Shown here: positions 1-47,887 of the stretch, piece after piece
How the letters are laid out: each line of letters opens with the position of its first letter
Position numbering within the stretch: position 1 is the first letter of the stretch
Source: Minisyncoccota bacterium
Lineage (GTDB): Bacteria; Patescibacteriota; Minisyncoccia; Phycocordibacterales; DATEUR01
Assembly: GCA_035583565.1 (NCBI GenBank)
Contig: DATEUR010000005.1
Coordinates: forward strand, 1-47,887
DNA: 47,887 bases
Reading direction: 5' to 3'
Translations under genes and position numbers: made by a program
Notes under the pieces: generated by a model
What the model was told of the DNA's origin: nothing
Databases searched by the model: none
What the model saw: only the letters and a program-made list of their open reading frames with translations

Positions 1-2582
1 GCCGCCAATATTCGGCCGAAAATCTTTCGGGACAACGGGATATCAAGACCGCTGATGTTTTCTTTCCGGAAAACCCAAGCGTCAGGGGTTTCGCAATCCT
101 CTTCGGTGATGATGACGTCTTGAGCCACATCAACCAAACGGCGAGTGAGGTAACCGGCTTCCGCCGTGCGGAGGGCCGTATCCGCAAGACCTTTTCTTGA
201 GCCGTGAGTCGTAATGAAATATTCAAGCGGGCTAAGCCCTTCTTTGTAAGAAGGAATAATCGGGAAATCGATAAGATCGCCAACTGGGTTGACGATGAGC
301 CCTTTCATCCCGGCCATCTGGGAAAGGTTGGTGATCGAGCCGCGAGCGCCGGAAAGGAGCATGTCGGCCGTGGGACCGTTGACTTCGAGCGCGGCTGGAA
401 CATGTTTCTCAATTTCGATTTTGATTTTTGTCCAAAGCTCAATGATCTTTTCGCGGCGTTCTTCAATAGAAAGAAGACCGGAAGTCCAATCCGAAAAAAT
501 TTTCTCTTCTTCCTTGCGGCCGCGTAAAACCAAATTCTTCTTTTCGGCCGGGACCTGGACATTATCAATTCCCCAGGTGATGCCGGATTGGGTGATGTAT
601 TTATAGCCGAAGTTTTTGATTTTATCGAGAATCGGCGCCACTTTGTCAAAGCCGTAAGCCCGGATAAGGTCGTCAATGAGCGCGGAAATTTTCTTGGCCG
701 TCATTTCTTCGTTAATGTAAGGATAATCAGAAGGCAGTGAAGAATTAAACAAAAGCCGGCCAACCGAGGTTTCGAAGGGCTTTCCTCCAAATTGCGCGTA
801 TTTCGGACTACTGGTGCCAAGCACTTTGATTTTCGCGCGGAAAGAGATAACGTCATGATCATTTGCGGTGATGGCGTGGTTTGGTCTGGAAAAAATTTTT
901 CCTTCACCGGCTTCGCCCGGGATAATTCTGGTCATCCAATAACAGCCAAGAACAATATCGAGTTTCGGCGTTGAAATCGGATCGCTGTTCTGCGGCTTCA
1001 GCAAATTTTTGTTGGAGGCCATGATTTCCCGCGCTTCGTTTTGAGCGTCAGCGGAAAGTGGCACGTAGACCGCCATTTGGTCGCCGTCGAAGTCGGCATT
1101 AAAAGCCGAGCAAACAAGGGGATGGACTTGAATGGCGTTGCCTTCGATCAAAACCGGCTTGAAAGCTTGAATGGAAAGGCGGTGAAGCGTCGGCGCGCGG
1201 TTCAAAAGAACGTGCTTGCCGGCAATAACCTCCTCAAGGATAGCCCAGACGTCAGCCACCCGGTCTTCAATCAGTTTATTGGCGCCGCGGATATTGTAAG
1301 CCAGTTCCCTTTCCAAAATTTTAGCAATGACAAACGGCCGGAAAAGTTCAAGAGCCATATGTTTCGGCAAGCCGCATTGATTAAGGGCAAGTTGCGGACC
1401 GACGACGATAACCGAGCGGCCGGAATAATCAACGCGTTTACCCAAAAGATTTTGACGGAAAAGACCGCGCTTGCCTTTAAGATTGTCGGCGAGGGATTTC
1501 AGGGCGCGGCGCTGAGATTGGCTCATGGCTTGAGCTGATTCTTCTTTGGCAATTGAGTTGTCAATTAAAACGTCAACGGCTTCCTGAAGAATTCTTTTTT
1601 CATTTCTTAAAATTACTTCCGGGGCGCCAATTTCCTTTAATTTCTTCAGACGATTATTTCGGTTGATGACCCGGCGATAAAGATCGTTTAAGTCGCTGGT
1701 CGCGTGCCGGCCGCCATCAAGGGCGACCATCGGCCGCAATGCCGCGGGAATAATCGGAAGGACGGTCAGAAACATCCATTCCGGGCGCGTGTTGGCGCGG
1801 ATCATGCCCTTGACAAGAGAAAGTCTTTTCTCGAGTTTGGTCCGGTCAGTCTTAGTATTGGCGATAATTTCGAGAAGCTCCGTCTTTAACTTGGGCAAAT
1901 CCATCGATTTGTAAAGATTATGAATGGCTTCCGCGCCGATCTCGGCCTCAAAAGCAGTGCCAAATTTCAAGGAAAAATAGTGATAATTGGCTTCGTTGAA
2001 AACTTTACCGACAACAAGCTCGGTGATTTCCTTCTTCTTTTTGGTGTATAAATTTTTGAGTTCTTCTTTTTCTTTGGCGTCTTTGGTCGCTTTTTGTTTT
2101 TCTTTATACTCTGATTCAAGACTCTTTAAAGTTTTAGATTTCTCTTCCGAATTGATTTTGGTAATGATATAACCGGCAAAATAAATCACTTTTTCAAGAT
2201 CGCTCACCGGCACGTCAAGCAAAAGGCTCATCCGCGAAGGCACGCCGCGTAAAAACCAGATATGGGCCACCGGCGTGGCCAGTTCGATATGGCCGAAGCG
2301 TTCGCGGCGAACAATACTGCGGGTGACTTCAACGCCGCATTTTTCGCAAATAATATCCTTGTAGCGGATCCGGCGGTATTTGCCGCAATAACATTCATAG
2401 TCTTTTTCCGGCCCAAAAATGCGCTCGTCGAAAAGGCCGCCGCGTTCCGACCGGCCGGTCCGGTAATTGATCGTTTCGGGACGCAAAATTTCTCCATAAG
2501 ACCATTCGCGAATCTTTTCCGGACTCGCCAAAGCAATCGTAATGAAATCAAAATTATTTAAATTAGCTATTACTTTTCCCAT
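1..2582 (-). CDS. rpoC: DNA-directed RNA polymerase subunit beta' (N-terminal ~860 aa; 3' end runs off the window)
   Basis: Absent from the ORF track because it has no in-window stop. Reverse-strand translation from ATG at 2582 reads MGKVIANLNNFDFITIALASPEKIREWSYGEILRPETINYR... and continues through the CYCGKYRRIRYKDIICEKCGVEV zinc motif. It starts 10 nt after the rpoB stop, the canonical rpoB-rpoC order. Confidence 0.9.
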   Translation of the reverse strand, partial: MGKVIANLNNFDFITIALASPEKIREWSYGEILRPETINYRTGRSERGGLFDERIFGPEKDYECYCGKYRRIRYKDIICEKCGVEVTRSIVRRERFGHIELATPVAHIWFLRGVPSRMSLLLDVPVSDLEKVIYFAGYIITKINSEEKSKTLKSLESEYKEKQKATKDAKEKEELKNLYTKKKKEITELVVGKVFNEANYHYFSLKFGTAFEAEIGAEAIHNLYKSMDLPKLKTELLEIIANTKTDRTKLEKRLSLVKGMIRANTRPEWMFLTVLPIIPAALRPMVALDGGRHATSDLNDLYRRVINRNNRLKKLKEIGAPEVILRNEKRILQEAVDVLIDNSIAKEESAQAMSQSQRRALKSLADNLKGKRGLFRQNLLGKRVDYSGRSVIVVGPQLALNQCGLPKHMALELFRPFVIAKILERELAYNIRGANKLIEDRVADVWAILEEVIAGKHVLLNRAPTLHRLSIQAFKPVLIEGNAIQVHPLVCSAFNADFDGDQMAVYVPLSADAQNEAREIMASNKNLLKPQNSDPISTPKLDIVLGCYWMTRIIPGEAGEGKIFSRPNHAITANDHDVISFRAKIKVLGTSSPKYAQFGGKPFETSVGRLLFNSSLPSDYPYINEEMTAKKISALIDDLIRAYGFDKVAPILDKIKNFGYKYITQSGITWGIDNVQVPAEKKNLVLRGRKEEEKIFSDWTSGLLSIEERREKIIELWTKIKIEIEKHVPAALEVNGPTADMLLSGARGSITNLSQMAGMKGLIVNPVGDLIDFPIIPSYKEGLSPLEYFITTHGSRKGLADTALRTAEAGYLTRRLVDVAQDVIITEEDCETPDAWVFRKENISGLDIPLSRKIFGRILA

Positions 2583-2592
2583 GGTTTATTTT

Positions 2593-5500
2593 TTACTTTT
2601 CTTTAGTTTTCCGTTCTCGCTCCTCCTTTTTGAGCTCAACATCGAGAGCCAGGCCGCGGAGGTAATTTAGCATGACGCTAAATGATGCCGGCGCGCCCGG
2701 GGTTTTAAGCGGTTCGTTTTTAATAATCGAATCAAATGCCTGCGTCCGGCCAGTGATATCATCAGATTTAATCGTCAGCATCTCGCGAAGAGTATGAGCG
2801 GCGCCGTACCCTTCAAGCGCCCAGACTTCCATCTCGCCGAAACGCTGGCCTCCGCCTTGAGCTTTTCCGGAAAGCGGCTGTTGAGTGATCAAACTGTAAG
2901 GACCAATCGAGCGGGCGTGAATTTTATCTTCAACCATGTGGTGGAGTTTCAAAATATACATGTAACCAACCGCGATGCTCTGGGCGAAGATCTGCCCCGA
3001 ACGGCCATCGACCAGCGTAAGACGGCCATCTTTTGGTATGCCGGCTTTTTCAAGTTCGGCTTTAATTTCTTCAGTGGTCGCGCCCATAAACTGCGGCACA
3101 ATCGCTTGATAGCCGAGTTTTTTAGCCGCGAAACCGAGGTGCATTTCAAGAATTTGGCCGAGATTCATGCGACTTGGCACGCCAAGTGGCGTCAGCACGA
3201 TATCAATCGGCGTGCCATCGGCCAAAAACGGCATATCTTCAACCGGCAAAATTGTGGAAATGACCCCTTTGTTGCCGTGACGGCCGGAAAGTTTGTCACC
3301 AACCGAAATATTTCTGATTTGCGCCACTTCCACCACAATCTTTTTCAAAATGCCGGATTCAAGATTGTGACCGGCCTCGCGGGAGAATATTTTAATGCCA
3401 ACCACCCGGCCGCGTTTGCCGTGTTCCATCCGAAGAGAAGAATCTTTCACATCGCGGGCCTTTTCCGCAAAGATGGCGCGGAGCAGTCTTTCTTCCGGCG
3501 TTAGCTCGGTTTCGCCTTTAGGGGTTATTTTTCCGACTAAAATATCGTTTTCACTAACCTCCGCGCCGATGCGAACAACTCCCTCTTCATCAAGATTTTT
3601 AAGTTTGGCTTCACCGACATTTGGAATATCGCGAGTTGTTATTTCCGGGCCGAGTTTGGTTTCCCTGACTGTCGCCACAAACTCATCAATATGGATGCTA
3701 GTGAATCGGCTGTTTTCCACTAAGCGCTCGGAAATCACGATCGCGTCTTCGTAATTGGAGCCGTTCCAGGACATAAACGCCACCAAAATATTTTGACCTA
3801 AAGCTATTTGGCCGTTATCGGTTGAGGAAGCATCGGCCAAAATATCGCCTTTCTTCACTTTATCGCCGATATTAACGATCGGCCGCTGATGGAAAATACT
3901 CGGGCTGTTGTTTCTCGTAAAGGTGATGAGATCGTAAGTGGTATCGCCGTTTTTATCAGCTACCATAATCTTTTTGGCATCAACATACTTCACGGTCCCG
4001 CTGTCGCGAGCGACAATAAGGCGGCCGGAATAGCGAGCGGCCGATTCTTCAATACCGGTGGCGACAAGCGGCGCTTCAGGAAGCACGCAAGGGGTGGCTT
4101 GTTTCTGCATGTTCGATCCCATGAGCGCGCGATTAGCGTCGTCATGTTCAAGAAATGGAATCATTGAAGTCGCGATGGAAAAAGCTTGATTAGGCGCCAC
4201 GTCAATAAAATGAACGTCCTCTTTTTTGACCGTGCCGGGATGGCCGCCGACACGAGCTTCAACAAAATCGCCAGTGATTGTGTTTTTTTCATTATAAGGC
4301 GTGCCGGCGTGAGCAATGTTGTATTTTTCTTCTTCGAGCGCGTCAAGATAAATGATTTCACCGGTGAGCTTTCCTTTCTCCACTTTTATATAAGGCGTCT
4401 CGATAATGCCGAGATGATTAATCCGGGCGTAGACAGCAAGGTGTAAAATCAAACCGATGTTCTGACCTTCCGGCGTTTGAATCGGACAGACCCGGCCATA
4501 GTGCGAAGGATGCACGTCGCGCACTTCAAAACCAGCGCGCTCGCGCGAAAGACCACCCGGACCTAAGGCCGAAAGTTGACGCAAGTGCTCGATTTCATAA
4601 AGAACATTGTCCTGCGACATGAATTGCGATAATTGGTTGACGGTAAAAAATTCCGCGATCCGCGCCTGCAGAGGCCGTTGGTTGATAACATTAATCGGGA
4701 GCGTCGTGTTGATGTCGATGGTCGACATTCGGTCTTGAATATTTCGTTTGATTTGAGTCATACCGACCCGAATTCTCTGCTCGAGAAGCTCGCCGACATA
4801 GCGGGCACGGCGCTGGCCCAAATGGTCAATATCATCGGGGCCAATTTCCGGGTTTTTATTCAATTTAAAGATATTTTCGAGAATGGTAACAATATCGTCC
4901 GCAGTTAAGGTTCTTTTGGCCACTTCTTTGTTATCAAGACTCTTATTAAAGCGGCGATTAAAACGAAAGCGGCCAACCGAAGAAAGATCGTAACGCTCGG
5001 CGCTAAACAAGGCGTCCAAAAATTCCTTAGCGTGATCCGGCGGCGCCACTTCGCCGTCACGAAGACGCTTGTGAATTTCGACGTGCGCTTCGGCGACTGT
5101 TTGTTTTTCGTCGTGCGCGAGAACCTGTTTAATGTCCTCGCGATATTCTTTCGCGAAAGCGGAAATGATTTGATCATTTTTAGTTAGCCCCAGCACACGG
5201 AGAAGCGCGATTACGCCAAAACGGCGTTTCTTATCAATTTTGACGTAAACATTACCATCCGGATCGGATTGCATTTCAATCCAAACGCCGCGCGCCGGAA
5301 TAATCTTGGCGCCAAATAATGTTTTCCCTTTAATGTCTTCAGCCGTGAAAAAGGCGCCATAGCTTCGCGCCAGCTGCGGCACAATGACTCGCTCGACACC
5401 GTTGATGACAAAAGTGCCGTGATCGGTCATTAAAGGAAGATTAGTCAAAAAGATTTCTTGTTCCCGAGTGGTGTTTAAAGTTTTATTGTGAAGACGGGTC

Positions 5501-5763
5501 TTAATTTTAATTTGGCCATCGTAAGAAATCCAATTCTCTCTGGCGTAATGCTCGTTGTAACTAGGCCGGTCGAGGGTAAAAGACAAAAACTCGAGTTCAA
5601 ATTTTTTACCCGAGTAATCTTTGATGGAAGCGAATTCTTTTAAAATACTGCCGAAGCCGGTTTTTACCAAAGCTTCGAAGGAAGCGATTTGAGTTTCAAT
5701 TAAATTAGGGAAAGGGACGAGATTTGGTTTAAAACGCGAAAAATACTTTTTAGGCAAGATCAT
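2593..5763 (-). CDS. rpoB: DNA-directed RNA polymerase subunit beta
   Basis: 1056-aa ORF with hallmark beta-subunit blocks: LSALGPGGLSRERAGFEVRDVHPSHYGRVCPIQTPEGQNIGL, SGRHGNKGVIS and GGQRFGEMEVWALEGYGAAH. Confidence 0.97.
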   Translation of the reverse strand: MILPKKYFSRFKPNLVPFPNLIETQIASFEALVKTGFGSILKEFASIKDYSGKKFELEFLSFTLDRPSYNEHYARENWISYDGQIKIKTRLHNKTLNTTREQEIFLTNLPLMTDHGTFVINGVERVIVPQLARSYGAFFTAEDIKGKTLFGAKIIPARGVWIEMQSDPDGNVYVKIDKKRRFGVIALLRVLGLTKNDQIISAFAKEYREDIKQVLAHDEKQTVAEAHVEIHKRLRDGEVAPPDHAKEFLDALFSAERYDLSSVGRFRFNRRFNKSLDNKEVAKRTLTADDIVTILENIFKLNKNPEIGPDDIDHLGQRRARYVGELLEQRIRVGMTQIKRNIQDRMSTIDINTTLPINVINQRPLQARIAEFFTVNQLSQFMSQDNVLYEIEHLRQLSALGPGGLSRERAGFEVRDVHPSHYGRVCPIQTPEGQNIGLILHLAVYARINHLGIIETPYIKVEKGKLTGEIIYLDALEEEKYNIAHAGTPYNEKNTITGDFVEARVGGHPGTVKKEDVHFIDVAPNQAFSIATSMIPFLEHDDANRALMGSNMQKQATPCVLPEAPLVATGIEESAARYSGRLIVARDSGTVKYVDAKKIMVADKNGDTTYDLITFTRNNSPSIFHQRPIVNIGDKVKKGDILADASSTDNGQIALGQNILVAFMSWNGSNYEDAIVISERLVENSRFTSIHIDEFVATVRETKLGPEITTRDIPNVGEAKLKNLDEEGVVRIGAEVSENDILVGKITPKGETELTPEERLLRAIFAEKARDVKDSSLRMEHGKRGRVVGIKIFSREAGHNLESGILKKIVVEVAQIRNISVGDKLSGRHGNKGVISTILPVEDMPFLADGTPIDIVLTPLGVPSRMNLGQILEMHLGFAAKKLGYQAIVPQFMGATTEEIKAELEKAGIPKDGRLTLVDGRSGQIFAQSIAVGYMYILKLHHMVEDKIHARSIGPYSLITQQPLSGKAQGGGQRFGEMEVWALEGYGAAHTLREMLTIKSDDITGRTQAFDSIIKNEPLKTPGAPASFSVMLNYLRGLALDVELKKEERERKTKEK

Positions 5764-5788
5764 ATATAGATATAAAAATAAAAAAAAG

Positions 5789-5871
5789 AGGTTCTAAACC
5801 TTTTCTATTAAAAATCTCTATCCTTTAGGGAAAACAAAAAAAGACAAGGTTAAAAACACCGAAAAAACCTT
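5789..5871 (-). promoter_or_regulatory. rpoB leader with two weak terminator-like hairpins built from repeated AAGGUU/AACCUU segments
   Basis: On the minus strand, AAGGUU(5871-5866)...AACCUU(5851-5846) is followed by GUCUUUUUUUGUUUU. AGGUU-UAG-AACCU (5801-5789) is followed by U8, just before the rpoB ATG. Segments 2 and 3 are also mutually complementary. Confidence 0.35.
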
Positions 5872-5889
5872 AATAAATATTGGAAGTCA

Positions 5890-5918
5890 ATTATATAAAA
5901 ATACCACCCCCTTGTCAA
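5890..5918 (-). promoter_or_regulatory. Consensus sigma70-type promoter for rpoB-rpoC
   Basis: The minus strand reads TTGACA (5918-5913), a 17-nt spacer, then TATAAT (5895-5890). It lies ~125 nt upstream of the rpoB ATG. Confidence 0.65.
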
Positions 5919-5977
5919 GAACAAGCTGGGGATTCCAGGACAAGGCCTAATCTCTAAATAAACTATTTTGTAAATCG

Positions 5978-6062
5978 CCGAAAACATCTTTTCAGAAAGC
6001 CCGGATATTTGCTTGCTAGCAAATTCCTCCTGCTCGGCCCGTCGGCCTCCGCAAGTCTTTCC
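5978..6062 (-). ncRNA. Unclassified structured RNA motif, copy A (69-nt three-way junction plus 3' hairpin)
   Basis: Begins immediately after the trmD TGA. P1 GGAAAG/CUUUCU; P2 CUUGC/GCAGG enclosing P3 GGCC-GACG-GGCC; P4 AUUUGCU-AGCA-AGCAAAU; P5 CUGAAAA-GAUG-UUUUCGG. Aligns position-for-position with copy B (37671..37754), with compensatory changes in every helix. Confidence 0.55.
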
Positions 6063-6704
6063 TCAAAGACGTTTTCGGCTCTTTCTCCTCCATTCTTCAA
6101 TATTTCCATGGTGGCCGGTTAAAAGGACTTTGGGCGTCCGATATGTCTTTTTTCCCCATTTGAGGATTTCCGGCCGGGTATAAACTTCGGCCGAAGCAGT
6201 TCTCTTCTCCTCGATTGATTCTAATTTATGAAGCACGCCCGGTACCCGCCGCGCCACCGCGTCAACAAGAGCCATGGCCGGCACTTCCCCGCCCGAGAGA
6301 ACATAGTTGCCGATTGAAACTTCTTCAGCCTTTAAAATTTTTTTGACCCGCGCGTCAATCCCCTCATAACGACCACAGATAAGAATAATGTCTTTATGTT
6401 TTTTTTGGTAGATATCGGCAATTTTATTTGTAAACATTTTACCCCGTGGCGAAAAAACAATTATTTTTGGTTTTTTGGTTTTAATGCTTTTAACAGCTTT
6501 TAAAATCGGTTCGGCCTTCATCACCATTCCCGGGCCACCGCCATAAGGCCGCTCGTCAGTTGTCTTGTGGCGACCCTGCGCAAAGTCGCGAAGATTAATT
6601 ACTTTGACTTTGATGATTCCCTTTTTTATTGCTTGCGCCAAAACGCCGTGAGCCAAAAACCCCTCAAACATTTTCGGAAAAATAGTGATAATATGAAAAG
6701 TCAT
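6063..6704 (-). CDS. trmD: tRNA (guanine37-N1)-methyltransferase
   Basis: 213 aa. MTFHIITIFPKMFEGFL..., RPYGGGPGMVMK and CGRYEGIDARV are typical TrmD motifs. Confidence 0.93.
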   Translation of the reverse strand: MTFHIITIFPKMFEGFLAHGVLAQAIKKGIIKVKVINLRDFAQGRHKTTDERPYGGGPGMVMKAEPILKAVKSIKTKKPKIIVFSPRGKMFTNKIADIYQKKHKDIILICGRYEGIDARVKKILKAEEVSIGNYVLSGGEVPAMALVDAVARRVPGVLHKLESIEEKRTASAEVYTRPEILKWGKKTYRTPKVLLTGHHGNIEEWRRKSRKRL

Positions 6705-6728
6705 TTATTATCATTTTATCATTTTAAT

Positions 6729-6758
6729 TATGAATTATGAAATATTTCGTAATTCATA
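6729..6758. promoter_or_regulatory. 30-bp near-perfect AT-rich palindrome upstream of trmD (candidate operator)
   Basis: tatgaattaTgaaat|atttcGtaattcata, with a single central mismatch pair. Sits 25-55 nt upstream of the trmD ATG and downstream of the KH-gene terminator. Confidence 0.3.
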
Positions 6759-6770
6759 TGTGTATATATC

Positions 6771-6793
6771 AAAAACCCCTTGCGGGGTTTTTT
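6771..6793 (-). terminator. Intrinsic terminator after the KH-domain gene (bidirectional shape)
   Basis: AAAACCCC-ttgc-GGGGTTTT hairpin flanked by A/T runs, 12 nt downstream of the KH-gene stop. Confidence 0.6.
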
Positions 6794-6804
6794 GAGTTTG
6801 AAAT

Positions 6805-7122
6805 TTATTTCATGTCTTTCTTGATATCTTCCATTGCTTCATCAACGGAATGACTGGCTCGCGGCCTTGGCGCGGCACCTTCCGGTTCCAAGATCTTGAG
6901 ATTGACGCGAGCATTGCCTTTGAGGCCAATGACGCGAAGAAGCATACGGATCGCTTTGGCGGTATTACCAGCGCGACCGATGACTTTGCCCATGTCTTCC
7001 GGATTAAGGGAAAGGGTGAGCAAGACGCCCATTTCGTCAACGGTCCGATTGACTTTCACATCACCCGGGTGGTCGACAAGATTTTTAATAATGTATTCTA
7101 GAAATTCTGTCGGTTTATCCAT
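6805..7122 (-). CDS. KH-domain RNA-binding protein (UPF0109/YlqC-like)
   Basis: 105 aa with DMGKVIGRAGNTAKAIRMLL (GXXG KH motif). Precedes trmD, as in rpsP-KH-rimM-trmD operons. Confidence 0.85.
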   Translation of the reverse strand: MDKPTEFLEYIIKNLVDHPGDVKVNRTVDEMGVLLTLSLNPEDMGKVIGRAGNTAKAIRMLLRVIGLKGNARVNLKILEPEGAAPRPRASHSVDEAMEDIKKDMK

Positions 7123-7228
7123 GTTACTTTTTAAAAATAACTAATAATCTGTCAGTCTCGACTGAAACTGTATTGACAATATAGCACGCTTTTATAAAAA
7201 GCGCAAGAAAAAATAAAATTACTTTTAT

Positions 7229-8347
7229 TCATTTCCGCGAATCTTCAAGCAAAGTGTTCAGGGTTTTATTTAATCGTTCATTGATTTTCTTTAAGTCTTC
7301 CGCAAGAATGCCGGCGAAAAGCCTGATACCGATCGCGCTTAAAAGAAAGGCCAGAAGACCGCTTAAAATAAGCCGGTTGGTTATTTTTCGAATGGGCGCA
7401 AAAACTTCATCGGCCCGCGCTTCCACGATAAGAGCCAAATTATGCTCTCTAAGGCACATTGAAGCGCCTAGAACATTGTAACCAGCGTAATTTTGGTATT
7501 CCTCGTCGATTCCCCTATTTTCTTCAAAACAAGCCCTGACCGGTAAAGTATCAACAGTTCTTGCTAAAACCGCTTCCCCGGCAAAACGCGACGGCGTGGT
7601 CATAAGTTTACTTTGATCAACAAGATAAATTTCCGCCGTTTTATAATAATCCATCAAGGCTTGGCCAGTTAAGGCGCCTTTATGTTCCTGAAAACGGCCG
7701 TTTAAAATATCGTTTAAATCATTGTTCTTCGCAAAGTGAACTAACATGACAGCATCAAGCGGAATGAGTTTGTCGAGAGCATCTTTTCGAGAAGAAAAAA
7801 TTCTGGTCGTGGTGTGCATCATCGATTCGCTATGCTCGTCTTCTTCACTAACAAAATTTTTCACAAAAGCTTTGCCAAAACCAGCGGCAATCGCTTGGCT
7901 AAAATGATGAGCATTAAGTTCTATTTCTTCTTTTTTTTCATTTACCCCGATCCTGTCTTTCCGTGATGAAGCGACCACTATGCCATTTTTATCCAAAATA
8001 TCAATAATTACCACCGAGGGATCATATTGCATTTTTTCTTCTCTGAGATAAATCCCCAATTCTTCGGCCGCCTGTTTTCTTTCGTCTTCGGCTCGCGATA
8101 AATCGGTGATTTTTTCCGTCATCATTCTGATGTAACTGTCAGAACTCCAGTCAATCGCTCTTATTTCCATTGATTCAATAAAGGCGAAAAAGGCGCCTTC
8201 AGACAGCTCGGCTAAGTTGCGGAAATTGGCGATTGTCTGATTTCTTTGAAAATTTGACAAGTAAAAATTGAGATAAACAATGAGGCCGATGACAATGACA
8301 AACGCCAGCCCCCCGACAAGAAAAAGCATTTTTGTTTTGAATTTCAT
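7229..8347 (-). CDS. Two-TM protein with a large extracytoplasmic sensor-like (Cache-like?) domain and no output domain
   Basis: 372 aa. N-terminal TM (LFLVGGLAFVIVIGLIVYL), a ~290-aa external region, a second TM (LILSGLLAFLLSAIGIRLFAGIL), then only ~25 aa (AEDLKKINERL...). The fold assignment is a guess. Confidence 0.55.
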   Translation of the reverse strand: MKFKTKMLFLVGGLAFVIVIGLIVYLNFYLSNFQRNQTIANFRNLAELSEGAFFAFIESMEIRAIDWSSDSYIRMMTEKITDLSRAEDERKQAAEELGIYLREEKMQYDPSVVIIDILDKNGIVVASSRKDRIGVNEKKEEIELNAHHFSQAIAAGFGKAFVKNFVSEEDEHSESMMHTTTRIFSSRKDALDKLIPLDAVMLVHFAKNNDLNDILNGRFQEHKGALTGQALMDYYKTAEIYLVDQSKLMTTPSRFAGEAVLARTVDTLPVRACFEENRGIDEEYQNYAGYNVLGASMCLREHNLALIVEARADEVFAPIRKITNRLILSGLLAFLLSAIGIRLFAGILAEDLKKINERLNKTLNTLLEDSRK

Positions 8348-8508
8348 GATTGTTTTATAATTGAATTAATTTTTAATATTACTAAAAGATTGGAGAGTAC
8401 CTCTTTTTCTTTTTCATTAAAGTCAACCGAGGAGCACAGATTGCTTTCCAGTTTTTCGGTCGCTTTTTCAACCGCTTCTTTGTCATATTTCAAAATAAAA
8501 ATTTTCAT
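8344..8508 (-). CDS. Small 54-aa protein (below the ORF-track cut-off)
   Basis: Hand translation gives MKIFILKYDKEAVEKATEKLESNLCSSVDFNEKEKEVLSNLLVILKINSIIKQS. The ATG is 1 nt after the upstream stop (8510), and its TGA overlaps the downstream ATG (ATGA at 8344-8347). Confidence 0.5.
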   Translation of the reverse strand: MKIFILKYDKEAVEKATEKLESNLCSSVDFNEKEKEVLSNLLVILKINSIIKQS

Positions 8509-8509
8509 A

Positions 8510-9406
8510 TTATTCAAAATATTTTCTGATAATCAATAAATTTTTATCGACCGGCTTAATCTTTTCTTTTGCTTCATCATTCGTCTGTCTTAAGCCGAAG
8601 CTTATTTTCTCGTCTAACTCCTGCTCATAACGAAGGATAAGAAGAGCGATAATTTTGGCCGGGTTCTTCGAAACATTAATAATACGACCGGTTTCATTAT
8701 CAATTGAAAAACCATCTATGTCGCCGGCGAACTCAATGGCTTTATCGCCAATCCGAAGCCGCATTTGAGCGATAATATCGCTTAATATTTCGTAAAAAAT
8801 CCGGTCATCTTTGGAAATTTCCGAATAGTCATGTGGCGCGATCCGGCCAGATTTTTGCCTGTTTCCAAACAAATGAAATAAATAAAACAAGATGACACCA
8901 AGAACTAGCGCAATACCAAAGATAATGGCAAGCTGACTTAAAAATAATCCGGCAAATTTGCGCTCAACCGTAAAAGAAAAACTTGAAACAGCCGGAACTT
9001 CCTGACCTTGATAAAGGATCTCGCTTGTCACTTTGTAGCGGCCAGGCTTCAAGTCATGAGGCAGTTGAAGGACTTTGACAAAAGAAGCGGTTGTTTCCAC
9101 GGCCACCGTTTCATTTTCGTTCAAAATCTCTTTTTTGTTTTGATCAAAAATTTTGTAATTAATAGCCACATCAACCCGCCGGCCGCCGCCGAAATTAAGG
9201 AGTTTGACGGCTACCGGTAAAAATTCACCGGGCGCTACTTTCGAAACAAAAGAGCCGCTACCGGTTTTGACTTCTGTCACTTTTTCAACGACAAAAGCAC
9301 TGGGGTTAGCGCTTTTGTCAGGCATTTCTTCCGAATTGTCAGCGCCAGCTAAAAGAAAGGGGGATAAGCCGAAAAGAAAAGAAAATAAAATTAATTTTTT
9401 AAACAT
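8510..9406 (-). CDS. Single-pass membrane protein: signal peptide, beta-sandwich-like ectodomain, TM, ~110-aa cytoplasmic domain
   Basis: 298 aa. Signal MFKKLILFSFLFGLSPFLLAGA; TM FAGLFLSQLAIIFGIALVLGVILFYLF. No recognised catalytic motif. Confidence 0.6.
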   Translation of the reverse strand: MFKKLILFSFLFGLSPFLLAGADNSEEMPDKSANPSAFVVEKVTEVKTGSGSFVSKVAPGEFLPVAVKLLNFGGGRRVDVAINYKIFDQNKKEILNENETVAVETTASFVKVLQLPHDLKPGRYKVTSEILYQGQEVPAVSSFSFTVERKFAGLFLSQLAIIFGIALVLGVILFYLFHLFGNRQKSGRIAPHDYSEISKDDRIFYEILSDIIAQMRLRIGDKAIEFAGDIDGFSIDNETGRIINVSKNPAKIIALLILRYEQELDEKISFGLRQTNDEAKEKIKPVDKNLLIIRKYFE

Positions 9407-9722
9407 TTTTCCGATGAGTTTTTTTATAAATTAAGGCATAAATAATCGAGATAAAAAGAATAAATCCTAAGGCAATGAAAGGCGCGGCTTTTCGGCTTTT
9501 TTCTTCCTTTTCAAGAGCTGGACCGATTTGGATGTCAAACAAAGGCGAGCTATCTTTCCCTGCCAAAATAATCGGCTCGCTGACTGATTCTTCCGCCAAA
9601 GATTTTTCTTTGGCCACCGGCGCCAGCGCCCGATTAGCCGACCAGCCGAACAAAACGACAAAAACAATCAGCATAGCCGGTAGACCATGGTGGAATAAGA
9701 CATGTTTGATAAGTTTAAACAC
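9399..9722 (-). CDS. Small bitopic membrane protein carrying the LFDIxI-EKE-TM-basic C-terminal module
   Basis: 107 aa. The C-terminus PLFDIQIGPALEKEEKSRKAAPFIALGFILFISIIYALIYKKTHRKNV parallels the cohesin-like protein C-terminus. Confidence 0.6.
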   Translation of the reverse strand: MFKLIKHVLFHHGLPAMLIVFVVLFGWSANRALAPVAKEKSLAEESVSEPIILAGKDSSPLFDIQIGPALEKEEKSRKAAPFIALGFILFISIIYALIYKKTHRKNV

Positions 9723-10449
9723 TTTTTTTTCTTATCAAATAAATGGCTAGACTTAAAAAAACAATTGCCGATAAAACAATGATCGCTAACGAGAATTTGT
9801 TTTCTTTTTCTATCGGCGCTTGTCTGATTTCAATATCAAACAAAGTGGGTTCTTCTGGAGATTTTTTCTCGAATTCGTCGGCAATTAAATCCCCTTCTTC
9901 AACAAGGGCTTCTGCGATTTTTTCAACCGGTTTTTTTACTTGCGTCTTTTTCACCGACGTTTTTTTAGCTTCGCTGATAATCACTTCGCTTTTAATCGGC
10001 AGTCCAGAGAGAATATTTTCTCCGAGAACGCCGTAAGAAAGCGAATTTTCGGAAATCGTAATCGCGTCGCGACCTGCTTTAAGCACTTTGAAGTTAATTA
10101 CGCCGAAAATAACCGTCTTATCCGTACCCTTGGGAAAGCCAGCCGTTTTAACGAGCGTCCCCTTATTATTATCAATCAAATCGTAACCGGGCTGATTTAA
10201 GGGTAGCCACTCATCACTTAATTTAAAAGATTTGACGGCTAAAAGATCAGCGGGAAAATTCATAACAAGTTTGGTTGTGTAATTTTTCACGCCTCGCGGA
10301 TCAAGCAAAACCACAAAATCCAAAGCACTGCCGGTTTGATCTCTAAAACTGGATGGGGTTACGGAAAAAGTGGCCGCGTCAGCGCCGCTTGAAAAAGAAA
10401 AAAGCAAGACGATAAAAGAAAAAAACAAAATTGTTTTAGATCTTTTCAT
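9715..10449 (-). CDS. Membrane-anchored cohesin-domain-like surface protein
   Basis: 244 aa with a signal peptide ending SSGADA. A beta-rich ~140-aa module (FSVTPSS...LDFVVLLD...VKSFKL...IFGVINFKVLKAGRDAITI) resembles cohesin domains. The C-terminus is PTLFDIEIRQAPIEKENKFS plus a TM plus RKKSV. Confidence 0.5.
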   Translation of the reverse strand: MKRSKTILFFSFIVLLFSFSSGADAATFSVTPSSFRDQTGSALDFVVLLDPRGVKNYTTKLVMNFPADLLAVKSFKLSDEWLPLNQPGYDLIDNNKGTLVKTAGFPKGTDKTVIFGVINFKVLKAGRDAITISENSLSYGVLGENILSGLPIKSEVIISEAKKTSVKKTQVKKPVEKIAEALVEEGDLIADEFEKKSPEEPTLFDIEIRQAPIEKENKFSLAIIVLSAIVFLSLAIYLIRKKSV

Positions 10450-10464
10450 AAAAATTATTTTAAA

Positions 10465-10797
10465 TTACTGCCAATAAACCATAAGCATGTTAAAATCAAG
10501 CAAATCGACTAAATTATCGCCGTTAATGTCGGCGAGGAGTCCGCTTCCCGCCCTTCCCCAATCGACCATCAGCGTGTTGAAATCAAGAGCGTTCACCTGA
10601 TTGTCGCCGGTAACATCAGCTGATGACGAGACACTCGGTGTCGGCGCGACACTAAGCGTCGGTGTCGGCGCTCGAAACCCTCCACTGCCACCGTAACCAA
10701 AAGCCGGCTTGGCGTGGCCCAAACCGGAATAGCCGAAAACCGCCAAAATAACAAGAATAAATATCAAGGGGCGTTTAACCCTCAAAAGGTCAATCAT
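10465..10797 (-). CDS. Secreted dockerin-only protein
   Basis: 110 aa: signal/TM, a Gly/Pro/Ser/Thr linker, then two EF-hand-like dockerin repeats, DVTGDNQVNALDFNTLM and DINGDNLVDLLDFNMLM. There is no cargo domain. Confidence 0.7.
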   Translation of the reverse strand: MIDLLRVKRPLIFILVILAVFGYSGLGHAKPAFGYGGSGGFRAPTPTLSVAPTPSVSSSADVTGDNQVNALDFNTLMVDWGRAGSGLLADINGDNLVDLLDFNMLMVYWQ

Positions 10798-10814
10798 AAA
10801 ATTGAAAAAAATAA

Positions 10815-10848
10815 ATAGAAAAAGCCCTCATCGTAATTCACGATAAGG
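10815..10848 (-). terminator. Terminator-like hairpin in the short leader of the dockerin operon
   Basis: The minus strand forms CCUUAUCGU-gaauu-ACGAUGAGG, fully paired only on this strand via a U-G pair, followed by GCUUUUUCUAUUUAUUUUUUU. It lies ~20 nt before the dockerin ATG. Confidence 0.45.
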
Positions 10849-10861
10849 ACGCAATATTTTC

Positions 10862-10889
10862 ATTATAAATCAAAGCAGATTTAGATCAA
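10862..10889 (-). promoter_or_regulatory. Candidate promoter of the dockerin/cohesin operon
   Basis: The minus strand reads TTGATC (10889-10884), a 16-nt spacer, then TATAAT (10867-10862). Confidence 0.45.
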
Positions 10890-10908
10890 TCCCCTTAGTG
10901 TGGATAAC

Positions 10909-12558
10909 TCACTGTTTGTAAAGAATAATGCTCTTCTTTGAAAACAAAGGTTTAAAATCAGTTAGAAAGGAATAAGAATAAGGATCGATATCTTTTATAT
11001 CCTGAAAATAAACAATATATTTGAAATCGGCTGGATCAGGGATAGGATCCAAGGATGGCAATTCCCCAAGCTCAATATTTTTGCTTGAAACGGCCTTGGG
11101 GCCAAAGAATACGCGACCTGGATTGCCTGTTATGAGATTATCGTTAAAACCAAGAGAAAAATAACCATGCCAAGGCAAAATAAGAATTTTGAAATCTTCT
11201 TTATCTTTTTCAATTATTTCTTTTGCTTCCTGCCATTCTTTTGGGTACCAGACGGATCGGAGCTGGCCCTGAAAGCCAAAAAGCATGGGGTAGGTGTAGA
11301 TCAAAGGTAAAGCAAAAACAACTGCCAGAATGTATTCTTTTTTAATTTTTTTTACTCTCTCCAAAATAAAATCAACCCCCAAAGGAATCAAATAAGCATA
11401 AATAAGAGCGATGGGGGCGACCCATTTGGCGCTATCTCGAAATCCTCGCCAAAAAGAAATATTTTCAAAAATCCAAAGATTGATAGATGAAAAAAAATCA
11501 CTCAAGCCAGTGGCAAAAACAAGGCTTAAACCGGCAAAACAAAATAAAATGAATCCCTGCCAACTGGAAAATGCCCCAAAAACAATAAGGACTAAAATTA
11601 AGAAAAGAAAAAACAGAAAAAATAATTTATTTTTCGGCCAAACAAAATTTTCCGCCCACGGCTCATCTTCGCCCCAATAACCGTATAAACTGAAAACATT
11701 GGTAAAAACTTTTAGTTTAGAATCACCGGCGGTTTGAAAAGTCTGCCAGTGAGCTTGATTAAAATTTTCAAAAACCGCTTGAGAGTTTTTGCTGACTAAG
11801 TAAGGTATTGTCCAATAACTGGAAAGAAAAAAGAAAACTAGGCCGGCTATAAAAGTTCTTAAAAGAATTTTTTTGAACAAAGACAAATTTTTTTGAAAAA
11901 GGACAACCACAATGCGACCAAACAAATAAATCGAGCTCAAAACGATCGCGATAGTAAGCATATGTAAAGAGAAAATACCAATGATGGTAAGGCAAAAAAC
12001 GAGTTTCAAAGGGATCAGGTACCTTTTTCGCGAGCCCTCAAGCCCAAGCCTCGCGAAAAAGGTACCTGATCCTTTTAACCCCTGGGGAAAGGTACCTGAC
12101 CCCTTAATTAAAAAATAAAGCACCGGCGGTAAAAGCGCATAACCGAAAAGAAAGAGCCAATGACCGGCCAAAAAACGCTCGTAAACAAATGGATTGATCG
12201 CGTAAAAGAGCGAGGTTAGATAATCCATTCCCCATTTTCTTTCAAAAAGGAAAAATTTAAACGGCAGATAAAAAAGCAAGAAAAACAAGGAAAAGAGGAT
12301 GGCTTTTTGAATAAGCCAAATCGGCAGAAAAATATCGGCAAACAAAAGAAGTTTCTCGAGGGGCAAGGCGTTTAAAAATTCTCCAGCGCTTTTGACAAAA
12401 TCAAATTCCGGCCCAAAAACCATATCTAAAGAAAACACATAGCCCGGTAAAAGCATTTGCCACAAAATAATAACTGCCCCAGCAACGGCAAAAATTATTC
12501 CGGAGTTCATGTTTTTTATATAATTAGATATTTTTTGAAGCATTTGATTTAAAGACAA
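10909..12558 (-). CDS. Large polytopic membrane protein, possible GT-C-type glycosyltransferase
   Basis: 549 aa with more than 10 predicted TM segments. Acidic first loop (SLDMVFGPEFDF) and a C-terminal soluble domain. The start is uncertain (alternative Met codons at 12543 and 12510). Function is inferred from context only. Confidence 0.5.
   Translation of the reverse strand: MSLNQMLQKISNYIKNMNSGIIFAVAGAVIILWQMLLPGYVFSLDMVFGPEFDFVKSAGEFLNALPLEKLLLFADIFLPIWLIQKAILFSLFFLLFYLPFKFFLFERKWGMDYLTSLFYAINPFVYERFLAGHWLFLFGYALLPPVLYFLIKGSGTFPQGLKGSGTFFARLGLEGSRKRYLIPLKLVFCLTIIGIFSLHMLTIAIVLSSIYLFGRIVVVLFQKNLSLFKKILLRTFIAGLVFFFLSSYWTIPYLVSKNSQAVFENFNQAHWQTFQTAGDSKLKVFTNVFSLYGYWGEDEPWAENFVWPKNKLFFLFFLFLILVLIVFGAFSSWQGFILFCFAGLSLVFATGLSDFFSSINLWIFENISFWRGFRDSAKWVAPIALIYAYLIPLGVDFILERVKKIKKEYILAVVFALPLIYTYPMLFGFQGQLRSVWYPKEWQEAKEIIEKDKEDFKILILPWHGYFSLGFNDNLITGNPGRVFFGPKAVSSKNIELGELPSLDPIPDPADFKYIVYFQDIKDIDPYSYSFLTDFKPLFSKKSIILYKQ
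12008..12105 (-). repeat. GC-rich palindromic insert lying in frame inside the CDS
   Basis: Perfect 23-bp inverted repeat ggatcaggtacctttttcgcgag (12012-12034) / ctcgcgaaaaaggtacctgatcc (12050-12072) with a 15-nt loop. A third partial arm gaaaggtacctgacccctt lies at 12087-12105. Encodes ...KGSGTFPQGLKGSGTFFARLGLEGSRKRYLIP... Confidence 0.8.
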
Positions 12559-12826
12559 TATCGGTTATGATTTTTTTGGCTTTTAATTTTGTTTTAATTT
12601 CCAATTTTTCTTTTATTTGACAATGCTTTTTATACTCAAAGACTTGCAAAATCGCAGCAAGAAAAAGAAGAGGAAAAGCGACAATTGAAAAGAAAGCGGC
12701 TGTTTTTTTACTCATAAATATGAAGATAAAACTGAAGAAAAAAAGAGCAGCCGAAATCAAAGCCAGAAATCGGCTGTTGAAAACATATTTGAGAATAATT
12801 GATTTCACTTGTTTAAGCTTTTTCAT
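12524..12826 (-). CDS. Small two-TM membrane protein
   Basis: 100 aa with two hydrophobic helices and a Lys-rich tail. Overlaps both neighbouring genes. Confidence 0.55.
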   Translation of the reverse strand: MKKLKQVKSIILKYVFNSRFLALISAALFFFSFIFIFMSKKTAAFFSIVAFPLLFLAAILQVFEYKKHCQIKEKLEIKTKLKAKKIITDIVFKSNASKNI

Positions 12827-14654
12827 TTTTCATTTTTCTCACGATAAAGGCCGAGAAAAAAAGAGCCAGCAAAGAAACAAGGAGCGCCAAGTAAAATAAT
12901 CTTTGCGGGAAATACTCCATCACAAGCTCCAGATCATATTTTCCATTTTCTTTCATTTCCAAGATTCCCTTCTCTTCCAAAATTTTCGGATCAATAATGA
13001 AGCCATTAGCATAACCATTTATCATAAAATGATCAGTCAGCCTCTTTTTTGAAAATCCATTTCTGGCGTAAAGCCGCCAATAATTGTCAAAAGATTCCAA
13101 AAAATTAAGCAAGAATGGCTCGTCAATATCGGTTATTTTAATTTTATATTTTGAAAAATTAATTTGTTTAACCTCATATTTGTTTTGATCGTCGTTAAAA
13201 AATTTTTCCGGGGCGAGAAAAATTCTTTCAGCCAGCGGCCAATTGAAAAGTTCGATTTTTATTCCCTTATATGAATTTTCCGTCAAATAATTCCCTTTGG
13301 AAAAAGAATAAAGATATATTCCGATGTTATTTTTTTTATCTTCAGGAACCTCAATCAATTTTTCAAATTTAGTCCAACCACTAGTGGTTTCCAGGTCTTC
13401 GCTATAAATTTCTTTGTTTAAACTTCCGTCGACTGATTTTGCCCAAATGGTGAATTTAGGATTATCGCCCGTTAGATGCTTGTATTCAAAACTCACTTTC
13501 ATCACGTTACCCTTGGTTTCAAACCATTTGTTATAGCAAACAAGCTCGTTCTTCGCTCTGAGTTTAAATTGGCCAGCCGATACTTGAGAAATTGTTTCTT
13601 GATCAGGCCGTGATTTATTGGTTCGGCAGAAATTTTGGGCAACATTCTCGTTTTCATCAAATAAGTAGATTGATGGATTTTCTAGATCGGAATATGAAAC
13701 ATCAATCGATCCTTCAAGATAAAATGGTCCGAACTTCTGAAATTTTCCGTCTTGTTTTTTACTGTCTTTTTTAAAAATATCTTCTTTCTCAGCAGTCAAA
13801 ACATTTATGTCGCGATAAAGATTTTCCGTCATGTAATTACCGGAAGAAGAAGAATAAAGATAAATCCCAATATTTTCCTCACCGCCTTCGGGAATATCAA
13901 ATAACTTTTCAAATTTATTCCAATCTTGTTTTGGTTTAAATTTTTCCGAATATATTTCTTGATTGATGGCTCCATCGGCTGATTTGCGCCAAAGAGTAAA
14001 TTTAGGATTATCGCCCGTTAGATGCTTGTATTCAAAACTCACTTTCATCACATTGCCTTTGCTTTCAAACCATTTGTTATAGCAAACAAGCTCGTTCTTC
14101 GCTCTGAGTTTAAATTGGCCAGCCGATACTTGAGAAATTGTTTCTTGATCAGGCCGTGATTTATTGGTTCGGCAAAGATTGGAAGGAAGGTTGTCAGTTC
14201 TGTCTTCCTCAAAAGCGACTGGTTGGAAGATGTCGCTAAGGCTTTCAAATTCTCTGGCTTTATTTTTAATCAGAAGACTATTATCTTTAACTGAAACATT
14301 AATATATGAATCAAAAGTATTATTAGGCGTGATCAAAAAATAATCAGCGGCTGGCAAATCAAGCCTTATTTTTCTTGATTCTCTTTTCGCCAAAAAATCA
14401 AGATTAAAAACGTTAAATAAATCGACTAGATTAAGGCCGTCTTTGAGGATATCTTTCTTAAAAACGAACGGCAGGTTTTGGCGGCCAATAAAAATGGCTT
14501 TTTTGGAAACATCCTCCAGTTTTTCAATTGGAATAGCGCCTTTGGAAATAAAAATTAAATCTTTCATATCCGCGCGCGCATAAGAAGCCACAAACAAAGC
14601 GCTAAATATAACTAATGACCATAAAATTTTTAGGTACTCCTTATTTGTCGACAT
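12813..14654 (-). CDS. Surface protein with a tandemly duplicated ~180-aa (CBM/beta-sandwich-like?) module and a C-terminal TM anchor
   Basis: 613 aa with an N-terminal signal anchor. Two copies of CRTNKSRPDQETISQVSAGQFKLRAKNELVCYNKWFE.KGNVMKVSFEYKHLTGDNPKF... The C-terminal TM LALLVSLLALFFSAFIV is followed by RKMKNEKA. Confidence 0.6.
   Translation of the reverse strand: MSTNKEYLKILWSLVIFSALFVASYARADMKDLIFISKGAIPIEKLEDVSKKAIFIGRQNLPFVFKKDILKDGLNLVDLFNVFNLDFLAKRESRKIRLDLPAADYFLITPNNTFDSYINVSVKDNSLLIKNKAREFESLSDIFQPVAFEEDRTDNLPSNLCRTNKSRPDQETISQVSAGQFKLRAKNELVCYNKWFESKGNVMKVSFEYKHLTGDNPKFTLWRKSADGAINQEIYSEKFKPKQDWNKFEKLFDIPEGGEENIGIYLYSSSSGNYMTENLYRDINVLTAEKEDIFKKDSKKQDGKFQKFGPFYLEGSIDVSYSDLENPSIYLFDENENVAQNFCRTNKSRPDQETISQVSAGQFKLRAKNELVCYNKWFETKGNVMKVSFEYKHLTGDNPKFTIWAKSVDGSLNKEIYSEDLETTSGWTKFEKLIEVPEDKKNNIGIYLYSFSKGNYLTENSYKGIKIELFNWPLAERIFLAPEKFFNDDQNKYEVKQINFSKYKIKITDIDEPFLLNFLESFDNYWRLYARNGFSKKRLTDHFMINGYANGFIIDPKILEEKGILEMKENGKYDLELVMEYFPQRLFYLALLVSLLALFFSAFIVRKMKNEKA
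13453..13628 (-). repeat. Intragenic direct repeat, copy 1 (176 bp)
   Basis: Matches 13999..14174 with 4 mismatches by hand count, including a ~111-bp perfect run. The offset is 546 bp (182 codons, in frame). Confidence 0.9.
13999..14174 (-). repeat. Intragenic direct repeat, copy 2 (176 bp)
   Basis: See copy 1. The flanking parts of the duplicated module are much more diverged. Confidence 0.9.
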
Positions 14655-15669
14655 TTTTTCTCAAGACTTTATTAATAATTCTCACGAAGGAAAAACTTTT
14701 GATGTAATTTTTCTTAAAAAATTCCGAGTCTCTAATTACTCTTGTTTTTTGGACAATTTTTCTTTTATCAAGAATGTGTTTTAAATGAAATAAATTATAA
14801 AAGACTGCCTTGTACAAAGAGATAAAAGATTCGAATCGGCCCCTGGTTAGGTAATAAAGCGAGTAAAAAAACATAAACACAAGATGAGCCGGCAAATACG
14901 CGGCCAAATTCTTTAGTTCATAATTTTTTATCATTGAGTCCATCCTGTTTCTTATAAAAAGATAAGTGCTATCAAGCGACCCGGCTTTTTTTCTTTTCTT
15001 TTTCTTTTGGAAGGAAGCACTGCCAAGATGATAAACTAAGGCCATGGGTAAATAATAAATTTCCGCGCCGGCAATTCTTGCCCGCCAGCAAAGATCTGTT
15101 TCCTCGTAAAGAAGAAAGTAATCTTCGTCAAAACCTTTTAATTTTTCAAAAATCTCTCGGCGCATAGCGAAAGCAGCGCCATTGGCGGTAAAAATTTTTC
15201 GTACATCTTCATATTGATCGTTGTCTTTTTCGTTATAACCGATAATGTAAGCTAGCCCTAGAGTGTCGGAATAATTGCCGGCGTTTTCTATAAAATCTTT
15301 TTCTTTTGCCATTTTTATTTTACATTGAGCAATCCCAGCGTCTTTATGATCATTAAAAAATTCATGAATTTTTACAAGACAATTTTTTTCAATAAAAGCG
15401 TCGCTGTTTAGAAAAAATACAACCTCTCCTTTGGTATATTCAAAAGCTTTGTTATTCCCGCCGGCAAATCCGAGATTTTTGCTACTTTTAATAATTTTAA
15501 TTTTCCTGTGGCCGGAATATTTTTCTTTGACAAATTCATAACTACCGTCGAGAGAATTATTATCGAAAAAGATTACTTCAAAATCCTGAAAATCGCCAAA
15601 AAGAACCGATTCAATGGTTTTTCCAATAAAATCACGGCCGTTATAATTCAAAATAATGATTGAGATCAT
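14641..15669 (-). CDS. Family 2 glycosyltransferase
   Basis: 342 aa. ISIIILNYNGRDFIGKTIESV...VIFFDNNSLDGS...FLNSDAF is GT2-typical (DxD-like NSD/DED). Confidence 0.85.
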   Translation of the reverse strand: MISIIILNYNGRDFIGKTIESVLFGDFQDFEVIFFDNNSLDGSYEFVKEKYSGHRKIKIIKSSKNLGFAGGNNKAFEYTKGEVVFFLNSDAFIEKNCLVKIHEFFNDHKDAGIAQCKIKMAKEKDFIENAGNYSDTLGLAYIIGYNEKDNDQYEDVRKIFTANGAAFAMRREIFEKLKGFDEDYFLLYEETDLCWRARIAGAEIYYLPMALVYHLGSASFQKKKKRKKAGSLDSTYLFIRNRMDSMIKNYELKNLAAYLPAHLVFMFFYSLYYLTRGRFESFISLYKAVFYNLFHLKHILDKRKIVQKTRVIRDSEFFKKNYIKSFSFVRIINKVLRKNVDK

Positions 15670-17465
15670 ATTATTTCGTAAATTAAATAATCTGGACTTT
15701 CTCGGAGGGCGCGCAAAGCGGAGCTTTTATTAAAAACTTGAATGAATTTTTCCGGCGTGCCAATGAATCCGGTCGGAGATTTTTCGTAATAATTTATCCC
15801 AATGGCCGACGTTTGGCCTATTCCCCTCAAAACAACAATGTATTTTATATTTATCACTTTTCTCAAAACAGCGAGTTTTGCGTCAAACTTATCCGGATCA
15901 TCAAATGATTTGACAAAATCGGCTTCGATCTCCATGGCATTTTTTGAAACGGCGGGAAAGACAAAATCGGCAATAGAGCCGGAGGATAAAACCATGTTGG
16001 TAAGCCCTTCCTGCGGAAGCCAGAGTGCCCTAAACTCGTTTCCTTTCGGCCTTCTTTCTTTAAAATAATCGTTGATCTCGGAAATATATGGGGGAAAAAC
16101 AACAAAATTATAATGTTTGCCCCCAATTTCGCTTAAAGATTGAGAATTTTTCGCTTCCGTAATTTTTGTCTGAAAATAAAAAGCCGGCGTCGCAAAAAGA
16201 ATAACCACAAGAAAAATAGTAATTGTTTTTGATTGGTATTTTCTAAGCAGTTTTTCGGCTAAAAAAGCTAGAAGAATAATGGTGGGAAAAACGATGAGGT
16301 ATGACCATTTGAGCGGCTGTTCAAAGGCTTTCAAAAAAAAGATTTTATTATAAAACCATTCTGCCAATTTAGTGAAATGAATTACAAGAAAAATCATAAA
16401 TGAATAAATAAGGACTGAATGAAAAGCAAAAATAAAAAGCTCTTTTTCCTTCAGTTTGAAATAAAAAGTACTTTGTTTCGACTTCGACTCGAACGCCGTG
16501 CGCAAGGGTACTCGCCCACGTGCTCCCCGCTCGTCGAAATAAAGTCTTCTGACGAAAAACACAAAAATAAATATCGGCAATAATAAATAAGCAGGAATAA
16601 AATAAAGAAAGTTCTGGTTTTTTATTCCAATCATAAATAAAGAAAGGAATGGTTGTGAGGCAATGGAAAAATATCGGCTGTACCAATCAGCTGAAAGAAA
16701 CAGTTTGAATACCTCTCCTTTTATATAAGTTACTCCTTCAAAACCGAAATTAAAAAACAAGAGAATTAAATTAAGCGAAATCGGCAGAATAAAAATGAGA
16801 TACAGTAAATATCCTAAAATGAAATAAATAATACCTTTAAAGACATTTTTTCTTTCTCCAAAGATAAAAACTGATAAAAATATAGGTGCAATTATTATAG
16901 GGATTGTAAAAATAAACTGAACATTCATCACCGTTCCTAGAGCGGAAAAAAGAGCAAAAAAGAATATGTTCTGGAAATTTGTTTCACTTTTGGCAATAAT
17001 CAAATACGCGTATAAAATTACGAGAGGCATAAACGCGTAAGAAAACATTAAAGCCGTCGCGCCAAACTGGTTTATAACAAAACCATTGAAGCCGTAAAAT
17101 AAAGAAAAAAGAATTTTTGTTCTTTCACTGAAAAGATCAAGTTTTTTAAAGAAAAAATAAGACGAAATCGAAGAAATGAGCCAGGGCAAAAAAAGAGCGG
17201 CTATTTGAGCAAGGTATGGCGAATGGGTAAAAAATAAAAAGATTGAATTGACAAATTCAATCGGGTGCATACTTGTGCGGACACCCAAAAGATTCGGGTA
17301 CCAAGCCGTATAAGAATAAGAAAGGGCTTCTTGCCAACTTGCCCGCGGCACATAAATATCCGTCCAGGCGGCTAAATCGCCGATATATAAGGCATAAAAA
17401 ACGGCTATGGCCGCGTAAAAGAAGGAAAAAATAATCAGAGCTCTTGCGCTATTATCCAGTCGCAT
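15666..17465 (-). CDS. Large polytopic membrane protein, possible GT-C-type glycosyltransferase or polymerase
   Basis: 599 aa with about 12 or more TM segments and a ~150-aa C-terminal soluble domain. The first loop is YIGDLAAWTDIYVP. Function is inferred from context. Confidence 0.5.
   Translation of the reverse strand: MRLDNSARALIIFSFFYAAIAVFYALYIGDLAAWTDIYVPRASWQEALSYSYTAWYPNLLGVRTSMHPIEFVNSIFLFFTHSPYLAQIAALFLPWLISSISSYFFFKKLDLFSERTKILFSLFYGFNGFVINQFGATALMFSYAFMPLVILYAYLIIAKSETNFQNIFFFALFSALGTVMNVQFIFTIPIIIAPIFLSVFIFGERKNVFKGIIYFILGYLLYLIFILPISLNLILLFFNFGFEGVTYIKGEVFKLFLSADWYSRYFSIASQPFLSLFMIGIKNQNFLYFIPAYLLLPIFIFVFFVRRLYFDERGARGRVPLRTAFESKSKQSTFYFKLKEKELFIFAFHSVLIYSFMIFLVIHFTKLAEWFYNKIFFLKAFEQPLKWSYLIVFPTIILLAFLAEKLLRKYQSKTITIFLVVILFATPAFYFQTKITEAKNSQSLSEIGGKHYNFVVFPPYISEINDYFKERRPKGNEFRALWLPQEGLTNMVLSSGSIADFVFPAVSKNAMEIEADFVKSFDDPDKFDAKLAVLRKVINIKYIVVLRGIGQTSAIGINYYEKSPTGFIGTPEKFIQVFNKSSALRALRESPDYLIYEII
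16476..16539 (-). repeat. GC-rich in-frame insert flanked by a short inverted repeat
   Basis: tttcgac (16476-16482) ... gtcgaaa (16533-16539) bracket a ~50-nt GC-rich core inside an AT-rich gene. Encodes ...FDERGARGRVPLRTAFESKS... Confidence 0.55.
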
Positions 17466-18411
17466 ATATTTCTTGTTTCAATGTTAAAAATTCATTTGCC
17501 TCACTTGGCGGCCAAATTTTTTTGTAATGTATACTGCTTGCAAAAGGCACAATTATTTTCGGGTCAAATTTGTGTTTAAATAAAGCAAAAGTAGGAGTGT
17601 CTACAAATTGCGCGAGATGCATAACGGAAGAATCTATCACAATATTAAGAGATGAATTTTTTATTAAATAATAAATATCGATAATATTGAAGCCATATTT
17701 AGCGGTATAAAAAACATTTGGAAGACTTAATCCCCCACCTTCGTTTCTGTTCTCATCGTCTGCCATTTTGGCATCCATGACAAGAACAAACTTCTTGTCT
17801 GGAAATTCTTTCGCCAGTCTTTCTATCTGCGCCTTGCTTATGTTCTTTTTTTCATAAAAACTTTTCCGGTGAATAGCGATGTAATTTTTCTTTTCCAATT
17901 TATTTTCCAATTTATTTTCCAATAAAAATTTTTCAAGCTTGTTTTGATTTTTTTCTTTTAGAAAATTATCAAGTTTAAACTTAGTAAATTTATTTATTGA
18001 TTTAATACCAAGCTCTCTGTAAATCTTGGTTAATTTATGCCTATCAAAAAAAACGGACAAAAACTTTTCCAAAAAATTAGGCAGGAGGTTGATTGTTAAA
18101 AATCTGAGATTGTATTTTTTGACTCCATTCTTTTCTATAATTTCTTTCGATAATTTTTTAAAATGCCAATAGTCTTTCAGGAAAAAGGCGACTGTGTTCC
18201 AATATCTTGGCCTGTTATTTGACTTGATAACATAGATACTTTCCACAAATATAATATTCTTCCAGAAATCATAAGACCCGTTATTGAGTAAAACGAGACT
18301 TACTCTTTCCCCTCTTTCCTTATAAAAATCATAAAGAGCCGGAAAGGCAAGGAGATTGTCACCGAGCCCGTGCAGGAGCATTATTATATTTTTCTTGGAG
18401 TTCCTTGTCAT
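17452..18411 (-). CDS. GT9-like (heptosyltransferase-family) glycosyltransferase
   Basis: 319 aa. N-terminal IIMLLHGLGDNLLAFPAL and C-terminal VIDSSVMHLAQFVDTPTFALF resemble the GT9 signature blocks. Confidence 0.6.
   Translation of the reverse strand: MTRNSKKNIIMLLHGLGDNLLAFPALYDFYKERGERVSLVLLNNGSYDFWKNIIFVESIYVIKSNNRPRYWNTVAFFLKDYWHFKKLSKEIIEKNGVKKYNLRFLTINLLPNFLEKFLSVFFDRHKLTKIYRELGIKSINKFTKFKLDNFLKEKNQNKLEKFLLENKLENKLEKKNYIAIHRKSFYEKKNISKAQIERLAKEFPDKKFVLVMDAKMADDENRNEGGGLSLPNVFYTAKYGFNIIDIYYLIKNSSLNIVIDSSVMHLAQFVDTPTFALFKHKFDPKIIVPFASSIHYKKIWPPSEANEFLTLKQEIYATG
17891..17926 (-). repeat. 12-nt tandem repeat (2 perfect copies plus 1 imperfect) inside the GT9-like gene
   Basis: ttttccaattta x2, then ttttccaataaa. 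Encodes LENKLENKLEKK. Confidence 0.85.
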
Positions 18412-19103
18412 TTAATTTTCTTTAATTTTACAAATATATTCATAAACCCGTTTTCTTTTTTGTACTCATCATCAATTTTTTTATTGAAAAAATCGGCAAA
18501 AACAGATTTTCTTCTTAAAACCCATTTTGAAAAATACATATTCAAAAGCTCGAGTAAATTCCAAAAGCCGCCTTTTACTTTTATAGAGAGAATTTCAAAA
18601 CCGCCTTCTTTTTCAAAGATTTCTAGATCTTTTTTACTGTAGTGTCTATGCCCTATTAACCACCAAGCCGGATCAAACACCATGCTTGGAAAAGATTTAT
18701 ATGGCGTAGACAAGTAAAATATTCCGCCTTTTCTTAAAACTCTAGAAACTTCGCTAAACATTTTATTTTCAGTATTTTTCGGAATGTGCTCCAGTACTTC
18801 AAAAGACACGGCCGTGTCAAGAGATTCATTTCCAAATGGAATATCCAAAGCGCTGCCGACTTTAAACAAATATTTATCATCTTTAAGATTTTCTTTTGCC
18901 GTTTTTAAATCATCTTCGGTTATTTCTATTCCGATCATTTTCTTCCCTCCCCTATTAAAAAAATTGAGTTCGGCCCACCCAAAACCGCAGCCGATATTCA
19001 ATATTTCTTTACCCTCTATATCCTCATCGGCAACAAATCTGGTAGAAAAAAGCGTTCGGCCATGCAACTTATCTGTTGGTTTTTGTTCAATAATGTTTTT
19101 CAT
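18408..19103 (-). CDS. Class I SAM-dependent methyltransferase
   Basis: 231 aa with motif I ILNIGCGFGW and VSFEVLEHIP...LRKGGIFYLSTP. Confidence 0.85.
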   Translation of the reverse strand: MKNIIEQKPTDKLHGRTLFSTRFVADEDIEGKEILNIGCGFGWAELNFFNRGGKKMIGIEITEDDLKTAKENLKDDKYLFKVGSALDIPFGNESLDTAVSFEVLEHIPKNTENKMFSEVSRVLRKGGIFYLSTPYKSFPSMVFDPAWWLIGHRHYSKKDLEIFEKEGGFEILSIKVKGGFWNLLELLNMYFSKWVLRRKSVFADFFNKKIDDEYKKENGFMNIFVKLKKIK

Positions 19104-19106
19104 AAT

Positions 19107-20915
19107 TTATATTGGTTTGGAAAATAAAAAATTGTAAGCATAAATGAAAATGGTCAGAAAACTGACAGTTGGATGCCAAAGCCAGTCAAAAGTCTTGTCA
19201 TGAATACTTTTGTAAACGGCTTCAATGGTCGGACTGATGAAGGTTCCGAGGTAAATGATGCTTAAAACTATTTTAAATTTATTAACCTTGCGAACCCACA
19301 CGTAGTCTGTTCCCCTTATTCTGTTCTTAATTTTAAGGGCAATTTTCTTTCTTTTTCTTAGAAATTCGAATAAATTTTTGCAATAATAATGTCTTACCGA
19401 GACATCGTCCGGTATGGCATAGCCGGCACCAGTTTTCTCGTGCACAAAAGTGCCAAAATTCGCTTCTTCAAATTTTTCTTCCCATCCATTTAAGCTCATT
19501 ACCATTTTTTTATTCCATAAGAAGCCGTTCGCACCAGTTATAAGCACGGCATCTTTTTTAAAATTCAAAATCTTATACCCATCTTTTTTAATTATTACCG
19601 GCCTTGATGCCAGCATTTTGGCAAGCGGATCAGCTATACGCATTCTCGCAAAATATCTATTTAAACTTGATAATTTATCATCAGCGGCAAAAGAACTTTC
19701 CACGCCGAAAATATCAGGACTGGATAAAATGGGGGGGATCATTTTTTGGAGCCAATCCCGCTCAACGATTTCATTGTCCGCATCGATTAAAATAAAAAAT
19801 TCTCCTCTAGATTCTTTTATGCCGATAGTCTTGCCGTATTCCGTGACTCTCCTTTCGTTCGATAATATTTTCGCCTTATACTTCCGGGCAATTTGCAAGG
19901 TCTCATCATTTGAACCGCCGTCGATAACAATAATTTCAACTTTATCTTTCGGATAGTCTTGCTTGTTAATTGACTTTAAACACAACTCAACATGTTTTCC
20001 GGCATTATAAGTCGGCAAAATAAAAGTTATTTCCGGAAAATATGGCAGTCCTGTTCCTGCTTGCTTGTTCGATCCACTGATGTTTCTCGAATCAAATAAG
20101 ATTCCCTGAAGATAGCCGAGCCCCCCGCAAAAAAATTCACAGGCTTTCATAAAAAGCATACCGGCACCAATCACCGGATCTCTAAAAAGAATCTTCGGCT
20201 TTCTAAAAACCAGTTTATACCTTTCAAAAAGACTCGCTTGCCTCCTGAAATTTTCCTTATTAGCCAGAATTGATTTGTATTTACTGAGACGCCTGGCATA
20301 ATAGAATTTCTTTTTGCATGTTTTAAAAAGATTTATATGGTCTTCATTGTGATAAATAAATTCTGCAATTCTATCAATTGAGCTTTCGCCGTATTTCTCT
20401 TTTATTCTTTGAGATAAATCAAAATCTTCCGTACCGGTATTTTCTTCATCGTAGCCACTCATTTCCAAAAACACATCCCTTTTGAAAAATCTCGCTCCTT
20501 CCATCCAAGAAACGCCTACATAATAACTTCTTTCCAGCTTTTTGCATTTCGCCCAAAAGCCTTCGCCGAAAGATTCCTCCGGCACAATCACCGCTTTTAT
20601 TTTGCCATCTTTCATTTTGTTAACGCAGGCGGAAATGACCAAGGGGGATAATTTCATATCGCTGTCTACTATAAAAACATGGTCCCCTTTGGAATTTTTA
20701 ACACCAAAATTTCTTTGAGCGCTTCGCTCCGGGCCGTAATCAAAGACTTTATCTGTGTAATTAAAGGCAATTTCTTTTGTGCCATCCGAACTTTTATTAT
20801 CAACTACAATAATTTCTATGTCTTTGTAATCTTGACTTTTGACGGACGCCAGACAAGCCGCTAATGTTCTGGCTGAATTTTTAGTCGGTATTATTATAGA
20901 AACTAAAGAGTTCAT
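19107..20915 (-). CDS. Bifunctional protein with two GT2 glycosyltransferase domains
   Basis: 602 aa. First domain VSIIIPTKNSARTL...IIVVDNKSSDGT...IVDSDM; second domain ITFILPTYNAGKHV...IIVIDGGSNDET...LIDADN. Confidence 0.85.
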   Translation of the reverse strand: MNSLVSIIIPTKNSARTLAACLASVKSQDYKDIEIIVVDNKSSDGTKEIAFNYTDKVFDYGPERSAQRNFGVKNSKGDHVFIVDSDMKLSPLVISACVNKMKDGKIKAVIVPEESFGEGFWAKCKKLERSYYVGVSWMEGARFFKRDVFLEMSGYDEENTGTEDFDLSQRIKEKYGESSIDRIAEFIYHNEDHINLFKTCKKKFYYARRLSKYKSILANKENFRRQASLFERYKLVFRKPKILFRDPVIGAGMLFMKACEFFCGGLGYLQGILFDSRNISGSNKQAGTGLPYFPEITFILPTYNAGKHVELCLKSINKQDYPKDKVEIIVIDGGSNDETLQIARKYKAKILSNERRVTEYGKTIGIKESRGEFFILIDADNEIVERDWLQKMIPPILSSPDIFGVESSFAADDKLSSLNRYFARMRIADPLAKMLASRPVIIKKDGYKILNFKKDAVLITGANGFLWNKKMVMSLNGWEEKFEEANFGTFVHEKTGAGYAIPDDVSVRHYYCKNLFEFLRKRKKIALKIKNRIRGTDYVWVRKVNKFKIVLSIIYLGTFISPTIEAVYKSIHDKTFDWLWHPTVSFLTIFIYAYNFLFSKPI

Positions 20916-21655
20916 GTAGATTTAAGGGGACAAGCATCATTTCTCTTAAGAAACGGTGCTTGTCCCCTTTTAATACCCTTTATCTGGATATAATGGCTGT
21001 GCCGCGGGTCAAACTTGCCAAAACAAGCCGGCAAGGGATAATAGCCCGCGCCGCGGATCTCGACTTTGGTGAATCCATGCGCTTCAAAAAATTCTTTCAG
21101 CCCGCGCCAATTAAAAACCGTCTTGTGAGTCCAGGACGGCGAGGCGCCGGGATCGCCGCGATGCAGGGCAAAAGGGTTGCCAAGGCCGGCTTTCTTGACG
21201 CTTAAATTAGAAAGAGAAAATATTTGCCAGCCGAAAAGGCTGGCAAAGATGTTGTGCCAGCTTGACGCATTTTCCGTTCCCATAACAACATAGCCGCCGG
21301 GACGCAAAACGCGAATCACTTCCGATAAAAAATTATCCAGAAAAGCAATATGTTCAATTATTTGATTGGCGTGAATGACATCGAATGAATTATCTTCAAA
21401 AGGAAAATTAGCATTTAAATCGGATATTTTTACTTTAATTCCTTTATCTTCCGCTTCCTTGGCGCTAGATTCCACTATCTCTATTCCGTAGATATTATTT
21501 GTTTTGATTTTATTGACTACCTTTACTGTCCACGTTCCGTCATCGCACCCCAAGTCAAGAATGTCGGCGTTCGGATCAACAACCAGCATATTTAAAATAT
21601 TTTGGTCGTTCAAAGCTCTGGCTTTGTTATGCATTTTTATAAAAAAATTTTTCAT
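20912..21655 (-). CDS. Class I SAM-dependent methyltransferase
   Basis: 247 aa with ILDLGCDDGTW and VIHANQIIEHI...LRPGGYVVMGTEN. ATGA overlaps at both ends. Confidence 0.85.
   Translation of the reverse strand: MKNFFIKMHNKARALNDQNILNMLVVDPNADILDLGCDDGTWTVKVVNKIKTNNIYGIEIVESSAKEAEDKGIKVKISDLNANFPFEDNSFDVIHANQIIEHIAFLDNFLSEVIRVLRPGGYVVMGTENASSWHNIFASLFGWQIFSLSNLSVKKAGLGNPFALHRGDPGASPSWTHKTVFNWRGLKEFFEAHGFTKVEIRGAGYYPLPACFGKFDPRHSHYIQIKGIKRGQAPFLKRNDACPLKST
20924..20969 (-). repeat. 13-bp perfect hairpin within the last 20 codons of the methyltransferase gene
   Basis: aaggggacaagca (20924-20936) / tgcttgtcccctt (20957-20969). Encodes ...KRGQAPFLKRNDACPLKST, immediately before the ATGA junction with the next gene. 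Confidence 0.7.
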
Positions 21656-22761
21656 GAAACTTCTATTGCTCTTTTAAAATCTTTGTAACTTTTATCAAAA
21701 TTTATCTCTTTGCTCCACTGCCAGGCCTGTTTTTGTAATTTTTTGTATTTTTCTCGATCAACCAACAGTGATATGAAGCCCTGCGCCAATTCAGCTGGTT
21801 TATTTTTTTGACAAATTAAACCAGTCTCATCATTCTTAACGCTATCGCGAAGACCGTCAACGTTATAAACAACCGCCGGTGTGCCTTGAGAAGCCGCTTC
21901 GGTGACAACAAGCCCCCATCCTTCTTTCACCGAAGTCACGCAAAGCAAATGCGCTTTCCGTAAAAGTTCAATTTTCCGCTTTTTAGCCACCGGACCGAAA
22001 TATTTTATTGAGCTTTTGAATTTAGATTGATTAATATGATTTAAAACCTTCTGGCCATATTTGCCATCAGCGACGCCGGCCAGCCAAAATTTAAGTTTGG
22101 GAATTTTCTCTTTGGCTATTTCAAAAGCCCTTATGGCATGATGAGTCCTTTTCATTGATCTAACTGATCCCAAACTTAAAATAGTTGGCTGTTCAAGTTT
22201 TTCAACATCTACATTTCTAAGGCAAGAAAGTGGCTCAATTTCTATACCCTCGCTTATTACGTGAATGTTTTTTGGGTTGAATCCAAATCTTTGCAAATCT
22301 TTTTTTGTGCTTTCGGAAACAGTAATAACTTGATTACCCCGCAGAAGCCAAAGATAAACTGGTTCAAGCAAATAACCGATTAAACCAATCAAAAAAGGCA
22401 TTTGATAAAACCAAATTTCCCGGCAAAGCTGATGAATAAAAATAATATTTTTCTCTTTCACATAAAATCTGCAAAAAAAAGGAATTGTATTGATTTCATC
22501 AATTACCAAGTCTGCCCAACCCTTCAAGTTTTTTCTATAATACTTGTAAGCTTGCCAATAAACCGTAAAACGATTGCCCAAACGGATAACCTTAAAACCA
22601 TTCCTTGTCTCTTCTGAAACGCCTCCTAAAAAACCAGATACCAAGAAAATAATTTGATGGTTATTATCAACTAACCTTTTGGCTAACTCTTCGTTAACTA
22701 TTTCCGCGCCGCCGGCAAGCGGATTTTTCCCATCTTTCCATGTAAACCAGATAATTTTCAT
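21652..22761 (-). CDS. GT4 (GT-B fold) glycosyltransferase
   Basis: The C-terminal block SVKEGWGLVVTEAASQGTPAVVYNVDGLRDSV is the GT4 E-x7-E region. I prefer the start MKIIWFTW at 22761, 1 nt after the upstream stop, over the track start at 22797. Confidence 0.85.
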   Translation of the reverse strand: MKIIWFTWKDGKNPLAGGAEIVNEELAKRLVDNNHQIIFLVSGFLGGVSEETRNGFKVIRLGNRFTVYWQAYKYYRKNLKGWADLVIDEINTIPFFCRFYVKEKNIIFIHQLCREIWFYQMPFLIGLIGYLLEPVYLWLLRGNQVITVSESTKKDLQRFGFNPKNIHVISEGIEIEPLSCLRNVDVEKLEQPTILSLGSVRSMKRTHHAIRAFEIAKEKIPKLKFWLAGVADGKYGQKVLNHINQSKFKSSIKYFGPVAKKRKIELLRKAHLLCVTSVKEGWGLVVTEAASQGTPAVVYNVDGLRDSVKNDETGLICQKNKPAELAQGFISLLVDREKYKKLQKQAWQWSKEINFDKSYKDFKRAIEVS

Positions 22762-22762
22762 A

Positions 22763-23725
22763 TTAATCATTAAAATTAAGCTTATCTTTGATAACATAAA
22801 TCGGCCGATTGCCGACTTCTTGGTAAATATTGCCTATATATAAAGCAATAAGACCAAGACAAATCAAAATTAGACCCACTAAAAATAGAATCACTAAAAT
22901 CAAAAGCCCCAGATTGGAAAAATAAAGCCCCCACGGATCGCCAAAAATATATTTTTCCATTACCACAAACAAGCCTACTAAAGTTGAAGCGGAAACGATA
23001 AAAAAACCAGTGTAACCGGCTAATTTCAAAGGAAATAAACTATGGGTAGTAAAAGAAGATGCGGCCAAACGAAAAAGTTTTCTTAAAGAGTAACCGGCTT
23101 TGCCGCTTGTCCGCGCCGGTGCTTCAAAATAAACATGGGTCGTTTTAAAACCAAGCCAATCCAAAAGACCTCGCGTAATTCTGTTTCTTTCCGTAAAGCG
23201 GTTAAATTCTTTGATAACTTTTTCGTCAATCAGCCGAAAATCAGTCGCGCCAGAAACTAGCGGCGTTTCGCCAATGCGCTTCATAAGCCAGTAAAAAATT
23301 TTCGAGCCTGCTTTTTTGACAAAACCTTCACCATTATTTTTCTTCCTGACACCAATGACAATTTCGGCGCCTTCCTGCCAATGCTTTATGAACTCCGGAA
23401 TAATTTTCGGCGGATGTTGAAGATCGGCATCTAGGACAATCACCGCCACTCCCCGCGCGTGGTGAAGCCCAGCCGAAGTAGCGCTCTCTTTGCCGAAATT
23501 TCGGGAAAATTCCAAAGAGCGGATATTTCTGTCCGCTTGAGTAAGTTTAGAGATAGCTTTCGCGCTGCCGTCCCGACTGCCGTCATTAATAAAAATCATT
23601 TCATAATTAAATTTATCTTCCAGCTTTTTCCAAACCCGGCAAAGCTCTTCATAAAGAAGAGGAATGTTGTTTTCTTCGTTAAAAACAGGAATGACGATCG
23701 AGATTGTTTTAACATTTGAAGGCAT
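22763..23725 (-). CDS. Polyprenol-phosphate glycosyltransferase (GT2, GtrB/ArnC/DPM1-like)
   Basis: 320 aa. ISIVIPVFNEENNI...IFINDGSRDGS...LDADLQHPP plus two C-terminal TM helices. Confidence 0.85.
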   Translation of the reverse strand: MPSNVKTISIVIPVFNEENNIPLLYEELCRVWKKLEDKFNYEMIFINDGSRDGSAKAISKLTQADRNIRSLEFSRNFGKESATSAGLHHARGVAVIVLDADLQHPPKIIPEFIKHWQEGAEIVIGVRKKNNGEGFVKKAGSKIFYWLMKRIGETPLVSGATDFRLIDEKVIKEFNRFTERNRITRGLLDWLGFKTTHVYFEAPARTSGKAGYSLRKLFRLAASSFTTHSLFPLKLAGYTGFFIVSASTLVGLFVVMEKYIFGDPWGLYFSNLGLLILVILFLVGLILICLGLIALYIGNIYQEVGNRPIYVIKDKLNFND

Positions 23726-24965
23726 ACTTTGGTTTTAAAACAAACAAATAATTCAAAAACATTGATCCGGTTAAAAAAAGTGACGACCAAAAAAGGGCTT
23801 TAACAAAAGCTTCTATATTTTGATGAGCGAGAGCGATAAAGATAATCTGAAAAATTATCGCGGCCAGAAAAAAACCGGCAAAAATCTTTCTGTTTGTTGC
23901 CACAAAAAAATGAACTAGGGCAATAGCCATGGCGATCATTCCCATCGAGGCGCCAAAAAGGGGCAGGAACGGAGCAATCGCCAGATATTTTGCGCCAAAA
24001 AAGATTTTGACAGTTAATTGAGGAAAAAAAGAAAAGAATAGAACAACCAAAAACGAAATTAAAAAAATAACAGGAAGTGAACGACTGATAATTTTGTGTT
24101 CCCTGCCGGAATTTTGAGTTTTTGCTTCTGCGACCAGCGGAAACATTACGGCCACAAAAGCGCTTGTGCCATAAAGAAGAATTTTGCCGATCGTTGAGAG
24201 GGCGGCATACTCACCGGCGGCGCTCGGGGAGAGATAATGTTTGGCCAAAATAACATCTATGTTGGATAAGATGGCGAGAAGTAAATTAACAAATAAAATG
24301 AAAACAAAATCACGAGCTAAAGGCCGCAAATTGAGACTCTTGTCATTTTCTTTTTGTAAAGACGGCTTAATCTGACGAAGAGTGTAAAAATAAGAAATAA
24401 GGTAAGAAAAAAACAAAGCCAGCATCACGCCCGGCACAAGAAAACCGAAAAGAACAAAAACAACAGCCAAAATCAGTTTAGAAGCGGCGGTAATTACCCC
24501 TTGCAAAGAATAAGAAAAAAAATTCTTAAGGCCCTGAAGAACGCCGATACTAACTGAGGAAACGAATGAAATCGGAATAATCAAACTGAAAATAAAAAGA
24601 ATAATCGGTTCAATATTCAAAAATACCGACAATCGGGGTATAAAAAACCAAAAGATCGCGACCAGGCCAAGCCCGCTTATAAGAGCGATTTTTGTCAAAA
24701 GGCGAAATAATGATTTAGAGGCAAAACCGGAAGCGGGCACATGTTTAGACACAAACATGGTCAGGGCAGTTGCCGGAACACCGAAAATAATAAGGAGACC
24801 AAATAAGGTCACAATCTCTCCAAATTTACCCGGCCCCAAAAGTCGGCCCATGATGAGAGCAAAGACATAATTTACACCGCTGGCCACTAAAGCCCCGGCC
24901 ATAACCAAGAAACTCCATTTTTCGTAGTAATTTTCCCGAAACCATTGACAAAACTTTGAAAGCAT
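23709..24965 (-). CDS. Oligosaccharide/polysaccharide flippase (Wzx/MOP family)
   Basis: 418 aa with ~12 TM segments. The N-terminus ...NYVFALIMGRLLGPGKFGEI is typical of polysaccharide biosynthesis (MOP) proteins. Confidence 0.75.
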   Translation of the reverse strand: MLSKFCQWFRENYYEKWSFLVMAGALVASGVNYVFALIMGRLLGPGKFGEIVTLFGLLIIFGVPATALTMFVSKHVPASGFASKSLFRLLTKIALISGLGLVAIFWFFIPRLSVFLNIEPIILFIFSLIIPISFVSSVSIGVLQGLKNFFSYSLQGVITAASKLILAVVFVLFGFLVPGVMLALFFSYLISYFYTLRQIKPSLQKENDKSLNLRPLARDFVFILFVNLLLAILSNIDVILAKHYLSPSAAGEYAALSTIGKILLYGTSAFVAVMFPLVAEAKTQNSGREHKIISRSLPVIFLISFLVVLFFSFFPQLTVKIFFGAKYLAIAPFLPLFGASMGMIAMAIALVHFFVATNRKIFAGFFLAAIIFQIIFIALAHQNIEAFVKALFWSSLFLTGSMFLNYLFVLKPKYAFKC

Positions 24966-25000
24966 AATTTAATAAAGCCTCTTTTACAAAGCCTTATCAA

Positions 25001-25067
25001 TCGCCTGAACGGGGCCGACACGTGATTACGTTATTGGTTTTTGCGTCCCCCGGCCCCGTTTAGACGA
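25001..25067 (-). promoter_or_regulatory. Long leader hairpin upstream of the flippase/glycosylation operon
   Basis: 17-bp stem, 25067-25051 with 25017-25001, having one A-C mismatch and one G-U that pairs only on the minus strand. The loop is 33 nt. Lies ~35 nt upstream of the wzx ATG. Confidence 0.45.
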
Positions 25068-25150
25068 CTGATAAAAAAGGAGACTCAAAAAAGAGAATCA
25101 AAAAAAACGCCCCCCCTCGTAATCGTGGTTGAGACGCAAAAGTTACTTTA

Positions 25151-25179
25151 ATTATGACAGATAGATACCGGCTAGACAA
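25151..25179 (-). promoter_or_regulatory. Candidate promoter of the glycosylation operon
   Basis: The minus strand reads TTGTCT (25179-25174), a 17-nt spacer, then CATAAT (25156-25151). This would give a ~180-nt leader. Confidence 0.4.
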
Positions 25180-25194
25180 GGGGATAGATAAAAA

Positions 25195-27366
25195 TCAGGA
25201 ATTACGGCGCTTGATCCGCAAACTGTTGCCGACGACACTGACACTTGAAAAAGCCATCGCAAAGGAAGCAATGATTGGATCCAAAAACCCGAAAGCCGCT
25301 AAAGGAATCGCGGCGGTGTTGTAGAAAAAGGCCCAGAAAAGATTTTGTCTGATGGTTTTAAAAGTAAGCTTCGCGAGATTGATTGCTTCCACCGCTTTCA
25401 AAGGACTGCCTTTAACAAGAACAATATTGCCGGCCTCGATCGCAATATCGGTCCCCGTGCCGACGGCGATGCCAAGGGTCGCCTCGGCAAGCGCCGGAGC
25501 GTCATTGATGCCATCGCCGACAAAAGCGACTTTTTTTCCTTTAGCTTGGAGTTCTTTGACTTTCGCGGCTTTGTCCTCCGGCAGGACCTCGGCTAAAACA
25601 TTGGTAATGCCGATCTGCCGGGCAATCGCTTCAGCGGTCTTTTGATTATCCCCGGTCAGCATGATTGACTCAATTTTCATTTCTTTGAGTTTTTTAATGG
25701 CCTCAATGGAATCGGGCTTGATCGTATCGGCAATCCCGAATACCGCTATCGCTTTTCCGGCTTTTACTAAAAGAACGGCTGTTTTGGCTTCGTTTTCAAG
25801 GCGCGCGACAAGAGGCGCGCATTCCCCAACTGTTATTTTCTCTTCCGCAATTAATTTGGTCGTGCCGATAATAATTCGCTCGCCATCAATTTCACCCACA
25901 ACACCCTTGCCCGGAATATTTTGAAAGTTTTTTACCGGCAGTTTCGCTATTTTTTCGCTTTCGGCGTATTTGGTAATCGCTTTCGCTAAAGGATGCTCTG
26001 ATAAACCCTCAAGACTCCCGGCAAGACTAAGCGCTTTCTCGCGGGAGCCGCCGCCACAGAGAAGAAAATCCGTTACTGCCGGCGCGCCTTTGGTCAGCGT
26101 TCCGGTTTTATCAAAGATTAAAACGTCAATTTTCTTCGCCCGTTCGAGCGCTTCGCCATCTTTGATGAGAATTCCTTCTTCCGCCCCCTTGCCAGTGCCG
26201 ACCATAATCGCGGTTGGCGTCGCCAAGCCAAGCGCGCAAGGACAAGCAATAATAAGCACAGCCACGGCCGGAATGATGCTCGCGGCTAAATTGCCGGAGA
26301 AAAGAAACCAGCCGACCGCGGTCGCAAGAGCGACCGCCAAAACAACAGGCACAAAAATACCGGAAACCTGATCAACCAATTTTTGGATCGGCGCTTTCTT
26401 TGTCTGCGCTTCGGTCACAAGTTTTATAATCTGCGCCAGCATCGTGCCCTCCCCAACCCGCCGCGCTTCCATCACGAGCGCGCCGTCAAGATTAATGGTG
26501 GCGCCGTAAACCAAATCGCCTGTTTTCTTTGTCACCGGCAGGCTCTCGCCGGTCATCATTGATTCATCAATTGTGCTGACTCCCTCGATAATTTCGCCAT
26601 CAACGGGAATTTTCTCGCCGGGTTTGACGAGTAGCCGATCAGAAACTTTGACCGCCTCTACGTCTATCTCCTTTTCGCCAGCCGGCGTAATTAGCCGCGC
26701 CTTCTTGGCGCCGAGCTTGATCAGCTTTTCAATCGCCGCCGAGGCCCGGCCCCGGCTCCGCAATTCAAAAAATTCGCCAAGAAGAACAAGGGCGGTGATG
26801 ATAGCGCCGGTTTCGAAATACAAATCTTCGCCGCGGCTCATCGCAAAAAAGCTGTAAACAAGGGCGGTGAGGGTGCCAAGCGAAATGAGGGTATCCATGT
26901 TCGCCCGGAAGTGGCGAAGCTGTTTAAGCAAGCCTTTGTGAAAATCTGAGCCGAGGAAAAGAATGGCAATCGTGCCGATCACCGCTTGCAACCAGACGCC
27001 AAGGTCATAACCAAAGATTTCCAAACCAAATTTAATATTAAATACCGCTAAAATAAGAATAAGAACCGCCAAAACGATCGCGGCAGTCACTTTTTGCTTC
27101 ATCGCCCGCAGTTCTTTTTCCGTCTTTTGATGGTGGGCATGCTCGCCAACAGCTTGTTCCGTCACCACGCTGTAGCCGGCTTTAGCGACCGCGCCGTGGA
27201 GAGCGTGTTCCGAGGTTTGATTTTCGTCATAAGTGACCGCTGCTTGATTGGTCGCGAAATTAACACTTGCTTCTTCCACTCCTTTCGCTTCCTTCAGAGT
27301 TTTTTCAATGACAATGGCGCAGGAAGCGCAGTGCATGCCGGAGATTGTAAAAATTTTCTTTTGCAT
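25195..27366 (-). CDS. copA: Copper-translocating P1B-type ATPase
   Basis: 723 aa. N-terminal HMA domain ([13 protein letters not shown]), CPC motif ([13 protein letters not shown]), DKTGTLT, and [10 protein letters not shown]. Confidence 0.93.
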
Positions 27367-27379
27367 AAAATATAAAAAT

Positions 27380-28723
27380 TTAATCGACTACATTAATAAC
27401 TCCATTAAACATTCCCATCCGGCAAGTGAAAGCAAGCGGGCCGGCTTCCTCGGGGGTAAATTCAATTACATTTTCTCCCAATTGAAAAACTTTGGAAATT
27501 TTCAATTTGGGAATGACTATATTTGCCGCGCAGCTGTAAAGCGTCGTTGATTCGACAACCAACCGCACCGGAACGCCCTTTTTGACCGTTATTTTATTCG
27601 GCTTATAACCATTGGCCAATTGAGTGATCCAAACGACTTGAACACTGTCGTTTATTTCCGCCACCATGCCTTGGTTTGTCTTTTTAAAATCAGAAAACTT
27701 CGGCAAAGAAAAACCCGTCAAAGAAAGTCCGCTTGATAAATTAAAAAACCCGAGAAGAATCACGACCAAGCCGGCAAATTTGAAAAATGACCGGGCAAAA
27801 GCGCCGCGAGTGATACTCGTCAAACCGCCGATCCCAAGCAGGCCCGGCGCTGTCCCTAAAGCAAAAATGCTCATGATGATCACCCCGGCGACGAAACTGC
27901 CGGTGCTCAAAGCATAAATTTGCATCGCTTGGGTAAAACCGCAAGGCAAAAAGAAAGTAAGACTGCCTAAAACGAAGGATTTCAGATGGCTGTATTCCTT
28001 AACCTCTTTTCCCAATCCTAAAGTTTTTGCGAGACCTGCCGGTAAAGTTAATTTGAAGCGGTTAACGGCCGGGAATATTTCAATCAGACGCAGTCCTAGA
28101 AAGAGCATAAAGATTCCGGCAAGAGCAATGAAAACACCGGTTAACGAATTGGAAAAATTAACAGAGGAACCGAGCAAACCGATCAGTCCGCCCAAGGCGG
28201 CGTAACCAATCACTCGACCTAAATTAAAAAAAAGATGCGGTCGAAATTTTTGAATGACGCTCGCTTCCGGATGCTTTTCGGCATGTCTGGCTGATAAGCC
28301 TAAAACGAGTCCGCCGACAATCACCATACAACTTGAAACACCGGCCGTTAAACCAATTAGTAAAATAACCGGGTAGGTCGGCTTGTCGCCAAAATTAAAA
28401 TAAAAATCAACAAGGCCCGTCGTTTTGAAGAAAACATACAAAATAAATAACACGCCGGCGGCCTGAAATAATTCTTGATAGTCTTTTTTAACCGGTTTGA
28501 AGGACTCTTTGTCGCCAAGCCGATAACCGGCATTGCGAACCGCCTCTTCGATTTCTTTTTCCGGAGGCGGACTACCCTCAAAATATAAAACGACTTCCCC
28601 TTTTTTTTGATTGGCCTTTACCCTTGTCACCCCTTCGAGAACACGGAGCCTTTCTTCGACAAGAAGCTCGCAGGAAGCGCAGTGCATGCCTTTGACGTGA
28701 AATTTGTAAGTTTTCTCAGCCAT
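27380..28723 (-). CDS. Three-domain fusion: HMA metal-binding, DsbD_2/TauE-like membrane domain, C-terminal cupredoxin-like domain
   Basis: 447 aa. [15 protein letters not shown]; membrane core with GVSSCM and FFLPCGFTQ; C-terminus [15 protein letters not shown]...[14 protein letters not shown]. Confidence 0.7.
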
Positions 28724-28832
28724 AGAATTTAATCCGCACCTGATTATGCCGATTGTATAATAATTTTATAAATTAAACTAATAATCTCGACCTTTAATTA
28801 AGCATCAGCAATTCTTCAATTCCGCTCAAGAC

Positions 28833-29279
28833 TTAACAGCAGTTTTTCATTTTTTCTTCCAGCTCTTTGGCTTGCTCTGTTTTTTCTTTTTCCGATTCGA
28901 TCCTGCGTTTTTTAAAGCTAAATGTTGCCACTATGGCCAAAAACGCGGCGATTGTAAAGAACAGCCATTTATTCGTGATTAAGCTGTAGAACGCCGAAAA
29001 TCCGGAAATGACAAATACTGTTTTCCAGAGCAAGCCAAAATTTGGCTTGATAAATTTTTCCAATTTAGACATGAGACCAACGACCGTTCCGCCCATGAGA
29101 ATTGCAATTGGCAACTGATAGCTCGTGGCTGACAAATTGCCAGCAAGCATCCCGATTAAGAGCCAAAGCCAAGTTAAAGCCACTCCGGCGCAAATCGGGC
29201 AGATCTTGAATGGCAGTTTTTTATTAACAAGCCAAACCGCAAGCGTAATTATTAAGATTGAAACAATCGCGGTGATCAT
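28833..29279 (-). CDS. Four-TM membrane protein with an intramembrane CPIC motif and a C-terminal Cys-Cys
   Basis: 148 aa. ...KKLPFKICPICAGVALTWLWLL..., ending ...EEKMKNCC. No family recognised. Confidence 0.6.
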   Translation of the reverse strand: MITAIVSILIITLAVWLVNKKLPFKICPICAGVALTWLWLLIGMLAGNLSATSYQLPIAILMGGTVVGLMSKLEKFIKPNFGLLWKTVFVISGFSAFYSLITNKWLFFTIAAFLAIVATFSFKKRRIESEKEKTEQAKELEEKMKNCC

Positions 29280-29296
29280 GGTGATAATTTAACAGG

Positions 29297-29797
29297 TTAT
29301 CTTGCTATCGGCTCCGGTGATTTATTTCTATTTACTTTAATAAATTTAATTATAGTCTCTTCGTCATATTGTTCCAACTTTTGCAATCGGCCCCATGACG
29401 CCAAAGCGATTTTTGCGTCATTTTTTTCACGGGGCGTTACCACAACGCTTTGTGGGTAACGGCGGCCTAAGTCTTGCAGTTTTATCTTCGTGCTTTCATC
29501 AATATCCTTGTAAGAAATCCAAATACCGCCATGCTCCAAGTTGTGGATAAGTTGCTCATCCGGCAACTCCTTGTCATTAAAGCCCCAATTTGCCGACTCC
29601 GCGTAATGCCAGCCCGATGTGGGCGGGTTGGAATTATATTCCGGGTGAACGGCTCCAACGGTAATATGCTCCCTGCCTTGAATGGGAACGGCTTCGCCCG
29701 ACTGGCTCTTTTCTGCTTTCTTTGAAAGCAGAGAAAGCCAATAGAAACCTCCGACAACAGCAATAATAACCAAGGCCCAAATAATAATTTTTTTCAT
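29297..29797 (-). CDS. DUF3105-like extracytoplasmic protein
   Basis: 166 aa with an N-terminal TM. NPPTSGWHY...LIHNLEHGGIWISY...ASW matches the DUF3105 pattern as I recall it. Confidence 0.65.
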   Translation of the reverse strand: MKKIIIWALVIIAVVGGFYWLSLLSKKAEKSQSGEAVPIQGREHITVGAVHPEYNSNPPTSGWHYAESANWGFNDKELPDEQLIHNLEHGGIWISYKDIDESTKIKLQDLGRRYPQSVVVTPREKNDAKIALASWGRLQKLEQYDEETIIKFIKVNRNKSPEPIAR

Positions 29798-29839
29798 GAT
29801 ATTTTTTGTGATTTTAATTGCTAATAATAGTTATAATTT

Positions 29840-30673
29840 TTACAGCAGGAATATAATTACACCAAGAATAATCATGGCGATTCCGCCGGCAAACCGCATC
29901 AATTTCTTTTCTTTGTTTTGCCACGCCTCAACCTTATTAAGCAGATATTTTCGACTGGCAATGGCAAGAATTATGACAAGCGGCAAGACAAAAATAATGT
30001 TGTAGAAGAAAAGATAACCAACGCCTTTAAGATAAGTCACATTATCGTGAAGCAACCCAAGAATCATCAGGTAAGGACCGCCGGTGCAGGGAAATTCACA
30101 TAGCCCAACCAAAATGCCGAGAACGAAAGCGGCCGGCATAGACGCCTTTTCCATCACTCGCGCAAGCAAGCCATGACTGAATTTTGGAATACGCAATTTA
30201 ATCGGAGAATTTGGAAACAGTTCCTGAGTCAGATTAATCAAACCGAGAACTATCAAAAGCCCGGCGCCGATTTTGCCCATAAAGTGCGGCGTGTTGAAGA
30301 TGTGCAAAGCTTGCAATATGCCAAGCCCGATCAAAATATAAGCCGTAAAAACTCCGAAGATATAAACTCCGCCGATTTTGAGAATACTTGATCGCATCTT
30401 TCCAATAGAGAGAAGAAAAGCGATGGTCAGCAAGAGAATTGAGAAAGCGCAGGGATTAATGCTGTCGACAAGAGCGGTAATTCCGACAAGGGGCAGAAGC
30501 CACTTGCCGCCATCGCTAATATTCCAAATAACGGAAGATGCGCCGGTAGAAAATTTTAACGCAACAGCTAATCCGATCACCGCAACCGCGGCAATAATAA
30601 GCCACCGTATTGCGTTTGGTTTCGCCTTGCTCTCTTCGTCTTGGCAGCAACTATTTTTATTTTCATTTTCCAT
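29840..30673 (-). CDS. ccdA: CcdA/DsbD-type transmembrane thiol-disulfide electron transporter
   Basis: 277 aa with the two signature cysteines, SINPCAFSILLL and LCEFPCTGGPYL. The N-terminal tail contains SCC. Confidence 0.75.
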   Translation of the reverse strand: MENENKNSCCQDEESKAKPNAIRWLIIAAVAVIGLAVALKFSTGASSVIWNISDGGKWLLPLVGITALVDSINPCAFSILLLTIAFLLSIGKMRSSILKIGGVYIFGVFTAYILIGLGILQALHIFNTPHFMGKIGAGLLIVLGLINLTQELFPNSPIKLRIPKFSHGLLARVMEKASMPAAFVLGILVGLCEFPCTGGPYLMILGLLHDNVTYLKGVGYLFFYNIIFVLPLVIILAIASRKYLLNKVEAWQNKEKKLMRFAGGIAMIILGVIIFLL

Positions 30674-30675
30674 AA

Positions 30676-31233
30676 CTAAGGTGTGACAACGGCCTCAAAC
30701 TTAAGTACGGTTTGAGCGCCGGCATCATCTTCGAGATAAATTTCTCTTTCAATTCGGCCGACTCCAGCCGGGCCATGCGCGTTTGGATCAAATTCCGCGG
30801 TGATTATCGCTTCTCCGCCGGCGGGAATTTCCATATTGGCTTTCGGCACCAGGCCGTGCCCAGGCATGCCAAATGGTCCTTTTGTGCTTCCGCCAACTGC
30901 AATAGAGGCTGATGTGCACATGCAGGAAGTATAAACTTTGGCAATATTAATGGAACGGGATGTGTTATTTTTCACCGTAAAATCATGCTTCACGTTGCTG
31001 TTTTTCATCGATATTTCCCCAAAATTATAAAATGTTTCAGGCGCTTCGAGGGCATACCCTGATTCCGCTTCGCCGGTCTTATGATAGTTATCGCCAGAAT
31101 TGGTACCCGAAAAATTGGTTCCGGCCACGGCATTTGCTTCATCGCTTTGATTTGGACCCGGTTTGGCAAGCCAAATGATCCCTCCGAAAATTATTACAAG
31201 TGTAACAACTGATAGAATCTTATTTTTATTCAT
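30676..31233 (-). CDS. DUF1573-like secreted/anchored protein with a CxC motif
   Basis: 185 aa. YNFGEISMKNSNVKHDFTVKNNTSRSINIAKVYTSCMCTSA is the DUF1573 hallmark (SCxCT). Confidence 0.7.
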   Translation of the reverse strand: MNKNKILSVVTLVIIFGGIIWLAKPGPNQSDEANAVAGTNFSGTNSGDNYHKTGEAESGYALEAPETFYNFGEISMKNSNVKHDFTVKNNTSRSINIAKVYTSCMCTSASIAVGGSTKGPFGMPGHGLVPKANMEIPAGGEAIITAEFDPNAHGPAGVGRIEREIYLEDDAGAQTVLKFEAVVTP

Positions 31234-31261
31234 GGTTAATTTTGAAATTAAAATTAAATAA

Positions 31262-31326
31262 AAACCTTAATAATAAGGTTTAGAAAACATAACTGAAACT
31301 TTAATTAAAAGATTTAGTTATGTTTT
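31262..31326 (-). terminator. Two tandem AT-rich hairpins between the small membrane gene and the DUF1573 gene
   Basis: 11-bp perfect inverted repeat aaaacataact/agttatgtttt (31284-31294 / 31316-31326) overlapping the stop codon. An 8-bp hairpin aaacctta-ataa-taaggttt (31262-31281) is followed by a U-rich tract. Confidence 0.4.
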
Positions 31327-31726
31327 ATTTTAAAATAGACGGACTATTCTCAAAAAGTGAAAGCCAGTGAATAAATTTTCTAAGATTTGATTTTAAATTA
31401 CTATTTGTACGCTTAAAATTCAAACCGGATAAAATGAACGCGGTAACGTTGTGTTGGGAAAGAATTCTTGCGACAAAAACCAAGACTAGTAAAAATGAAA
31501 TCAGCAAAAGAGTGTTTTGGAAAACAGCCAAAGAAAATTTCTGAAACGCATCAAAGTGAAAATTAATAGAGGCGAGAGGACTCATGCTCTCCGGGCAAAT
31601 AGCGCCGTTAATAGCCGCCGCAAGACAGTCTTGTCTATGCTCGTTCATATTCCCCATTAAAAAGACGCCAAAAATGGCCAGGGAAGCAAAGACCAAGAAG
31701 ATAACGATCGATAAACCCGATTTCAT
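31325..31726 (-). CDS. Small membrane protein with an extracytoplasmic Cys pair
   Basis: Start moved to MKSGLSIVIFLVF (ATG at 31726), because the track start (31810) overlaps rpsP by 65 nt. Has two or three TM segments and CLAAAINGAIC. Confidence 0.55.
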   Translation of the reverse strand: MKSGLSIVIFLVFASLAIFGVFLMGNMNEHRQDCLAAAINGAICPESMSPLASINFHFDAFQKFSLAVFQNTLLLISFLLVLVFVARILSQHNVTAFILSGLNFKRTNSNLKSNLRKFIHWLSLFENSPSILK

Positions 31727-31745
31727 GTTAATTGCTTGGGGTATT

Positions 31746-32042
31746 TTAGGCCGCGGCGGGCGCTTCTTCTTTTTTCTTTTCCCGCGAAACATGGATTTTA
31801 GGCGCATCAAGCAGTTTCTCGGAGACGAGCATGTTATGGACGGTGGCGGAAGGACTTACGCCGACCGAAAGCCAGTGACGCGCGCGCTCGGCCTTCAACC
31901 TCACCTCCCCGCTCTTGGGATTATAGGAACCGATTTCTTCAATAAAATTCCCGCTTTGCGGAGCTTTTTCTGATTCAATAACAACAATTCGAAAATGCGG
32001 ATCATTGGCCCGACCGATTCGTTGTAATTTCATTTTTAACAT
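31746..32042 (-). CDS. rpsP: 30S ribosomal protein S16
   Basis: MLKMKLQRIGRANDPHFRIVV...GSYNP...RARHWLSVGVSPS is the canonical S16 sequence pattern. Confidence 0.93.
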   Translation of the reverse strand: MLKMKLQRIGRANDPHFRIVVIESEKAPQSGNFIEEIGSYNPKSGEVRLKAERARHWLSVGVSPSATVHNMLVSEKLLDAPKIHVSREKKKEEAPAAA

Positions 32043-32076
32043 ATCGTCATCTTAACAAAAAAGATTAAGAAGTCAA

Positions 32077-33759
32077 ATGCTTCATGCTAGACTATATTCC
32101 ATGAACGCGATCTTCACTCTCTTCGGCACTTCGATAGCGATCGCCAGCATTTTAACCGGTTTAGCTTTTCTTGGTCAAAAACCGCCGGCAATAAAGCCGG
32201 CGCGTAATGAAGCAATCGCCATAAGCGCGACGCCCTCACTGCCGGCGCCAAGTGTCGCGCCGACACAAAGTATCGGCGTCGAACTCGGCTTTGTTGGCGA
32301 CATTATGCTTGATCGCGGCGTTTTGCAAAGCGTCGAAAAAAATTTCAATGGCGACTTCCGTCATCTTTTTGATAATTTGGCGTTCTTAAAAGATTACGAT
32401 ATTTTATTCGGCAACCTTGAAGGCCCTGTCTCTCTCTCAGGGCAAAATGTCGGCAGTAAATGGTCGTTTCGAATGAAGCCGGTTGTCACCGAAGTTTTGG
32501 CCGAGGCAGGTTTTGACATCCTGTCGCTCGCCAATAACCACATGGGTGACTGGGCAAGCGAAGCAATGCTTGATACGCTTGATTATTTGAAAATGACTGA
32601 TGTTATGTTTACTGGTGCCGGTGCCAATTTAGCGGCAGTAAAAAAACCAACCATTATCAAAAAAAATGGTTTGCGAATTGGCTTTTTAGCTTTTTCCGAT
32701 GTTGGTCCGGCGTGGCTTGCCGCGAAAGAAAATACGCCGGGTATTTTAATTATTCGCGATAATTACAAAGACATTATCAAAAACGCCGCAGAAAATGTCG
32801 ATGTTCTTGTCGTGTCAATGCACTGGGGCGAGGAATATAAAACAAGATCGAATACCCGAGAGCAAACACTCGGTCATGGGGCAATCGAGGCCGGGGCAAA
32901 AATTGTCATCGGGCATCACCCTCACGTGATCCAAGAGATCGAAAGGTATCGGGGCGGCCTCATTGCCTATAGTCTTGGCAACTTTATCTTTGATCAATAT
33001 TTCAGCGAGGAAACAATGCGGGGAAAACTTCTTGAATTGAAGCTGGCCAAAAATCCTTTTACCCAGAAAGCAGACATTACAGAAACAAAAGAAAAACTCA
33101 TCAAACTTAATAAATTTTTCCAGCCAGCCGAAATCATCGAAACAAAAAATTACATCGAGTCAGTGAAAGAAACAGCCAAATCCGCGATACCGAATGTCGT
33201 GACGACCCCCTGCCCCGCCGGCAATAGCGACCAGGATTTTCTTCTTTTTAACATCAATCCTAAAAATGGTATTGGCAATTTCATACCAAAAGACCTTGTG
33301 CCAATAGCCGAAACAAATTGTCTTCGCCGTGAGGCCGCTCGAGCATTTGCCTTAATGCAAAATACCGGAAAAGATGAGAATCTCTCTTTTTCGATCACCT
33401 CCGGCTTTCGCGACGAAACTTGGCAAAAAACACTTTATGAAAACTGGTCGAAAGCAAACGCCGCGGCAACCTTTTTGGCCGTTGCCAAACCGACTCACTC
33501 CGAGCATCAGCTAGGCACCGCTTTGGACCTCACCACGGGTGCGATCGGCAATTTAGCAGGAAGCGATTTATTCGCAACAACCAAAGAATACGAATGGCTC
33601 ACCGCCAATGCTTACAAATACGGCTTTGTTTTAAGCTATCCGGCCGGAAAAGAGCTCATCACCGGCTATAAATTTGAACCGTGGCATTGGCGCTACGTCG
33701 GCCTCGAAATGGCCAAGAAAATCAAGGAAACCGCCGGCACGCTTTTGGAAACCCTCTAG
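32077..33759 (+). CDS. Fusion of a CapA-like metallophosphoesterase domain and an M15B (VanY-type) D,D-carboxypeptidase domain, membrane anchored
   Basis: N-terminal TM; CapA-like blocks FGNLEGPV, LSLANNHMGDW, SMHWGEEY and IGHHPHV. C-terminal SGFRDETWQ...SEHQLGTALDL...EPWHWRYVG (H-x6-D ... H zinc motif). An alternative start is the ATG at 32101. Confidence 0.75.
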   Translation: MLHARLYSMNAIFTLFGTSIAIASILTGLAFLGQKPPAIKPARNEAIAISATPSLPAPSVAPTQSIGVELGFVGDIMLDRGVLQSVEKNFNGDFRHLFDNLAFLKDYDILFGNLEGPVSLSGQNVGSKWSFRMKPVVTEVLAEAGFDILSLANNHMGDWASEAMLDTLDYLKMTDVMFTGAGANLAAVKKPTIIKKNGLRIGFLAFSDVGPAWLAAKENTPGILIIRDNYKDIIKNAAENVDVLVVSMHWGEEYKTRSNTREQTLGHGAIEAGAKIVIGHHPHVIQEIERYRGGLIAYSLGNFIFDQYFSEETMRGKLLELKLAKNPFTQKADITETKEKLIKLNKFFQPAEIIETKNYIESVKETAKSAIPNVVTTPCPAGNSDQDFLLFNINPKNGIGNFIPKDLVPIAETNCLRREAARAFALMQNTGKDENLSFSITSGFRDETWQKTLYENWSKANAAATFLAVAKPTHSEHQLGTALDLTTGAIGNLAGSDLFATTKEYEWLTANAYKYGFVLSYPAGKELITGYKFEPWHWRYVGLEMAKKIKETAGTLLETL

Positions 33760-33775
33760 CAATCAACACGTGTTC

Positions 33776-34663
33776 CTAAAAGTTTTTGATGGTGAAAGAG
33801 GCGTCGCTTTCATCAACTGCTTGGAGTATCTTAGTGCCGGTCAAGCACGGATCATTTGGCACTGGTAAGCCTGAGCACGGCGGAGTGCCGGTATAAAGTG
33901 CCGCTTTAATTTTTGTTTGAAAACTAGTGTTAGTCGGGTAAGGCAGGCCAGCGTCAGAGCAGCCCCAAGCCGCATCGCTAATTTTCCAATTGTAACTGCT
34001 TTGCGAGACATCAATTTTCCCGCCAAAACATTCGCCGCTGTAAGGACCACCGAAAGTCGTCAGCCAGATCCAGGAATCCGGCGAGGCGCCCGTCACCTGC
34101 CAAGAGACGTTTCGGGTTTCGCCGATTTTCCAAGTCTCGCCACCGTTGGGCGAAACAACTTTTATTGAAGGTGCGGTCGAAGCCCCGCTTGCACAAAAAC
34201 TATCAGAAACAATCTCAAAGCCGCCTCCTATCCCAACATCTACTGGAACACCGCACTCATTTTTTTGTCTCCAACTATAAGAGGAGTAAATCGTCTCTAA
34301 CCCACTAGGCCATATTTTACAGCAAACTAATCCTGTTTCTGGAGTAGTATTTTGAGACAAAGCAACAATTTTAGCAAAAGTTTTTTTGCCAGCTAAACCG
34401 TCAGCGAAAAGACCATTGGCTCGCTGGAAGGCAACCAAGGCGCCGAAAGTTTTCCGGCCAAACTTGCCGTCGGCTATTCCCGGATTAAATTCCTGACTTG
34501 CCAGAAACTGCTGAAGCATTAAAACGCAATTGCCTGTTCTGGCTTTGTTGTAGCCGATGGTAGAACAGCTTCCGAAGTCAAAACTTTGAGCCGAGGCTTT
34601 TGGAACAATCAAAAGTGTTAATCCAAGAATTGATAAAACAAAAATAATTTTTAATTTGTTCAT
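33776..34663 (-). CDS. Secreted protein with a PG_binding_1 domain and a Cys-rich C-terminal region
   Basis: 295 aa with a signal peptide. LQQFLASQEFNPGIADGKFGRKTFGALVAFQRANGLFADGLAGKKT is a peptidoglycan-binding repeat. An Ig-like block VVSPNGGETWKIGETRNVSWQ follows. Confidence 0.7.
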   Translation of the reverse strand: MNKLKIIFVLSILGLTLLIVPKASAQSFDFGSCSTIGYNKARTGNCVLMLQQFLASQEFNPGIADGKFGRKTFGALVAFQRANGLFADGLAGKKTFAKIVALSQNTTPETGLVCCKIWPSGLETIYSSYSWRQKNECGVPVDVGIGGGFEIVSDSFCASGASTAPSIKVVSPNGGETWKIGETRNVSWQVTGASPDSWIWLTTFGGPYSGECFGGKIDVSQSSYNWKISDAAWGCSDAGLPYPTNTSFQTKIKAALYTGTPPCSGLPVPNDPCLTGTKILQAVDESDASFTIKNF

Positions 34664-34702
34664 AGTTCTAATATTTGAATGATGACTATTTATAATAAAC
34701 TT

Positions 34703-34723
34703 TATCGAGGTTCAACCTCGATA
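34703..34723. other. 9-bp perfect hairpin in the smc / PG-binding-gene spacer
   Basis: tatcgaggt-tca-acctcgata, with no adjacent U-run on either strand. Confidence 0.35.
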
Positions 34724-34763
34724 GTAACATTAATACCAATATTCTACCCCCCGCTCTAAAATA

Positions 34764-34779
34764 GCAAGGGTATAAGGTA
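34764..34779. repeat. Solo copy of the aaggtaYctgacccct motif seen in the 12-kb palindromic insert
   Basis: aaggtatctgacccct here versus aaggtacctgacccct at 12089-12104, a single difference. Lies 13 nt downstream of the smc stop. Confidence 0.5.
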
Positions 34780-34791
34780 TCTGACCCCTAT

Positions 34792-36948
34792 TTATTTCGC
34801 AATCGCCACCGCTTCATCGATTTTGACCGATAGTAGCCGGGAGGCGCCTTCAGTCATCATCACGCCATAAAGAATATTGGCCCGGATCATCGTTTCGCGA
34901 TTATGGGTTACCACCACCAATTGGGAAGATTTGGCGAGCCGTTCGAGCATGTCGCCGTATTTCTTGGAATTGGCTTCATCAAGCGCGGCGTCAGTTTCAT
35001 CAAGAACAAGAAACGGCGGCGGATTGACCGCGCTCATGGCAAACAAAAGCGCGATTGAAACAAGCGAGCGTTCGCCGCCCGAAAGGGCGTGAAGATCGCG
35101 GGTCTTTTTATGCGGCAGACGAATGTTTATTTCAACCCCTTTTTTCCCTTCCCCTTCTTCGTCTTCTTTTTTTTCTTCTTTGACTGCGACGAGCTTCGCT
35201 TCGCCACCGCCGAAAATAACGCTAAAAAATTCCAAAAATTTTTCACTGATTTTTTTAAGACCGGCCATGAACTCCTCCTCGATTTGCTCGCGAGTCCGAT
35301 CCATCACCGAAAGAAGATCCTTGGTGCTTTTTTTGAGATCTTCAATTTCATGGATTAAAAATTCTTCACGTTTGCTTAATTCCTCGTATTCTTTGAAAAC
35401 CTCCGGCGCGCCTCCGCCGAGATCTTCGAGCTTTATTTTTAAACGCTCGATTTGCCGGCGGCGATCTTCTTGAACAGAGCGAGGGGCGGTATTTTTTTCA
35501 AAATGAACTTCACCGAGAACGGCCTTAACCTCTTTAATATCTTCAGCCAGTGAATTCTGGTTTTGACTGTTTGTTCCTTCTTTGAGATTGATAATTTGGA
35601 GACCGCTTTCAAATTCGCGCTTTTTCATAAGCGACTCAAATTGCTTTTTTTCTTGTTCCCGCAAAAGAACCTCTTTGGTTTTGTGTTCTTCTTCCAAACG
35701 GCGGATTTTTTCCCGATGTTTTGATTCTTTGGCTTCAATTTCATTAATTTCGGCGGAAATTTTTTGTTTTGACTGCTTGATTTGATTGATCTCTTCAGTC
35801 AAAAGCTCGCGATCTTTCTTGGTGTCAAACTGGATGAGAAAATTCTTGGTTTCTTCCCGGATTTTTGCAAGGGTGCCGGTTATTTCCGGCAAACTGCGGC
35901 CATTTTCAAGCGCCCAATTAAGATACCCGGTGAGATCGGCTAAAAATTTGCGAAGTTCCGTTAAGCTAACCGAGGTGATTTTGCTGCCTTCGCTCGTAAG
36001 GGTTGATTCCTTTACTTCAATCATTCCTTCGAGCCGGCCGAGATGCTGTTTTAGATTTTCCTTGATTTGAGTGATCTCAAGAAGGATTGAGGTTTCTTCC
36101 TTGATTTTAGCATCCTCCGGGAAAGACGCCGCCTCAACTTTTGAAACAATTGTTTTTTCAATAAAGACAAGTTCTTTTTCCAAGCCTTTTTTCTCCTTTT
36201 GGATCGCCTCTTTTTCTTCAAGAAGATAAGCTGATTCGGCACCAAAGTAGCTCTCGGCTAAAATTTTAAGATCTTGTTTAAATTTCTCCCGTTCTTCGAT
36301 TTTTTCGACTTGCTTCTTTAGAAATTTCAGGTGCGGGCTGATCTCGCGGCGCAATAATTCGGTTTCTCTAAGATTTTCTTCCGTTTTTTTAAGTTTCCGC
36401 TCGCTTTCTTTCAGGCGATATTGATAAACCCGGAGACCGAGCGCATCTTCAATCATTTCTCGAGTCATTGGCGGCGGCACTGAAAGGATGCGGTCGGCTT
36501 CACCTTGAGAAATGATGTTATGAGCAGAACTGCCAAGGCCAACACTGGCCAGAAGTTCATGAATATCTTTCAGCCGAACTTCACTACTATTGATCGAGTA
36601 AGTATTAATGCCGTCTTGATACGCTTCGCGAGCAACGATAATTTCGTCAAAATCAAGATTGATGTTTTCCGCTAATTTAAAATTGCGTTTTTTGTTATCA
36701 AAATAGATCGCTACTTTCGCCCGCCGCAGAGGCAAAGAGTTTTTGCCACCTTTGAAAATAAGATCAGCGCCGGATTTCCCTCGAAGCAATTTCATTGACT
36801 GCTCGCCAAGAACAAAACGCATCGCTTCAACGACATTCGATTTACCGCTACCATTAGGACCAACAATAGCAACAATAGACGCCGGGAAATTAAGAGTTGT
36901 TTTATTGGCAAAAGATTTAAAACCGCTGATTTCGAGTTTCTTTAACAT
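34792..36948 (-). CDS. smc: SMC-family chromosome segregation ATPase, unusually short (718 aa) with no recognisable hinge
   Basis: N-terminal head MLKKLEISGFKSFANKTTLNFPASIVAIVGPNGSGKSNVVEAMRFVLGEQS. C-terminal head LSGGERSLVSIALLFAM...FLVLDETDAALD...VVVTHN. I prefer the ATG at 36948, 2 nt after the rnc stop, over the TTG at 36960. Confidence 0.85.
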   Translation of the reverse strand: MLKKLEISGFKSFANKTTLNFPASIVAIVGPNGSGKSNVVEAMRFVLGEQSMKLLRGKSGADLIFKGGKNSLPLRRAKVAIYFDNKKRNFKLAENINLDFDEIIVAREAYQDGINTYSINSSEVRLKDIHELLASVGLGSSAHNIISQGEADRILSVPPPMTREMIEDALGLRVYQYRLKESERKLKKTEENLRETELLRREISPHLKFLKKQVEKIEEREKFKQDLKILAESYFGAESAYLLEEKEAIQKEKKGLEKELVFIEKTIVSKVEAASFPEDAKIKEETSILLEITQIKENLKQHLGRLEGMIEVKESTLTSEGSKITSVSLTELRKFLADLTGYLNWALENGRSLPEITGTLAKIREETKNFLIQFDTKKDRELLTEEINQIKQSKQKISAEINEIEAKESKHREKIRRLEEEHKTKEVLLREQEKKQFESLMKKREFESGLQIINLKEGTNSQNQNSLAEDIKEVKAVLGEVHFEKNTAPRSVQEDRRRQIERLKIKLEDLGGGAPEVFKEYEELSKREEFLIHEIEDLKKSTKDLLSVMDRTREQIEEEFMAGLKKISEKFLEFFSVIFGGGEAKLVAVKEEKKEDEEGEGKKGVEINIRLPHKKTRDLHALSGGERSLVSIALLFAMSAVNPPPFLVLDETDAALDEANSKKYGDMLERLAKSSQLVVVTHNRETMIRANILYGVMMTEGASRLLSVKIDEAVAIAK

Positions 36949-36950
36949 AA

Positions 36951-37643
36951 TTATCGCCAATGATTGAGTTCGATCGCCCGAAGAGCCGCCGCCGTTTCCG
37001 CTTCTTGTTTGGATCGGCCCTGCCCTTCGGCGACAAGCGTCTCGCCAAAATAAATCCCGGAGATGAAAATTTTGTTGTGATCAGGTCCTGATTCCCGAAG
37101 CACTTTGTAAGCCGGTGTGACCCCGAAATGCTCTTGTGCCATTTCCTGGACAAAACTCTTTGGATCGCGCCAGAGGCCTTTGGTCACCACATCATCGAGG
37201 CGCGGCAAAACAAACTCTGTGACAAATTTTTCGGCCACCGTATAACCACTATCAAGGTGAATGGCGCCAATGAGCGATTCAACCGTATTAGCCAGAATAT
37301 ATTGCCGCGCTTTGCCGATATCTTTGGTCTCACCGCGGGAAAGAAGCAAAAATTCACTAAAGCCGAGTTCTTTGCCAACTTCCGAAAGCACGATGGCGTT
37401 GACAACGCCGGCCCGATAAGCCGTCAATTCACCCTCTTGTTTATCAGGGTATTTTTTATATAAAAAATCGGTGACGATAAGCTCGAGGACGGCGTCTCCT
37501 AAAAACTCAAGCCGTTCATTATGAGCCAGTCGAAAACCGGGATTTTCATTAAGATAAGACCGGTGAACAAAGGCCTGAAGCAGGAGGTCTTTGTTTTTGA
37601 AGCTAATGCCAATTTTTGACTCTAATTTTTTTAAATCCGCCAT
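36951..37643 (-). CDS. rnc: Ribonuclease III
   Basis: MADLKKLESKIGISFKNKDLLLQAFVHRSY...NERLEFLGDAVLELIV (RNase III signature) plus a C-terminal dsRBD (...GRSKQEAETAAA). The start is set at ATG 37643; the track's GTG 37694 lies inside the RNA motif. Confidence 0.92.
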   Translation of the reverse strand: MADLKKLESKIGISFKNKDLLLQAFVHRSYLNENPGFRLAHNERLEFLGDAVLELIVTDFLYKKYPDKQEGELTAYRAGVVNAIVLSEVGKELGFSEFLLLSRGETKDIGKARQYILANTVESLIGAIHLDSGYTVAEKFVTEFVLPRLDDVVTKGLWRDPKSFVQEMAQEHFGVTPAYKVLRESGPDHNKIFISGIYFGETLVAEGQGRSKQEAETAAALRAIELNHWR

Positions 37644-37670
37644 TTTTTTTAGAATTACGGAAATAATAGC

Positions 37671-37754
37671 GGCAAAACACGTTTCGCCGGGCACGAATAT
37701 TTGCCTACTGGCAAATTTCTCCCGCTCAGGCCGTCGCCCTCCGCGAGTCCCGGC
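37671..37754 (-). ncRNA. Unclassified structured RNA motif, copy B (69-nt three-way junction plus 3' hairpin)
   Basis: P1 GCCGGG/CCCGGC; P2 CUCGC/GCGGG enclosing P3 GGGC-GACG-GCCU; P4 AUUUGCC-AGUA-GGCAAAU; P5 GGCGAAA-CGUG-UUUUGCC. Lies 28 nt upstream of the rnc ATG. Covaries with copy A at 5978..6062. Confidence 0.55.
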
Positions 37755-37801
37755 TCAACATATTTTGCCGCTTTATGTAGAAACATATTTTCGTAATTAA
37801 T

Positions 37802-38704
37802 TTAACCGGTAATAATTTTTATACCTTTCATGATAATCGGCAAAATGTCGTCATAAATTTTAAGATCAGCAATCTCGTCGAAGGTAAACCATCTCGCGTT
37901 ATCAAGACCTCCGCTTGAGGCCAATTTTAATTCAGCAAGAGGTGTTTCCGCTAAGAAATACATTACCCGTTTGCGAATTTTTCCTTTTTCCGGATGATTA
38001 GCCACGTATTCGTTTTCTCCGAGTTTTTCCCGGATCATAATCTCAAGGCCGAGTTCTTTCTTGATCTCGCGCGCGGTGCAGGCTTCTTCGGTCGGACAAT
38101 CGGAAGTTTCCTCAATGCCGCCTTTAGAGAGCGTCCAGTAGCCGAAGATGTCGTGGACAAGCGCCAATTTTATTTCCTTGCCGTTCCTCGCAAAAATCAC
38201 CGCGCCGCCAAGCTTCTCCACCGGCAATTTGGAGAAATCAACCGGCTCTTTCTTTTTGCTCATTTGTTCTTTGCCCGGTTCGCCGATTTCCCGGTAAACA
38301 GCGCCGAGAACGCCGTTTATGAATTTGCCGCTGTTTTCACCACCAAAATTTTTAGCCAGCTCAATCGCTTCATTAATCGCCACTTTCGGCGGGACCTGGG
38401 TCCGATCGCCAAACAATAGCTCCGCCAACCCTAAACGAAGAACATTCCGATCAACAGCCGAGATTTTTTCAAGCGGCCATTCCGGCGCCGCTTTAGTGAT
38501 AATTTGATCAATAACTTCTTTATTTTTGATGACAAGACCAATAAGGTCGCGGATGAATTTGGAGCTTTCTTCTTCAAGGCCCGGCGCGAATTCTTTTTCA
38601 TTGCGGGCAATTATTGGTTCAATATCGCTTTGTTTAAGCGCGCGGAAATCCCACTCGAAGAGGGTTTGCAGCACAATTGACCTTGCAAGATGACGAGTTG
38701 CCAT
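37802..38704 (-). CDS. nusB: NusB antitermination factor fused to a C-terminal Nudix-like domain
   Basis: Residues 1-~140 are NusB-like (MATRHLARSIVLQTLFEWDF..., DRNVLRLGLAELLF, INEAIELAK). Residues ~165-300 are Nudix-like (GGAVIF...WTLSKGGIEE...AREIKKELGLEI), with a degenerate Nudix box. Confidence 0.75.
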   Translation of the reverse strand: MATRHLARSIVLQTLFEWDFRALKQSDIEPIIARNEKEFAPGLEEESSKFIRDLIGLVIKNKEVIDQIITKAAPEWPLEKISAVDRNVLRLGLAELLFGDRTQVPPKVAINEAIELAKNFGGENSGKFINGVLGAVYREIGEPGKEQMSKKKEPVDFSKLPVEKLGGAVIFARNGKEIKLALVHDIFGYWTLSKGGIEETSDCPTEEACTAREIKKELGLEIMIREKLGENEYVANHPEKGKIRKRVMYFLAETPLAELKLASSGGLDNARWFTFDEIADLKIYDDILPIIMKGIKIITG

Positions 38705-38740
38705 ATTGATTAAAGAACAAATTATTAATTAATTTTTAAT

Positions 38741-38974
38741 TTACTTTGTTGTTTTAGCGCTCTTTTTCTCCTTTTCTTTGCCTTTTTCTTTTTTGCCAAC
38801 CGGACTGATTTCAAGCACTTTTCGGCCACGGTAGTAGCCGCAGGTTTTGCAAACGGTGTGCGGCATGTTTTTAGCGCTGCAATTGGCACATGTTGAAAGA
38901 AAGGCCGCCTTAAGAGCATGGTGGCTCCGGCGGTTTCGGGTATGAGCTCGGGTATGTCGCATTCTGACTACCAT
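38741..38974 (-). CDS. rpmF: 50S ribosomal protein L32 (zinc-ribbon form) with a Lys-rich tail
   Basis: MVVRMRHTRAHTRNRRSHHALK...CANCSAKNMPHTVCKTCGYYRGRKV. Confidence 0.9.
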   Translation of the reverse strand: MVVRMRHTRAHTRNRRSHHALKAAFLSTCANCSAKNMPHTVCKTCGYYRGRKVLEISPVGKKEKGKEKEKKSAKTTK

Positions 38975-39011
38975 AGTATCTTTATCCTAAGCCAATTTCG
39001 GCAAAAAAGCA

Positions 39012-39039
39012 AATAAAAAACCCCTGCGGTTTGCAGGGG
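39012..39039 (-). terminator. Intrinsic terminator after lipoprotein gene A
   Basis: The minus strand forms CCCCUGC-aaacc-GCAGGGG followed by UUUUUUAUUU. Confidence 0.7.
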
Positions 39040-39055
39040 CTTGGGAGAAATCAAT

Positions 39056-39763
39056 CTAATCCTCATCAAATTTCGGTTCTTTTCGTTTAGGCGGTGATTC
39101 CTCTTTTTTCGGCTCTTCTTTTTTGAGCTCAAGGTGAGCCGGCTGAGAAATACTATCCGTTTTCGGTTTGTCTACCTTTTCTGGCGATAACTCTTCCTTT
39201 TTGGGCTCTTCTTTCATGGGCTCTTCTTTTTTCGCCAGCGCTTCTTCTTTTTTCGCCTTCTTTGCTTCTTTTTTCTCAAAACTTGAAGAGGTCCCTAATG
39301 TTTTTTTCTGAAACATCGATGCCCGGAAAAGGTCAATGTCAATCAGGCACTTATCCAATTCTTTCTGCAAAGAATCTTTAAGGACTTCCAGTGATTTATT
39401 TTTCACTGAAAGCTCTGCAATCACCTGATAAGCATTGACGGAATCAGCTAGAATTTTCTTTTGCCGTTTCTGCCAGGATTGTCTTTCTTTCAAAAGAGAA
39501 TCCCTCGTCACAAAGGCGTCGGCACATTTAATGGCAAGATTGTCGTACTTTTTAATCTTCTCAAGGTCTTTGTCACTCGGGGCGCCGGTAACACGATTTT
39601 CAAGTGTGGCGTTTAAGTCCTTGAGGTTTGTATTTTCTTTCGCCAACCTTGCATTGGCGGTTTCAAGATCCTTGCAGTGCTTTGATTTGAGATTTGATTC
39701 GAGAATCGAGCAGGAAGGAAGCCAGATGGCTGAAATTGCCAATAAAAAGAATGGTTTTTTCAT
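39056..39763 (-). CDS. Coiled-coil lipoprotein with a K/E-rich tail (paralog of the N-terminal half of the M23 lipoprotein)
   Basis: 235 aa with lipobox LPSC. Aligns with the 39907..41172 product over ~140 aa (e.g. KERQSWQKRQKKILADSVN vs KERQVWQERHKRILADSVN). It has no peptidase domain. Confidence 0.7.
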   Translation of the reverse strand: MKKPFFLLAISAIWLPSCSILESNLKSKHCKDLETANARLAKENTNLKDLNATLENRVTGAPSDKDLEKIKKYDNLAIKCADAFVTRDSLLKERQSWQKRQKKILADSVNAYQVIAELSVKNKSLEVLKDSLQKELDKCLIDIDLFRASMFQKKTLGTSSSFEKKEAKKAKKEEALAKKEEPMKEEPKKEELSPEKVDKPKTDSISQPAHLELKKEEPKKEESPPKRKEPKFDED

Positions 39764-39772
39764 TTCGGTATG

Positions 39773-39824
39773 TTATTGGTTGATTTTGAAAAACAAGTTT
39801 GACTTCTTGCAGTTTACATTAAAA
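39773..39824. repeat. 52-nt leader/promoter repeat, copy 1
   Basis: ttattggttgattttgaaaaacaagtttgacttcttgcagtttacattaaaa, identical to 41184..41235. Confidence 0.95.
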
Positions 39825-39839
39825 ATTAAGGGGAGTCAA
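39811..39839 (-). promoter_or_regulatory. Promoter of lipoprotein gene A
   Basis: The minus strand reads TTGACT (39839-39834), a 17-nt spacer, then TAAACT (39816-39811). The same hexamers and spacing occur at 41222..41250. Confidence 0.55.
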
Positions 39840-39864
39840 GGGTTAAGATTAAAAATTGACAAGT

Positions 39865-39894
39865 ATAAAAATACGGCGAGATTCAACTCGCCGT
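39865..39894 (-). terminator. Intrinsic terminator after the M23 lipoprotein gene
   Basis: The minus strand forms ACGGCGAG-uugaau-CUCGCCGU followed by AUUUUUAU. Confidence 0.7.
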
Positions 39895-39906
39895 AAATAT
39901 TGATTT

Positions 39907-41172
39907 TCATTTTTTATCTTGCGCCGCCTGCAGTAATTTGGTGACTGCTTCGCGCGACAGGTAATTTATTTTCATCTCCCCTTTTGATGGCACGATCACC
40001 TGGTTGACATCTAGATGGAGATGGCCGCTGTGACCTGGCTCTGAAGCATTGAGGCCGCTTTTTCCTACTTTCCCCAAATAATCCCCGGCCTGCACTGACT
40101 CGCCTGTTTTTACTTCAATTTCTGCTAGATGCGCATAACGGTAAAGCCGGTTAAGTTGGGGCGAGTAAATCATTATTGTATTACCGCCACGCAAAGACGA
40201 GGTACTCTCTGAATCAACCCGAGACCAGGAATTTTCCGACAACACTACAACTCCATCGCTTATAGAGGAAATTATTGCTCCTTCGGCCGCAAATAAATCT
40301 ACGGCATCTGGATGATTCTTTCCTTTGCCGAAATCTAGTTGTTCAAGCGGGGCTTTTTCTTCAACACTGAACTGACTTGTAGAAAAAGTGACCGGGAAAT
40401 GCTCGAAAAAATCTTGACTAAATTCCACTGGCAACTGCTTTAAGATTTTTTTAATCGTCTGACGCCCGATATTGTCTGCGTAACCTGCATTCCCTAATTT
40501 TTTCTTAAATTCTTCAGAGTAAAAGAGAGCAGAAACTAAATATGGATTCGACAAGGTCGCTTTGAAATTTTTTCCGCGGACAATAGTTGCGGCATGATTT
40601 TCCCAGTCAAGAAGATGAGCGTTTTCACCGGCCACTGTTTTTTTGCGGTTTATTTTTTTTGGCTTACTCTCTTTTGCTTTTGGGACTTTTTCTTTCACAA
40701 CCAAAGAAGCGGGGCTTGGTTTTTCTTCTTTCAAAAAGAATCCGCGATAAACCTCCACGTTGACAAGGCATGCATCAAGTTCTTCTTTCAAGGATTCGAT
40801 TTTGATTTCGAGCGCCTCATTTTTAAACGACAATTCTGCAAGAACTAAGAAAACATTGACTGAATCCGCGAGAATTCGCTTATGCCGTTCCTGCCAGACC
40901 TGTCTTTCTTTGATGAGCGAATCACGAGCGATAAAAGCACCGACACATGTGATAGCAAGTTGATTGTATTTTTCTATTTGCTCAACTTGTTTAGGGTCGA
41001 TGGCCGAATCGCGTTTTTGAAGGGCAGTATTTGCTTCTTTGAGCAATTTGTTTTCTTTTTGGAGTTTGGTTCTTTTTGATTCAAGATTCTTGGAATACTT
41101 CGATTGGAAAATTGGCGCACAGGAAGAAAGGAAAAAAGCAAAAATTGACAGGAAAAACAGGATTTTATTCAT
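39907..41172 (-). CDS. Lipoprotein with an N-terminal coiled coil and a C-terminal M23 (LytM-type) peptidase domain
   Basis: 421 aa with lipobox LSSC. The C-terminus ...YRYAHLAEIEVKTGESVQAGDYLGKVGKSG...GHLHLDV matches the M23 HxH/ H-x-x-x-D pattern. Confidence 0.8.
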   Translation of the reverse strand: MNKILFFLSIFAFFLSSCAPIFQSKYSKNLESKRTKLQKENKLLKEANTALQKRDSAIDPKQVEQIEKYNQLAITCVGAFIARDSLIKERQVWQERHKRILADSVNVFLVLAELSFKNEALEIKIESLKEELDACLVNVEVYRGFFLKEEKPSPASLVVKEKVPKAKESKPKKINRKKTVAGENAHLLDWENHAATIVRGKNFKATLSNPYLVSALFYSEEFKKKLGNAGYADNIGRQTIKKILKQLPVEFSQDFFEHFPVTFSTSQFSVEEKAPLEQLDFGKGKNHPDAVDLFAAEGAIISSISDGVVVLSENSWSRVDSESTSSLRGGNTIMIYSPQLNRLYRYAHLAEIEVKTGESVQAGDYLGKVGKSGLNASEPGHSGHLHLDVNQVIVPSKGEMKINYLSREAVTKLLQAAQDKK

Positions 41173-41183
41173 TAACTGTAATA

Positions 41184-41235
41184 TTATTGGTTGATTTTGA
41201 AAAACAAGTTTGACTTCTTGCAGTTTACATTAAAA
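41184..41235. repeat. 52-nt leader/promoter repeat, copy 2
   Basis: Identical to 39773..39824. Lies in the divergent spacer between the M23 lipoprotein gene and thrS. Confidence 0.95.
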
Positions 41236-41250
41236 CTGTTCAAAAGTCAA
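41222..41250 (-). promoter_or_regulatory. Promoter of the M23 lipoprotein gene
   Basis: The minus strand reads TTGACT (41250-41245), a 17-nt spacer, then TAAACT (41227-41222). Confidence 0.55.
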
Positions 41251-41286
41251 GAAGAGCATTTTCATTTTCGTGCTAAAATTTTCTTT

Positions 41287-43026
41287 ATGGAAAAAAATTT
41301 AGACAATCTCCGTCATTCCCTCTCTCATCTCCTCGCGGCGGCGGTGCTTGAACTCTATCCCGGCACAAAACCCACTCTTGGCCCGCCAGTGGAAGACGGC
41401 TTTTACTATGACTTTGATTTTACCGCGCCGCCTTCTGAAAAAGATTTGCCAAAAATAGAAAAGAAAATGCGCGAGATTTTAAAGACCTGGACCACATTTG
41501 AGGGTAAAGAAATCACCCCCGAAGAGGCCAAAAAGATATTTAAAGGCAATCCTTATAAACTCGAACTGATTGAGGAGATAAAAGAACGGGGAGAAAAGAT
41601 AACTCTTTACACTTCTGGAAAATTTACAGATTTATGCAGAGGCGGCCACATCGAAACAATGAAGCATATCGATCCGACCGGTTTTAAAATCGACCGATTG
41701 GCCGGCGCCTATTGGCGGGGAAATGAAAAAAACAAACAGCTCACCCGCATTTACGGCCTTGCTTTTGAAACAAAAAAAGATTTGGAAGATTATATTGTTC
41801 GCAAGGAGGAGGCAAGCAAGAGAGACCACCGCAAAATCGGCAAAGAAATGGAAATTTTTGCCTTTGACGATGATGTCGGCGGCGGACTTGCCCTTTGGCT
41901 GCCAAACGGCACTGTGATCGCCGAAGAACTTGAAAATCTCGCGAAAGAAACAGAGTTTCAAGCAGGTTATGTCCGCGTGAAAACCCCGCATCTCGGCAAA
42001 GAATCGCTTTATCTCAAAAGCGGCCATCTTCCCTATTATAAAGATTCAATGTACCCGCCGATGGAATATGAGGAAACAAAATACTACCTCAAAGCAATGA
42101 ATTGCCCTCATCATCATAAAATCTATGCGGTGAGACCAAGGAGTTATAAAGAATTGCCTCTGCGCTTGGCCGAATACGGCGCCGTGTATCGCCACGAAAA
42201 ATCCGGCGAGCTTTTTGGCCTCATGCGCGTCCGAGGCATGAATATGAACGACGCCCATATTTACTGCACCAAGGAACAATTTGCCAAAGAATTTGAGGCC
42301 GTTAATGAGATGTATTTGAAATATTTTAAAATTTTTGGGATTGAAAAATATGTCATGCGTTTTTCTACTCATGATCCAAAAAAACTTGGCGAAAAATATG
42401 TCAACGAGCCGGCGCTTTGGAAAGAAACCGAGGATTTAGTCAGACAAGTTCTTATCGATTCCAAAATCCCTTATGTTGAAATTCCTGATGAAGCCGCGTT
42501 TTATGGCCCTAAAATTGACGTGGAGATTTGGTCAGCGGTCGGCCGCGAATTCACTCTCGCCACCAACCAGGTCGATTTTTCGAGCCCGCGACGATTTAAT
42601 CTGACTTATACAACAAAAGAAGGTAAAGAGGAATTTCCTCTGATCATCCACCGCGCGCCGCTTGGCACCCACGAAAGATTCATTGGTTTTCTCATTGAGC
42701 ATTACGCCGGCCACTTCCCGACCTGGCTCGCCCCGACCCAAGTAGCCGTTTTAAACATCAGTGAAAATCAAGAGTCTTACGGGGAAGAAATCGCCAAAAC
42801 GCTTCACGCCGAGAAAATTCGGGTGAAATTTTTCAATGAAAACGACAGTCTGGGCAAGAAAATAAGAAAGGCAAAATTGGAACGGATCCCTTATCTTATC
42901 GTCGTTGGCGACAAAGAAAAGAGCGCGAAAACAATGAACGTTGAAGGACGGACTCAAAAATATGAAGGGCTTAAACTAGAGGAATTTAGGAAAATTATTA
43001 AGGAAGAAATAAAAGAGAGAAAATAA
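41287..43026 (+). CDS. thrS: Threonyl-tRNA synthetase lacking the N-terminal TGS domain
   Basis: I prefer the start MEKNLDNLRHSLSHLLAAAVLELYP...GFYYDFDF (ATG 41287); the track's TTG 41191 lies in the repeat. Class II motifs are present (YRHEKSGELFGLMRVRGMNMNDAHIY, FYGPKID) along with a C-terminal anticodon-binding domain. Confidence 0.9.
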   Translation: MEKNLDNLRHSLSHLLAAAVLELYPGTKPTLGPPVEDGFYYDFDFTAPPSEKDLPKIEKKMREILKTWTTFEGKEITPEEAKKIFKGNPYKLELIEEIKERGEKITLYTSGKFTDLCRGGHIETMKHIDPTGFKIDRLAGAYWRGNEKNKQLTRIYGLAFETKKDLEDYIVRKEEASKRDHRKIGKEMEIFAFDDDVGGGLALWLPNGTVIAEELENLAKETEFQAGYVRVKTPHLGKESLYLKSGHLPYYKDSMYPPMEYEETKYYLKAMNCPHHHKIYAVRPRSYKELPLRLAEYGAVYRHEKSGELFGLMRVRGMNMNDAHIYCTKEQFAKEFEAVNEMYLKYFKIFGIEKYVMRFSTHDPKKLGEKYVNEPALWKETEDLVRQVLIDSKIPYVEIPDEAAFYGPKIDVEIWSAVGREFTLATNQVDFSSPRRFNLTYTTKEGKEEFPLIIHRAPLGTHERFIGFLIEHYAGHFPTWLAPTQVAVLNISENQESYGEEIAKTLHAEKIRVKFFNENDSLGKKIRKAKLERIPYLIVVGDKEKSAKTMNVEGRTQKYEGLKLEEFRKIIKEEIKERK

Positions 43027-43090
43027 AAAGGGAAGGAATTATTAACCGTCATTAAAAAAACATCGAGATAAAATTTAAACCGCTTTTATC

Positions 43091-45196
<2,106 letters not shown>

Positions 45197-45259
45197 CTAT
45201 TGATACCCCTATTTTAGCAAATTTTGAGGCAAAAACAAAGGCCAAAAAGTGGATTAAAA

Positions 45260-45291
45260 ACAACAAAAACAGCCATTTTTATGGGCTGTTT
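45260..45291 (-). terminator. Intrinsic terminator after pheT
   Basis: The minus strand forms AAACAGCC-cauaaaaau-GGCUGUUU followed by UUGUUGUUUUU. Confidence 0.6.
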
Positions 45292-45305
45292 AACGGCTAC
45301 TCACC

Positions 45306-47192
45306 TTACCTCGTCGACCATCCTTTGCCGACGAGCCGCTCTTCAATCTTTTTCATAATCCCGCTTACCTCACTATCGGTCAGTGTCTGCTCTCGTGACT
45401 GGAAAACAAGCCGGTAAGCGTAGGAGATTTTGCCTTCCTTTTGATAAGTATCAAAAAGCCGCGGCGGCCGAGTCAACAATTTGCCGCTCTCTTCCTCAAG
45501 AATTTTCACAAGATTTCTTGATTCTTCTTCGCTCGGCAGCCAAACAGCGATATCCCTGGCAATAAACGGATAGGCCGAAATGTTTTTAAAATGAACTTTC
45601 GGCATGGGAGCGAGATCTAAATCTTCATAACTTTTTGGCTCCTTCAAAGACGATATTAATTCATCAAAATTAATTTCAAGAACCGCGAATTTTTCAAAAA
45701 ATATCTTATCCGCTTCCGACAAGTCAATGCCGAACTTTTTTTCCAATTCTGAAGCAATTTTATCAATTGCTTTGGCCGGGGTCCCGAGGCATAAGCTGTT
45801 GTATTCCTTATTTTTTTTAAAAACCTTACCGATCTCTAAGATAAGAACTTCATCCGAGCCAAGAAGCGGCAAATAGAGATTATTTTCTGCCAAAGCAGAT
45901 TTAAAACTTTCAGTTAAATTAGAACGAAGAAATTTCTTGTCAGCCGCCAACGGATTTTTGAGCGGCATTTCTCCTTTTGAACCAAGGGCATAAGTATATA
46001 TTTCGGAAAAGCCAAGGTCGCGCAAAAAGTGGCGGAACCGAGTGGCGTAGTAAAATTCTTTGTTTGGTTTTGAAGTCGGGTTGGCTCTCAATTTTTCAGG
46101 AATTTTATCATAACCATAAATCCGGCCAATTTCTTCAATAATATCCTCGTTAATTCTAAGATCTTGCCTATAAAAAGGCGGCCTGATCTCGAAAATATCT
46201 TTTGTTTCTTTAAAATCAAAGTTATAACGGTTAAAAATCGCCATTACTTCTTTTGATTTTAATTCAGTCCCTAAAAGATTATTGATTTGTTTCAGCGAAA
46301 CTTTTAGCTTAGCCGGTTTTTGCTTTTTGGGGTACAGATCAACCGTTTTTTTGGCTTCCCCGCCGGCAATACTTATAATTAAATCAACGAGAAGAATCAG
46401 GGCTTCTTCTGCGAGTTCCGGCGAGAGATTGTTCTCAAACCGGCGCGATGAATCGGTCAAAATTCCGAACTTTCTTGAGGTTTTACCAACCGAAACCGGA
46501 TCGAAATTAGCTGACTCAAGAATGATATTTTTCGTTGTGTTTGTGATTTCCGCCCGCCGGCCGCCTTTAACGCCAGCCAGCGCCAAATTGCCCTCTTCAT
46601 CAGCAATCAAAAGTTCACCGCCGGAAAGAGTAATTTTTCTTTCTCCAGTCTTTCCTTTTTCTTCCAGTAATGAAATAGTCTCGCCGGTTTTGGCTTCTTT
46701 GACAAAAATTTTGGACCCGGCCAATTTATCCGCGTCAAAAGCGTGAAGAGGTTGGCCGACGGAAAGCATTATAAAATTAGTGGCGTCAACAATGTTGTTA
46801 ATCGAGCGGACCCCGACCACTTCAAGACTTTTTCGAAGCCAGTCGGGAGAAGGGCCGATTTGCACATTTTCTATCTTCTGGCCAAGATAGCGGCGGCATT
46901 TTTGGCTCTTGATTTCGACGGCAAGGTCGGCGGTTTTTCCTTTATGCTCTTCGCCAATAAGTTTTTCGATCTTGAAACCAAAAAGGCCGGCAATTTCCCG
47001 GGCCAAACCATAATGACTCGAGGCGTCGGCAAATCGATCCGGCAGAATCTTGATCTCGAATAAAAAATCAGTCGGCGTTTTATCGACGGCTTCGACTTCA
47101 AAAGCGTGATTAATAAGCATTTTCGAAATCTCCTCCGGCGCTGGCAGGGGCTTTTTAAAATATGATTGAAGCCAATTATAAGAAAATTTCAT
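45306..47192 (-). CDS. pheT: Phenylalanyl-tRNA synthetase beta subunit, short form without the N-terminal OB-fold tRNA-binding domain
   Basis: 628 aa. MKFSYNWLQSYF... runs directly into the B3/B4 region (ILPDRFADASSHYGLAREIA). The B5 and C-terminal FDX-ACB-like regions are present. Confidence 0.88.
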   Translation of the reverse strand: MKFSYNWLQSYFKKPLPAPEEISKMLINHAFEVEAVDKTPTDFLFEIKILPDRFADASSHYGLAREIAGLFGFKIEKLIGEEHKGKTADLAVEIKSQKCRRYLGQKIENVQIGPSPDWLRKSLEVVGVRSINNIVDATNFIMLSVGQPLHAFDADKLAGSKIFVKEAKTGETISLLEEKGKTGERKITLSGGELLIADEEGNLALAGVKGGRRAEITNTTKNIILESANFDPVSVGKTSRKFGILTDSSRRFENNLSPELAEEALILLVDLIISIAGGEAKKTVDLYPKKQKPAKLKVSLKQINNLLGTELKSKEVMAIFNRYNFDFKETKDIFEIRPPFYRQDLRINEDIIEEIGRIYGYDKIPEKLRANPTSKPNKEFYYATRFRHFLRDLGFSEIYTYALGSKGEMPLKNPLAADKKFLRSNLTESFKSALAENNLYLPLLGSDEVLILEIGKVFKKNKEYNSLCLGTPAKAIDKIASELEKKFGIDLSEADKIFFEKFAVLEINFDELISSLKEPKSYEDLDLAPMPKVHFKNISAYPFIARDIAVWLPSEEESRNLVKILEEESGKLLTRPPRLFDTYQKEGKISYAYRLVFQSREQTLTDSEVSGIMKKIEERLVGKGWSTR

Positions 47193-47231
47193 AGTTAAAA
47201 TTACAAAAACACACTTTGAGCGGAGACATGA

Positions 47232-47887
47232 TTAAAATTGGTTAACGAGCCGCAGGTCGCCTTTATAAAGCATTCGGACATCTGGAAGGCCGTACTTCTG
47301 CATAATGAAACGGTCAATGCCGCCGCCGAAAGCAAAACCTTGGTATTTTTTCGGATCAATGCCGACTCGCTCCAAAACTTTCGGATGAACCATACCCGCC
47401 CCCATCACTTCAAGCCATTTACCGCCGCGCGCTATATCAACTTCAATGCCCGGCTCGACAAAAGGAAAGAAACTCGGCCGAAAGCGCAGTTTTACATCTT
47501 TACCGATAAATCGTTTGAAAAATTCAGTAATTGTTCCCTTCAGTTCGGCGAGGGAAACGTTTTTATCAACGTAAAGCCCTTCGACTTGGAAAAATTGCGC
47601 CTCATGAGTAGCATCCGTTGCCTCAAAGCGGTAAACCTTGCCGGGGACAATAATCCGAATCGGCGGTTTGTGTTTTTCCATGTAACGCACCTGCACCGGG
47701 CTCGTATGGGTCCGCAGAAGTCGGCCGTCAGATAACCAAAAAGTATCCCAGAGATCGCGAGCCGGGTGGTCGGCGGGAATATTAAGCGCGTCAAAATTGT
47801 AATATTCCGTTTCAATTTCCGGGCCGTTCGCCACCGAAAAACCAAGCTCGCCGAAAATCCGAACAATATCTTCAATAGTTTGGGTGA
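47232..47887 (-). CDS. pheS: Phenylalanyl-tRNA synthetase alpha subunit (C-terminal catalytic part; 5' end outside the window)
   Basis: The frame stays open to the window edge (...[44 protein letters not shown]...). Class II motifs [12 protein letters not shown] and [10 protein letters not shown] are present. Confidence 0.92.

What the first reader, a model, noticed from the sequence alone, without database searches (positions are those of the whole stretch)
5978..6062. Copy A of the structured RNA abuts the trmD stop codon upstream of rpoB; the two copy locations mirror known RNase III target sites
Copy A starts on the nucleotide after the trmD TGA (6063-6065). It ends ~60 nt upstream of a perfect TTGACA-17-TATAAT rpoB promoter. 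Copy B sits in the 5' leader of rnc itself.

In E. coli, RNase III autoregulates by cleaving a structure in its own leader, and it also processes the spacer just upstream of rpoB (established knowledge). Finding one shared fold at the two analogous places here suggests a lineage-specific RNase III processing or autoregulation element. A riboswitch-like or 3'-end-stabilising role is equally possible.

Neighbouring genes are also RNA-centred: nusB::nudix, the KH protein and trmD.
Basis: partly seen in the sequence, partly recalled or inferred. Interest (0 to 1): 0.7.

Follow-up and report, generated by a model that had tools for sequence, protein, structure and literature searches.

The report
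Dispersed three-way-junction RNA element
The two "copies" are real members of an uncatalogued ~105-nt folded RNA module that is scattered, in either orientation, at gene boundaries in a few Paceibacteria (CPR) genomes. It recurs just upstream of the rpoB promoter, but it is not a dedicated RNase III (rnc) control element.

Summary
Both copies exist on the minus strand. They are longer than reported: A is 6079-5977 and B is 37771-37669. A 15-16 bp outer helix was missed, and in copy A its 5' strand is the last 15 nt of trmD, including the TGA.

Both fold identically, with z-scores of -7.3 and -8.6:
- a closing helix of about 21 bp;
- a three-way junction;
- P2, with a GGA/GA internal loop and a GACG loop;
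- P3, with a bulged A.

Eight further homologues came from groundwater metagenomes. Across 10 sequences, 94% of cells pair and 32 of 40 pairs show double-sided changes. Rfam has no match.

The contexts are scattered:
- upstream of the rpoB promoter (4 loci);
- upstream of rnc (the window only), pilM and alaS;
- antisense after groEL and after the RNR small-subunit gene;
- antisense inside a dnaK leader.

Close relatives of the window lack the element at both sites, and five relatives lack it at rnc.

My best reading is a discrete, sporadically spreading structured module at transcription-unit boundaries. Its two-turn helix probably acts as a processing or 3'-end hairpin, plausibly cut by RNase III. 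The conserved cap serves an unknown partner.

The rnc-autoregulation idea is not supported. The rpoB association is real but unexplained.

The parts
5974..6080 (-). Element copy A (full model match). The paired part is 6079-5977.
   Evidence: Model match of 121.6 bits. MFE fold -54.9 kcal/mol, z -7.3.
6065..6079 (-). Copy A outer helix P1a, 5' strand. This is the last 15 nt of the trmD reading frame. The trmD stop UGA is 6065-6063.
Evidence: Fold, ORF 6063-6704 and Pfam tRNA_m1G_MT.
5977..5991 (-). Copy A outer helix P1a, 3' strand.
   Evidence: Fold.
6000..6056 (-). Copy A conserved three-way-junction core. It comprises J1/2 A; P2 (5 bp, GGA/GA internal loop, 4 bp, GACG loop); J2/3 A; P3 (3 bp, bulged A, 7 bp); and J3/1 GGG.
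   Evidence: Fold. Conservation and covariation in alignments A4 and A8.
37666..37772 (-). Element copy B (full model match). The paired part is 37771-37669.
   Evidence: Model match of 123 bits. MFE fold -63.0 kcal/mol, z -8.6.
37692..37748 (-). Copy B conserved three-way-junction core.
5890..5918 (-). rpoB promoter TTGACA-17-TATAAT. It lies 55 nt downstream of copy A, so copy A is outside the transcript this promoter makes.
   Evidence: 12 of 12 matches.
37641..37643 (-). rnc start codon (ATG), 25 nt after the end of copy B's closing helix.
   Evidence: Pfam RNase III domains on 36951-37643. Relatives' Rnc proteins are also 230-232 aa.
37802..37804 (-). Stop codon of nusB::NUDIX, 30 nt before copy B.

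Best explanation
SHOWN
- The element (E) is a discrete module of about 105 nt that folds as a single strand.
- The fold is a long closing helix (16-27 bp, about 21-22 bp in the window) capped by a small three-way junction whose core sequence is strongly conserved.
- E belongs to a family absent from Rfam.
- The family is multi-copy: 2 copies in this 48-kb window and 2 in 13 kb of L140.
- It is patchily distributed among deep-branching Paceibacteria. It always lies between genes, in either orientation, usually hard against a stop codon, a promoter or a start codon.

INFERRED
- E spreads or is retained as a unit at transcription-unit boundaries.
- In the window both copies are sense to the flanking genes, so they are transcribed as the tail of the KH-trmD message (A) and as an intercistronic piece of L32-nusB-rnc-smc (B).
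- There the two-turn closing helix most likely works as a double-stranded RNA processing or 3'-end-forming hairpin.
- That hairpin would be an RNase III substrate and/or a barrier that separates the upstream message from what follows. At copy A it would insulate the strong rpoB promoter from read-through.
- The conserved junction cap is what selection keeps. It is either the binding site for an unknown partner (a protein that directs cleavage, or the machinery that copies the element) or the part released as a small stable RNA.
- E is not a regulator dedicated to rnc.
For: Structure:
- Both window copies give identical folds with z of -7.3 and -8.6.
- In 8 sequences, 96.5% of cells pair and 30 of 40 pairs change on both sides. 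In 10 sequences the figures are 94.3% and 32 of 40. In both sets 0 of 500 shuffles reach the observed values, and sliding the partner strand drops pairing to 38-52%.
- Two divergent members that were not selected by the search pattern keep the same fold: L158 and L140:6863-6960.
- The orthologues L142 and L158 differ by compensatory changes in P1, P2b and P3.

Strand:
- There are 21 G-U cells and 0 A-C cells.
- The forward strand folds 6-17 kcal/mol better than its complement.

Discrete unit:
- Copy B and the L144 element match closely (every difference is a substitution) over exactly the element, while their flanks are unrelated.

Patchy and multi-copy:
- E is absent at both window sites in relatives with RpoB 81-89% identical.
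- It is absent after groEL in an 85%-identical relative, where a plain hairpin followed by a T-run (terminator-like) sits instead.
- It is absent in L159, whose TrmD is 94% identical to that of L142.
- It is present in lineages whose RpoB is only 50-63% identical to the window's.

Boundary positions:
- The stop codon lies inside E (window A, L140a) or 2-10 nt from it (L141, L143).
- E ends 22-55 nt upstream of the rpoB -35 hexamer in four loci.
- E ends 25-45 nt before the start codons of rnc, pilM and alaS.
- Plain long hairpins occupy equivalent spots in genomes without E.

RNase III is encoded in these genomes.
Against: - No transcript data were available. Cleavage, termination and even transcription of E are untested.
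- A U-run follows the helix in only some copies, so E is not a uniform intrinsic terminator.
- rnc, pilM and alaS start 25-45 nt after E with no promoter in between. Transcription must therefore read through E at those loci.
- A simple hairpin role does not explain why a 57-nt cap is so conserved.
- It also does not explain why the same strand stays the better folder in the three loci where only the complementary strand lies in an evident mRNA.
- The sample is small: 10 loci from about 8 lineages. Most were found with a pattern that fixed part of P2, so P2 conservation is partly ascertainment.
Confidence: 0.45

Rival explanations
1. Selfish non-autonomous mobile element (MITE-, REPIN- or PATE-like). 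E is copied through a single-stranded DNA or RNA intermediate by an enzyme encoded elsewhere. The conserved junction is that enzyme's recognition structure. Any effects on host transcripts are by-products.
For: - E shows presence/absence differences between close relatives at three separate sites.
- Near-identical E copies sit in unrelated flanks.
- E is multi-copy, occurs in both orientations and is strictly intergenic.
- Copies within one genome share P3 sequence: A with B, and L140a with L140b.
- The strand-specific fold is kept even where the host mRNA carries the complement.
- In E-forward orientation the GC skew is positive in 5 of 7 loci, but this signal is weak.
Against: - The helix arms, which would be the terminal inverted repeats, are not conserved in sequence between copies.
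- There are no consistent target-site duplications. Only L142 has a flanking ACGGAG repeat.
- No transposase or reverse transcriptase is encoded in the 48-kb window, and none appears among the genes annotated next to E in the other loci.
- There were no hits in viral, plasmid or phage collections.
- The orthologous copies L142 and L158 have kept the fold through compensatory changes in place, which dead transposon copies would not do.
- Four loci at one and the same spot (upstream of the rpoB promoter) would need a strong target preference.
Confidence: 0.25
2. One reading: a lineage-specific RNase III autoregulation and processing element, placed in the rnc leader and in the spacer before rpoB by analogy with E. 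coli.
For: - The closing helix of about 21-22 bp is RNase III-sized.
- One copy sits 25 nt before rnc.
- E recurs before rpoB in L142, L158 and L140.
Against: - No E occurs at rnc in five related lineages.
- E is absent before rpoB in L003, L006, L008, L149-L152 and L159.
- E also occurs at pilM, alaS, groEL, RNR/rnpB and dnaK, three of these antisense.
- At rpoB it lies upstream of the promoter, not in the rpoB message.
Confidence: 0.08
3. A trans-acting small RNA, ribonucleoprotein scaffold or new self-cleaving ribozyme. The closing helix only presents or excises the conserved cap, and the cap is the functional molecule.
For: - The junction and internal-loop nucleotides are highly conserved while all stems covary. 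This pattern, together with the scattered, orientation-free, multi-copy distribution, resembles hammerhead and twister ribozymes (established knowledge).
- The G-U/G-C step next to the junction is invariant in 9 of the 10 aligned sequences; the tenth has a gap at those columns.
- There is no Rfam match.
Against: - No promoter of its own is conserved. Flank homology stops at the helix ends.
- No promoter-like site for the forward strand was found where scanned: L147 has five such sites on the opposite strand, leading into dnaK, and one beyond E; L141 has none on either strand.
- The element is easily lost between close relatives.
- There is no known catalytic core signature.
Confidence: 0.12
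4. An ordinary intrinsic terminator, possibly bidirectional, or an mRNA-stabilising hairpin with no further meaning.
For: - E sits where a plain hairpin followed by a T-run (terminator-like) sits in a relative, after groEL in L156.
- Plain hairpins occupy the same pre-rpoB position in L152.
- In L141 the complement of E is followed by UUUUCUUUCUU, and L140a is followed by a U5 run.
Against: - A terminator needs no conserved 57-nt three-way junction with covarying arms.
- Many copies lack a U-run.
- rnc, pilM and alaS must be read through E.
Confidence: 0.07
5. A riboswitch or other ligand-sensing leader.
For: It has a three-way-junction architecture with conserved junction nucleotides.
Against: - The closing helix is about 21 bp and very stable, so there is no alternative pairing or expression platform.
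- The neighbouring genes are unrelated and both orientations occur.
- Four loci place E upstream of a promoter.
Confidence: 0.02

Closest known systems
Correia repeat-enclosed elements (CREE/NEMIS) of Neisseria (PMC2649163)
   Same: - Both are modules of about 100-150 nt with an inverted repeat around a conserved core.
- Both are dispersed between genes in either orientation.
- Both differ in presence between close relatives.
- Both are co-transcribed with neighbours. In CREE the repeat arms form a hairpin that RNase III can bind and cut, and the element changes expression of adjacent genes.
   Different: - In CREE the inverted repeats are conserved in sequence. There is a TA target duplication, hundreds of copies per genome, an IHF site and promoter-forming ends.
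- In E the arms are free in sequence and only pairing is kept.
- In E the conserved part is a folded three-way junction with covarying stems.
- E shows no duplication and few copies.
REP/BIME and REPIN elements mobilised by RAYT transposases; ERIC, BOX and RUP repeats (own knowledge)
   Same: - Both are short extragenic palindromic repeats that form hairpins in mRNA.
- Both sit after stop codons or between cistrons.
- Both affect mRNA stability, termination or translation.
- Recognition is strand-specific and single-stranded (REP/RAYT).
   Different: - Those families are defined by a conserved stem sequence (for example the GTAG of REP) and are very numerous.
- E conserves the apical junction, not the stem.
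- No RAYT gene was seen in the DNA examined.
E. coli rnc leader (rncO) and the rplL-rpoB spacer RNase III site
   Same: - Long double-stranded stems lie in transcripts next to rnc and rpoB.
- An RNase III gene is adjacent.
   Different: - The two E. coli sites share no common fold.
- Both lie inside the regulated transcript.
- They are conserved with the gene.
- E is absent from rnc in relatives, lies upstream of the rpoB promoter, and occurs at unrelated genes.
Intervening sequences (IVS) of 23S/16S rRNA excised by RNase III (own knowledge)
   Same: - Both are sporadically distributed stem-loop insertions of about 100 nt.
- In both, a long stem is the processing site.
- Both are present or absent between close relatives.
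   Different: - IVS lie in rRNA helices and their apical parts are not conserved folded junctions.
- E lies between protein genes.
Scattered self-cleaving ribozymes (hammerhead, twister, twister-sister) (own knowledge; Rfam)
   Same: - Both have a small multi-stem junction with invariant junction and loop nucleotides and freely covarying stems.
- Both show a patchy, multi-copy distribution that is independent of context.
   Different: - E has no match to any Rfam ribozyme model, even at E <= 10.
- Its junction strands are only 1, 1 and 3 nt long.
- Cleavage is untested.

Membership tests
Any Rfam 15 family | Score at or above the family gathering threshold, or a consistent sub-threshold match. 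| tested here: not met
   There were 0 matches in the window. In 5850-6200 the only hit was a noise hit at E=5. The six homologue loci gave only RNase P RNA and tRNAs elsewhere.
Conserved structured RNA (generic) | Base pairs are supported by compensatory changes beyond controls. | tested here: met
   30 of 40 and 32 of 40 pairs change on both sides. 96.5% and 94.3% of cells pair. 0 of 500 shuffles reach the observed values. Slid controls pair at 38-52%.
RNase III autoregulatory leader of rnc (rncO-like) | The element is conserved in the rnc 5' region across relatives. | tested here: not met
   The nusB-rnc spacers are 24-83 nt and have no model match in L003, L149, L150, L152 and L158.
RNase III autoregulatory leader of rnc (rncO-like) | A double-stranded stem of about two helical turns. 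| tested here: met
   P1 is 15+6 bp in copy A and 16+6 bp in copy B. Across the family it is 16-27 bp.
RNase III autoregulatory leader of rnc (rncO-like) | Cleavage by RNase III that lowers rnc mRNA. | not testable with these tools
   This needs an enzyme assay or RNA-end mapping.
TIR-type MITE (Correia/CREE-like) | The terminal inverted repeats are conserved in sequence among copies. | tested here: not met
   The P1 arms differ almost completely between copies, and only pairing is kept. 19 of 21 P1 pairs change on both sides.
TIR-type MITE (Correia/CREE-like) | A target-site duplication flanks each copy. | tested here: not met
   The flanks of 9 copies were compared. Only L142 has a flanking ACGGAG repeat, and there is no common duplication.
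TIR-type MITE (Correia/CREE-like) | The element is dispersed, occurs in both orientations, and differs in presence between close relatives. | tested here: met
REP/REPIN | A conserved REP stem sequence and a cognate RAYT gene in the genome. | tested here: inconclusive
   The stem sequence is not conserved. No HUH or RAYT gene was seen in the window or loci, but whole genomes were not available.
Intrinsic terminator | A GC-rich hairpin immediately followed by a U-run. | tested here: inconclusive
   A U-run follows in L144 and L140a, and follows the complement in L141. It is weak or absent in window A, window B, L142, L143 and L140b.
Riboswitch | A 5'-UTR position before functionally related genes, with a switchable P1 or expression platform. 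| tested here: not met
   The neighbouring genes are unrelated, three loci are antisense, and four loci lie upstream of a promoter. P1 is about 21 bp.
Integron attC site | R''/R' boxes (RYYYAAC...GTTRRRY) at the base of the stem, within cassette arrays. | tested here: not met
   The stem bases are GCCGAAAAC.../GCGGCAAAA... and so on, and vary between copies. There is no cassette array and no integrase.

The most novel reading that the evidence does not exclude
E is a new class of autonomous functional RNA in CPR bacteria. Its conserved 57-nt three-way junction could be catalytic (a new self-cleaving ribozyme that punctuates transcripts). Alternatively it could be the handle of an undescribed copying or targeting machinery that places it preferentially just upstream of the rpoB promoter and next to other core housekeeping genes.
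Probability: 0.12. Interest if true: 0.85.

Novelty: new variant of a known kind. Interest (0 to 1): 0.55.

Why it matters
CPR/Patescibacteria have tiny genomes with very little non-coding DNA and almost no characterised RNA biology.

This is a covariation-supported RNA fold that is missing from Rfam. It is kept on one strand whatever the direction of neighbouring genes. It comes and goes between close relatives. It turns up four times at the same spot in front of the rpoB promoter, in lineages as distant as 50% RpoB identity.

That makes it a concrete handle on two questions: how these organisms delimit or process transcripts, and how small repeats spread in reduced genomes. If the cap proves catalytic or proves to be a protein handle, it would be a new RNA class.

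For this finding specifically, the attractive parallel with the E. coli RNase III sites is mostly coincidence.

Tried and rejected
- **Genome-collection scan.** The pattern required part of the P3 sequence and gave only 2 chance hits.
- **Viral collection.** The P3 pattern and the main pattern gave 0 hits.
- **Plasmid and phage BLAST.** Nothing relevant was found.
- **Literature.** Two keyword searches found nothing describing this element, and a sequence-string search found nothing.
- **Chance hits in the metagenome scan.** L139 and L145 matched the pattern but have no fold.
- **A third 'copy' in the window.** The model matches at 12009-12075, 20921-20972 and 24991-25075 are plain long hairpins without the core.
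- **Insertion into pre-existing host hairpins.** I considered this as an explanation for P1 variability and rejected it. The conserved UGAG.../...GAA internal loop lies outside the variable inner helix, P3 inside the core covaries too, and copy B and L144 share P1.
- **Other identities considered from sequence and architecture and rejected.** These were 5S rRNA, SRP RNA, tRNA-like RNA, a K-turn, a hammerhead, a C/D box RNA and an S15-type mimic. None gave an Rfam match, the bulge or junction sizes are wrong, and E is multi-copy and dispensable.
- **Its own promoter.** The 'TTACGAA..ATATGTT' similarity upstream of B and L144 lies at different distances, and the flanks do not align.
- **Orientation relative to replication.** The GC-skew test was not decisive.

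Full report
**Setting**

The window is a contig of a Candidatus Paceibacterota (CPR/Patescibacteria) bacterium; the source's name for the identical TrmD says so. Nearly all genes lie on the minus strand. Pfam confirms the following genes:
- trmD at 6063-6704
- rpoB at 2593-5763
- a KhpA-type KH protein at 6805-7122
- rnc at 36951-37643
- a nusB::NUDIX fusion at 37802-38704
- L32 at 38741-38974
- smc at 34792-36960

rpoC follows rpoB and runs off the left end of the window.

**Observation**

A degenerate 26-nt core pattern occurs exactly twice, at 6027-6052 and 37719-37744 on the minus strand. None is expected in shuffles.

On the minus strand both regions give the same minimum-free-energy structure. 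The energies are -54.9 and -63.0 kcal/mol, with z-scores of -7.3 and -8.6, and 0 of 200 shuffles fold as well. The plus strand is 15-17 kcal/mol weaker. The fold has these parts:
- an outer helix P1a of 15-16 bp;
- a GA/GA internal loop;
- an inner helix P1b of 6 bp;
- a three-way junction with single-A linkers;
- P2: 5 bp, a GGA/GA internal loop, 4 bp and a GACG loop;
- P3: 3 bp, a bulged A, 7 bp and a 4-nt loop;
- a 3-nt J3/1.

The two copies differ completely in P1b (GGAAAG/CUUUCU against GCCGGG/CCCGGC) and in much of P1a, with perfect compensation. The core is nearly identical.

The true extents are 6080-5974 and 37772-37666. In copy A that strand is the last 15 nt of trmD. The UGA stop (6065-6063) is the last P1a base plus the GA loop.

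The perfect TTGACA-17-TATAAT at 5918..5890 is confirmed. It lies downstream of the element. Copy B ends 25 nt before the rnc ATG, and no promoter-like site separates it from nusB.

**No known family**

Rfam 15 gives nothing at gathering thresholds. Around copy A at E <= 10 it gives only a noise hit. ARAGORN finds nothing. BLAST against plasmids and phages, and scans of viral contigs, are negative. A literature string search is negative.

**Homologues**

A covariance model from the two copies (R1) was combined with one metagenome pattern scan. Together they recovered six distinct further elements: L144 (= L146), L141, L147, L143, L142 and L140 (= L148). L140 also carries a weaker second copy 2.5 kb away from the first. 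Two of the ten pattern hits were chance matches.

Later look-ups added L153-L155, which are strain variants of L143. They also added a diverged orthologue of the L142 element in L158, at 45.8 bits.

*Covariation.* On the 8-sequence alignment, 96.5% of cells pair and 30 of 40 pairs change on both sides. With the two divergent members included, the figures are 94.3% and 32 of 40. In both cases 0 of 500 shuffles reach the observed values, and sliding the partner strand drops pairing to 38-52%. The scan pattern fixed part of P2, so P2 conservation is partly ascertainment. P1 and P3 were not fixed, and they carry most of the covariation.

*Divergent members.* L158 and L140:6863-6960 were not selected by the pattern, yet they fold into the same three-way junction.

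*Strand.* There are 21 G-U cells and no A-C cell. The forward strand is the better folder in every tested copy.

**Contexts**

Sense to the neighbouring genes:
- Window A: trmD (stop inside E), then E, then 55 nt, then the rpoB promoter.
- L142: trmD, 41 nt, E, 31 nt, then TTGACG-17-TAGGAT and rpoB.
- L158: a cupin gene, then E, then 22 nt, then TTGACT-17-TATACT and rpoB.
- L140a: gtrA (stop inside E), then E, then 24 nt, then TTGACA-18-TATAAT and rpoB.
- Window B: nusB::NUDIX, then E, then 25 nt, then rnc.
- L144: a divergent comF-like gene on one side, and pilM 45 nt downstream of E.
- L140b: mnmA, then E, then about 40 nt to the likely alaS ATG (the longest alaS reading frame overlaps E).

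Antisense to the neighbouring genes:
- L141: E lies 2 nt beyond the stop of the RNR small-subunit gene. It is 28 nt from, and divergent to, the RNase P RNA gene.
- L143 and L153-L155 (Kaiserbacteria): E lies 10 nt beyond the groEL stop.
- L147: E lies between a TTGCAA-17-TATAAT promoter and the dnaK ATG, which is 16 nt away. The dnaK leader therefore carries the complement of E.

**Presence and absence**

Relatives whose RpoB is 81-89% identical to the window's (L003, L006, L008) have the rpoB promoter directly after the trmD stop. Where the contig reaches that region (L003), the nusB-rnc spacer is only 24 nt. None has a model match.

Four more lineages at 67% identity (L149-L152) also lack E. 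Filter-free searches there find only plain hairpins.

After groEL, an 85%-identical relative (L156) has a plain hairpin followed by a T-run (terminator-like) where L143 has E.

L159 has a TrmD 94% identical to that of L142, yet it lacks E and 41 nt of left flank. The more distant L158 (85%) keeps an orthologous copy. That copy shares P1 sequence with L142 and shows compensatory changes in P1, P2b and P3.

E-bearing lineages are far apart. RpoB is 63% identical between the window and L142, and 50% between the window and L140.

Copy B and the L144 element match closely (every difference is a substitution) over exactly the element, and their flanks do not align. Copies within one genome share P3 sequence: A with B, and L140a with L140b. 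All ten contigs of the window's own species carry an identical copy A.

**Interpretation**

E is a real, discrete, strand-specific folded module that is gained or lost as a unit. It is not a control element dedicated to rnc, because the rnc position is unique to this species.

The rpoB association is real. Four of ten loci, representing three independent placements, lie 22-55 nt upstream of the rpoB -35 hexamer. By a rough estimate of my own, assuming about 700 intergenic regions per genome (a round figure, not computed with a tool), chance would give this about 1 time in 10^6-10^7. But E lies outside the rpoB transcript, at the end of the upstream unit.

Equivalent positions in other genomes hold plain long hairpins, such as L152, or a terminator-like hairpin, as in L156.

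I therefore favour a transcription-unit-boundary hairpin. Its helix of about two turns would be cut (RNase III is the obvious candidate) or would block read-through. At copy A this would insulate the rpoB promoter. At copy B it would separate nusB from rnc-smc.

What the conserved cap does is not shown. The cap, the strand asymmetry at the antisense loci and the patchy distribution together fit an element with a life of its own. That could be a mobile element with a single-stranded intermediate, or an excised functional RNA. I keep both as rivals.

The compensatory evolution between the orthologous L142 and L158 copies argues that at least the sense copies are under selection in place.

**Limits**

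- No transcript data were available.
- There are only ten loci.
- Whole genomes of E-bearing organisms were not available. Copy number per genome and any co-occurring enzyme are therefore unknown.

Noticed in passing
window 12009-12075 (both strands): A 24-bp perfect inverted repeat with a 15-nt loop lies inside ORF 10909-12558 (549 aa, no Pfam match). A half-copy (TCAGGTACCTTT) lies just upstream at about 12085-12110. It matches only the closing-helix part of the element model.
   Followed up: partly
window 24991-25075 and about 25100-25125 (minus strand): A long (about 25 bp) hairpin with a 30-nt loop lies in the 229-nt spacer before the Polysacc_synt gene (23709-24965). It is preceded by a G-run/T8 terminator-like site. 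Another plain hairpin lies at 20921-20972, at an ORF junction.
   Followed up: partly
window 5927-5932; L003, L006, L008, L140, L142, L152, L158, L159 just upstream of the rpoB -35 hexamer: A TCCACA box (TCCCCA in the window) sits 7-20 nt upstream of the rpoB -35 hexamer in nearly every lineage examined. It is a candidate upstream promoter element or regulator site.
   Followed up: no
window 5764-5889 (minus strand); L142:2045-2221, L158:10233-10409, L159:735-918: The rpoB 5' UTR is long (about 125-190 nt) and contains hairpins followed by U-runs, which looks attenuator-like. In L142, L158 and L159 the leader is highly conserved in sequence.
   Followed up: no
window 39770-39824 and 41181-41235: A 55-nt repeat, 98% identical, lies directly upstream of two neighbouring paralogous secreted proteins: 39056-39763, and 39907-41172 (the latter with an M23 peptidase domain).
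   Followed up: no
window 13340-13634 and 13886-14180: A 295-nt tandem duplication, 85% identical, lies inside the 613-aa ORF 12813-14654, which has a weak carbohydrate-binding-domain hit.
   Followed up: no
window 7229-34663: About 28 kb of glycosyltransferase, methyltransferase, polysaccharide-export, Cu-ATPase/HMA and unknown genes lies between smc and KH-trmD. The relative L003 has only about 4 kb there (EamA, PGA_cap/VanY, S16). S16 is not next to KH in the window.
   Followed up: partly
window 37802-38704; L003:2123-3034; L150:1668-2558; L152:2037-2936: The nusB::NUDIX fusion is conserved across several Paceibacteria lineages. So is the order L32-nusB::NUDIX-rnc-smc.
   Followed up: partly
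L152:10947-10995 and 11186-11241: Two copies of a different 20-bp perfect hairpin (ACCCAGCACTCAAC...) lie in the 650-nt trmD-rpoB spacer. One lies immediately before the TCCACA box and promoter. This is a second kind of repeated hairpin at the same genomic position.
   Followed up: partly
L141:7108-7477 (minus strand): A bacterial RNase P RNA gene (class A, 114 bits) starts 28 nt from the 5' end of the element, in divergent orientation.
   Followed up: partly

What the first reader, a model, noticed from the sequence alone, without database searches (positions are those of the whole stretch)
7229..10889. Six-gene, tightly coupled surface operon: cargo-less dockerin, anchored cohesin-like protein, three membrane proteins and an output-less sensor-like protein
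The operon starts from a candidate promoter at 10862-10889. Its genes run in this order:
1. Dockerin-only protein.
2. Cohesin-like anchored protein.
3. 107-aa anchor protein.
4. Ig-like single-pass protein with a cytoplasmic domain.
5. 54-aa protein.
6. Two-TM protein whose large ectodomain is followed by only ~25 cytoplasmic residues.

Junctions are 15 nt, -8, -8, 1 nt and -4, which implies co-translation.

Cohesin-dockerin pairs normally assemble enzymes (cellulosomes). Here the dockerin carries nothing, and the partners are membrane proteins with cytoplasmic tails. In an episymbiotic, CPR-like organism this could be a minimal Ca2+-dependent surface assembly, adhesion or signalling module. 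I know of no described function for it.
Basis: partly seen in the sequence, partly recalled or inferred. Interest (0 to 1): 0.68.

Follow-up and report, generated by a model that had tools for sequence, protein, structure and literature searches.

The report
Cohesin-dockerin surface cluster, reduced form
Six tightly packed genes in this ultra-small (Patescibacteria) bacterium encode a real dockerin-cohesin pair attached to a conserved membrane "hub" protein; relatives wire the same cluster to signalling proteins, but here the signalling parts are cut down, and no function has been described for any version.

Summary
Six minus-strand ORFs (7229-10797) have the stated sizes and junctions. g1 is a dockerin by Pfam. 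g2 is a cohesin by predicted fold and family profile. g3 is an anchor-only protein. g4 is an Ig-like single-pass protein with a cytoplasmic domain. g6 is a two-TM sensor with a 23-residue tail.

Three corrections:
- g5 (54 aa) is not a membrane protein. It is the N-terminal stub of the response regulator that follows g4 homologues in 35 of 41 evaluable species.
- g6 is a truncated member of a dCache-HAMP-coiled-coil family.
- The proposed promoter is followed by a strong terminator-like hairpin before the g1 ATG, so it is doubtful.

The order is conserved. Dockerin-cohesin-(g3)-g4 recurs in 13 of 48 species-level genome loci and four metagenome loci. In three species the cohesin is fused to g4. 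Every cohesin next to g4 carries an LFD[IV] motif before its C-terminal TM, and this anchor is almost exclusive to genes just upstream of g4.

The best reading is a Patescibacteria-wide hub-and-antenna surface module, normally coupled to a CheY-like receiver and PAS kinases, present here in a reduced but selected form (dN/dS about 0.2). It is not a cellulosome. Function and the dockerin-cohesin interaction remain inferred. I found no published description.

The parts
10862..10889 (-). Promoter-like hexamers TTGATC-16-TATAAT; function doubtful
   Evidence: Consensus scan, 10 of 12 matches. Such matches are common in this AT-rich region, and a terminator-like hairpin follows directly.
10800..10850 (-). 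12-bp hairpin (10850-10824) plus U-rich run. Either the intrinsic terminator of the upstream polysaccharide-cluster gene or a leader structure of the operon.
   Evidence: Terminator scan. RNA fold of the 114-nt intergenic region: -25.2 kcal/mol, z = -3.37, 0 of 200 shuffles as stable. No Rfam family.
10465..10797 (-). g1: secreted dockerin-only protein. It has a signal-peptide-like N-terminus, a Gly/Pro/Thr/Ser linker and a dockerin module (residues 61-110, nt 10468-10617). The module has two 12-residue Ca-loop repeats, DVTGDNQVNALD and DINGDNLVDLLD.
   Evidence: Pfam Dockerin_1 34.7 bits against cut-off 22.9, two stretches. Hydropathy. A cargo-less orthologue sits at the same position in L013. 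A dockerin gene lies directly upstream of every cohesin gene whose upstream flank is available.
9715..10449 (-). g2: signal peptide, one cohesin domain (about residues 26-160, nt 9970-10374), a low-complexity linker, the LFDIEI motif (residues 203-208, nt 9826-9843), a C-terminal TM and a basic tail.
   Evidence: AF2 model with 13-sequence alignment. Foldseek PDB top hits are cohesins 6kgc, 2vo8, 1g1k, 4uyp, 2xdh. Six of 13 homologues hit PF00963. The protein itself has no Pfam hit.
9399..9722 (-). g3: anchor-only protein. It has an N-terminal hydrophobic segment, a spacer of about 35 aa, the LFDIQI motif (residues 61-66, nt 9525-9542), a C-terminal TM and a basic tail.
   Evidence: Its tail resembles the g2 tail (E 2e-4). 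Orthologues occupy the same position in L006/L015 (127 aa) and L013 (114 aa), with 21 invariant columns.
8510..9406 (-). g4: the hub. It has a signal peptide, an Ig-like beta-sandwich ectodomain (about 45-150), a TM (159-177) and a conserved alpha/beta cytoplasmic domain (about 188-298).
   Evidence: 346 homologues at 41-65% identity among those aligned. AF2 mean pLDDT 82.5. Foldseek gives only generic Ig-like/CARDB/Wzt-CBD matches. The cytoplasmic-domain profile finds 126 representative clusters and no named family. dN/dS against L009 is 0.17-0.20.
8344..8508 (-). g5: 54-aa soluble stub of the cluster's response regulator (beta1-alpha1-beta2-alpha2-beta3), with Lys at the phospho-acceptor position.
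   Evidence: It sits at the position held by a receiver gene in 35 of 41 evaluable species loci. It aligns to positions 1-41 of a profile of syntenic receivers: 10.8 bits for the window copy, 21.9 bits for the L009 orthologue (alignment). No TM. No Pfam Response_reg hit.
7229..8347 (-). g6: two-TM sensor with an ectodomain of about 300 aa that is distantly dCache-like. It ends 23 residues after TM2, so it lacks the HAMP domain and the coiled-coil tail of its family.
   Evidence: 64 homologues, typically about 475 aa with PF00672. Sixteen of 19 aligned members have HAMP and 7 of 19 hit dCache_1. Alignment A3 shows the truncation point. dN/dS against the 74%-identical, equally short L009 orthologue is 0.18-0.22.
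7185..7205 (-). Terminator-like hairpin 24 nt after the g6 stop codon; probable end of the transcription unit.
   Evidence: Consensus scan. The next gene (khpA-like, 6805-7122) is unrelated housekeeping.

Best explanation
The six genes are a reduced copy of a gene cluster that is widespread in Patescibacteria and, as far as I could find, undescribed. It is a modular 'hub-and-antenna' surface complex.

The hub is g4: an Ig-like ectodomain, one TM and a conserved cytoplasmic domain.

Extracellular modules reach the hub in three interchangeable ways:
(i) direct fusion to its N-terminus through an LFD[IV] segment;
(ii) as separate proteins that end in LFD[IV], a 12-18-residue spacer, a TM and a basic tail, encoded immediately upstream (g2 and g3 here);
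(iii) indirectly, by a secreted dockerin protein (g1) that binds the cohesin of g2, presumably with Ca2+ in its two EF-hand-like loops.

In most species the hub gene is followed by a single-domain CheY-like receiver, often without the phospho-acceptor Asp, and by PAS or histidine-kinase genes. The hub's cytoplasmic domain is therefore most likely the docking site of that receiver, linking a cytoplasmic phosphorelay to the surface module.

In this window every accessory part is minimal. The dockerin carries no cargo. g3 is an anchor with no ectodomain. The receiver is cut to a 54-aa stub that cannot be phosphorylated. The following dCache-type sensor has lost HAMP and its output tail. Here the complex most likely acts as a constitutive structural or adhesive surface assembly, with g6 as an accessory ligand-binding subunit rather than a transmitter.

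Shown: domain identities, topology, synteny, fusions, the motif-to-hub association and purifying selection.
Inferred: dockerin-cohesin binding, the LFD[IV] anchor contacting the hub, the receiver binding the hub, and any adhesion or signalling role.
For: Domain identity:
- Dockerin by Pfam above cut-off.
- Cohesin by fold and family profile.

Dockerin-cohesin adjacency:
- A dockerin gene lies directly upstream of the cohesin gene in every locus with flank, including loci without g4 (L001, L003).

Survey of 48 species-level genome loci holding a g4 homologue:
- A receiver lies immediately downstream in 35 of 41 evaluable loci.
- Dockerin-cohesin lies immediately upstream in 13.

Fusions:
- The cohesin is fused to the g4 N-terminus in L019, L026 and L038. 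The LFD[IV] segment is retained and the cohesin's own TM is dropped.
- The 'YAWS..GWINF' repeat domain is dockerin cargo in L019, L029, L045 and L047, and is fused directly to g4 in L052 and L056.

The LFD[IV] anchor:
- Every cohesin encoded separately next to g4 carries LFD[IV] before its C-terminal TM, and the three g4-fused cohesins keep an [LI]FD[VIL] segment. The two cohesins not next to g4 lack it.
- Of 1630 ORFs of at least 70 aa, 34 carry the motif plus TM plus basic tail. Thirty-two (33 counting L058) end just upstream of g4.
- 31 of 48 loci have the anchor, separate or fused.

Closest relatives:
- L013 is the closest full cluster and has the same order: cargo-less dockerin, cohesin, g3, g4, then an intact 131-aa receiver.
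- L061 has cohesin, g4, receiver, a HAMP protein, a HAMP-less g6 homologue, a receiver and a PAS kinase.
- g5 aligns to the receiver N-terminus.

Selection:
- g4 and g6 are under purifying selection against L009 (dN/dS 0.17-0.22).
Against: - No interaction was predicted or measured: no multimer modelling was available.
- g2 itself has no Pfam cohesin hit.
- The window copy of g5 scores only 10.8 bits against the receiver profile. Its dN/dS is 0.42 by NG86 and unstable by ML, so its status as a functional peptide is open.
- The hub's cytoplasmic domain matches no known domain, so receiver docking is a guess from adjacency.
- Dockerin-cohesin co-divergence beyond phylogeny is not significant once one deep clade is removed (partial r 0.19, p = 0.13).
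- 17 of 48 hub loci show no LFD[IV] partner. Some of these are UGA-recoded lineages that my ORF calling breaks.
- There is no intact receiver, HAMP or kinase anywhere in the 48-kb window, so any signalling role in this organism is unsupported.
Confidence: 0.55

Rival explanations
1. A minimal cellulosome-like system: the cohesin anchors dockerin-bearing enzymes, encoded elsewhere, to degrade polysaccharide.
For: Cohesin and dockerin are the defining cellulosome modules. A CBM_4_9-containing protein lies 2.4 kb upstream at 12813-14654.
Against: There is one cohesin per protein and no scaffoldin. None of the seven dockerin proteins scanned from related loci carries a catalytic domain; they hold fn3, DUF5018 repeats or no Pfam domain. 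g1 has no cargo at all. The only dockerin match among all window ORFs is g1. The neighbouring genes are biosynthetic glycosyltransferases, not hydrolases.
Confidence: 0.03
2. A decaying relic: after loss of the receiver and the HAMP output, the cluster is on its way to pseudogenisation and does nothing.
For: g5 is a receiver stub with Lys at the phospho-site. g6 lacks HAMP and its tail. g1 and g3 lack ectodomains. There is no receiver or kinase in the window.
Against: All six ORFs are intact with tight or overlapping junctions. g4 and g6 have dN/dS of about 0.2 against L009. g5 keeps exactly 54 codons with no indel at dS of about 0.7. A HAMP-less g6 also occurs in L061, at 47% identity, inside an otherwise complete cluster. 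The cargo-less dockerin and the anchor-only g3 are conserved in L013 alongside an intact receiver.
Confidence: 0.12
3. LFD[IV] plus TM plus basic tail is a C-terminal sorting signal, in the style of LPXTG or PEP-CTERM. It would be cleaved by a dedicated enzyme that attaches g2 and g3 to the wall or a lipid. g4 would be a co-factor or co-substrate rather than a hub.
For: The tripartite layout of motif, hydrophobic helix and basic tail resembles known sorting signals. The motif is highly specific to one neighbourhood.
Against: The motif lies 12-18 residues before the TM rather than abutting it. In five fused proteins the same motif sits internally, directly N-terminal to the g4 Ig domain, with no TM after it. 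g4 has one TM and no recognisable protease or transpeptidase domain. No sortase-like gene was seen in the loci inspected; this was not searched systematically.
Confidence: 0.15
4. The module serves the cell's own surface glycan: it binds, measures or organises the polysaccharide made by the adjacent biosynthesis cluster.
For: The operon lies directly downstream of, and co-oriented with, a 14-kb polysaccharide cluster. In L009 a flippase-like membrane protein follows g6. The g4 ectodomain's nearest folds include the Wzt O-antigen-binding domain and CBMs.
Against: The Foldseek matches are generic Ig-like folds with TM normalised to the query of about 0.3. Polysaccharide genes are not consistent neighbours in the other loci. 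A terminator-like hairpin separates the two gene sets.
Confidence: 0.1

Closest known systems
Type I cohesin-dockerin pairs of cellulosomes (e.g. C. thermocellum, C. cellulolyticum, C. acetobutylicum CaCohA2-Doc0917; PDB 6kgc, 1g1k, 2ccl)
   Same: The dockerin has two duplicated Ca-loop and helix segments and passes the Pfam threshold. The cohesin is a beta-sandwich whose best structural matches are these proteins. The cohesin is cell-anchored and the dockerin is at the C-terminus of a secreted protein.
   Different: There is a single cohesin, no scaffoldin, no CBM and no enzyme on any dockerin examined. Anchoring is by a C-terminal TM with an LFD[IV] motif rather than SLH or sortase. The genes are genetically coupled to a hub membrane protein and, in relatives, to a receiver and PAS kinases.
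Non-cellulosomal cohesin/dockerin modules (e.g. Archaeoglobus fulgidus cohesin 2xdh; Clostridium perfringens glycoside-hydrolase cohesin-like modules 2vo8, 2jh2, 2w1n)
   Same: The cohesin fold occurs outside plant cell-wall degradation, and these entries are among the top structural hits (ranks 4, 17, 19, 27). From my own knowledge, such modules have long been known to be scattered through bacteria and archaea, mostly with unknown roles.
   Different: The C. perfringens modules are part of glycoside hydrolases (entry titles). Here the partners carry no enzyme and sit in a conserved operon with a transmembrane hub. I found no paper describing such a cluster in Patescibacteria or CPR.
Single-domain CheY-like response regulators acting on a membrane-associated target (CheY-FliM type logic), and pseudo-receivers
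   Same: In relatives the gene after the hub is a receiver-only protein of about 130 aa, next to PAS or HisKA-HATPase genes. Several copies lack the phospho-acceptor Asp.
   Different: The target, the g4 cytoplasmic domain, is only inferred from adjacency. In this window just the first 50 residues of the receiver remain, so this logic cannot operate as such.
dCache_1-HAMP transmembrane sensors (chemoreceptor or kinase input modules)
   Same: g6 has the TM-ectodomain-TM layout. It belongs by strong sequence similarity (E down to 1e-103) to a family whose members hit dCache_1 and HAMP.
   Different: The window protein stops 23 residues after TM2. The family's output is not a kinase or MCP domain but a short coiled coil ending in ELEKFxxLTxGRELKMxELKKE, which is absent here.

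Membership tests
Dockerin type I (PF00404), g1 | Profile match above the curated threshold | tested here: met
   34.7 bits against cut-off 22.9, E 2e-8, two stretches.
Dockerin type I (PF00404), g1 | Two tandem segments of about 22 residues, each with a 12-residue EF-hand-like loop having D/N/T at positions 1, 3, 5, 9 and 12, followed by a helix | tested here: met
   Read from the sequence: D61-V-T-G-D-N-Q-V-N-A-L-D72 and D90-I-N-G-D-N-L-V-D-L-L-D101, each followed by FNxLMVxW.
Dockerin type I (PF00404), g1 | Ca2+-dependent binding to a cognate cohesin | not testable with these tools
   No multimer prediction or experiment was possible. Indirect support only: dockerin-cohesin gene adjacency in all loci with flank. 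The mirror-tree test was inconclusive.
Cohesin (PF00963), g2 | Profile match of the protein itself | tested here: not met
   No Pfam family at E <= 1. No PDB sequence match.
Cohesin (PF00963), g2 | Profile match at family level | tested here: met
   Six of 13 aligned homologues hit PF00963, best E 1.3e-6. Precomputed PF00963 on P0003-P0006.
Cohesin (PF00963), g2 | Cohesin-type beta-sandwich (jelly-roll) fold | tested here: met
   The AF2 model has pLDDT above 90 over most of about residues 40-160. Foldseek ranks 1-25 are all cohesins, E 2e-8 to 2e-5, TM normalised to target 0.5-0.79.
Cellulosome | Scaffoldin with several cohesins and a CBM, plus dockerin-borne carbohydrate-active enzymes | tested here: not met
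   One cohesin per protein. g1 has no cargo. Seven related dockerin proteins carry fn3, DUF5018 or nothing. No second dockerin in the window.
Response regulator receiver (PF00072), g5 | Full (beta-alpha)5 domain with acidic pocket and phospho-acceptor Asp | tested here: not met
   Only 54 aa. No Pfam hit. It aligns to positions 1-41 of the syntenic receivers (10.8 bits for the window, 21.9 bits for L009). Lys replaces the phospho-acceptor Asp and YD/NN replaces the DD pair. It is a remnant, not a member.
dCache_1-HAMP sensor family, g6 | TM - extracellular Cache-like domain - TM | tested here: met
   TMs at 8-26 and about 328-349. Homology to family members at E down to 1e-103. Seven of 19 members hit dCache_1, though the window protein itself does not.
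dCache_1-HAMP sensor family, g6 | Cytoplasmic HAMP domain and output segment | tested here: not met
   The alignment shows the window protein and its L009 orthologue ending where HAMP begins. Sixteen of 19 relatives have HAMP. Only about 106 nt separate the stop codon from the next gene.
C-terminal sorting signals (LPXTG / PEP-CTERM type), tails of g2 and g3 | Short motif directly followed by a TM helix and basic tail, with a cognate processing enzyme | tested here: inconclusive
   Motif, TM and basic tail are present. However, there is a 12-18-residue spacer, the motif is also internal in fusion proteins, and no candidate enzyme was seen in the inspected loci. No systematic search was done.

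The most novel reading that the evidence does not exclude
Patescibacteria possess a previously unrecognised transmembrane hub system. It comprises the g4 family, its LFD[IV] plug-in anchors, and a CheY-like receiver or pseudo-receiver with PAS kinases. In this system a cohesin-dockerin pair is used to mount exchangeable extracellular 'antenna' domains on a receptor, not to assemble enzymes. That would be a modular surface sensing or regulated-adhesion device of episymbiotic bacteria. The window holds a stripped-down, phosphorelay-independent version.
Probability: 0.35. Interest if true: 0.8.

Novelty: new variant of a known kind. Interest (0 to 1): 0.62.

Why it matters
How ultra-small, host-dependent Patescibacteria recognise and hold on to partners is poorly understood, and most of their surface proteins have no annotation.

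This cluster gives a concrete, widely conserved candidate. It has a known high-affinity protein-protein connector (cohesin-dockerin), a conserved membrane hub, and, in most lineages, a link to two-component signalling.

Several features make the hypothesis directly testable with recombinant ectodomains and two-hybrid assays, even without cultivating the organisms:
- the gene fusions;
- the LFD[IV] anchor, which is almost exclusive to this neighbourhood;
- the natural series of variants, from full to stripped-down.

It would also extend cohesin-dockerin biology from enzyme assembly to receptor assembly.

Tried and rejected
- Pfam and NCBIfam on the six proteins: only the dockerin is recognised. 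The TIGR02895 sigma-I hit (17.5 bits against cut-off 185) and the Alph_Pro_TM hit (16.6 against 24.5) are below threshold and were dismissed.
- PDB sequence searches with g2, the cohesin-family profile, the g4 profile and the g4 cytoplasmic-domain profile: nothing at or below E = 0.2.
- Foldseek of the g4 model: only generic Ig-like folds, with no match for the cytoplasmic domain.
- Exhaustive profile search with the g4 cytoplasmic domain: 126 representative clusters. The distant ones are unannotated 92-96-aa proteins with no Pfam domain, so there is no functional lead.
- Direct comparison of g6 with the sensor downstream of the L004 cluster: no homology.
- Rfam on the window and on the leader region: no family. 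The trpB motif scored 26 bits against a gathering score of 59 and was dismissed.
- Mirror-tree test of dockerin-cohesin co-evolution controlling for g4: significant overall (partial r 0.46, p = 2e-4), but driven by one deep clade (0.19, p = 0.13 without it). Not used as evidence.
- ML dN/dS for the 54-codon g5 was unstable (1.08 against 0.42 by NG86) and is treated as inconclusive.
- The 75-aa 'short receivers' in L035, L041 and L044 were considered as further stubs and rejected. They continue in frame after a stop codon, consistent with UGA recoding.
- Literature searches found no description of the cluster.

Full report
**Observation**

The window is a contig of a Candidatus Paceibacterota MAG: the g2, g4 and g6 products are identical to NCBI entries VJ103_00525, VJ103_00515 and VJ103_00505.
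- g1 10465-10797, 110 aa
- g2 9715-10449, 244 aa
- g3 9399-9722, 107 aa, GTG start
- g4 8510-9406, 298 aa
- g5 8344-8508, 54 aa from ATG
- g6 7229-8347, 372 aa

The junctions recompute to 15 nt, -8, -8, +1 and -4. Hydropathy confirms the stated topologies, with one exception: g5 has no hydrophobic segment (maximum KD19 of 0.92), so it is not a membrane protein.

A terminator-like hairpin follows g6 at 7205-7185. Downstream lie khpA-like, trmD and rpoB genes. Upstream, on the same strand, lies a polysaccharide-biosynthesis cluster of about 14 kb.

**Promoter**

TTGATC-16-TATAAT at 10889-10862 exists (10 of 12). The same scan finds 22 sites where shuffles give 10.0 +/- 3.6, and another 10/12 site lies inside g6 on the other strand.

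A 12-bp hairpin with a U-run occupies 10850-10824, between the -10 box and the g1 ATG. The 114-nt intergenic region folds at -25.2 kcal/mol, z = -3.4. This looks like the terminator of the upstream gene, or else a leader structure. No Rfam family matches. The promoter call is therefore unproven.

**Dockerin and cohesin**

g1 passes the Pfam dockerin threshold (34.7 against 22.9 bits). Its two Ca-loop repeats, DVTGDNQVNALD and DINGDNLVDLLD, are intact.

g2 has no Pfam or PDB sequence hit of its own. Its 12 homologues form a tight family: signal peptide, a conserved domain of about 135 aa, a linker and a C-terminal TM. Six of the 13 aligned sequences hit Pfam Cohesin.

The AF2 model has pLDDT above 90 over most of the domain. 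Its first 25 Foldseek PDB hits are all cohesins: E 2e-8 to 2e-5, TM normalised to the target up to 0.79. They include cellulosomal, C. perfringens and A. fulgidus cohesins.

**Synteny**

Contigs carrying g2 homologues show a dockerin gene directly upstream in every case with flank: L001/L002, L003 and L004.

g4 belongs to a large, well-conserved family: 346 hits, 41-65% identity among the 40 aligned. Four metagenome loci (L004, L006, L007, L008) read dockerin, cohesin, (g3), g4, single-domain response regulator, PAS or histidine kinase.

A scan of one genome per species returned 48 loci from many Patescibacteria lineages. I scored them with HMMs built here:
- A receiver gene lies immediately downstream of g4 in 35 of 41 evaluable loci.
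- Dockerin-cohesin lies immediately upstream in 13.

The closest complete relative is L013 (Nomurabacteria; g4 65% and cohesin 47% identical). It has the same order as the window: cargo-less dockerin, cohesin, g3, g4. An intact 131-aa receiver then follows.

**Evidence that the cohesin belongs with g4**

1. In L019, L026 and L038 the cohesin is fused to the N-terminus of g4. The fusion keeps an LFD[IV]-type segment and drops the cohesin's own TM.
2. Every cohesin encoded separately next to g4 has LFD[IV] 12-18 residues before its C-terminal TM. The two cohesins not next to g4 (L001, L003) lack it.
3. g3 is just this anchor without an ectodomain, and it is conserved in L006/L015 and L013.
4. 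Of 1630 ORFs of at least 70 aa in all non-duplicate loci, 34 carry motif plus TM plus basic tail. Thirty-two end within 1.2 kb upstream of g4 on the same strand. A 33rd overlaps the g4 start call.
5. 31 of 48 species loci have the anchor, either separate or fused.
6. The 'YAWS..GWINF' repeat domain is dockerin cargo in four loci and is fused directly to g4 in two others.

Together these say that g4 is a hub carrying interchangeable ectodomains, attached in cis, through the anchor, or through cohesin-dockerin.

**The hub itself**

The AF2 model (mean pLDDT 82.5) shows an Ig-like sandwich, a long TM helix and a compact alpha/beta cytoplasmic domain. Structural matches are generic Ig-like folds.

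A profile of the cytoplasmic domain finds only g4-family proteins and, weakly, unannotated 92-96-aa proteins. It finds nothing in the PDB. The domain's function is unknown. A role as the receiver's partner is inferred only from the near-constant adjacency.

**g5**

g5 sits where the receiver sits in relatives. It starts with the same MKI[LF]I[LV] and aligns to positions 1-41 of a profile of four syntenic receivers. The score is 21.9 bits for the 54-aa orthologue in L009 and 10.8 bits for the window copy.

In the alignment it covers beta1 through beta3, with Lys at the phospho-acceptor position, and then stops. It is a receiver stub.

Several full-length cluster receivers also lack the Asp: Ala in L004 and L006, Glu in L013 and L061. 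Phosphorylation may therefore be dispensable for the partnership in general.

**g6**

Its 64 homologues are typically about 475 aa with HAMP. Sixteen of 19 aligned members hit HAMP and 7 hit dCache_1. They end in a coiled coil with the motif ELEKFxxLTxGRELKMxELKKE. The same motif closes the PAS proteins of about 190 aa that follow the receiver in canonical clusters.

The window protein and its 74%-identical orthologue in L009 stop just after TM2.

Full-length homologues usually sit with kinases, receivers and type IV pilus genes (L011, L012, L062). L061, however, has cohesin, g4, receiver, a HAMP protein, a HAMP-less g6 homologue, a receiver and a PAS kinase. This is a plausible ancestral layout. 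A deletion from mid-receiver to the start of g6 would give the window's g4-g5-g6 arrangement (inference).

**Is it decaying?**

Against L009, dN/dS is 0.17-0.20 for g4 and 0.18-0.22 for g6. g5 keeps 54 codons without indels, at NG86 dN/dS 0.42; the ML estimate is unstable. The reduced form is therefore maintained, at least for g4 and g6.

No receiver, HAMP or second dockerin is encoded anywhere else in the 48-kb window.

**Comparison with known systems**

It works like a cohesin-dockerin anchoring pair, but it is not a cellulosome. There is one cohesin, no scaffoldin and no CBM. None of the seven related dockerin proteins scanned carries an enzyme.

It is closest to the scattered non-cellulosomal cohesin-dockerin modules of unknown role. 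It is novel in its conserved coupling to a transmembrane hub and two-component genes. Full-text searches found no description of such a cluster in Patescibacteria or CPR.

**Verdict**

The module identities and conservation are right. The promoter, the nature of g5 and the 'output-less by design' view of g6 need correction.
- The mechanism (dockerin binds cohesin, the anchor binds the hub, the hub binds the receiver) is inferred. It is directly testable.

Noticed in passing
window 10800-10850 (-): Strong intrinsic-terminator-like hairpin (12 bp plus U-run) lying between the proposed promoter and the g1 start codon. It could be the terminator of the upstream polysaccharide gene or a regulatory leader.
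   Followed up: partly
window 10909-24965 (-): Co-oriented surface-polysaccharide biosynthesis cluster: three GT2, a GT4, a GT9-like, two methyltransferases, a flippase, a CBM_4_9 protein and large membrane proteins. One of the membrane proteins has a sub-threshold MmpA-like hit.
   Followed up: partly
L006 8414-8962; L019 8562-9170; L022 5906-6499; the C-terminal columns of alignment A3: A conserved C-terminal motif, ELEKFxxLTxGRELKM[IV]ELKKE, closes both the HAMP sensors of the g6 family and the small PAS proteins that follow the receiver in canonical clusters. It looks like an unnamed shared output module of Patescibacteria signalling proteins.
   Followed up: no
L004 8157-8558; L006 7985-8380; L013 7801-8196; L061 1603-2016: The receiver encoded after the hub often lacks the phospho-acceptor Asp (Ala or Glu instead), so it may be a pseudo-receiver.
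   Followed up: partly
L035 7709-8098; L041 858-1085; L044 7712-7939: Receiver ORFs are interrupted by an in-frame stop after '...KDSW'. In L035, the one locus where I saw the downstream ORF, the sequence then continues in frame as 'VPVIILT...'. This is consistent with UGA-recoded (code-25-like) lineages. The hub ORFs in these loci are also shortened by table-11 calling.
   Followed up: partly
P0295-P0321 (stand-alone proteins of about 90-115 aa); P0314 (324-aa multi-TM protein): Weak but consistent matches of the hub's cytoplasmic-domain profile to an unannotated small-protein family with no Pfam domain. By eye, the segment seems to recur in P0314.
   Followed up: partly
L019 5784-6482; L029 5525-6205; L045 5410-6156; L047 5359-6135; L052 4692-6020; L056 5924-7414: A 'YAWS..GWINF' repeat domain with no Pfam match is either the cargo of the dockerin protein or fused directly to the hub.
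   Followed up: partly
window g1 residues 31-40; L006, L013, L018, L050, L053 dockerin proteins: A conserved 'AFGYGGGGG' segment directly follows the N-terminal hydrophobic region of the dockerin proteins. It is probably a signal-peptidase site followed by a Gly-rich linker.
   Followed up: no
L011, L012, L062: Full-length g6-family HAMP sensors sit beside PAS kinases, receiver genes (two in L011 and L012, one in L062) and pilin genes. L011 and L062 also carry type IV pilus assembly genes (T2SSE, plus T2SSF or PilM). This hints at a pilus-linked signalling module in Patescibacteria.
   Followed up: no
window 25195-28723 (-): A copper-type P-type ATPase with an HMA domain lies next to an HMA-DsbD-cupredoxin fusion protein.
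   Followed up: no

What the first reader, a model, noticed from the sequence alone, without database searches (positions are those of the whole stretch)
37671..37754. Unclassified structured RNA motif (copy B) between nusB::nudix and rnc, supported by compensatory substitutions
Read on the minus strand, 37754->37686 folds into a 69-nt three-way junction.
- P1 is GCCGGG/CCCGGC.
- P2 is CUCGC/GCGGG, enclosing hairpin P3 GGGC-GACG-GCCU.
- P4 is AUUUGCC-AGUA-GGCAAAU.
- A 7-bp hairpin P5, GGCGAAA-CGUG-UUUUGCC (37688-37671), overlaps the 3' strand of P1 by a few nt, so it could compete with P1.

A second copy at 6062->5994 has exactly the same 69-nt core length. By hand count 49/69 positions are identical, and 16 of the 20 differences lie in helices, all of them preserving pairing:
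- P1 has four double substitutions plus one G-U to G-C change.
- P2 changes U-A to C-G.
- P3 changes C-G to G-C and G-C to G-U.
- P4 changes U-A to C-G.

That pattern is what a functional RNA fold produces, not a recently copied repeat or a coding region. It does not match any riboswitch, ribozyme, tRNA, SRP RNA or leader consensus that I can recall.
Basis: seen in the sequence. Interest (0 to 1): 0.82.

Follow-up and report, generated by a model that had tools for sequence, protein, structure and literature searches.

The report
Capped intergenic RNA hairpin of CPR bacteria
The reported fold is real and belongs to an undescribed family of about 105-nucleotide RNA hairpins, each a long stem topped by a conserved three-way junction, found in spacers between housekeeping genes of a few CPR (Patescibacteria) bacteria, on either strand and with unknown function.

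Summary
**Observation confirmed.** Copy B (37754→37686, minus strand) and copy A (6062→5994) share 49 of 69 bases. All 10 helix pairs that differ still pair, and 8 of them changed on both sides.

**Anatomy correction.** The real elements are 37668-37772 and 5977-6079. Each folds the same way (z about -8).

**Family.**
- A covariance model plus pattern scans recovered 38 distinct copies.
- Ten species-representative genomes carry it (Saccharibacteria, Magasanikbacteria, Yanofskybacteria and unclassified Patescibacteria), plus groundwater and sediment metagenomes. None lies outside CPR or in viral contigs.
- 95% of cells are paired, 38 of 41 pairs covary, and Rfam 15 has no match.

**Context.**
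- Copies abut gene stop codons between unrelated housekeeping genes.
- Between co-directional genes, 15 are sense and 10 antisense.
- They are gained, lost, duplicated and flipped in place.
- This rules out a riboswitch, a leader or a classical terminator.

**Best reading (about 0.4).** A locus-independent structured RNA module. It is carried on a duplex long enough for RNase III (median 25 bp) and transcribed by read-through of the flanking operons. The cap is a recognition site for an unknown partner.

**Main rival.** A selfish palindromic repeat of the ERIC, RPE or Correia type.

Function is untested.

The parts
37668..37772 (-). Copy B, whole element: basal stem, P1 and the three-way-junction cap (105 nt).
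   Evidence: MFE fold (z = -8.1). CM R1 scores it 140.1 bits and CM R2 114.3 bits.
37757..37772 (-). Copy B, P0 5' strand (AGCGGCAAAAUAUGUU).
   Evidence: Pairs with 37683-37668 in the fold. All 16 P0 pairs covary across the family.
37668..37683 (-). Copy B, P0 3' strand (AACGUGUUUUGCCGCU).
   Evidence: inverted repeat I6. The consensus scan calls P5 plus its U-rich tail terminator-like, but the family does not conserve it.
37749..37754 (-). Copy B, P1 5' strand (GCCGGG). It pairs with 37691-37686. Tandem GA/GA mismatches flank it at 37756-37755 and 37685-37684.
   Evidence: Five of the 6 P1 pairs covary; the closing G-C is invariant (35 of 35).
37721..37747 (-). Copy B, P2-P3 arm: CUCGC-GGA-GGGC-GACG-GCCU-GA-GCGGG. 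It carries the invariant GCGGAG, CGACGG and CGAGC blocks.
   Evidence: Consensus line; pair counts.
37695..37719 (-). Copy B, P4 arm: 3 + 7 bp with a bulged A and an AGUA loop.
   Evidence: The P4 helices are 98-99.6% paired and fully variable in sequence.
5977..6079 (-). Copy A, whole element (103 nt). Three further pairs, 6084-6082 with 5974-5972, can extend it.
   Evidence: MFE fold (z = -7.7). CM R1 scores it 134.6 bits.
5994..6062 (-). Copy A, 69-nt core (P1-P4), position for position with copy B.
   Evidence: 49 of 69 identical; all 10 changed pairs remain standard pairs.
6063..6065 (-). The trmD stop codon UGA. Its G and A are the tandem-GA mismatch below P1 of copy A. The last five trmD codons lie in the P0 5' strand.
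   Evidence: ORF 6063..6704; fold.

Best explanation
**What it is.** A locus-independent structured RNA module.
- A conserved cap of about 70 nt forms a three-way junction. It consists of P1, a P2-P3 arm with a G-bulge, tandem G-A pairs and a C-GACG-G loop, and a P4 hairpin.
- The cap sits on a long, sequence-variable duplex.
- The element lies in the short spacers that follow stop codons in CPR operons.
- No dedicated promoter was found. By inference it is transcribed by read-through of the flanking genes.

**How it probably works (inferred).**
- The duplex below the junction has a median of 25 bp. By analogy, that is what a double-strand-specific RNase (RNase III, which the window encodes) needs to process or punctuate the transcript. 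It could also block 3' exonucleases.
- The roughly 20 invariant unpaired nucleotides of the cap are a recognition surface for a trans-acting partner, either a protein or an RNA.
- The function does not depend on which genes are adjacent.

**How copies behave.** They are duplicated to new spacers as core + P1 + inner stem. They are lost, and they are flipped in place.

**Shown versus inferred.**
- Shown: the structure, selection on it, the distribution, the independence from context, and the flips.
- Inferred: transcription, RNase III cleavage and the existence of a partner.
For: **Structure under selection.**

**RNA-level folding on the motif strand.** In copies that share a strand with the upstream gene, G-U outnumbers A-C 50:3, and 23:2 in the basal stem.

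**Duplex length.** 16-39 bp below the junction, median 25. RNase III is encoded 24 nt downstream of copy B.

**No gene association.** Neighbours include trmD/rpoB, nusB/rnc, glyA/folD, ftsA/ftsZ, gatB/dnaJ, rpoC/dnaG, ruvB and groEL.

**Not a terminator or leader.**
- No U-tract follows the stem.
- In about half of the sense copies the next start codon is only 17-40 nt away, so transcription must continue through the element.

**Gain, loss and inversion at the nusB-rnc junction.**
- Sense in the window.
- Antisense and cap-degenerate in L083, whose NusB-Nudix protein is 87% identical.
- Replaced by a different plain hairpin in L081.
- No spacer at all in L080 and L082.

**In-place inversion.** In L024 versus L042 the core has 0 differences, while the flanks are 80% identical.

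**Paralogues are alike.** Median core identity is 78% within genomes and 59% between them. One core is 99% identical at unrelated loci that have unrelated outer arms.
Against: - No expression data exist.
- Between co-directional genes, 10 of 25 copies are antisense. No sigma-70-like promoter precedes them on the motif strand. Many intact copies may therefore never be made as motif-strand RNA.
- The family is rare. Exact-pattern copies occur in only 10 of 185,579 species-representative genomes. Close relatives of the window organism lack it across 14-21 kb of syntenic DNA. That fits an accessory or selfish element better than a housekeeping RNA.
- No partner protein was identified.
- RNase III cleavage is an inference from stem length alone.
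Confidence: 0.4

Rival explanations
1. A selfish, non-autonomous palindromic repeat, the CPR counterpart of ERIC/IRU, Rickettsia palindromic elements or Correia elements. In this reading it spreads into safe intergenic sites such as the apices of pre-existing hairpins. The fold is maintained only because the intermediate that is copied or moved (ssDNA or RNA) must fold. The host merely tolerates it.
For: - Orientation relative to host genes is close to random (15 sense, 10 antisense, 6 convergent).
- Presence, absence or inversion differs at the same junction in relatives.
- Distribution is patchy across three labelled CPR groups (Saccharibacteria, Magasanikbacteria, Yanofskybacteria), with 2-4 copies in carriers.
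- Paralogues resemble each other more than copies in other genomes. One core is 99% identical on unrelated outer arms.
- Plain long hairpins occupy equivalent spacers.
Against: - There are no conserved terminal inverted repeats; every basal-stem column varies.
- No target-site duplication was seen.
- Copy number is low, and 494 kb around known copies holds no further ones.
- No transposase was seen nearby, and there are no viral-contig hits.
- Resident copies keep the core intact (0-1 change in about 70 nt) while flanks diverge by 20%. Paralogues differ by compensatory pairs. Both indicate long-term purifying selection after insertion.
Confidence: 0.25
2. A purely cis-acting mRNA element. The long hairpin at gene 3' ends serves as an RNase III processing site, a 3'-exonuclease barrier or a U-tract-less terminator. 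Copy B would act as an rnc autoregulatory stem, as in the E. coli rnc leader. The cap would be incidental or merely a folding nucleus.
For: - In both orientations the element abuts a stop codon, with gaps of about -19 to +60 nt.
- Three of five relatives keep some long hairpin in the nusB-rnc spacer, whatever the cap.
- Antisense copies carry relatively more A-C, which is G-U on the mRNA strand: GU:AC in the basal stem is 7:4, against 23:2 in sense copies.
- L083 keeps all helices although the invariant cap nucleotides have decayed.
Against: - About 20 unpaired cap nucleotides are invariant across 38 copies from distant CPR lineages. A hairpin role alone does not explain that.
- The element is dispensable at each junction examined.
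- Most copies have no U-tract.
Confidence: 0.15
3. A new class of small self-cleaving (or otherwise catalytic) RNA.
For: The following resemble how bacterial hammerhead and twister ribozymes are distributed (my own knowledge):
- a compact multi-helix junction with many invariant unpaired nucleotides;
- patchy distribution;
- several copies within 1.4-4 kb of each other;
- no gene association.
Against: - There is no similarity to any Rfam ribozyme model.
- No pseudoknot signal was found.
- A 25-bp closing stem is atypical.
- Nothing in the sequence identifies a cleavage site.
Confidence: 0.07
4. A DNA-level element: a folded ssDNA or cruciform that serves as a recombination, replication or uptake site, read independently of transcription.
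For: - Orientation is independent of the flanking genes, and elements flip in place.
- No dedicated promoter was found.
Against: - G-U exceeds A-C strongly on one strand, and most strongly when that strand is the mRNA strand.
- Copy number is low.
- Orientation does not track that of rpoB/rpoC (loci L021, L032 and L038), so it does not track replication direction either.
- The stems carry no conserved sequence that a DNA-binding protein could read.
Confidence: 0.07
5. A riboswitch or attenuator controlling the downstream gene, with the reader's P5 acting as a terminator that competes with P1.
For: In copy B, P5 plus CUAUUAUUUC scores as terminator-like. P5 overlaps the P1 3' strand.
Against: - P5 is absent from the other members.
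- The 16-bp P0 out-competes it in the MFE fold and the centroid.
- Downstream genes are unrelated, and 10 of 25 copies are antisense.
- A 22-39-bp closing duplex is too stable to switch.
Confidence: 0.03

Closest known systems
ERIC/IRU repeats of enterobacteria, Rickettsia palindromic elements (RPE) and Neisseria Correia elements (from my own knowledge, not tested by a tool)
   Same: - They are imperfect palindromes of about 100-150 nt in intergenic or intercistronic DNA, in either orientation.
- They are co-transcribed with flanking genes and fold into long RNA hairpins.
- Correia hairpins are cut by RNase III.
- They are present or absent at orthologous sites.
   Different: - Those elements have conserved sequence along the arms or terminal inverted repeats, and tens to hundreds of copies.
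- They show no evidence of compensatory evolution.
- Here the arms are free in sequence and only the apical three-way junction is conserved.
- Copy number is about 2-4.
- Covariation is pervasive.
RNase III processing hairpins (phage T7 early-mRNA R sites, rRNA processing stalks, the E. coli rnc leader) (own knowledge)
   Same: - A duplex of at least 20 bp, with small internal loops, lies between cistrons.
- One copy sits 24 nt upstream of rnc itself.
   Different: - Those sites have simple loops or enclose a whole rRNA.
- They are fixed in orientation and locus.
- Cleavage here is untested.
REP/BIME elements (own knowledge)
   Same: Hairpins at gene 3' ends in both orientations, with effects on mRNA stability.
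   Different: REPs are palindromes of about 35 nt with a conserved stem sequence (GTAG head). They are mobilised by RAYT transposases and occur in hundreds of copies. They have no multi-helix cap.
Integron attC sites (own knowledge)
   Same: A strand-specific folded structure immediately downstream of genes, recognised by shape.
   Different: attC conserves the outer R''/R' boxes and varies in the centre. This family does the opposite. Its flanking genes are core housekeeping genes, not cassettes.
Orphan structured RNA motifs of Rfam (for example the drum, skipping-rope and DUF3800 motifs; PMC5737381)
   Same: Highly conserved, covarying small RNAs of unknown function that were found by comparative genomics.
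   Different: There is no sequence or structure match. Those motifs are described in that paper with 3' terminators or a specific associated protein. This one has neither.

Membership tests
Any Rfam 15 family (4227 models, including riboswitches, ribozymes, SRP, 6S, Y-RNA-like and leaders) | A covariance-model score at or above the family's gathering threshold. | tested here: not met
   - The window has 0 hits.
- At E<=10 on both copies only noise appears, none covering the core.
- At E<=5 on five other members nothing overlaps the motif.
tRNA / tmRNA | A cloverleaf or tmRNA architecture detectable by ARAGORN. | tested here: not met
   0 genes in the window.
Riboswitch / cis-regulatory leader | Lies upstream of, and on the same strand as, a coherent set of regulated genes. 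| tested here: not met
   Neighbours are unrelated. Between co-directional genes 15 copies are sense and 10 antisense.
Riboswitch / cis-regulatory leader | A conserved expression platform: an alternative terminator or sequestration of the ribosome-binding site. | tested here: not met
Elsewhere P0 continues straight from P1.
Riboswitch / cis-regulatory leader | Specific ligand binding. | not testable with these tools
   Needs in-line probing or ITC.
Intrinsic (Rho-independent) terminator | A G+C-rich hairpin followed directly by a U-tract. | tested here: not met
   - The 3' flanks show no consistent U-run.
- Many downstream start codons lie 17-40 nt away.
- Only copy B's P5 scores in the consensus scan.
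MITE-type repeats (Correia, ERIC, RPE) | Dispersed intergenic imperfect palindromes in either orientation. | tested here: met
MITE-type repeats (Correia, ERIC, RPE) | Conserved terminal inverted repeats, or conserved arm sequence. | tested here: not met
   All 16 basal-stem pairs vary on both sides, and the consensus has no conserved arm column.
MITE-type repeats (Correia, ERIC, RPE) | Target-site duplication. | tested here: inconclusive
   None was evident by inspection of the flanks. No closely related filled/empty pair was available to define the ends.
MITE-type repeats (Correia, ERIC, RPE) | Tens to hundreds of copies per genome. | tested here: not met
   At most 3 exact-pattern copies per species-representative genome. 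The improved model finds no extra copies in 494 kb.
RNase III substrate | A near-continuous duplex of about two helical turns (at least 20 bp). | tested here: met
   P0 + P1 + extension has a median of 25 bp and a range of 16-39. P0 is 93.7% paired.
RNase III substrate | Cleavage by the cognate enzyme. | not testable with these tools
   rnc is present in the window, but no assay is possible.
Known self-cleaving ribozyme classes | A match to the class consensus (hammerhead, twister, twister-sister, pistol, hatchet, HDV-like, hairpin). | tested here: not met
   No Rfam hit. No covariation support for a pseudoknot.
Integron attC | Conserved R''/R' boxes at the ends, with a variable central structure. 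| tested here: not met
   The pattern is the opposite: variable ends and a conserved centre.
Inverton (phase-variable invertible segment) | Both orientations co-exist within a population, and the segment carries a promoter. | tested here: not met
   - All 18 contigs of the window organism, from many samples, have the same orientation.
- No promoter-like site was found.
- Inversion is seen only between species.

The most novel reading that the evidence does not exclude
The cap is a previously unknown functional small RNA of CPR bacteria, either a ribonucleoprotein scaffold or a new ribozyme class.
- It has no gene of its own. It lives in the apex of intergenic hairpins and is expressed by operon read-through.
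- RNase III releases it.
- It is switched on or off over evolutionary time when recombination between the hairpin arms flips it.
Probability: 0.2. Interest if true: 0.85.

Novelty: new variant of a known kind. Interest (0 to 1): 0.62.

Why it matters
- CPR/Patescibacteria make up a large share of bacterial diversity, yet almost nothing is known about their non-coding RNAs.
- This is a cleanly covarying, multi-helix RNA family restricted to CPR genomes in the collections scanned. Rfam lacks it, and four full-text literature searches found no description of it.
- Its behaviour is unusual. The apical domain is conserved, the stem is free to vary, copies sit in either orientation, and they flip in place. 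That combination blurs the line between a functional RNA and a selfish palindromic repeat.
- If the cap binds a conserved factor or is catalytic, it would give a handle on RNA processing in organisms that cannot be cultured alone.
- If it is selfish, it would be an unusual kind of element, maintained by RNA-like structural selection without terminal repeats.

Tried and rejected
- **Rfam.** Searched at gathering and at permissive E-values on seven members. Nothing was found.
- **tRNA/tmRNA.** None.
- **Extra copies in the window.** Only plain palindromes turned up, at 12001-12079 and 20916-20973.
- **Viral contigs.** Two patterns gave 0 hits.
- **Improved model R2.** No new or degenerate copies in 494 kb.
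- **Pseudoknot or tertiary covariation.** No signal beyond the helices. A possible pairing of GGAG with the P4 loop (CUUC/CUCC) fits only a subset of loops and was dropped.
- **Terminator hypothesis.** No U-tract.
- **Own-promoter hypothesis for antisense copies.** The best sigma-70 matches, 6-9 of 12, are at background level.
- **High-frequency flipping (inverton).** Rejected for the window organism, where 18 of 18 contigs share one orientation. Contigs that end inside the motif are best explained by assembler breaks at a palindrome.
- **K-turn reading of the GGA/GA loop.** The required 3-nt bulge is missing. The loop is better read as tandem G-A pairs plus a bulged G.
- **SRP domain IV, L1 or S15 operator mimicry.** Considered from memory. 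There is no model hit and the copy-number logic is wrong.
- **Literature.** Four full-text searches found no description. The 224-motif paper has no equivalent.
- **Outer-arm comparison, L024 versus L042.** It weakly favours breakpoints inside the arms, but is too short to be conclusive.

Full report
**1. The observation**

- On the minus strand, 37754-37686 reads GCCGGGACUCGCGGAGGGCGACGGCCUGAGCGGGAGAAAUUUGCCAGUAGGCAAAUAUUCGUGCCCGGC.
- The second copy, at 6062-5994, has the same length.
- A direct recount gives 49 of 69 identical positions. Of the 20 differences, 18 fall in helices, on 10 base pairs. All 10 remain standard pairs: 8 are double substitutions and 2 are changes between G-C and G-U.

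**2. The element is larger than reported**

- Folding 121 nt around each copy gives the same shape for both. From base to tip it has a 15-16-bp basal stem (P0), a tandem G-A/A-G mismatch, then P1 and the junction.
- Free energies are -63.0 and -56.1 kcal/mol, with z = -8.1 and -7.7. None of 200 shuffles folds as well.
It appears in neither the MFE fold nor the centroid.
- True extents are 37668-37772 (copy B) and 5977-6079 (copy A).
- In copy A the last five trmD codons and the UGA stop lie inside the 5' arm.
- The RNase III gene downstream of copy B is called with a GTG start inside the motif. Relatives have 230-231-aa proteins, so the real start is ATG 37643, 24 nt after the stem.

**3. Not a known family**

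- Rfam 15 gives no hit at gathering threshold in the window.
- At E<=10 on the two copies, and E<=5 on five other members, nothing overlaps the motif.
- ARAGORN finds no tRNA or tmRNA.
- Four full-text literature searches and the 224-motif paper gave no description.

**4. Family and covariation**

- A covariance model (R1) built from the two copies finds only those two in the window.
- I scanned 185,579 species-representative genomes with a pattern of the conserved unpaired bases, GACNNGCGGANNNNGACGNNNNGAGCNNGAG. It gave 23 loci.
  - The 17 loci in CPR/Patescibacteria MAGs (10 genomes: Magasanikbacteria, Saccharibacteria, Yanofskybacteria and unclassified Patescibacteria) all match the model at 38.6-86 bits.
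  - The 6 loci in high-GC non-CPR genomes do not match, as expected for chance hits.
- The metagenome scan added 37 loci. The model matched 33 of them at E<=0.01, and many of these repeat the lineages found in the genome scan.
- Viral contigs gave none.
- On the 38 distinct sequences:
  - 95.3% of cells are paired;
  - 38 of 41 pairs change on both sides;
  - the covariation score is 0.819, against 0.199 for shuffles (0 of 500 reach it) and at most 0.167 for slid controls.
- The 30 top mutual-information pairs are exactly the modelled helices. No pseudoknot signal appears.
- The invariant part is G-ACU-nGC-GGAG-nnCGACGGnn-CGA-GCn-nGA-G...[P4]...A..GUG-C. The basal stem and P4 are free in sequence.
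- The window organism is labelled Candidatus Paceibacterota.

**5. Context**

With crude ORF calls around the 38 distinct copies:

| Flanking genes | Copies |
|---|---|
| Co-directional, motif sense | 15 |
| Co-directional, motif antisense | 10 |
| Convergent | 6 |
| Divergent | 1 |
| One flank not callable | 6 |

- In both orientations the element abuts a stop codon, with gaps of about -19 to +60 nt.
- Neighbouring genes are unrelated housekeeping genes: trmD/rpoB, nusB-nudix/rnc, glyA/folD, ybeY/ftsA, ftsA/ftsZ, gatB/dnaJ, rpoC/dnaG, ruvB, groEL and nrd.
- No U-tract follows the stem.
- About half of the sense copies lie 17-40 nt from the next start codon. The element is therefore usually intercistronic, not a terminator.
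- Copy A is instead followed by a perfect TTGACA-17-TATAAT promoter for rpoB.
- No sigma-70-like promoter precedes antisense copies on the motif strand.

**6. Dynamics**

- Two related genomes carry the element at the same two junctions but inverted. Flanks are 80% identical and colinear. The element is 89-94% identical in the opposite orientation, with 0-1 differences in the roughly 70-nt core.
- The nusB-rnc junction differs among relatives:

| Locus | Identity of NusB-Nudix to the window protein | What lies at the junction |
|---|---|---|
| Window | – | Sense copy |
| L083 | 87% | Antisense copy; helices intact, invariant cap bases decayed |
| L081 | 68% | A different AT-rich plain hairpin |
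| L080 | 81% | Genes overlap; no spacer |
| L082 | 67% | 13-nt spacer; no element |

- The window organism shows a single orientation in 18 contigs from many samples. Flipping is therefore evolutionary and not a fast switch.
- Paralogues within a genome resemble each other more than copies in other genomes. Median core identity is 78% against 59%.
- One core is 99% identical at two unrelated loci whose outer arms are unrelated. The duplicated unit there is about core + P1 + 8 bp of inner stem (with inspection).
- Second copies often lie 1.4-4 kb away. Even so, the improved model R2 finds nothing more in 494 kb.

**7. Which strand folds**

- On the motif strand, G-U outnumbers A-C by 50:3 in copies that share a strand with the upstream gene, and by 23:2 in the basal stem.
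- In antisense copies the ratio is 19:5, and 7:4 in the basal stem.
- This is the signature of RNA-level selection on the mRNA strand for the stem.
- The cap keeps its strand-specific identity in either orientation.

**8. Interpretation**

- The data exclude a riboswitch or leader, a classical terminator, a classical MITE (no conserved arms, low copy number) and membership of any Rfam family.
- What remains is a locus-independent structured module on a duplex long enough for RNase III (median 25 bp).
- I rate a read-through-expressed, RNase III-processed RNA whose cap is a recognition surface for an unknown partner as most likely (0.4).
- The rivals:

| Rival | Confidence |
|---|---|
| Purely selfish palindromic repeat (ERIC, RPE or Correia type) | 0.25 |
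| Hairpin-only mRNA processing or stability element | 0.15 |
| New ribozyme | 0.07 |
| DNA-level element | 0.07 |

- Transcription, cleavage and the partner are inferences. None could be tested here.

**9. Verdict**

- The finding is real and its core interpretation is right. Its anatomy and context needed correction.
- The family is undescribed and biologically odd, but it is rare and of unknown function.
- Interest is 0.62.

Noticed in passing
window 36951-37694 (-): RNase III is called as 247 aa from a GTG at 37694, which lies inside the motif's P1 3' strand. Orthologues are 230-231 aa, so the true start is ATG 37643 (MADLKK...), 24 nt after the basal stem.
   Followed up: partly
window 5890-5918 (-): A perfect sigma-70 consensus promoter (TTGACA, 17 nt, TATAAT; 12 of 12) lies between copy A and rpoB. 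rpoB therefore has its own promoter, and copy A lies at the 3' end of the KH-protein-trmD gene cluster.
   Followed up: partly
window 37802-38704 (-): A NusB-Nudix fusion protein (300 aa, PF01029 + PF00293). The fusion is very common in Paceibacterota: 8000 hits at E<=1e-20, and all 120 listed carry both domains.
   Followed up: no
window 12008-12105: A 27-nt-arm, 96% complementary hairpin (12008-12034 / 12050-12076), with a third copy of the arm at 12088-12105. It appears to lie inside a 549-aa ORF (10909-12558). It could be a switchable alternative pairing or a mis-called ORF.
   Followed up: no
window 24994-25074, 20924-20969, 31284-31326: Further long plain hairpins. Those at 24994-25074 and 31284-31326 lie in spacers between co-directional genes. 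The one at 20924-20969 lies inside the 3' end of the ORF 20912-21655, next to the junction with the following gene. Long hairpins seem to be the usual content of spacers in this genome, and the motif looks like a capped version of them.
   Followed up: partly
L081 10925-11015: The nusB-rnc spacer of a 68%-identical relative holds a different, AT-rich plain hairpin of about 35 bp instead of the motif.
   Followed up: no
L017 and L018 (ends at 4020 and 4016): Two contigs of the same organism stop inside the motif, at model positions 94-98 of 121. This is probably an assembler break at the inverted repeat.
   Followed up: partly
window 37782-37791 and 37757-37766 (-): The 10-nt sequence AAAATATGTT occurs twice, once just upstream of copy B and once in its 5' arm. 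It may be a remnant of a duplication or an alternative partner for the 3' arm.
   Followed up: no
L041 780-898 (-) and 2221-2337 (+): In a Magasanikbacteria genome, two copies in inverted orientation bracket glyA. The second copy has a rearranged P2-P3 region.
   Followed up: no
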